A DNA stretch of 20,000 bases, taken from IMG/VR virus record IMGVR_UViG_3300046328_001173; one strand, written 5' to 3'. This document shows, piece by piece, positions 1-20,000 of this stretch; the first letter of the stretch is position 1; every line of letters starts with the position of its first letter. The notes below the pieces were generated by a model. The model had not been told where the DNA came from, searched no databases, and saw nothing but the letters and a program-made list of their open reading frames with translations. This stretch comes from an uncultured virus (IMG/VR IMGVR_UViG_3300046328_001173) (taxonomy: Duplodnaviria; Heunggongvirae; Uroviricota; Caudoviricetes). Position numbers and translations under genes: made by a program.

Positions 1-80
1 GAGATGATTTTATTGAACCTATTATTCCTGTTAATATAATTAAAAATAAATTTTAATTTACATTTTAAAAAATAACCTTT

Positions 81-680
81 ATGAAAACCATAGAAGAAAA
101 AAATATCTTAAAATCTACGCCTTTTGTAGCTAAATGGAAAGAAGAACAAAAATGCCGTGAAAAAGAACACATTAATTCTTTTCCTGAGTTACAACTAGAT
201 GTAGCTTATTGAAAGGACTATTTAAATAAACATAGTTGGATTGATTTCAGTGGATTTACAAGAGATATTATTGTAGATTATACAAAAAGCCTTCCTGCAT
301 TGTTGTCTTACGTAGAACATTTAAATATGCTAGGAGATTTTAGTGCTGCTGTAAGATTTATTGCAGGAGATTTGTTTACAGATGTTGTTTTAGAAGTAAA
401 TTATGAAGATTGTGGAGGACAAAAACTATTTAAGATACCTAAAACCTTTAAGAAAGTTGATGGTTGGTTTACTAATCCTGAAAATAATCTTGTAACAGTT
501 TCTATAAATAAAAAAACTAATAGTGTTCAATTTACTATTGATGTAGACAAAGCTGGTGTTTTAGATGTTTATTTAAGACACAATGCTCTGCAATTCAGTG
601 ACTATTATAGTCTTAATTTGTTTCTATTGTATGTAGAATTTTTTAAAATGTTAAAAGCAGAAAAAAAACCAAAATTATAA
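81..680 (+). CDS. Hypothetical protein (~199 aa) with an in-frame TGA at 210-212
   Basis: ATG at 81 (MKTIEEKNILKS...) is in frame with track ORF 300..680. The only interruption is TGA in ...LDVAY*KDYLNKHSW... Confidence 0.7.
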
Positions 681-907
681 AAAAATTTGAAAGAATACTT
701 TGTAGAGCAATACGTAAATTAAATCGTAAAATGGGTAAATATAAAAATTTTTTCGTTAGAGATGAGGCTACAGATTTATATATTCCATCTAAAAAACACG
801 ACAAATATCTTAAACATCTTAAGATTGTTATTAAATCAATGGGAGATTTCAATCCTTATACTAAACTTAAAAAAGAACCTATTAATGAATATAGTTATTG
901 GCATTAA
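677..907 (+). CDS. Small basic hypothetical protein missed by the ORF track; ATA start (or ATG at 731, or a frameshifted tail of the upstream gene)
   Basis: Open frame (I/M)KKFERILCRAIRKLNRKMGKYKNFF...EYSYWH* ends TAA at 905-907. The ATA is in the same aaaatt-start context as ATGs at 5181, 6250 and 17174. An A8 run at 661-668 offers an alternative frameshift explanation. Confidence 0.55.
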   Translation: MKKFERILCRAIRKLNRKMGKYKNFFVRDEATDLYIPSKKHDKYLKHLKIVIKSMGDFNPYTKLKKEPINEYSYWH

Positions 908-946
908 CTAAACTTATTATTAAATAACTAATTTAATTTAAACTAT

Positions 947-1390
947 ATGAAAACAACAGAAGAAAAATTTAAACAGTTGTTAAAAATAGCTGTTGATAAT
1001 GGATTTGATTTAGACTTTTTACCTAGTCATTTTGATCTTTGGATAAATAATGTAGAATCTGCACACTTAAAGCCAAAAGTTTATCTTGATTTAAATCACT
1101 TTTTAATTGTGTTTGGTACATTTTGCTATCCTATTAATAATTTGATTTTAAACACTAACTTCTTTGATTGTTTATTTTTAAACACTGGATTTAGTGGAGT
1201 TCAAGACTCTATTCATTTGTCTGTAAATAATAAAGAGTATAAAACATATTGGATTGGTGAAGATATGTATGATACAACAGATGATGAAGAATCTGGACCA
1301 CCTTCTATTGATTTTATGAGGTTTCAATGGATAGTAGAAATTAAAAAAGGGTCTCCTTTAGAATGGTTGTTTAAACAATTTGATTTATAA
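947..1390 (+). CDS. Hypothetical phage protein, 147 aa
   Basis: Intact ATG..TAA ORF with an A/T-rich leader. Confidence 0.8.
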   Translation: MKTTEEKFKQLLKIAVDNGFDLDFLPSHFDLWINNVESAHLKPKVYLDLNHFLIVFGTFCYPINNLILNTNFFDCLFLNTGFSGVQDSIHLSVNNKEYKTYWIGEDMYDTTDDEESGPPSIDFMRFQWIVEIKKGSPLEWLFKQFDL

Positions 1391-1421
1391 AACTTTAAAA
1401 TCTTTAACTCTTAAAACTATT

Positions 1422-1943
1422 ATGCACAGAGTTCCAGAATTCAGAAGATTCTTAAATATTTACTACACTAGAACAAATAAACTTGTTTTTTGTAGTGTAA
1501 TACACTCATTTTCTTTTTCTAAAGTAGAAAAAATCTATTCTAAATTGACTTGGAAAATTGATTATCTCAAAGATACTGTGAAAGCAACTAACCAAAATTT
1601 TACTTTTGAAGTTGTTAAGATAGAAGAATTTGATTATATGGATATTGAAGATTCTTGTAAAGACTTGAAGATTCCTTATACTGTAGAATACAATCTAGAA
1701 GCAGTAAAGAAATATTGGAATACTAGAAAAGGAAAAAAAGAATTTGTTGAGCAATTAAAAAATCCTTCTCAACAAGTATCTTTGTTCTTTGATGATAGTG
1801 ATTACATTATTTCTTTTGATGGTAAATGGTTAAAGCAATTAATTGAAGAAGAATCTTGAACTATGTCAGATATATATGGATTTAGTGAAAATTTTTCTTA
1901 TATTTTTGAATATAATCCTCACGATATTTTTTATGTATTTTAA
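1422..1943 (+). CDS. Hypothetical protein with an in-frame TGA at 1857-1859
   Basis: Likely start is ATG 1422. After the TGA the frame continues for 27 codons (EEES*TMSDIYGFSENFSYIFEYNPHDIFYVF) to TAA 1941-1943, 20 nt before the next ATG. Confidence 0.7.
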
Positions 1944-1963
1944 TCCTTTAAACACAATATAAT

Positions 1964-2278
1964 ATGATTTGGAAATTAAATATTCCATTAAAAGACAACA
2001 AATTAACTGAATATCACAAAAAAGAATTTAATAGGTATTCTGAATTACTATCTTACATTCAAGATATATTAACAGGTAAAATAATTGATAATTTTCCTGT
2101 TCAAATAGAAGAATTTGTATTTAATGAAGAGTTTTATAATGTGTCAGAAGAAGAATATTTATTAAAATATTCAACAGAAGGTATTGATTATTTTAATGAT
2201 TATAAATTAAAACGAAATACAATATTTAATAACTTAATTGATAGTGTTTTCAACTCTTTTGTAACAAAATTAAAATGA
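1964..2278 (+). CDS. Hypothetical protein, module gene A copy 1 (paralog of 12726..13100)
   Basis: Shares W-x-L-x-I-x-L...YHxKxF...Y...ILxGxIxD...IE...FVTK with 12726..13100. ATGA overlap with the next gene. Confidence 0.85.
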   Translation: MIWKLNIPLKDNKLTEYHKKEFNRYSELLSYIQDILTGKIIDNFPVQIEEFVFNEEFYNVSEEEYLLKYSTEGIDYFNDYKLKRNTIFNNLIDSVFNSFVTKLK

Positions 2279-2652
2279 TAAGTTCTCTTGGTGATATTGA
2301 AGATATGCTAAATCAGGGTAAATATCCTGTTTTTCATCCTAAATTAGATCCAATAGACTGTACTTTATGTTGTCTTCCAACGAAAGAGTTTTTATTACAA
2401 TGTACTCATTATATTATAATAGAAAGAATCTACTGTGATTGGGCTATTGTTAGATTTGCTACTCATTCTAGTTACAAAGGAAAAAATATTCTTGTTGAAG
2501 TCGATCAATTTGTTCCAGAAGACTTAGATTTCTTTGTTAGAAAGAATGAAAAACTATTTAATTTCTATTCTCCAAAAGAGATGAATTTAATGTTATTAGA
2601 TACTTGTATGAGTTTTATATCTTATAAAGGATACTTTAAATATTTAAAATAA
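2275..2652 (+). CDS. Putative Zn-binding protein, module gene B copy 1 (paralog of 13078..13464)
   Basis: GKYPxxH-x7-CxxC-x10-CxH and C-terminal SYxGYFxY shared with 13078..13464. Confidence 0.85.
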   Translation: MISSLGDIEDMLNQGKYPVFHPKLDPIDCTLCCLPTKEFLLQCTHYIIIERIYCDWAIVRFATHSSYKGKNILVEVDQFVPEDLDFFVRKNEKLFNFYSPKEMNLMLLDTCMSFISYKGYFKYLK

Positions 2653-2659
2653 AAACTCA

Positions 2660-3695
2660 ATGAAAACACCAGAACAAATATCTCAATGGGGGGTTAAACA
2701 ACTTCATTAACAAGTATCATTTAAGAACTAATACTAACAAAGAATTGATTTGTTTGTGTTATGACCAAATTGATACACCTAAAAATGACATTAGTAATGA
2801 GTGTCGTAGATTAGTTTTAAATAAAGAGACATTGGAAGTAGTTTCTTATCCTTTTTATAGGTTTAGTGATTATACCCCTAAACAACATAAACTAGACTTT
2901 GATAAAGGTTTATTTTATGAGAAAATAGCTGGTTCGTTGTGTACTTTGCATTTCTATGACAATAAATGGAATATTTCTACAAAAGATACACCAATGGGAG
3001 AAGATAAAGTGGAGAAAAATAATGAACAAACATTCTCTGAATATTTCTTTAAAGTGTTGAATAAAACAACAAATTTAAAAGCACTAAATACTAACTTCTT
3101 TTACATCACAGAGTTTAAATTCCCTAGTGGTACTCATCATTTGATACCTAATACTGATTCTTCTATTAATCTTATTGGGTTAAGAGATAAAAAAACACTA
3201 GAAGAATTGCCTCACAATATGTTGAATAATGATTTTAATGTATTACAAGGTTTAAAATTCAAAGAGGGTAAAGAATTGTTTGATTACATTAACAATTTAG
3301 ACCCAATAGTTTCAGAAGGTTTAGTTTATGTTAATAGAGATAAAGTAACTAATGGTAACTATCAAAGATTTAAGATTAAACCCCCTCAATTTGAATTGAT
3401 TTTTAGTTTAAAAACAGTCGTTCAGTCAGATATTACTAAAGAAAGAGAAAGAAAAAGATTGAATACTAAGTGGTTGAAAGAACTTTGTCAATATAATAAA
3501 CACCGTACATTTTTAGAACTAAAAAAATATTCTTGTTTTAGAGAAGAAGTTGAAAATATTGATAAAAAAATTAAATTATTTGAAGATACTTGTAATCAGT
3601 ATTTTCATATAACAAATCCAAAAGAAACCTCTTTATTGAATGTTGAACAAGAAGTTAAAACTTGGTTGTTTTTACAGTTAAAACAAAAAACTTAA
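2660..3695 (+). CDS. T4 Rnl1-like RNA ligase with a frameshift near the 5' end and an altered motif I
   Basis: YDQIDTP..ECRRLVL..EVVSYPFYRF, motif I YEKIAGSL (usually KxDGS), motif IV EGLVYV, motif V RFKIK. ATG 2660 is one base out of frame with the main ORF; the shift lies around 2676-2693, which includes a G6 run. Confidence 0.8.
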
Positions 3696-3724
3696 AATAA
3701 ATTCTTAAATTTATAACAACTAAA

Positions 3725-3958
3725 TTGTGGTTAATACACAGAGTAGAACAATGTTCTAGTGTACCTGTATTTGCATTTTTAAATGAAGAAGAGGCTTTAA
3801 ATAAACTATATGATTTAAATAATATTAAAAAATCTAGTTTATATCAAGATATTGGTGAAAAAGCTTACTCTATTCTTGTAAAGTCTTATCAATATATTTT
3901 ACAAGAAGAACCTGTTTTAATTGAAGGTAAAGTCTTTCAATCGTTTCAAAATCTTTAA
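3725..3958 (+). CDS. Hypothetical protein, 77 aa
   Basis: TTG start, TAA stop, fills the gap between neighbours. Confidence 0.65.
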   Translation: MWLIHRVEQCSSVPVFAFLNEEEALNKLYDLNNIKKSSLYQDIGEKAYSILVKSYQYILQEEPVLIEGKVFQSFQNL

Positions 3959-3967
3959 TTTTAATTA

Positions 3968-4327
3968 ATGAAGACTGCTGAATTAAACAATTCTGAAAAT
4001 ACAAAAAAATATCTTGTTAGTAGAACTCTACAATTAGGTAATATTGTATTTAGAAGAGCTTTAGGGCATTATATAGCTCTATATAAAAGAGAAAATAGAA
4101 ATTCTAGTAATTTTTATGGAGTTATATTATCTTCTGATGACTACTATAATTCTCAACAAGGTATTTTACTTAATAGTAAACTTACAAAAGAAAAGTCTTT
4201 AACTTATTTTACGGGGATTGTGTTAATTAAATCTTTTCCTGATAATAATTTTGTTTTTGGTCAATTGACTAACAAAGAATTAAAAACAATTAAAGATTAT
4301 GTAAAATTGTTTAAAACAAAAATATAA
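3968..4327 (+). CDS. Hypothetical protein, 119 aa
   Basis: Intact ATG..TAA ORF. Confidence 0.75.
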   Translation: MKTAELNNSENTKKYLVSRTLQLGNIVFRRALGHYIALYKRENRNSSNFYGVILSSDDYYNSQQGILLNSKLTKEKSLTYFTGIVLIKSFPDNNFVFGQLTNKELKTIKDYVKLFKTKI

Positions 4328-4384
4328 TTTTATGCTTTATACTTCACTAAAACATATCAATAATTACTTTAAAAATCACTAAAA

Positions 4385-5104
4385 ATGAAACTATTTATTA
4401 GTAGTAAAACAGCTTATTGGGAAGTAAAAGAACCTTCTTTTAAAGATGTATTGTTCCCTAATGTTGGATTAAAATGTAGTTTACAAATACCTCTAATTTT
4501 TAAAAGAGTAGAAAAAAATGAAATTATTTCTACATTTTTAATTGAAGGTGGTTGTAATTATTCTATTCCTGTTACAAATACTTAGTGTAAAATTGTAGAT
4601 ATTGTATTAGAGTGTGATAAAGAAGAATTATTTTTTTATACAACAGTTATATTAGAAGATATGAATATTCTTGTAATAAAAATAGATTCTTCTATTGTTG
4701 ATTATTCAATTCTTAACTTCTATCAAGATTATAATGAAGAAGACTTACAATTAACTAAACAATTAAACAAGTCTTCTAACAGTATTTATTATTTTAAATT
4801 AAATAAAGACAACAATTCATTACATTTAAGTGAATACAATTGGATATCAAATATTTTTTTACTTAAAGATTTTTATCTTCGTAATAATTTTAAAAAAGTA
4901 TTTGTTACTAGATGTGTAAATAAAATTAAGGGTGTTCTTTGTCTATTAATGAGAAAATCAATCTATTTTATTGAAGATATTGTGTATTGACGTACAATGC
5001 ATACATCTCATAGTTCTAAATTATCAGATATTGATGTATTAGGTTCACATATTAATCTTTATGAAAAATTTAGTAAAAGTTTATTGACTAATAATGAATA
5101 TTAA
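4385..5104 (+). CDS. Hypothetical protein (~239 aa) with in-frame TAG 4583-4585 and TGA 4988-4990
   Basis: Track ORFs 4385..4585 and 4661..4990 share a frame. The linker (NT*CKIVDIVLECDKEELFFYTTVILED) and tail (VY*RTMHTSHSSK...NNEY) are open to TAA 5102-5104. Confidence 0.75.
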
Positions 5105-5180
5105 AAAGGTTTCATTTTAATTAAATAAATTATTTATAAATTTTTTAAATCTTAAACATTAGACTTTAAACACTAAAATT

Positions 5181-6200
5181 ATGACACAAAGTCCATTTAG
5201 TTATATTGATACATTCAAAAAAGAACACGTAAGACTAATTCTTGAAAAAAATCATTATCAAAGTAAAGATGAAAAGGGTGCTAACGTCTATGAACATCTT
5301 AATTTTTATCTTATTATTACTTATTCACCTACACATAAAATAGGTGGAACTAATACTTCTATTGTACAAAGTAGCAATGGATATTTATTTTAATCTCGTA
5401 ATTTATTATTAATTGAAGGTACAAATACACCTGACCAGAATGGATTTAAAAAATATCGACAACCTCTTCTTTTTATTTGACAAAGTTAGAAATGAGTATC
5501 ATTGTAATATAAACGATGAAATTATCATTTATGGAAAATGGTGTGATTCAGGTATTAAAAACAATCATTCAATTTCACAAGTTAAAACTAAACAATGGGT
5601 TATATTTGCTATTAAAATCAATACTAAATATGTAGATAATTTTGTTGAGTTAGCTGACGAAAAAAATAGTGTCTATAATGTTCTTAAATGGGGAACTTTT
5701 AAAGTAATTATTGATTATAATCAATTTAACTTTAATTGTTAGAAAGACTCTAATTCAAATTTACCAAAAGAGTTACAAGATTTAACTAATGAACACACTT
5801 TAAAATGTCCTGTATCTAAATTTTTTGGTATTGATGATCTTGGAGAAGGTTTAGTTCTTAAATCTGATACTTATATTAGTCACAGAAGTAAAGAATCTGT
5901 AATTATGAAGATTAAAAATTCTGATTACGATAAAAGTTTTGTAAAACAAGTTGTAGAAAAGACTTCTACTCCTAATTAAATGAATTTCTAAAAAAATCTA
6001 TTAAACCTGCAAGATTAGAACAATTTTGTACATTTTTACAAAATCAAGGTGAAGAAATATCAATGAAAAATGTTGTTAAATTTCAAAATCTTGTTATTGT
6101 AGATATCATTAAAGAATGTAACAATCTATCAAATGATTTACAGCTTACTCAAAAAGAGTGTGCTTCATTCTTTAAAGAAAAAATTAAGCTAATTAAATAA
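5181..6200 (+). pseudogene. Rnl2-type RNA ligase, disrupted: TAA 5391-5393, frameshift ~5440-5455, TAG 5740-5742, frameshift ~5974
   Basis: Motifs in order across frames: HKIGGTN (motif I), F*SRN (usually QSRN), IYGKWCDSG (usually GEW-x-G), IFAIK, CPVSKFFGIDDLGEGLVLK (motif IV), IMKIKN (motif V), then C-terminal RLEQ...MKN...DIIKE ending TAA 6198-6200. Confidence 0.8.
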
Positions 6201-6249
6201 TAAAATAAATTAAATCTTTTCAAATTTCTTACTTCAAACCAATAAAATT

Positions 6250-6516
6250 ATGAAAGCAATCGTAGAAGGTACAATGAAAATTTACAAAACTAATTACCTA
6301 GTTCAAAGAATCACAATTGTGAAAGAATTGGATAGAAAAGAAGATTCTCAAAATCTTCAATCATTGATCAAGTTTCAACCAAGTTATAATGGATTGGCTA
6401 CTTATACAATGGGTGGAGATGGTTGGAGCTATAAAAAAAGTGAAGATTTGCATAATACTTTAGTTAAAGTTAGTGAATCAGGACAAAAATTCTTTTCATT
6501 AGCAACTAGATTTTAA
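6250..6516 (+). CDS. Hypothetical protein, 88 aa
   Basis: Intact ORF followed directly by a terminator. Confidence 0.8.
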   Translation: MKAIVEGTMKIYKTNYLVQRITIVKELDRKEDSQNLQSLIKFQPSYNGLATYTMGGDGWSYKKSEDLHNTLVKVSESGQKFFSLATRF

Positions 6517-6531
6517 ATTTTAAAGTTCATC

Positions 6532-6570
6532 AAACCTTAATCTATTAATTTAGATTAAGGTTTTTATTTT
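6532..6570 (+). terminator. Intrinsic terminator
   Basis: Perfect 13-bp stem AAACCTTAATCTA / TAGATTAAGGTTT, 6-nt loop, T-rich tail. Confidence 0.85.
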
Positions 6571-6605
6571 ATTCTTATGAAATTACAACTAATCTTCAAA
6601 ATAAA

Positions 6606-6839
6606 ATGTTAAATCCTATAAACCTGTTATGCAATAATATTAAAAACAAATTTGTTAGATTAACTAACATAGATAGAAAAGAATTAACTATTGATAATGA
6701 TAACTATACTAATGTAAAAGTTACAAAAGAATTTATATTTGTTAGTCTTTCTAATTTAAATTATGAATTTTATCAATTCAATAATCTAGAAATTTGTTTT
6801 AAAAATAATCGTAAAAAAGAACTATTATGCAAACATTAA
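6606..6839 (+). CDS. Hypothetical protein, 77 aa
   Basis: ATG..TAA ORF overlapping the next start. Confidence 0.65.
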   Translation: MLNPINLLCNNIKNKFVRLTNIDRKELTIDNDNYTNVKVTKEFIFVSLSNLNYEFYQFNNLEICFKNNRKKELLCKH

Positions 6840-7411
6840 GTTTTGAAATTGCTCGTAAATTGAACGCTGTTATTATTAATGATATGTTAATCATTAAGCA
6901 GTATAAAATAAAGAAAAATAAATATGTTCTTTCTAGAACTATTGAAATTGGGTTAAAAAAATTTGATTCTTTAGAATGTTTTTTAAAAGAATTGGGTTTT
7001 AATTTCGAGATGGGTAATCTAAAAGATTATTTTCTAGATTGTTTAAAAGAACTATTATTTACAACAATCTCTGATTTAATTCAAGATACAGATTTATTTG
7101 AATTGAATGAAAGCATTAAATTCATTGTTGATAAAAAAGTCTGGTTATATCAAAACTTTATTATCAATATTAAAGAAAGAGGTAACATTTATTTTACTGT
7201 TAATGAAGTAAAGTATAAGATACCTTTTAATTACCACACATTTTTTAAATCGTACAACAATTCAAGAATGTTTTTAATAGATTTTATAGAAAGTTGTAAA
7301 TTATTTGGAATATTTATTTCAGATAATGATAGAATTAATATAAAGTCTTTAAAATTACATTGTAATGTAGTAAGTCTTGATGCAGAAGATTTTTATGTTA
7401 CTCAATATTAA
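6827..7411 (+). CDS. Hypothetical protein, 194 aa
   Basis: Long intact ORF followed by a terminator. Confidence 0.8.
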   Translation: MQTLSFEIARKLNAVIINDMLIIKQYKIKKNKYVLSRTIEIGLKKFDSLECFLKELGFNFEMGNLKDYFLDCLKELLFTTISDLIQDTDLFELNESIKFIVDKKVWLYQNFIINIKERGNIYFTVNEVKYKIPFNYHTFFKSYNNSRMFLIDFIESCKLFGIFISDNDRINIKSLKLHCNVVSLDAEDFYVTQY

Positions 7412-7428
7412 TATTTAATTGATAATTT

Positions 7429-7470
7429 GAACAGTGTAGAGTAGTTTATATGACTTTACACTGTTCTTTT
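7429..7470 (+). terminator. Intrinsic terminator
   Basis: Stem GAACAGTGTAGAGT / ACTTTACACTGTTC with one G-U pair, followed by TTTT. Confidence 0.8.
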
Positions 7471-7484
7471 AACTAAACTTTTTT

Positions 7485-7841
7485 ATGACAACATTTGATA
7501 GATTTCTTTATTTAAAACAATTAATTAACAGTAGTCTTGCAACAGAAGAACAGTTACAAGAATATCAAACACTTAAAAATAAACCAGAAATTAGTAGACA
7601 ATTAAGTGTGTATAACTTTTCTTTACTTTCAAATGAATTAGCTTTATCTAATTGGACTTTAAAACAAAAATTAAGCCATATTATTGATGTTTATGGTTAT
7701 GTGTCTAAGTATATAAAAGAAATGTTAGATTGTATTGAAGAAGGCAAAGAAATTAAAGGAGATAGTATACTAATTCATTATGAAGGCAGATATTTTCTAA
7801 CTCAAGCACTTGGTCAATATGTTATTAACGGACTAATTTAA
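7485..7841 (+). CDS. Hypothetical protein, 118 aa
   Basis: Intact ATG..TAA ORF. Confidence 0.8.
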   Translation: MTTFDRFLYLKQLINSSLATEEQLQEYQTLKNKPEISRQLSVYNFSLLSNELALSNWTLKQKLSHIIDVYGYVSKYIKEMLDCIEEGKEIKGDSILIHYEGRYFLTQALGQYVINGLI

Positions 7842-7867
7842 ATTTTACATTTTAAACTAAACTTTTT

Positions 7868-8257
7868 ATGACAAAATTAGAATCTTTTTTAGGTAAAAAA
7901 TTAACTGATTTGTAGGAAATTGAAAATTGTCTACAAGAACTAGAATTAATTAAAGAAAATTTAATTGAAAAAAAGAATAGTTCTGATTGGTATAAAAACA
8001 TATTAAATAGTTGGTACAATTATGGCAAAGGTTTTGTGTATATATTGTCTATTGATTGTATAAAAAGTTTTTGTTACATCAATGTTGAATTTGAATTAGG
8101 TTCTACTTCACAATATAGTGATTCTTTTTATGCAAATATAAATTATGACATTTTCTTGAAAAGATTTACCAAAATTGACTTTCAAGATGTAATTGATCAA
8201 TTAAATCAAATAAAAAGCTCTCATAAAGAGTTACAATACTTGTTTAATATTAAATAA
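7868..8257 (+). CDS. Hypothetical protein (~129 aa) with an in-frame TAG at 7913-7915
   Basis: ATG 7868 has the same leader as 7485. MTKLESFLGKKLTDL*EIENCLQELELIKE... runs in frame into track ORF 8036..8257. Confidence 0.75.
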
Positions 8258-8260
8258 GTT

Positions 8261-8820
8261 ATGAATTATTTAATTTACACTAGATTAAACTATATTAGTC
8301 TAGTGTATAAATCAATTATAACTATGAAAATTAATTTTGAAATACCTATTAATAAATTTACAAATGAGCAATATTATTTAACATCTTCTATAATAACAAA
8401 TAAAAAACTATATGTCTTAATAAGAGAAAATAAACAACTAATTAAAGTTATTGACAATATTATTTGGTATTTATATAAAAAAAATGTAATATTAAACATT
8501 TAAATAATAATTATGATATTGTATTGGAACAATTTAATGAAAAAGAGTTAAAAAAATATAATAAAACAGAAAATTCTATTGAAGAATTGTTAGTTAATTT
8601 AGACCTTAAAAGAAAAAATACTTTAATTTCTAGTTATTCTGATAATGGTGAAATGATTTTATCTGAACAAACTTCTTTTGTTGATAAGTTATTTAAATGG
8701 AAGAAACATAATACTATTATTTGTATTTGTTATAATCAATATCTTTTAGACTATATTAAAAAGAAACTTGATAATGATTGTGTTTTATATTACATTAATG
8801 AAAGACTTGTTGAATACTAA
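8261..8820 (+). pseudogene. Hypothetical gene probably split by a frameshift in the A8 run at 8477-8484
   Basis: The frame of track ORF 8524..8820 is open back to the A8 run (KKCNIKHLNNNYDIVLEQF), where it meets ORF 8261..8503. The true start may be ATG 8303. Confidence 0.55.
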
Positions 8821-8853
8821 AAATTATGGAATTACTATATAATACCTAAAATA

Positions 8854-9153
8854 ATGGAATATACTTATAAAGAATTAATAGAACACACTAAATTTTTTAC
8901 TTCTAAATTTAGTGAAATATGTATTGGAGGAGTAAGTGGTGGTTGGTTTAGAGTTAGTTCAGATTATAGTTTTAAAAGGGTAAATTTAGGAAAACTATAT
9001 AATTACTATGAAGAATGTTATATATCTATTTATACAAATTCTTTAACTGCAAAATGTAGTATTAAACAAATTTGTTTAATAACAGTAGAAGGAGAATTTA
9101 TTGTATTCGATACTTGGGAAAGCTTTAAAGATTTTATACTTAAAAAAATATAA
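8854..9153 (+). CDS. Hypothetical protein, 99 aa
   Basis: Intact ATG..TAA ORF. Confidence 0.75.
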   Translation: MEYTYKELIEHTKFFTSKFSEICIGGVSGGWFRVSSDYSFKRVNLGKLYNYYEECYISIYTNSLTAKCSIKQICLITVEGEFIVFDTWESFKDFILKKI

Positions 9154-9156
9154 AAA

Positions 9157-9317
9157 ATGTATAATACTCACACCAAACCCATTTAATTTTACACCTTTCT
9201 GATTTATTTAGTGAGTCTTTAGAAAAATATAGTTGTAATACAGAAATATAAGATTTGTCAATAAATTGTGAAATTATTGAAGTTGATTTGATTGATGTAA
9301 ATAATTTGAATATTTAA
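9157..9317 (+). pseudogene. Possible small gene remnant
   Basis: ATG 9157, then a shifted frame LILHLSDLFSESLEKYSCNTEI*DLSINCEIIEVDLIDVNNLNI with an internal TAA at 9249-9251. Confidence 0.35.
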
Positions 9318-9345
9318 AAATTTTTAAACATAAACTTTTAATCTT

Positions 9346-9588
9346 ATGAATAATTTAAAATCTTTTATTGGTTTAAAAATCATTGCTACTCTTGAATCAA
9401 TCGATTGTAATGATTATGCTTTACTACTTTCTGATGGAAAAGTTTTATCCTTTGAATGTGGAGATATAAATAATAGTCTCTGTTGTGAATCAGCAGATTT
9501 TCAACCTGGGTATTTTATATATGAAAGTATTAAAGATTATGAAGAAAATAGAAAATGCACAAATAAACCATTTGATTTTGAAAATTAA
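9346..9588 (+). CDS. Hypothetical protein, 80 aa, with a CCE motif
   Basis: Intact ORF; ...LSDGKVLSF...CCES. Confidence 0.75.
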   Translation: MNNLKSFIGLKIIATLESIDCNDYALLLSDGKVLSFECGDINNSLCCESADFQPGYFIYESIKDYEENRKCTNKPFDFEN

Positions 9589-9606
9589 TTACTTAATCTT
9601 AAACCT

Positions 9607-10694
9607 ATGTTATTAGAACTTAAAATTACAAATTTCAAATCTATTAAAGAACAACAGACACTATCAATGCTTACTTCTAGTAGAGTTAAAACAAGATACA
9701 ATGAAGCTGTTGTTGTAAATGATGTAGAAATATTAAAAACCTCTGTTATTCTTGGTAAGAATAATGGAGGAAAAAGTAATATTCTTGATGCTTTTAAAGT
9801 GTTGAAAGATATCGTTAAAGGAGAACTTTATGAAAAAAATTCAAGTTTTCAATTTGATATTCAAACAATTAATGAACCTTCGATACTTGAATTAGATTTT
9901 GTTTATGCTGATAATAGATACATATATTATGTTGAATTTAAGGATAAACTTATTCTAAAAGAATTTGTGTTTTTAAATAATATGCGTAAATCTTTACTTA
10001 TTACAAGAGACGGCTCTATTATTAAATATAGTAATAATTATAAAAGCACTAGATTAAAAAAAGTATTTGACCATCAATCCATTATAACAGAAGATTCAGA
10101 GGTATATAAGTTTATTATTGATAAAGTATGTATTTATAATAATGAAAAATGCTTATCTTCTTTTAGAGAGTTATATAAAAAACATATTAATAAACTTTCT
10201 TACATTATTAGAGCTTTTGATACAGGTATTTTAGAAATGGAGTTGGATTCTGATAATAAAATATTGTGTATCGTCAGAAATTTTAATAAAGAAGAAGAAC
10301 TTAAAACAATAAGAGTAAGTTTAGATTTTCAATCTTATAAATCAAAAAAATTAATCCGATTTTTAGCTTTTTAATAAAAATTCTTGAAAAGGGTAAAATA
10401 TTTATTGTAGATGATTTTGGAGAAAGTTTTCATTCTTTATGCAATCACGCTATTGTAGAAAGGTTTTATGAAAAAGAGTTTAATGTAAATAATTCTCAAT
10501 TCGTCTTTTCTACTCAAGATATCGCATTAATAGAAAACTATTTGTTTGACAAAGACCAAATTACTTTGATTGATAAATATTATTTTGGAAAAACTGAAAT
10601 TAGCACTGTTTCGGATTTTAAAAGCATAAAAAATGACGTAAATATATGTTCTTGGTATTTAGCTGGAAAATTAGGTGGTTTTCTTTGTAAGTAA
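9607..10694 (+). pseudogene. AAA_21 / RloA-AbiEii-like ABC-type ATPase, frameshifted at the T5 run 10368-10372
   Basis: N-terminus MLLELKITNFKSIKEQQTLSM and Walker A GKNNGGKSN. In the shifted frame: Walker B region IFIVDDFGESFH, QFVFSTQD, DKDQITLIDK and terminal YLAGKLGG, to TAA 10692-10694. Confidence 0.85.
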
Positions 10695-10821
10695 TATTAA
10701 TTAAAATAATTCTTAATTTAAAAGTTAAAATCTTATGAAAATACTTGTAGTACTTGACCTTTTCATTAATTAATTATAATTAAAAAAATTTCTGTTCAAA
10801 AATTGTAAATAAAAACTTTTT

Positions 10822-11385
10822 ATGTATTATAATATAAGCCATTTAAAATCAGTTACAAGTGTAAGTTATATTAAAATAGAAGATCTAATTAAAGATGAAT
10901 TTAAATTAGATTCTTATTTAGTAATTGACATTTTATTAGTAAAAACATCTTATCAAGAATATGAAGGTAAATCTATTTTTACTATTGATAATAGAAAAAT
11001 CACTGGATATGAGAACATTATTGTTCAAGGTTTGTTAAAAAATAATAAAAAATTAGCTATTCTTCAAGATTATGGAGATGATTGGAGAGAGTTAGAAAAT
11101 TTGTCATATATAAGACAGTATTTTGGTTTTGAAGAAGATGATGATACAGAATTGCAATATTCAATAGCCATCTCAGAAGATAATAAATTATATATGGTTT
11201 GTGCAAATATAGAAGAAACTACTTGCCATTTATTTGAATTATTAAATTTACCAGAAGATTCTTTTAATAAATTATACAACTATGAAAATCTAGGAGGAGT
11301 AAAAAGGCCTTACTGTATTAAAAATTTTAAACTCAATATCTTATTATTAGGTGAAATCGATTTAAACTTTTTAAAAATTACTTAA
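10822..11385 (+). CDS. Hypothetical acidic protein, 187 aa
   Basis: Long intact ORF. Confidence 0.8.
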   Translation: MYYNISHLKSVTSVSYIKIEDLIKDEFKLDSYLVIDILLVKTSYQEYEGKSIFTIDNRKITGYENIIVQGLLKNNKKLAILQDYGDDWRELENLSYIRQYFGFEEDDDTELQYSIAISEDNKLYMVCANIEETTCHLFELLNLPEDSFNKLYNYENLGGVKRPYCIKNFKLNILLLGEIDLNFLKIT

Positions 11386-11386
11386 T

Positions 11387-11716
11387 ATGACAATATTTAA
11401 TGCTTTTGTAGAAGTTATATTAAATTCTTCTTACCATATTCACGAATGGGATTCTATTAATGATGAAATAGATGAAGAATGTGAGTTATTTTATCAATAT
11501 AAAGGAGACATCACTACAAAATGGAACAAAAATTTAGAATATTTTGTATAGGAACTTCACTATAAAAATAAAATAGTTGCATTTATAAAAAAAGAATATT
11601 ATGATCACAATGAATTTTATGATTATATATTCACAGATTATGGTTATGAATACTTATTTAAAAAATTTACAGATTTAGCTAAAAGAAACTTTAAAAATCG
11701 AAACTGTTATGAATAA
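11387..11716 (+). CDS. Hypothetical protein (~109 aa) missed by the track, with an in-frame TAG at 11549-11551
   Basis: ATG 1 nt after the previous stop. MTIFNAFVEV...LEYFV*ELHYKNKIVAF...RNCYE ends TAA overlapping the next ATG (11709), filling the gap exactly. Confidence 0.8.
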
Positions 11717-12029
11717 TAAAAATTTAGAGTTATTAGAAAATGTTTGGCTTTACAATTCTCTTTCTTATAGTTTTATGCAAATATCTTGTTGTCAATGGGA
11801 TGAAGAAGAGGAAGATGAAGAAGATATTAATAAATTTAGCTATAACATAGAGAAAAGAATTATTACAGAATTTTCCAGATTAGATAAAATCTCTATTTAT
11901 TATAATGAAGCTTATCATAAAGATTTCATTTATGATTGGAAGATTGTAAAAGATAAAAAAATAATTGAATCTTTAAATAATGTACATACAGAATTAGAAA
12001 ATATTTTTAATACCACTAAACTTTTATAA
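11709..12029 (+). CDS. Hypothetical protein, 106 aa, with an acidic tract
   Basis: Intact ORF; WDEEEEDEED. Confidence 0.8.
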   Translation: MNNKNLELLENVWLYNSLSYSFMQISCCQWDEEEEDEEDINKFSYNIEKRIITEFSRLDKISIYYNEAYHKDFIYDWKIVKDKKIIESLNNVHTELENIFNTTKLL

Positions 12030-12031
12030 TT

Positions 12032-12718
12032 ATGCAAAAAATACCTCAAATCTTATTAGATTACTTTAATAAGTTTCATAATAAAGAGTTAAATGAGACT
12101 ATTACGAATTTTAAAGTTAATTATGAAAACCTAGAATATGATTTTGAAATTTGGATTGATAGTTTTGATATAGATAAACCTAAAAACAATTTTACAAATG
12201 TTTCTATATTAAACCTTATTTCTTTTATGTATGATAAGCTAAATCCTGTATATAATTTTTATGATTTCTTTTCAGGAAAATTACGTATTTCAGATTTCTA
12301 CTCTGAAGAATATACTTATGAAAAAGAAGATAAACTTATCAAATCCTATAGTCAAGCTATTTTAGATTTTTCTGGTTATAAAAAAGATAATTTTGATTTT
12401 ATTGAAAATACTACAATAGATGTAGATCAATATGGAAATGTTGATATTATTTGTGTTGATAGAAAATCTATTAGACAAAAATTAGAATATTATGTTTATA
12501 AATTCTTACCAAAAGAATATTTCAGTTGTTTTGAAGAACTGCCTAAAACTTACAGTGAAGCTACAGAAAAATTAAATCTTTTAGAACAATTAAAAACTAT
12601 TGATTTTTCTAGTCTTAAAGAAGAACAACAAAAAGAACTAAAACTTGTATTGTATTATCAGAAGTTAAAATTAGAATGGTATCATAAAACAGTAATGATT
12701 AATCACTTAAACGAATAA
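12032..12718 (+). CDS. Hypothetical protein, 228 aa
   Basis: Long intact ORF. Confidence 0.85.
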   Translation: MQKIPQILLDYFNKFHNKELNETITNFKVNYENLEYDFEIWIDSFDIDKPKNNFTNVSILNLISFMYDKLNPVYNFYDFFSGKLRISDFYSEEYTYEKEDKLIKSYSQAILDFSGYKKDNFDFIENTTIDVDQYGNVDIICVDRKSIRQKLEYYVYKFLPKEYFSCFEELPKTYSEATEKLNLLEQLKTIDFSSLKEEQQKELKLVLYYQKLKLEWYHKTVMINHLNE

Positions 12719-12725
12719 ATAAATT

Positions 12726-13100
12726 ATGAAACAATTTAAATGGGAATTGAAAATTGCACTCGCAACAGGTCCAGATAATACTTACCATATTAAATACTTC
12801 GACAATATTTTTGATTGTATTGATTATATGGAAGAAATATTAAATGGAAATATAGAAGATGATTGGGATTGTCATATTGAATCTTATCAGGAACACCAAC
12901 ATTTAAAAACATTAACTGATGAACAAATTAAACAAGCAATAAAACCTAGAACAGAAAATTCTTATTATTCTTCTTTTGAAAATTTTAAAGAACTTATTAA
13001 AAGAAATGAAAAAAAATACAATAAAAAAGAATTTCTAAATCAAATGATTTCAGATTTTGTAACAAAAGTTTCTTCTTATGACAATACTAGAAAAAGTTAA
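12726..13100 (+). CDS. Hypothetical protein, module gene A copy 2
   Basis: Paralog of 1964..2278; overlaps the next gene. Confidence 0.85.
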   Translation: MKQFKWELKIALATGPDNTYHIKYFDNIFDCIDYMEEILNGNIEDDWDCHIESYQEHQHLKTLTDEQIKQAIKPRTENSYYSSFENFKELIKRNEKKYNKKEFLNQMISDFVTKVSSYDNTRKS

Positions 13101-13464
13101 AGATACTTTAAGTAAAGGAAAGTATCCAATAATACATTTAGAAAAAGATAATTTTAAATGTCAAATGTGTATGCAAATAGATAACAATTATTTACAACAA
13201 TGCAGACATTTTATTATTGTTACAGATCTCTATGATGGTGGATTTATTGGTAGAATAATAACTAGTTCTCCTAATTACGGAAATATTAAAATAGTTAAAG
13301 AACAGTATCATATTGATACAAATATTAAAAATTTAGGTATGTTTTTTAAACCTTTAAAGTATCATTCTAACCTTATTCATCAATATTTTTTTACTTCTGA
13401 TTGTATGGAAGAAGGTTCTTATAGAGGATATTTTGATTATGTTTTAAACAGTCAATTAACTTAA
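13078..13464 (+). CDS. Putative Zn-binding protein, module gene B copy 2
   Basis: GKYPIIH...CQMC...QCRH...SYRGYFDY; paralog of 2275..2652. Confidence 0.85.
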   Translation: MTILEKVKDTLSKGKYPIIHLEKDNFKCQMCMQIDNNYLQQCRHFIIVTDLYDGGFIGRIITSSPNYGNIKIVKEQYHIDTNIKNLGMFFKPLKYHSNLIHQYFFTSDCMEEGSYRGYFDYVLNSQLT

Positions 13465-13485
13465 ATCTAAACTAAATTAAAACTT

Positions 13486-14088
13486 ATGTCAATAGAAGAA
13501 AAATTCTACAAAATATGTTGTCTTCTTAATCATTTAAGGAATAATAGAACTAAATTGCACCCTTATGATATGAATTACACTTATATTTTATTTGATATTG
13601 TAGAAGATTCAACACCTTTTAAGATAATTCATAATGTAATTGAAACAGAATTAATTTCAGTTGAATTATTCAATTTATTGTTTATTTCTGATTGATTTGC
13701 TTGGTTATTCCCAGAAGAAAAAAGATTTGAACCTATTGAAATATCTTTAAAATGAAAAGACGGTAATTTTATTATTGAAACTCTTGAAGATTATAAAAAA
13801 TTTCAATATTTAAGTTATTATAAAGAATGTACAGCAATTGATAGATTGTGTGATGAGTTGTTTAATAATTCAAATGAAATTTCTTCAATTAAATTTTTTA
13901 CAAAAGAAAAAGTATTAAAGTTACAAATCTATGAAAATAGAAAAAATAGGCTTCCTTATACTTGTTGTTCTCACAATGGTTGTAATAGAGATGAAAATTA
14001 CGAAAGTAAGTTGCTGCTTACTATAAATGAAATGATTTGTTCTTGTGGTAAATATATTCAAATAGAAATAAATAATTTTTATACTTAA
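13486..14088 (+). CDS. Hypothetical protein (~200 aa) with a Cys-rich C-terminus and two in-frame TGAs (13693-13695, 13753-13755)
   Basis: Track ORFs 13486..13695 and 13846..14088 share a frame: FISD*FAWLFPEEKRFEPIEISLK*KDGNFIIETLEDY... The C-terminus CCSHNGC...CSCGK suggests a Zn ribbon. Confidence 0.75.
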
Positions 14089-14174
14089 ATAGTTGAAATA
14101 TTTTTTCTTTTATTAAATTTCACTTTTTTAAAACTTTATTTTAGATTTATAATCTAATTTAATCAAAAAAAAAT

Positions 14175-14405
14175 ATATTTAAAGATGTGTGGAACGTAAA
14201 TAGGAATTTGAACAAAACATTTACTCATATTGAACATACTCTTGATGCAGACAATGAAATCGATGAGAAGATTACTAATGGAATTACTACAATTGGAGTA
14301 AAATACAAAGGTGTTTGGTACACATCTAAACTAAAAGTAAAATACAAAATAGCTGACATTAAAAAATAGGTGGAAACTAAAAATACTAAAAAAATTGAAT
14401 CTTAA
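14175..14405 (+). CDS. Hypothetical protein (~76 aa) with a probable ATA start and an in-frame TAG at 14367-14369
   Basis: aaaaat-ATA-TTT-AAA-GAT-GTG-TGG; ...ADIKK*VETKNTKKIES to TAA 14403-14405. Confidence 0.6.
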
Positions 14406-14523
14406 TTTGTAAAACAGAAATAATTATTAGCTTATTTTTAATTGAACAGGTTTTTTTTATGATTAAATTTCAATTAAGCTTTATTTAAACTCAAAACTAT
14501 AAATACTTCATTAATACGTATAA

Positions 14524-14811
14524 AAGAAATATCTAGAAATACATAATTTTACGCTATTTTGTATATTTAACAATAGTGAGCATTGCTATTTTGATTTCAA
14601 GGAAATTTTCAAAAAATGAAATATTCAAAATCAGGATATAGAATATGCAGTATTAGAAGTAAGTGAATTTCAAAAAGTTAAGTTAGTTAATAGAACGCTT
14701 ATGTGAGATAGTTTAAGCGTCTTTTTATTGAATGAAAAAGCAAAGGAAGTAGCTGCTCCTTGTCAAATAGCTCTATTAGTTTTATATCAAAATAGTAAAA
14801 CAATTAACTAA
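14524..14811 (+). pseudogene. Unannotated frame (~95 codons) with two in-frame TGAs (14617-14619, 14704-14706) and no clear start
   Basis: KKYLEIHNFTLFCIFNNSEHCYFDFKEIFKK*NIQNQDIEYAVLEVSEFQKVKLVNRTLM*DSLSVFLLNEKAKEVAAPCQIALLVLYQNSKTIN, TAA 14809-14811. Confidence 0.55.
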
Positions 14812-14843
14812 ATTGACTTTGAAGGGATCAATTTTAATACAAT

Positions 14844-14872
14844 AAAAAAACCTATACATTAAGTCGTATAGG
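14844..14872 (-). terminator. Intrinsic terminator for the minus-strand gene pair
   Basis: Stem CCTATAC / GTATAGG preceded by A7 (T7 tail on the minus strand), 9 nt past the stop at 14882. Confidence 0.75.
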
Positions 14873-14881
14873 CCTTGAAAT

Positions 14882-15430
14882 TTAAAAACTATTTCCTATA
14901 TTAACAGAATTAAAATAAATCCATCTAGCTGTATCTATTCTATGTCCATCAATTAATTTTTGTTTTACAGTATCTAAATCTAGATTTGGACCAATCTTTA
15001 ATACTTTTAAGTTCTTAACAGAATCTACAAATTTATTCTCTTTTAACAATCTTAATTTATTTTCAAATAAATTTGCTTGTTCAAGAGCTTGTATTTGATT
15101 AATTAATTGATTAGTAAAAGCAAACTGTATTCTTCTTTCACTTATTACTCTAGCTGCAAAATCTTGAAAAAATCCAGTAGCTTGTGCAAAATTGTATATT
15201 CCTAAAAATCCTAATAAAATACCTACACTCCAATTAGTAACTTTAAGCCTTTTTTCTTTTGCAAGTTTCTCTCTTTCAAAGATTTCTATTCTAGCTTGTT
15301 GATTTTTTAAAAAATCTGATAATTCAGCAATTAGTTTAGATTGAGTAAAAAACATTGTTTCTAATTTGTCTCTTAATTCTTTTGACTCGTCAAAATAAGC
15401 TTTTAAATCATCAATCTCGTTGTTGTTCAT
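14882..15430 (-). CDS. Coiled-coil single-pass membrane protein, 182 aa
   Basis: Charged helical N-terminus, hydrophobic WSVGILLGFLGIYNFAQATGFF segment, own terminator. Confidence 0.8.
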   Translation of the reverse strand: MNNNEIDDLKAYFDESKELRDKLETMFFTQSKLIAELSDFLKNQQARIEIFEREKLAKEKRLKVTNWSVGILLGFLGIYNFAQATGFFQDFAARVISERRIQFAFTNQLINQIQALEQANLFENKLRLLKENKFVDSVKNLKVLKIGPNLDLDTVKQKLIDGHRIDTARWIYFNSVNIGNSF

Positions 15431-15593
15431 AAATACTGTCGTTTAATATGTAATAATTGTTGCCAAAAATGTTTTTTCTTAATCTTTCTTCTAATGCTTT
15501 TCTTTTTAAGTTTTCTTTATTATTCATAATAGAGCAAGAACTTAAATAAATAGTAAAAAACAGAAAGATTATTAAACTAGAAAAATATTTCAT
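15411..15593 (-). CDS. Small putative lipoprotein, 60 aa
   Basis: MKYFSSLIIFLFFTIYLSSC: basic N-terminus, hydrophobic core, lipobox LSSC; overlaps the downstream start. Confidence 0.7.
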   Translation of the reverse strand: MKYFSSLIIFLFFTIYLSSCSIMNNKENLKRKALEERLRKNIFGNNYYILNDSIYEQQRD

Positions 15594-15713
15594 TTGAATA
15601 ATTAATGTGAGTTAAATTAAAAAATAGTTCATAAAACTACAAAAATTTAACCAAGATTGAAAAATATAATAATTTATTACTAACAAACTTCTTACAAATG
15701 ACCTCAAATTAAA

Positions 15714-15857
15714 ATGAAACTTTCAAACTTCTTTTTTTATTGCTGTTTTATAATAGCTTTAACAATTATTGTTTATTTAATTTTTATTACACATCACCCT
15801 ATTTACATAATTTCTGGTATAATTCTTTTTATATTGGAAGTATTTTCTTCAAATTAG
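15714..15857 (+). CDS. Small two-TM protein (47 aa) missed by the track
   Basis: MKLSNFFFYCCFIIALTIIVYLIFITHHPIYIISGIILFILEVFSSN; ends TAG, followed by two codons and TAA 15864-15866. Confidence 0.6.
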   Translation: MKLSNFFFYCCFIIALTIIVYLIFITHHPIYIISGIILFILEVFSSN

Positions 15858-15883
15858 TGTCAATAATTAAATCAAACTACTTT

Positions 15884-16135
15884 ATGAAAACAAATATCTC
15901 TACAAATATAATAGTTCTTTCAACAGATTCTTTTGGTTTTGAAGTTATTGGTAAAGTAATTTCAGAAAAGAAATTGTTGTATAAATTAAATTCTGGTGTT
16001 CAAGTAATTTTTAAGAATTTAGAAGAAATAAAAAGGTCTTTAAAAGAAGATTTTGATGGTTCTAGACTTACTATTATTAAACGTAGAATTAGAGTTCCAT
16101 TAATCAGTAAATTTGACTCAAATTTTCAACTTTAA
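15884..16135 (+). CDS. Hypothetical protein, 83 aa
   Basis: Likely start ATG 15884 (MKTNISTN...) within track ORF 15740..16135. Confidence 0.7.
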   Translation: MKTNISTNIIVLSTDSFGFEVIGKVISEKKLLYKLNSGVQVIFKNLEEIKRSLKEDFDGSRLTIIKRRIRVPLISKFDSNFQL

Positions 16136-16139
16136 ATTT

Positions 16140-16403
16140 ATGGAAGTACTTGTGATTGTTGCTTTATCTATATTGTTATTTTGTTTTATATTATTATATT
16201 TAACAGAAAAAAGAAAACAATCTGATAAAATTGTATTACCAAAAGAGTTAGTAAAAGAAATTATTACTTACAATATAGAACAACTAAAACCTGTTGAATT
16301 ACAATTAATTGTCGGTCAATTAGTTCTTATTAAATCTTTTAGTAAACCAAATTTAAACACAAATAAAAATGGAACAAGTAGGAAAAGAAGTAATTCAAAG
16401 TAA
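16140..16403 (+). CDS. N-terminally anchored membrane protein
   Basis: ATG 16140, MEVLVIVALSILLFCFILLYLTEKRK. Confidence 0.7.
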   Translation: MEVLVIVALSILLFCFILLYLTEKRKQSDKIVLPKELVKEIITYNIEQLKPVELQLIVGQLVLIKSFSKPNLNTNKNGTSRKRSNSK

Positions 16404-16617
16404 AAGAGATGGTAGAATTTTAGAGGCAGCCTTTGCAAATCGTCAAAAAGCTTCAAAATTAAACTTAAGAGTATTTGAAGATACTTTTGGAGCTGGATTT
16501 TTCTTTCGTATTGTTAGTATTAGTTATTATGGTAATTTGATTAAAATCAATGAAAATTGTTCTGGCGTTAAAGGAGAATTTAATTCTTTAACCAAACAAG
16601 GATTTATTGTAATTTAA
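16369..16617 (+). CDS. Hypothetical protein, 82 aa
   Basis: Intact ATG..TAA ORF. Confidence 0.75.
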   Translation: MEQVGKEVIQSKRDGRILEAAFANRQKASKLNLRVFEDTFGAGFFFRIVSISYYGNLIKINENCSGVKGEFNSLTKQGFIVI

Positions 16618-16689
16618 ATTAAATTCTCTTTACTTTGTTACTAATTCAGTTTAATTTACTTTAATTTAATTCAGTTTAATTAATTTTCT

Positions 16690-17097
16690 ATGAAAACATT
16701 TGTAATTGGTATTATTATATTCTTTCTATTATCTAGTGAAGGATATAGTCAAAAGAATAAAAAAAGAGAAGAAGAAGAATTTATAGTATTTAAAATAAAT
16801 TCTAATGTTCCTTTTATTAATGATACACTTAAAAGAAGTGACATTAATGATTACTTATTTCTTACTTTAGTAAAAGGAGGAAATGCAATTGTACACACTA
16901 TCAACGATTCTTATTATTTTTACAGTGAAAAAGGGAGAGATTGGAAGCCTTACGCAAAACATAAACAATACGATAAAAATAAAACACTTTTTTATGTTGA
17001 GTATTTCGTTGATCCTGATTATATATATGAAGTAAAAATTACTCGTTGGGGAATCATATATAGAACTCGTTGTGGTATGATTTACAAAAGAAAGTAA
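16690..17097 (+). CDS. Putative secreted/periplasmic protein, 135 aa
   Basis: Signal peptide MKTFVIGIIIFFLLSSEGYS followed by Q, as is typical of Bacteroidota SPI substrates. Confidence 0.75.
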   Translation: MKTFVIGIIIFFLLSSEGYSQKNKKREEEEFIVFKINSNVPFINDTLKRSDINDYLFLTLVKGGNAIVHTINDSYYFYSEKGRDWKPYAKHKQYDKNKTLFYVEYFVDPDYIYEVKITRWGIIYRTRCGMIYKRK

Positions 17098-17122
17098 ATT
17101 TTTTATAATAATTTTATTTATA

Positions 17123-17154
17123 TTTGTTCGAATCAAATTTAGTTAGTACATTTG
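17123..17154 (+). promoter_or_regulatory. Bacteroidota primary-sigma promoter for the HNH gene
   Basis: TTTG (17123-17126), 20-nt spacer, TACATTTG (17147-17154) matches the -33/-7 consensus TTTG-N19-21-TAnnTTTG; 19 nt upstream of the ATG. Confidence 0.65.
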
Positions 17155-17173
17155 TTCAAATATAAATAAAATT

Positions 17174-17734
17174 ATGAAAGAAGAAATCTTAAAATTAAGA
17201 AGTGAAGGTAAAAGTTACAATGAAATTGTAAAAATATTAAATTGTTCAAAAGGTACCATATCTTATCATTGTGGGATAGGACAAAAAACTAAATCTTTGA
17301 ACAGACTGAGAAAAAATAGAAAGCAAAATAATTTAAAATACAGAATACAGAAATTTAGTAGTATTAAAATACCTACTAAAGTTAAAATTAGTGCTAAAAA
17401 ATTTAATTTTAAAAGAAGTTTATATAGGAAATTATATGATTTTTTTAATGCTAGTCCCAATTTACTTTCTGATAAAGAAGTTTTTTTAGAAAAAATGAAT
17501 TCAAATCCTTATTGTTATTTAACTGGTAGAAAAATAGATTTAACTGATACACCATCATATAATTTTGATCATATTATTCCTGTATGTAAAGGAGGTTCTA
17601 ATAGTTTTGATAATTTAGGTTTAACTTGTAAAGATGCTAATCATTCCAAAAGTTATCTAACTGTTGAAGAGTATTTATCTTTATGTAAAGAAGTATTAGA
17701 GCATAATGGTTATACAATTACAAAAAATATTTAA
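17174..17734 (+). CDS. HTH-HNH endonuclease (free-standing homing-endonuclease type)
   Basis: N-terminal HTH (LRSEGKSYNEIVKILNCSKGTISYHC); C-terminal CYLTG...DHIIPVCKGGSNSFDNLGLTCKDANHSK. Confidence 0.9.
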   Translation: MKEEILKLRSEGKSYNEIVKILNCSKGTISYHCGIGQKTKSLNRLRKNRKQNNLKYRIQKFSSIKIPTKVKISAKKFNFKRSLYRKLYDFFNASPNLLSDKEVFLEKMNSNPYCYLTGRKIDLTDTPSYNFDHIIPVCKGGSNSFDNLGLTCKDANHSKSYLTVEEYLSLCKEVLEHNGYTITKNI

Positions 17735-17767
17735 AAAACATAACCATAAAAATTTGTCAAAAATTTA

Positions 17768-17811
17768 AAAATACTTTGAAGTCTAAAATTCACTTGATTT
17801 TAAAGTATTTT
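17768..17811. repeat. Imperfect inverted repeat / hairpin
   Basis: AAAATACTTTGAAGTC ... GATTTTAAAGTATTTT; 16-bp arms, both mismatches are G-U pairs on the + strand. Confidence 0.6.
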
Positions 17812-18047
17812 CAATGAATTTCCACCGAAAAGTATTTTGAAAAATATTATAACTTTTTTAGTTATATTAATAAAATAATACTTTATGTATAAACTTTAAT
17901 TAAAACAATAAAATGTGTTATGAAATAGCTTTATAGAATAATAACAACAAAAAAATATAAAATAAGTACCTTAATAAAATCAAGAATATACACTATACAA
18001 CTTTAAAAATAAATTTATTAAATTTTCAAATAATTCAATTATATTTT

Positions 18048-18077
18048 AAGCTTAGGCAGGTTGTCTAAGCTTTTTTT
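18048..18077 (+). terminator. Intrinsic terminator
   Basis: AAGCTTAGGCA-ggt-TGTCTAAGCTT followed by a T run. Confidence 0.85.
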
Positions 18078-18098
18078 ATGTAAATTAATTTAATAATT

Positions 18099-18437
18099 AT
18101 GAATACAACAGAAATATTTTATCAAGAAATTATAGAAAAAACTTCACAATTAGAAGAATTAAATTTTGGCTCTACATTTTTACATTTGTTCAATGAAGGA
18201 GAATTAATACCATTCTCACCATTAAATAAATCTAATTACAATTTATTAGAACTCAAAAATAAATTAAAAGAAAGTGGATTTATTCTAAATAAGGTACCAA
18301 AAACTAATACAGATATTTTATACTATAAGCTAATTTGGAATTTAAAATTAAAAAAAAATAAGTTAGTAATTGGTCCAAATATTGAAGAAAAGTATTTAAA
18401 AGAACATATTTTAACAGAAGCAGTAGAAATTACGTAA
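18099..18437 (+). CDS. Hypothetical protein, 112 aa; may continue through frameshifts to 18645
   Basis: ATG..TAA ORF; a startless open frame 18457..18645 follows. Confidence 0.7.
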   Translation: MNTTEIFYQEIIEKTSQLEELNFGSTFLHLFNEGELIPFSPLNKSNYNLLELKNKLKESGFILNKVPKTNTDILYYKLIWNLKLKKNKLVIGPNIEEKYLKEHILTEAVEIT

Positions 18438-18776
18438 AAATATCAAAAGAAATTAAATTATTATAAATATTTATAAATACACTATAATAAATAGAATAAA
18501 CCAATCTTTTATTTACGATACAATTAAAATCTATATAGCATATTTAAAAAGTAACTATAATTACGTATTACATGAGTTTATTAGCTCTTTATTAAACAAT
18601 AAAAAATTTAATTTTTATAAAATATTTCAATATAAAAGCAATTAAATAATGTCAATTATTTTTATTAGATTAAATACAACATTACTATTATATAACATTT
18701 TACTATAAAGTTAAATGTTAAAAGTACTCTCATTATTTTTCACTATTTTCAAATTTTAAATTTAGCCCTCAAAGTT

Positions 18777-18947
18777 ATGTCACAAAGTTCAAGAAGATCA
18801 AATACATTAGAAAGATTGAAACAACAACTGATTAATACTACAAAACCAGCAAAAGAGAATGGTAAAACTACTGATATACTTATTAAATTAACTCTAAAAG
18901 ATATTGAAAGAATTAAAAAAGAAATTCAAATGTTAGAATCTAAATAA
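18777..18947 (+). CDS. Small helical phage protein (56 aa) missed by the track
   Basis: MSQSSRRSNTLERLKQQLINTTKPAKENGKTTDILIKLTLKDIERIKKEIQMLESK; ends 17 nt before the next ATG. Confidence 0.8.
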   Translation: MSQSSRRSNTLERLKQQLINTTKPAKENGKTTDILIKLTLKDIERIKKEIQMLESK

Positions 18948-18964
18948 TATAAAATAAATCAAAT

Positions 18965-19636
18965 ATGATGCAAGAACATCAAATTTTTGAAGAAGAAGTT
19001 GTTGATTTATTAAAAGAATTAGACATTATTAAAATAAATAAAGTATTAGAAACAAGTTTAATAGATTCAACAAATTATATAGAAAAAATATTTAATAAGA
19101 TATTATTAGACAACAATAAAAAAATCATATTAAATAAGCATAGATTATCTGAATTAGGTTTTGGTAAAGATAAGTTGCTTTTTAATAATCCTCTTAATTA
19201 TAGAGGAACAATAGACCAATTTAAATTATTACCTAAAACTGAAAGAGAGTTATTTGTTATTGTACACATCTTAGAAGAACTTTTATTAGAAAGAGAATTT
19301 GTTTTTGAAGAACCTCTTACTATTAAAAAAGATTTTATTGTATTGTCAAATTATATAGAGAGAATAACTGAAAAATTGACTTCATTTAAAAATAAGAAAG
19401 AAGTAACAAATTGGATAATTACTAATGAAGAATTGGTGTTGCGTATTTTTGGCGAGTTATTTTTAGTTATGTTTTTATATAATAAACAAATTAATAAAAA
19501 AACTAACTTAGAATATTTAAATCAACTTGAATTATATTTAGAATATGTTATCAAATATTGTTATTTTGGTATAACTAGATTGAATACAAAATTTAATCAA
19601 TTTAATAAGTTTTTTATATGGGAAAAGAAAAATTAA
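18965..19636 (+). CDS. Hypothetical protein, 223 aa
   Basis: Long intact ORF. Confidence 0.8.
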   Translation: MMQEHQIFEEEVVDLLKELDIIKINKVLETSLIDSTNYIEKIFNKILLDNNKKIILNKHRLSELGFGKDKLLFNNPLNYRGTIDQFKLLPKTERELFVIVHILEELLLEREFVFEEPLTIKKDFIVLSNYIERITEKLTSFKNKKEVTNWIITNEELVLRIFGELFLVMFLYNKQINKKTNLEYLNQLELYLEYVIKYCYFGITRLNTKFNQFNKFFIWEKKN

Positions 19637-19803
19637 AGAGAATTTTAATTGCCATCATTATTATAATGTCTGTTTGTATAGGTGCTGTGTTACATATATG
19701 GAATGAAGAATATTTTCAACTAAATATTTTTATTTGGATAAGTGTAGGTATAATTTCTATTCTTTTAATAAATATTATCAAATTGCTTTTAAGTGAAGAT
19801 TAA
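19618..19803 (+). CDS. Small two-TM membrane protein, 61 aa
   Basis: Two hydrophobic segments and a basic N-terminus. Confidence 0.7.
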   Translation: MGKEKLKRILIAIIIIMSVCIGAVLHIWNEEYFQLNIFIWISVGIISILLINIIKLLLSED

Positions 19804-19816
19804 CATCAAAAACAAG

Positions 19817-19883
19817 TAAAATCTAGTAAAATATCTTTGTATTTGAATACATAATAAAATTTAAAGGTATTTACTAGATTTTA
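19817..19883. repeat. Long inverted repeat / hairpin
   Basis: TAAAATCTAGTAAA (19817-19830) and TTTACTAGATTTTA (19870-19883) are perfect 14-bp arms that extend inward imperfectly. Confidence 0.7.
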
Positions 19884-20000
19884 AAATAATCTAAGTTTTA
19901 TTCTATTTGTTACGAAATATTGTAAGATTTTTTACGAAAACAATTAAAATAATCTTATTCAAGACAAATAACAAAATCCTATAAAAGGACAATTTAATTT

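What the first reader, a model, noticed from the sequence alone, without database searches (positions are those of the whole stretch)
81..14811. Both TAG and TGA occur repeatedly inside genes at Trp-like positions, while real gene ends are TAA
Seen: 12 internal stops. TGA at 210, 1857, 4988, 13693, 13753, 14617 and 14704; TAG at 4583, 5740, 7913, 11549 and 14367. In each case the frame continues to a TAA, and the rescued gene fills an otherwise unexplained gap (11387..11716 abuts both neighbours). One gene (4385..5104) has both codons. Contexts such as SD*FAW, LK*KDG, FV*ELH and KK*VE read naturally as Trp. About 54 normal TGG codons remain by hand count, and I found only about 2 comparable internal TAA. 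Known: phage recoding is normally either TAG=Gln or TGA=Trp, not both, and a code-4 AT-rich genome would favour TGA over TGG, which is not the case here. Both codons are one A-to-G change from TGG. Inference: (a) dual readthrough by suppressor tRNA-Trp, (b) A-to-I mRNA correction acting as an expression switch, (c) GG-directed G-to-A hypermutation followed by decay, or (d) miscalled modified guanines. Co-occurring frameshifts favour (c) or (d), but the skew towards Trp codons still needs explaining.
Basis: partly seen in the sequence, partly recalled or inferred. Interest (0 to 1): 0.9.

Follow-up and report, generated by a model that had tools for sequence, protein, structure and literature searches.

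The report
Broken genes in an AT-rich phage
A stretch of an uncultivated, very AT-rich freshwater phage carries a dozen real in-frame TAG and TGA codons, but the same genes also hold frameshifts and a TAA stop, so this looks mainly like gene decay rather than a new genetic code, although the shortage of TAA breaks is not yet explained.

Summary
The frame stays coding-like across them, and the open stretches that follow are too long for chance at 10 or more sites. They are not assembly errors. Short-read contigs from two samples reproduce all 12 sites with no differences, and a third study reproduces three.

A clean dual recoding is not supported. In all three enzyme genes where homologs allow a check, I found four homopolymer frameshifts that no genetic code can repair: RNA ligase 1, RNA ligase 2 and an AAA_21 ATPase. 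RNA ligase 2 also has a TAA at a conserved Gln and has lost conserved motif residues.

The amino acid at the stops could not be read. The ORFan genes have no homologs in any library searched, and the one TAG in a gene with homologs lies in a lineage-specific insertion.

Best reading: real nonsense lesions in a decaying accessory region (0.5). In-frame TAA (2-3) is much rarer than TAG+TGA (11-12), against an expected TAA share of 55-60% (P about 0.001-0.04). Composition at 4-fold sites gives no G-to-A bias to explain this. Partial suppression of both rare stops (0.3) therefore stays open.

The parts
210..212 (+). in-frame TGA in ORFan gene 81-680; 155 open codons follow
   Evidence: The gene caller's own fragments P0009 (residues 1-43, ending at this TGA) and P0007 (83-199) were found.
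1857..1859 (+). in-frame TGA near the end of ORFan gene 1380-1943; 27 open, coding-like codons follow
   Evidence: The identical piece 1675-2097 is present in run X3.
4385..5104 (+). ORFan gene with TAG at 4583 and TGA at 4988. Its ATG is preceded by the CTTTAAA start motif.
   Evidence: No homolog found.
2660..3695 (+). RNA ligase 1-like gene. The ATG at 2660 is in frame 1 ('MKTPEQISQW'), and the body is in frame 2 from about 2691. The frame change lies at the only G6 run of the window (2688-2693).
   Evidence: phrog_562 match. Vibrio phage homolog residues 11-227 align to frame 2 from 2691, upstream of the first start codon in that frame. The start motif precedes 2660. G6 census.
5181..6197 (+). 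RNA ligase 2-like gene in three frame pieces: 5181 to about 5450 (f2), about 5461 to 5976 (f0) and 5976 to 6197 (f2). The lesions are a TAA at 5391 at the conserved Gln of 'FQSR', one extra base at the A6 run 5448-5453, a TAG at 5740 inside a 9-residue insertion, and one lost base at 5975-5977.
   Evidence: phrog_548 match. tblastn and blastp against 4 phage Rnl2 homologs: the pieces are collinear with homolog residues 14-83, 94-221 and 246-316. Codon view.
7913..7915 (+). in-frame TAG, 15 codons after the motif-preceded ATG 7868 of ORFan gene 7868-8257
9154..9345 (+). coding-like remnant in frame 2 with no start codon, carrying an in-frame TAA at 9249 (and another at 9315)
9607..10694 (+). 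AAA_21-type ATPase split by a -1 frame change at the A7 run 10344-10350. The Walker A half is in f0 (9607-10374). The Walker B half ('KIFIVDDFGES') is in f2 (10341-10694).
   Evidence: The f0 piece hits phrog_5836 positions 5-247. The f2 piece hits positions 290-400 with E 9e-17, and AAA_21 positions 256-304 weakly. Homolog L025 is one ORF of 433 aa that covers both pieces in one frame.
11549..11551 (+). in-frame TAG in ORFan gene 11387-11716, which abuts both neighbours
13486..14088 (+). ORFan gene with TGA at 13693 and 13753; motif-preceded ATG
   Evidence: No homolog.
14367..14369 (+). TAG followed by only 12 open codons; may be a genuine stop
14527..14811 (+). coding-like frame with TGA at 14617 and 14704 and no start codon at its head. 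Run X3 has a 9-base in-frame deletion at 14636.
17174..17734 (+). HNH endonuclease with an N-terminal HTH, intact in the window. A 1-base deletion in its T7 run (17481) is present in runs X2 and X3.

Best explanation
The window is part of an uncultivated, 22% GC tailed phage from fresh water. It consists of small early or accessory genes on one strand, T4-type RNA ligases 1 and 2, an HNH endonuclease and bacterial-type terminators. It has no Shine-Dalgarno sites.

The 12 in-frame TAG/TGA codons are real DNA. They are most likely nonsense mutations, largely TGG to TAG/TGA under the strong GC-to-AT pressure of this genome. They have recently accumulated, together with 1-base homopolymer indels and a few TAA, in a block of dispensable genes under relaxed selection. 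They are not a reassigned code.

Shown: the codons, the continuing frames, the frameshifts, the TAA at a conserved Gln, the lost motif residues and the read support. Inferred: that the stop sites were TGG, that the proteins are truncated in vivo, and that the genes are dispensable.
For: 1. In 3 of 3 enzyme genes with usable homologs there are frame changes that no code can mend.
- RNA ligase 2 has two.
- The AAA_21 ATPase has one at an A7 run. Its two halves hit phrog_5836 positions 5-247 and 290-400, and the homolog L025 is one 433-aa ORF.
- RNA ligase 1 has one at the window's only G6 run.

2. RNA ligase 2 also has a TAA exactly at the Gln of 'FQS[RK]', which is present in 4 of 4 homologs.

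3. RNA ligase 2 differs from 4 of 4 homologs at four conserved motifs:
- KxHG is KIGG.
- GEW is GKW.
- IQKGVA is IKNNHS.
- FKxKG is ISHRS.
RNA ligase 1 has EKIAGSL where 2 of 2 homologs have EKxDGSL.

4. Two coding-like remnants have no start codon: 9154-9345, which holds TAA, and 14527-14811, which holds two TGA.

5. Homopolymer indels are segregating now: a 1-base deletion in the T7 run of the HNH gene in X2 and X3, and +A at 4323.

6. TGG is still the main Trp codon, 53 against 12 stops. A settled code 4 in a 22% GC genome would not look like this (general knowledge).

7. There is no tRNA in the window.

8. The lesions are not errors. X1 and X2 contigs cover all 12 stops and all 4 frameshift sites with 0 differences.
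Against: 1. Among in-frame stops, TAA is too rare. Codon usage predicts that 55-60% of random nonsense hits would be TAA under three mutation spectra.
- Observed 2 of 14, P 0.0005-0.002.
- Allowing three doubtful same-frame gene junctions gives 5 of 17, P 0.01-0.03.
- An objective scan that treats the three stops alike gives 8 TAG/TGA against 2 TAA. My binomial estimate for that is about 0.02.

2. Neutral-site composition gives no G-to-A excess on the + strand to explain this: at 4-fold sites G 49, C 45, T 752, A 505.

3. Same-frame neighbouring ORFs number 8 of about 38 pairs, which is not above one third, so few TAA breaks are hidden (my count).

4. Hardly any gene demonstrably ends in TAG/TGA. 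TGA 2276 is followed at once by TAA, TAG 15855 by TAA two codons later, and TAG 14367 by TAA 12 codons later.

5. Three of five coding indel differences between runs keep the frame: -3 at 7896, -9 at 14636, and +1 with +2 at 18906/18911. Two of these lie in stop-bearing genes. The depths are low and n is small.

6. The carrier is abundant and identical over 14 kb in two samples, so the lesions are not crippling.
Confidence: 0.5

Rival explanations
1. TAG and TGA are partly or fully translated in this phage-host system. This could happen through phage suppressor tRNAs encoded outside the window, or through weak release-factor action on two stops that the AT-rich genome hardly uses. TGG-to-TAG/TGA changes would then be nearly neutral and accumulate, an early stage of capture of both rare stops with TAA as the only efficient terminator. 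The frameshifted ligases and ATPase would be a separate, ordinary decay.
For: - TAA is deficient among in-frame stops, with no matching mutation bias at 4-fold sites.
- Every stop-bearing frame stays open and coding-like to a TAA.
- Almost no gene demonstrably ends in TAG/TGA.
- Four stop-bearing genes (4385, 7868, 11387, 13486) have the same start motif as intact genes.
- In-frame indel differences lie in two stop-bearing genes.
- The TAA lesions seen sit in a gene with frameshifts (Rnl2) and in a start-less remnant.
- The preprint 10.1101/2021.08.26.457843 (passages read) proposes this route: low GC depletes TAG/TGA stops, a suppressor tRNA is acquired, and in-frame stops then accumulate.
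Against: - No tRNA is in the window.
- No site could be aligned to a homolog residue.
- The one TAG in a gene with homologs sits in a gene with three lesions that cannot be rescued.
- I know of no described phage that reads both codons (from memory; the passage search found 0 occurrences of 'both TAG and TGA' in that preprint).
- Hidden frameshifts in ORFans cannot be excluded: 6 ORFs have doubtful TTG/GTG starts.
- The statistics rest on about 14 events.
Confidence: 0.3
2. A recent burst of strand-specific G-to-A change on the + strand turned about one TGG in five into a stop. This would be cytosine deamination of the - strand, for example by a host or competitor DNA deaminase. Ordinary decay followed.
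For: - G-to-A alone makes stops only from TGG, and makes TAG and TGA in equal shares. The observed counts are 5 and 7.
- Per-site hits are about 8-12 of roughly 125 TGG guanines, against 2 of 154 CAA cytosines (my count).
- Several replaced conserved residues in Rnl2 are G-to-A steps: Glu to Lys, Gly to Asp, Gly to Asn (the codon steps are inferred).
- In run X1 the window has A where variant contigs have G 13 times, against 2 the other way.
Against: - 4-fold sites show G about equal to C and T above A, and the GC skew is positive. A recent burst need not show in either measure.
- Summed over the four runs, A>G is 31 against G>A 16, and T>C is 18 against C>T 11. That points to AT drift on both strands, not one. 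The same variants may be counted in several runs.
- There is no consistent neighbouring base at the TGA sites.
- A genome-wide 9% loss of G would probably kill an abundant phage (inference).
- It does not explain the homopolymer indels.
Confidence: 0.12
3. Sequencing or assembly artefact, including modified guanines read as A.
For: Frame changes at homopolymers are the usual sign of read errors. X1 and X2 may themselves be the source of the window.
Against: - Logan contigs built from short reads (151-base unitigs) at 25-31x depth in two samples and studies agree at every one of the 12 stops and 4 frameshift sites.
- A third study (X3) gives identical pieces over 1857, 4988 and 14367.
- A6, A7 and G6 runs are not error-prone at that depth on such platforms (general knowledge).
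- A misread modified base would give mixed calls at all G, not fixed calls at 12 sites (inference).
Confidence: 0.04
4. A-to-I editing of the mRNA turns UAG/UGA into UGG-like codons and acts as an expression switch.
For: Both codons are one A-to-G step from TGG.
Against: - No deaminase gene is in the window.
- From memory, known bacterial TadA editing needs a tRNA-Arg-like loop with UACG, which these sites lack.
- It cannot mend the frameshifts.
Confidence: 0.01

Closest known systems
Ordinary pseudogenes: nonsense plus homopolymer-frameshift decay in AT-biased genomes
   Same: One-base indels at A6, A7 and G6 runs. Nonsense codons reachable by GC-to-AT transitions. A TAA at a conserved Gln. 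Loss of conserved motif residues. Lesions clustered in some genes: Rnl2 has 4, and three ORFans have 2 each.
   Different: The carrier is an abundant, clonal phage, not a bottlenecked cellular genome. Frames are otherwise still fully open. TAG+TGA outnumber TAA about 5 to 1, where about 1 to 1.4 is expected.
Stop-codon-recoded phages (TAG read as Gln, 'code 15'; TGA read as Trp, 'code 4'), as in preprint 10.1101/2021.08.26.457843 and PMC9523058
   Same: Low GC content. TAA is nearly the only terminator. In-frame TAG/TGA occur in otherwise open frames. The preprint's model of rare stops becoming free for capture fits (passages read).
   Different: Both codons occur, even in one gene. The density is low: 12 in about 5,500 codons, with TGG still 53. 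No suppressor tRNA is seen. Frameshifts and TAA lie alongside. The window holds early or accessory genes, whereas recoding is described as enriched in late and lysis genes (abstract). For PMC9523058 I saw only the search listing.
T4-type RNA repair genes (Rnl1 'RNA ligase and tail fiber attachment catalyst', Rnl2)
   Same: phrog_562 and phrog_548 matches. The genes are collinear with phage homologs over nearly the full length.
   Different: Both genes are frameshifted, and conserved nucleotidyl-transferase motif residues are replaced. No polynucleotide kinase was seen next to them in the window, whereas two homolog loci have one downstream.

Membership tests
Stop-codon-recoded phage (code 4 and/or code 15 type) | Stop positions align with one consistent amino acid (Trp or Gln) in homologs | tested here: inconclusive
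   No homolog covers any of 11 sites. The 12th site, TAG 5740 in Rnl2, falls in a 9-residue insertion absent from 4 of 4 homologs.
Stop-codon-recoded phage (code 4 and/or code 15 type) | Suppressor tRNA with a matching anticodon in the genome | tested here: inconclusive
   0 tRNA genes in the 20-kb window. The rest of the contig (up to 78 kb) could not be read: no genome is held.
Stop-codon-recoded phage (code 4 and/or code 15 type) | The recoded codon is not used as a genuine terminator | tested here: inconclusive
   Only TGA 2276, TAG 14367 and TAG 15855 could be true ends. Each is followed by TAA within 0-12 codons, so either reading fits.
Stop-codon-recoded phage (code 4 and/or code 15 type) | Genes are whole once the codon is read as sense | tested here: not met
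   Rnl1, Rnl2 and the AAA_21 ATPase still need 4 frame changes, and Rnl2 also needs a TAA read through. The ORFans do become whole.
Stop-codon-recoded phage (code 4 and/or code 15 type) | In-frame stops in essential or late genes | not testable with these tools
   No structural, lysis or replication gene was recognised in the window.
Decaying genes (pseudogenes) | Frameshifts or truncations relative to intact homologs | tested here: met
   Four frameshifts in three genes.
Decaying genes (pseudogenes) | Stop types in proportion to mutational opportunity | tested here: not met
   TAA is 2-3 against TAG+TGA 11-12, with an expected TAA share of 55-60%.
Decaying genes (pseudogenes) | Loss of residues conserved in the family | tested here: met
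   Rnl2 differs from 4 of 4 homologs at motifs I, III and V. Rnl1 differs from 2 of 2 homologs at motif I Asp. That these residues are essential in T4 is recalled from memory, not tested.
Decaying genes (pseudogenes) | Lesions absent from close relatives | not testable with these tools
   No relative was found in viral, metagenome or genome collections. Variant unitigs of about 88-92% identity over 1857 and 5740 exist in X1, but their letters were not listed.
Deaminase-type G-to-A hypermutation | Strand-specific G-to-A excess with a preferred neighbouring base | tested here: inconclusive
   No ancestor is available. Two proxies do not support it: 4-fold sites G 49 and C 45, and a mixed base after the TGA sites. 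The X1 variant counts of 13 A>G against 2 G>A lean towards it.
T4 RNA ligase 2 (Rnl2) family | Collinear nucleotidyl-transferase domain plus C-terminal domain | tested here: met
   The pieces align to homolog residues 14-83, 94-221 and 246-316. phrog_548 E 3.8e-11. The gene is a broken member.

The most novel reading that the evidence does not exclude
An AT-rich phage caught at the start of capturing both rare stop codons at once. TAA is its only efficient terminator. TAG and TGA are read through, probably as Trp, by suppressor tRNAs or weak termination. TGG is therefore drifting to TAG/TGA in live accessory genes, while truly dead genes beside them collect TAA and frameshifts.
Probability: 0.25. 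Interest if true: 0.85.

Novelty: already known. Interest (0 to 1): 0.4.

Why it matters
If this is plain decay, it is a caution. In very AT-rich sequence a reader who takes TAA as the gene end will see only TAG/TGA breaks, and frameshifts in ORFans pass unnoticed as gene junctions. It would also be an unusually lesion-rich block for an abundant phage.

If the TAA deficit reflects tolerance of TAG and TGA, this would be a natural intermediate on the proposed route from low GC, through rare stops, to recoding. It would be the first case involving two stop codons at once. That would make the early steps of code change directly testable.

Tried and rejected
**Whole genome and relatives**
- The whole genome is not held.
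- Megablast of the window against phages found nothing.
- An exact 42-mer in viral contigs found nothing.
- The search for related loci found no relatives with 5413-5979, Rnl1 or the ATPase in viral contigs.
- Both metagenome scans, with 12032-12718 and with Rnl1, found none.
- The genome-contig scan with the ATPase returned only four distant MAG homologs.
- The HNH gene has 18 IMG/VR relatives at 40-49% identity (one at 71% over only 34 residues), but their flanks share nothing with the window except one distant Rnl1 in L008.

**Homolog searches for the read-through proteins**
- P0003: none.
- 1380-1940: only the window's own 145-aa protein.
- P0002: none.
- P0004: none in phages. In 1.84 billion representatives it hit only its own two fragments and a repeat protein matching residues 121-173.
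- Pfam and PHROGs on all read-through proteins gave nothing above the noise.
A stop-free fragment, 13756-14085, gave only a 0.75 lead.

**Other checks**
- Rfam: no match.
- The mimivirus-type AAAATTGA promoter occurs 4 times with no relation to gene starts, so I dropped the giant-virus idea. Bacterial-type terminators and a lipoprotein signal point to a bacterial host.
- No RNA holder was listed, so expression is untested.
- Earlier scan notes hold nothing for this genome or for look-alike stretches.
- I considered programmed frameshifting, because A AAA AAA at 10344 is a classic -1 slippery site (from memory). Four programmed shifts in three enzymes, next to nonsense codons, seemed far less likely than mutation.
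- I considered comparing lesion types between ORFans and enzymes. I rejected it because frameshifts and TAA breaks cannot be recognised in ORFans.

Full report
**What the window is**

The window has 19-25% GC. About 40 small genes lie on the + strand, with one short divergent pair on the - strand at 14882-15593. There is no tRNA and no Rfam match.

Recognisable genes:
- A T4-type RNA ligase 1 (phrog_562) and RNA ligase 2 (phrog_548).
- An AAA_21/phrog_5836 ATPase.
- An HTH-HNH endonuclease.

Everything else is ORFan in Pfam and PHROGs.

Gene starts have no Shine-Dalgarno site. Instead, 14 of 32 ATG starts have TTAAAC, CTTTAAA or CTAAAC 5-30 bases upstream, against 5.8% of random positions. Three bacterial-type intrinsic terminators and a lipoprotein signal peptide point to a phage of a bacterium.

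The DNA is held by freshwater metagenome runs. No whole genome is held. No relative exists in the phage, IMG/VR, JGI metagenome or GTDB collections that I could scan.

**The observation**

All 12 codons are at the stated places, and each frame runs on to a TAA. A codon-usage log-odds scan trained on 21 long ORFs, with stop codons scored zero, keeps the same frame as the best-scoring one across every site.

The open runs behind the sites are 12 to 155 codons long. In the non-coding frames of the same genes, 631 runs behind a TAG/TGA average 6.4 codons and never exceed 43. At least 10 of the 12 sites are therefore interruptions of real reading frames. TAG 14367, followed by only 12 codons, may be a true end.

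Four of the interrupted genes start at an ATG with the window's start motif: 4385, 7868, 11387 and 13486.

**Not an artefact**

Logan contigs of short-read runs were laid on the window.
- In X1, two contigs cover 1-14104 and 14098-19978 with 0 differences, at depth 17-25.
- In X2, contigs cover 1-5185, 5173-10619 and 10690-16867 with 2 differences, both outside the finding.
- In X3, from a different study, identical pieces cover 1857, 4988 and 14367.

None of the 12 sites is among the 40 variant rows shown, and 67 rows were not shown. None of the four frameshift sites is among the indel rows. X1 and X2 may be the source of the window, so only X3 is fully independent.

**Gene decay is demonstrated**

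*RNA ligase 2.* Four phage homologs (L001-L004) align to three collinear pieces in two frames:
- Homolog residues 14-83 align to frame 2 (5181 to about 5450).
- Residues 94-221 align to frame 0 (about 5461 to 5976).
- Residues 246-316 align to frame 2 again (5976-6197).

The first change sits at an A6 run, where removing one A gives 'NGFKNIDNLFFLFDKVR'. The second sits at 5975-5977. In the first piece a TAA stands exactly where 4 of 4 homologs have the Gln of FQS[RK]. TAG 5740 falls in a 9-residue insertion that no homolog has, so it says nothing about which amino acid was there.

The gene also differs from 4 of 4 homologs at four conserved motifs:

| Homologs | Window |
|---|---|
| KxHG | KIGG |
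| GEW | GKW |
| IQKGVA | IKNNHS |
| FKxKG | ISHRS |

That these residues are catalytic in T4 Rnl2 is recalled from memory, not tested.

*ATPase.* The Walker A half (frame 0, 9607-10374) hits phrog_5836 positions 5-247. The Walker B half (frame 2, 10344-10691) hits positions 290-400 with E 9e-17. A homolog in an Anaerolinea MAG is a single 433-aa ORF covering both halves in one frame. The change lies at an A7 run.

*RNA ligase 1.* A Vibrio phage homolog aligns from its residue 11 to frame 2 starting at 2691. That is 54 bases upstream of the first possible start in that frame. A motif-preceded ATG at 2660 opens frame 1 with 'MKTPEQISQW'. The two frames meet at the only G6 run in 20 kb.

*Other signs.* Two coding-like stretches have no start at all: 9154-9345, which holds TAA, and 14527-14811, which holds two TGA. 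Homopolymer indels are segregating between samples, among them a 1-base deletion in the T7 run of the HNH gene in X2 and X3.

No genetic code can repair these lesions. The window therefore certainly contains decaying genes, and one of the 12 stops lies in the most damaged of them.

**What remains unexplained**

If all in-frame stops were neutral hits, codon usage predicts that 55-60% of them would be TAA. The relevant counts are CAA 152, AAA 533, GAA 382, TTA 342, TAT 273 and TGG 53. The prediction holds under uniform, GC-to-AT-biased or transition-only spectra.

Observed:
- 2 TAA of 14, P 0.0005-0.002.
- Counting three doubtful same-frame junctions as breaks gives 5 of 17, P 0.01-0.03.
- A scan that treats the three stop codons alike finds TGA at 210, 1857, 13693, 13753 and TAG at 4583, 5740, 7913, 11549, against TAA at 5391 and 9249. 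My binomial estimate for that is about 0.02.

Hidden TAA breaks would show up as extra same-frame neighbours or as coding-like gaps. Same-frame neighbours are 8 of about 38 pairs, below one third, and only one such gap exists.

A + strand G-to-A bias would explain the skew, but the data give little sign of one:
- 4-fold sites show G 49, C 45, T 752 and A 505.
- The GC skew is positive.
- Variant counts summed over four runs lean to AT on both strands: A>G 31 against G>A 16, and T>C 18 against C>T 11. Only X1 is strongly one-sided, at 13 against 2.

Hardly any gene demonstrably ends in TAG or TGA. Three of five coding indel differences between runs keep the frame, two of them in stop-bearing genes, though depths are low.

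These points fit the idea that TAG and TGA are tolerated better than TAA. The preprint 10.1101/2021.08.26.457843 sketches this route: low GC, then rare TAG/TGA stops, then a suppressor tRNA, then in-frame stops (passages read).

**Limits**

- The amino acid at the stops could not be determined. No homolog covers any site.
- Frameshifts in ORFans cannot be seen. Six ORFs have doubtful TTG/GTG starts, so 'whole once read through' is proven for no ORFan.
- The rest of the contig, where suppressor tRNAs and essential genes would lie, could not be read.
- The statistics rest on about 14 events.

**Verdict**

Artefact is unlikely (0.04). The best reading is real nonsense lesions in a recently decaying accessory block of an AT-rich freshwater phage (0.5). 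Tolerated or suppressed TAG and TGA, an incipient dual capture, remains a serious rival (0.3). A strand-specific G-to-A burst is a weaker one (0.12).

Earlier notes of this scan on other genomes describe similar TAG/TGA-only patterns that were judged to be decay, and one plasmid with translated TGA. They are unchecked leads and were not used as evidence.

Noticed in passing
window, 5-30 bases upstream of ATG starts (e.g. 947, 1964, 5181, 7868, 13486, 16369): There are no Shine-Dalgarno sites. Instead a TTTAAAC / CTTTAAA / CTAAAC motif lies upstream of 14 of 32 ATG starts, against 5.8% of random positions (P about 1e-9). It could be a promoter or a translation-start signal of unknown kind, and it may hint at the host group.
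   Followed up: partly
window 1964-2652 and 12726-13464: A two-gene overlapping cassette is present twice as distant paralogs: 28% identity for both genes, E 3e-7 and 2e-14. One copy is followed by RNA ligase 1, the other by the ORFan with two TGA.
   Followed up: no
window 2688-2693: The only G run of 5 or more in 20 kb of 22% GC DNA sits exactly at the RNA ligase 1 frame change. It could be a slippage-prone tract rather than a chance site.
   Followed up: partly
window 14847-15593, - strand: A divergent two-gene module. It holds a 60-aa protein with a lipoprotein-like signal (…YLSSCS…) that overlaps a 182-aa protein with a coiled-coil-like N-terminal part, and it ends at an intrinsic terminator at 14876-14847. 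This suggests a host with lipoprotein processing.
   Followed up: no
window 7896, 14636, 17481, 18906-18911, 4323 (table 4): Indel differences between metagenome runs. Three keep the frame: -3, -9, and +1 with +2. A -1 in the T7 run of the HNH gene is the majority form in X3, and +A occurs two bases before the stop of gene 3968-4327.
   Followed up: partly
window 441-599 (residues 121-173 of gene 81-680): This part of the ORFan matches a roughly 50-residue unit repeated 19 times in a 2,282-aa protein (P0008, 35% identity, E 1e-22). The ORFan therefore carries one copy of a repeat domain known from a giant protein.
   Followed up: no
window 15714-15857, + strand frame 2: A 47-aa hydrophobic ORF ('MKLSNFFFYCCFIIALTIIVYLIF…') ends in TAG, with TAA two codons later. 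It overlaps the annotated TTG start of 15740-16135, whose real start may be the ATG near 15884.
   Followed up: no
L008 (IMG/VR contig, 28.9% GC), 10001-10576 and 18099-18836: This is the only fetched locus that holds both an HNH relative (43% identity) and an RNA ligase 1 relative (30% identity) of the window's genes, about 8 kb apart. It may be the nearest known lineage, though a distant one.
   Followed up: no

Follow-up and report, generated by a model that had tools for sequence, protein, structure and literature searches.

Mixed lesions in three enzyme genes and in-frame TGA and TAG codons in an AT-rich, phage-like genome

The best explanation of the damage seen in the 20,000-nucleotide stretch of DNA analysed here (the window), held with moderate confidence, is that three accessory enzyme genes are decaying under lost constraint, and that the TGA and TAG codons that interrupt other genes are probably a separate matter of read-through. 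The window belongs to an uncultivated, phage-like genome from fresh water that is very AT-rich (~22% GC), and all features described below lie on its plus strand. Selective constraint would have been lost on two RNA ligase genes and one ATPase gene, with the decay residing in the DNA itself. Their lesions would represent ordinary mutation in an AT-rich genome, namely homopolymer slips, transitions from GC to AT affecting both strands, and some further substitutions. AT-biased decay of this kind would account for the enzyme lesions, with relaxed selection as its probable cause.

An earlier note on this DNA had described internal stops, ATA codons in place of ATG and G-to-A type changes in conserved motifs, and had argued that the process reaches beyond stop codons and that codon reassignment alone cannot explain it. 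Both arguments are borne out by frameshifts, by a TAA where Gln is conserved and by substitutions at catalytic residues. The codons that it singled out were placed correctly (ATA at 677–679 and 14175–14177, AGA at 2808–2810, AAA at 5536–5538, GAT at 5545–5547), as was the ATPase motif SYKS (TCT TAT AAA TCA, 10333–10344). Lesions other than G>A were absent from its list: the four frameshifts, GCT 2928, CCC 3381, CTT 5310 and TAA 5391.

The three enzyme genes

The Rnl2-like RNA ligase gene (5181–6200) is clearly a pseudogene, bearing a TAA for Gln, a TAG for Trp, two 1-base frameshifts and a Glu to Lys change in motif III. It survives as frame pieces 5181–5453, 5455–5976 and 5976–6200, collinear with intact homologs of 340–352 aa. 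The search returned 600 proteins at E up to 0.001, the best of which (P0019) is 59% identical and passes PF09414 with 40.5 bits (cut-off 27); the window pieces themselves match no Pfam family, and one of them matches phrog_548 (E 2e-5). The TAA at 5391–5393 arose from CAA by C>T and stands where Gln is found in five of five close homologs and in 42 of 50 overall, while the TAG at 5740–5742 (from TGG) replaces a Trp present in all five close homologs. Alignment with homologs places the first frameshift in an A6 run (5448–5453) and the second at AATTAAAT (5974–5981), beyond which the C-terminal domain goes on in a different frame. Motif III (5536–5547) does read GKWCD for GEWCG, as proposed earlier, with AAA (Lys) and GAT (Asp) at positions that are Glu and Gly in 50 of 50 aligned homologs. 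According to PMC1807946, the Deinococcus ligase has a strict requirement for the Glu of motif III.

Compared with the T4 RNA ligase 2 family (PF09414/phrog_548), the gene is alike in its full-length collinearity, C-terminal domain included, and in motif I (Lys), motif IV (EGLVL) and motif V (KIK), which are kept; it differs in the two motif III substitutions, the two stops, both frameshifts and the loss of a short C-terminal segment. Pro is replaced by Leu at CTT 5310. Altogether it deviates at 11 of 55 columns identical in the five closest homologs, and nine of these deviations are single-step: five G>A, two C>T, one G>C and one A>G. Counted per site at risk, G>A (5/37.4) and C>T (2/11.3) show no deficit of the latter.

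The Rnl1-like RNA ligase gene (2660–3695) matches phrog_562 (E 3.7e-10), and its homologs are at most 53% identical. It is not one uninterrupted frame: ATG 2660 and 11 codons lie in frame 1, where they resemble the N-termini of homologs, and an extra G in a G6 run (2688–2693) splits them from the remainder in frame 2; one G less restores the frame. The motif I Asp, found in 14 of 14 homologs, is replaced by Ala (GCT, 2928–2930; KxDG to KIAG), a change that needs A>C. CCC 3381 turns Ser into Pro at an invariant column, and a Thr to Ser change affects another. The ORF differs at 4 of 40 columns that are otherwise invariant, against 0–2 for each of the 14 homologs, and over 82 conserved columns its 12 deviations comprise four G>A, no C>T, five AT>GC and, for the rest, transversions or two-step changes. 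Two motif readings of the earlier note have to be qualified. AGA (Arg) at 2808–2810 does turn ECRG into ECRR, at a position that is only moderately conserved (Gly in 11 of 14 homologs, Ser in three), whereas the supposed change of ST-x-G to STKD falls away, as members of this subfamily carry K, M, S, G or T after STK.

In its phrog_562 match and in the motif I Lys, motif III Glu, motif IV EG and motif V KxK, the gene is like the T4 RNA ligase 1 (gp63) family (PF09511/phrog_562), and E150, E218-G219, K237 and K239 are invariant columns common to the window ORF and its homologs. It differs from that family in KIAG for KxDG, in the Ser to Pro and Thr to Ser changes and in the N-terminus cut off by the extra G. 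No Pfam family matches the window ORF, even with hits up to E 1 admitted; its homologs P0006, P0013, P0015 and P0016 have PF09511. The product would be dead, or no longer a ligase, because the gene is frameshifted near its start and has lost the motif I Asp. In T4 Rnl1 and Rnl2, the Asp/His of motif I is described as essential for the later steps of ligation (PMC1807946). The gene may still be under selection, given its 343 open codons, the retention of most catalytic residues and four G>A against no C>T changes. T4 gp63 has a second activity, the promotion of tail-fibre attachment, which does not depend on ligation, and by this likeness the Rnl1-like product may have a non-catalytic role.

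The AAA_21-type ATPase gene (9607–10694) is spread over two frames and would likewise be a pseudogene. It scores 38.6 bits with PF13304 (cut-off 27) over 9589–10374, and phrog_5836 matches both pieces. Alignment with homologs indicates that one base is missing in one of two T5 runs (10360–10372), so that all four 1-base frameshifts of the window genes lie in homopolymer runs. Walker A is intact (GKNNGGKSN aligned to GPNNAGKSN). The signature SYKS, the Walker B DD and the H-loop Q depart from S-x-G-T, D-E and His, as judged from only two remote homologs (32% and 26% identity). The reading of SYKS in the earlier note was correct, while the consensus against which it is set comes from these two proteins, with S-T-G-T and S-N-G-T. 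The changes would be Gly to Lys (two G>A steps), Thr to Ser and Glu to Asp (A>T each) and His to Gln (T>A); the alignment to P0170 and P0171 also reveals internal deletions.

In-frame stops in genes without known relatives

Apart from TAG 5740 in the Rnl2-like pseudogene, the sole in-frame TGA or TAG with homologs opposite, the search found no homologs for the stop-bearing genes. The first of them (81–680) has a TGA at 210–212 past which the coding signal goes on in the same frame. A second (4385–5104) contains TAG 4583 and TGA 4988 and carries coding signal; its later ATGs, 4661 and 4997, have poor start contexts (-4.1 and -12.6). The third (7868–8257) begins with an ATG whose start-context score, 8.8, is the highest in the window; its codon 16 is TAG 7913, followed by 113 open codons without an ATG. 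The fourth (11387–11716) contains TAG 11549 and, if read through, would end at a TAA that overlaps the ATG of the next gene (11709), and the fifth (13486–14088) has coding signal and two in-frame TGAs, 13693 and 13753. In-frame TGA and TAG codons are rare, nine in 1125 codons of the affected genes.

Eight in-frame stops are robust: four TAG, three TGA and one TAA. Symmetric and general mutation models predict a TAA share of 53–60%, which gives P = 0.009–0.023 for the eight; for the six in genes without relatives, which are TGA or TAG only, the TAA deficit has P = 0.004–0.011. These numbers bear on the possibility that the window in its entirety is a dead or defective element, e.g., a prophage decaying neutrally in an AT-rich host under the standard code, with the shortage of TAA due to chance. 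Such an element would explain why some ten genes carry stops, absent ATGs or frameshifts, and why ORFs of at least 100 aa cover only 0.67 of the window as opposed to 0.82–0.89 in AT-rich relatives. It agrees, too, with TGA 2276, an ordinary terminator with an ATGA overlap, and with the tendency of the continuation test of coding signal to give false positives when the next gene lies in the same frame, as in the relative L002. Nevertheless, we consider it unlikely. Besides the stop types, the genes without relatives show neither a TAA nor a visible frameshift in about 670 codons past their first stops, where coding scores stay full (0.25–0.66), in contrast to the Rnl2-like gene, which has two frameshifts and a TAA within 340 codons. 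Moreover, start contexts are poor at the ATGs 3' of the in-frame stops (-4 to -12.6). Dispensable accessory genes of phages and AT-rich bacteria are broken by the same kinds of lesion, single-base nonsense changes and slips in homopolymers, and compared with them the window is unusual in the number of affected genes and in the near absence of new TAA codons.

The scarcity of TAA is also a counterpoint to decay of the enzyme genes as a general account, since it would misfit if the stops in genes without relatives were products of decay as well.

Base changes, strand symmetry and ATA codons

A single plus-strand G>A process, through deamination of template-strand C or replication asymmetry, could have made the stops, the ATA codons at start sites and the Gly, Glu and Asp changes, the rest having followed gene death. 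G>A is indeed the commonest change in the three enzyme genes, accompanied there by the four homopolymer indels, C>T, AT>GC at invariant sites and transversions. Its apparent dominance can be explained because conserved Gly, Glu, Asp and Trp have G-rich codons, so that more G than C sites can change. Several observations nonetheless favour such a process. It predicts TGA and TAG stops alone, in equal shares, and seven of the eight robust stops are of these two kinds, a pattern that fits read-through too. With the stops of the genes without relatives taken as derived from TGG, a pooled strand test yields 6 changes in about 98 G sites against 0 in 128 C sites (P = 0.007). The Rnl1-like gene has its G>A changes and lacks C>T, and the encoded proteins contain less Gly, Met and Asp and more Lys than those of AT-rich relatives, the gene sets compared being different.

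Both ATA codons in start-like contexts point the same way. Scored with an upstream-context matrix built from 33 ATG starts, ATA 14175, which heads an ORF without ATG, reaches 5.0, within the top 0.8% of all positions and matched by six of 802 ATA triplets; that it occupies a start position, as claimed earlier, is plausible. The claim is weaker for ATA 677, a possible degenerate or non-canonical start, placed over the upstream TAA stop (678–680), of an ORF ending at 907. Its score of 2.3 lies in the top 4.6% and is equalled or exceeded at 34 of 802 ATA triplets, and the 18 codons of 677–730 are non-coding by coding score (0.008); the rival start, ATG 731, has the lowest context score of the 33 (-8.6). 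Both codons may be lost ATG starts or weak non-canonical starts.

Against a G>A-only origin, which we regard as doubtful and rate below a dead element, stand the silent sites. At four-fold sites G and C have the same frequency (0.036) and T is more frequent than A (0.556 versus 0.372), so the plus strand is not depleted of G; the T over A excess is the reverse of what a long-term plus-strand bias would leave, and the silent sites are strand-symmetric and similar to those of the AT-rich relatives L001, L002 and L007. In the clearly neutral Rnl2-like gene, C>T per site is no lower than G>A. The inferred G>A changes occur in GG, GA and GT contexts alike, so the spectrum by dinucleotide context, which the earlier note had proposed to examine, shows no common context. 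Four indels, the five AT>GC changes of the Rnl1-like gene and the transversions are left over, and a hit rate of about 6% of G sites in all genes should kill the phage, whereas the identical sequence is present at depth 25–31 in two samples. The directions of change were assigned by parsimony from homologs at most 59% identical.

APOBEC3-type cytidine deaminases cause G-to-A hypermutation of retroviruses. The window resembles it in Trp to stop changes, Met to Ile at starts, Gly to Arg, Ser or Asp and Glu to Lys, and differs from it in the lack of a common context, the absence of silent G depletion, the C>T, AT>GC and indel lesions and the abundant, clonal sequence. The strand-specific G>A with a preferred context and no other lesions that marks deaminase attack is thus not what the window contains. 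For the enzyme genes, the purely directional G>A process suggested earlier fails together with miscalling and A-to-I repair because the lesions are mixed, silent G is not depleted and the changes share no context. The pooled strand test is a counterpoint to decay as well, since taken at face value it would mean a real plus-strand excess of G>A.

Reality of the lesions and likeness to recoded phages

The lesions are present in the DNA itself. Runs X1 and X2 come from different samples and different studies, and their independent Logan assemblies include contigs that match window positions 1–14104 (X1) and 1–10619 (X2) with 0 differences and 0 gaps at depth 25–31; the next X2 contig (10690–16867) has two differences. 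Neither has gaps at the frameshift sites, including the G6 run. Among the matches listed, eight contig pieces of run X3 and six 151-letter records of run X4 are identical to parts of the window, together spanning TGA 1857, the Rnl2 codons 5253–5310, ATA 14175 and TAG 14367; one X3 piece covers 13953–14579 with ATA 14175 included. A sequencing or assembly artefact, whether homopolymer errors or modified-base miscalling, would suit the confinement of the frameshifts to homopolymer runs and the indel at homopolymer 4323, polymorphic in X1 and X3. The exact agreement of X1 and X2 makes it highly improbable and contradicts the miscalling once suggested, and the many records of 151 letters suggest short-read data (platform not recorded). 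Editing of transcripts from A to I, by which TAG/TGA to TGG, ATA to ATG, AAA to GAA, GAT to GGT, AGT to GGT and AGA to GGA would each take one A-to-G step, is the least credible explanation of all, because the four frameshifts, the TAA opposite Gln (TAA to CAA), CTT for Pro (CTT to CCT), GCT for Asp (GCT to GAT) and CCC for Ser are beyond its reach and the three enzymes would stay broken. It is a feature left unexplained by enzyme decay that a lineage abundant in several samples retains a gene with four disruptions.

With recoded phages (TGA to Trp, code 4; TAG to Gln, code 15) the window shares low GC, in-frame TGA and TAG and TAA-dominant termination. Borges et al. (10.1101/2021.08.26.457843) link low GC and the loss of TAG and TGA stops to recoding, and the recoded phages described there and elsewhere have one recoded codon per genome or block. 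The window differs in having TGA as well as TAG in frame, in one case both within a single gene, and in the rarity of these codons, and a search of the window for tRNAs, suppressor tRNAs included, found none. The restriction of the six robust stops in genes without relatives to TGA and TAG may mean that both codons are read through, or that mutation is strongly strand-biased. Under the favoured reading, the TGA and TAG codons of those genes without relatives that show no other damage are probably separate from the decay of the enzyme genes and reflect read-through or recoding, with TAA serving as the reliable terminator.

Lesions in the two ligases and the ATPase

Only four genes of the window belong to recognisable families: an Rnl1-like ligase (2660-3695; phrog_562, E 3.7e-10), an Rnl2-like ligase in pieces (5181-6200; phrog_548, E 2e-5), an AAA_21 ATPase (9607-10694; PF13304, 38.6 bits), both pieces of which match phrog_5836, these three on the plus strand, and an intact HNH endonuclease with an N-terminal HTH (17174-17734; phrog_6050, E 1.1e-27). 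The HNH endonuclease aligns only to the C-terminal half of its family (positions 198-378 of 402). No other ORF of the window was assigned to a family in Pfam or PHROGs.

A full HMMER search with the middle Rnl2 piece (threshold E up to 0.001) returned 600 proteins, the top one of which (P0019, 352 aa) is 59% identical and passes PF09414; searches of PDB sequences with the Rnl2 pieces gave no relevant match. The gene is collinear with its homologs end to end, but is split over three frame pieces. Its lesions comprise an in-frame TAA at 5391 opposite Gln (5/5 close homologs, 42/50 overall), a frameshift in the A6 run at 5448-5453, an in-frame TAG at 5740 opposite Trp (5/5 close homologs) and a second frameshift in AATTAAAT at 5974-5981. 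Translational bypass at the first break was considered and rejected, the spacing between motifs I and III being that of the homologs plus one base. The earlier note had stated that motif III, GEWCG, reads GKWCD, and this was borne out: the Glu and the following Gly replaced by Lys and Asp are both present in 50/50 homologs. Among the 55 columns on which the five closest homologs agree, the window has 11 deviations, nine of them single-step: five G>A, two C>T, one G>C and one A>G. Per sites at risk, G>A (5/37.4) and C>T (2/11.3) occur at similar rates; thus, G>A dominates only through the G-rich codons of conserved residues. The Rnl2-like gene is a pseudogene.

The true start of the Rnl1-like gene, ATG 2660, opens a frame encoding MKTPEQISQWG, which matches the N-termini of the homologs, and the remainder lies in another frame past a G6 run; the frame is restored with one G fewer. 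The most similar homologs, P0002 and P0003, are 53% identical. The ORF deviates at four of 40 otherwise invariant columns (Thr to Ser, motif I Asp to Ala, Ser to Pro and Ile to Leu), against 0-2 for any one of the 14 homologs. Of the 82 columns at which 11 or more of these homologs agree, 12 deviate: four by G>A, none by C>T, five by AT>GC, and the others by transversion or two-step change. The Gly to Arg change from ECRG to ECRR that had been pointed out is one of the four G>A changes, although the five AT>GC changes at conserved columns speak against a purely G>A origin, and the supposed ST-x-G to STKD change falls at a position that varies among homologs. Because most catalytic residues and 343 open codons are retained, this gene may either have been disabled recently or be kept for a non-ligase role.

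The ATPase was compared with the only two remote homologs found. It deviates from both in reading SYKS for S-x-G-T, as the earlier note had it, and further carries DD for the Walker B DE, Q for the H-loop His, internal deletions, and the loss of one base in one of two T5 runs (10360-10372). Its base changes include two G>A, two A>T and one T>A.

Passages of PMC1807946 describe the Asp/His of motif I as essential in T4 Rnl1 and Rnl2 for the later steps of ligation, and the Glu of motif III as strictly essential in a related ligase. Both ligases of the window should, by analogy, be catalytically dead.

Origin of the lesions

The earlier note described the changes in conserved motifs largely correctly and attributed them to a directional G-to-A process (deaminase attack or modified-base miscalling) or to sites awaiting A-to-I restoration, causes that find no support here. 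A directional G>A process in the three enzymes is not supported, since their lesions include four indels, C>T and AT>GC changes and transversions, and since silent sites in the window are symmetric. At four-fold sites G and C are equally frequent (both 0.036) and T exceeds A (0.556 and 0.372), and at two-fold sites the G-ending share is 0.123 against 0.145 for C-ending codons; AT-rich relatives have similar values. Inferred G>A changes occur in GG, GA and GT contexts alike. Mixed lesion classes, the lack of a common context and silent-site symmetry all count against deaminase attack as the cause of the motif changes. A-to-I repair could not mend the frameshifts, the TAA opposite Gln, CTT opposite Pro or GCT opposite Asp. 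The changes are probably due to the ordinary decay of three genes that this very AT-rich phage can dispense with.

Words of the window were found in six freshwater runs, four of which (X1-X4) were compared with it. In X1, a contig of 14,922 bases (depth 25.4) showed no differences and no gaps over 1-14104, and in X2, contigs of depth 27-31 showed no differences over 1-5185 and 5173-10619 and two over 10690-16867; these are independent reassemblies from two samples and two studies, among which the window's own source sample may be included. Eight listed pieces from X3 and 6/8 listed records from X4 (151 letters each) are identical to the window, and together span TGA 1857, Rnl2 codons 5253-5310, ATA 14175 and TAG 14367. 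No indel was reported at the four frameshift sites in the run comparison. The record length suggests a short-read platform, which does not itself stand on record. As the reassemblies agree and the records point to short reads, miscalling of modified bases or homopolymer error is very unlikely as the origin of the lesions.

Summed over the four runs, the differences between the window and related reads amount to 31 A>G and 18 T>C against 16 G>A and 11 C>T, weak counts drawn from short pieces in which one variant may be counted repeatedly. On both strands, A/T in the window against G/C in the reads is commoner than the reverse, which suggests general AT drift.

A one-base insertion (A) at 4323, directly preceding the stop of gene 3968-4327, is polymorphic (depth 13.8 of 39.2 in X1 and 28.5 of 57.3 in X3); therefore, homopolymer-length variants segregate in the phage population. 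Contig depth declines over the length of the window (X2, 31 to about 14; X1, 25.4 to 17.4), and between about 16.9 and 19.5 kb the X2 assembly is fragmented into short contigs, which points to variation among strains or to a gradient of packaging or replication. At 3553-3702 and 12376-12403, about 28 bases each are common to far deeper contigs (19-148) in all four runs; these contigs diverge into unlike sequence beyond the shared bases, which may be short sequences in common with other, more abundant genomes.

Start codons and in-frame TGA and TAG

A Shine-Dalgarno motif is missing from the 33 ATG starts, and the 25 bases before them are nearly devoid of G. Their context is T at -16/-15, A at -14 to -12 (21-26 of 33) and T at -2/-1 (20 and 25 of 33), and AAAC[TC] lies within 22 nt upstream of 11/33 starts against 18/305 other ATGs. 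ATA had been noticed at two places where ATG is expected. The one at 14175, in an ORF devoid of ATG, has a start-context score of 5.0, reached by only 6/802 ATA triplets, and thus looks start-like. The one at 677 scores 2.3 against -8.6 for ATG 731, but codons 677-730 are not coding-like. Each may be either a lost ATG or a weak non-canonical start, and two cases cannot decide.

A codon model trained on long ORFs, scoring about +0.3 in frame and negative out of frame, shows that the same-frame coding signal persists past TGA 210, TAG 4583, TAG 7913, TAG 11549, TGA 13693 and TGA 13753, and is less clear past TGA 1857, TGA 4988 and TAG 14367. Coding segments continue in frame in 6/9 cases ending in TGA or TAG versus 3/34 ending in TAA (P = 9e-4). 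Five control loci gave continuation past 0/15 TGA and 5/11 TAG codons; the test has false positives, as three of these TAG cases, in the AT-rich relative L002, are same-frame neighbour genes with their own ATG. TAG recoding in L002 was itself rejected, an ATG being found 1-29 residues beyond each TAG. In the window, ATGs beyond the in-frame stops have start-context scores of -4 to -12.6, compared with 1.2 and 2.2 for true same-frame neighbours.

TAA accounts for one of the eight robust internal stops, the one in Rnl2, and for none of the six in genes without relatives, whereas symmetric or general mutation models predict a share of 53-60% (P = 0.009-0.023 for the eight and 0.004-0.011 for the six). 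Beyond the stops, the genes without relatives contain no TAA and no visible frameshifts, and their coding scores are undiminished. Searches with ORF 4385-5104 read through, and with ORF 13486-14088 and gene 81-680 by tblastn against phages, returned no homolog spanning the in-frame stops. The stop-type bias in these genes is real and is the only part of the picture that could be new.

As changes of code over the whole window, code 4, code 15, ciliate-type codes and TAA as sense were rejected because TAA closes nearly every gene, with the next start following at once, and TGG is far commoner than in-frame TGA. Two readings fit the stop types, namely read-through of TGA and TAG, or an almost purely plus-strand G>A mutation. 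Of the two, read-through is favoured by the symmetric silent sites, by the mutation spectrum of Rnl2 and by how abundant the lineage is. That the phage ends translation reliably at TAA only and translates both TGA and TAG, with two suppressor tRNAs or an equivalent mechanism, is a tentative and somewhat doubtful proposal. The tRNA and Rfam scans of the window, which is part of a 78-kb contig, found nothing.

Kinship of the phage and its genetic code

The phage is a freshwater one with a GC content of 22%, which stays at 19-25% in each 1-kb step, and the ORFs are small, tightly packed and nearly all on the plus strand. GenBank phages showed no DNA similarity to 1-8000, and IMG/VR contained no close relatives of Rnl1, the ATPase or ORF 12032-12718 and only a 12-residue chance match to ORF 13756-14088. 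Three IMG/VR stretches, found via exact 8-residue words, encode relatives of gene 81-680; an exact 44-base pattern retrieved nothing for this gene. In 57 metagenome, 26 viral and 80 genome loci reached through Rnl1 or Rnl2, the sole match apart from both ligases was the HNH ORF, and a weak one (E 0.008). Among reference genomes, the nearest Rnl1 homologs were found on short contigs that had been binned with MAGs of Cytophagales (47% identity) and Flavobacterium (36%). The Flavobacterium-MAG contig L085, which encodes an Rnl1 homolog, carries at 5134-11144 a cluster of 14 tRNA genes, none of them suppressors, typical of a large phage rather than a host chromosome. The window represents an uncultivated phage, and we infer that its host is possibly one of the Bacteroidota.

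A two-gene module of no known family is present twice, at 1964-2652 and 12726-13464, with the genes overlapping in each copy; ORF 1964-2278 resembles 12726-13100 (28% identity, E 3e-7), and ORF 2275-2652 resembles 13078-13464 (28%, E 2e-14). The only long stretches free of a convincing ORF are 9153-9346, 14405-14880, 17734-18099 and 18437-18777. The second of these, with plus-strand genes on one side and two minus-strand ORFs (14882-15593) on the other, is a candidate regulatory or divergent-promoter region.

T4 uses its RNA-repair module against host anticodon nucleases. The decay of both RNA ligases suggests that this module is dispensable in the present lineage. For annotation, the in-frame stops of a single phage contig can mix true pseudogenes with possible recoding, and neither "alternative code" nor "junk" is a label fit for wholesale use.

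In a preprint by Borges et al., phage stop-codon recoding is linked to low GC and to the loss of TAG and TGA terminators. A non-exhaustive survey of the literature, including parts of the Borges et al. and Mgcod preprints, found no phage with TAG and TGA both reassigned. If dual read-through were true, two stop codons would be reassigned in one genome, and once within one gene; in the genes without relatives, the stops that look like G>A changes would then be sense codons that are tolerated, true decay being confined to the three accessory enzymes. The reading of both TGA and TAG would go beyond the phage code changes known so far and would provide a natural system with a single stop codon.
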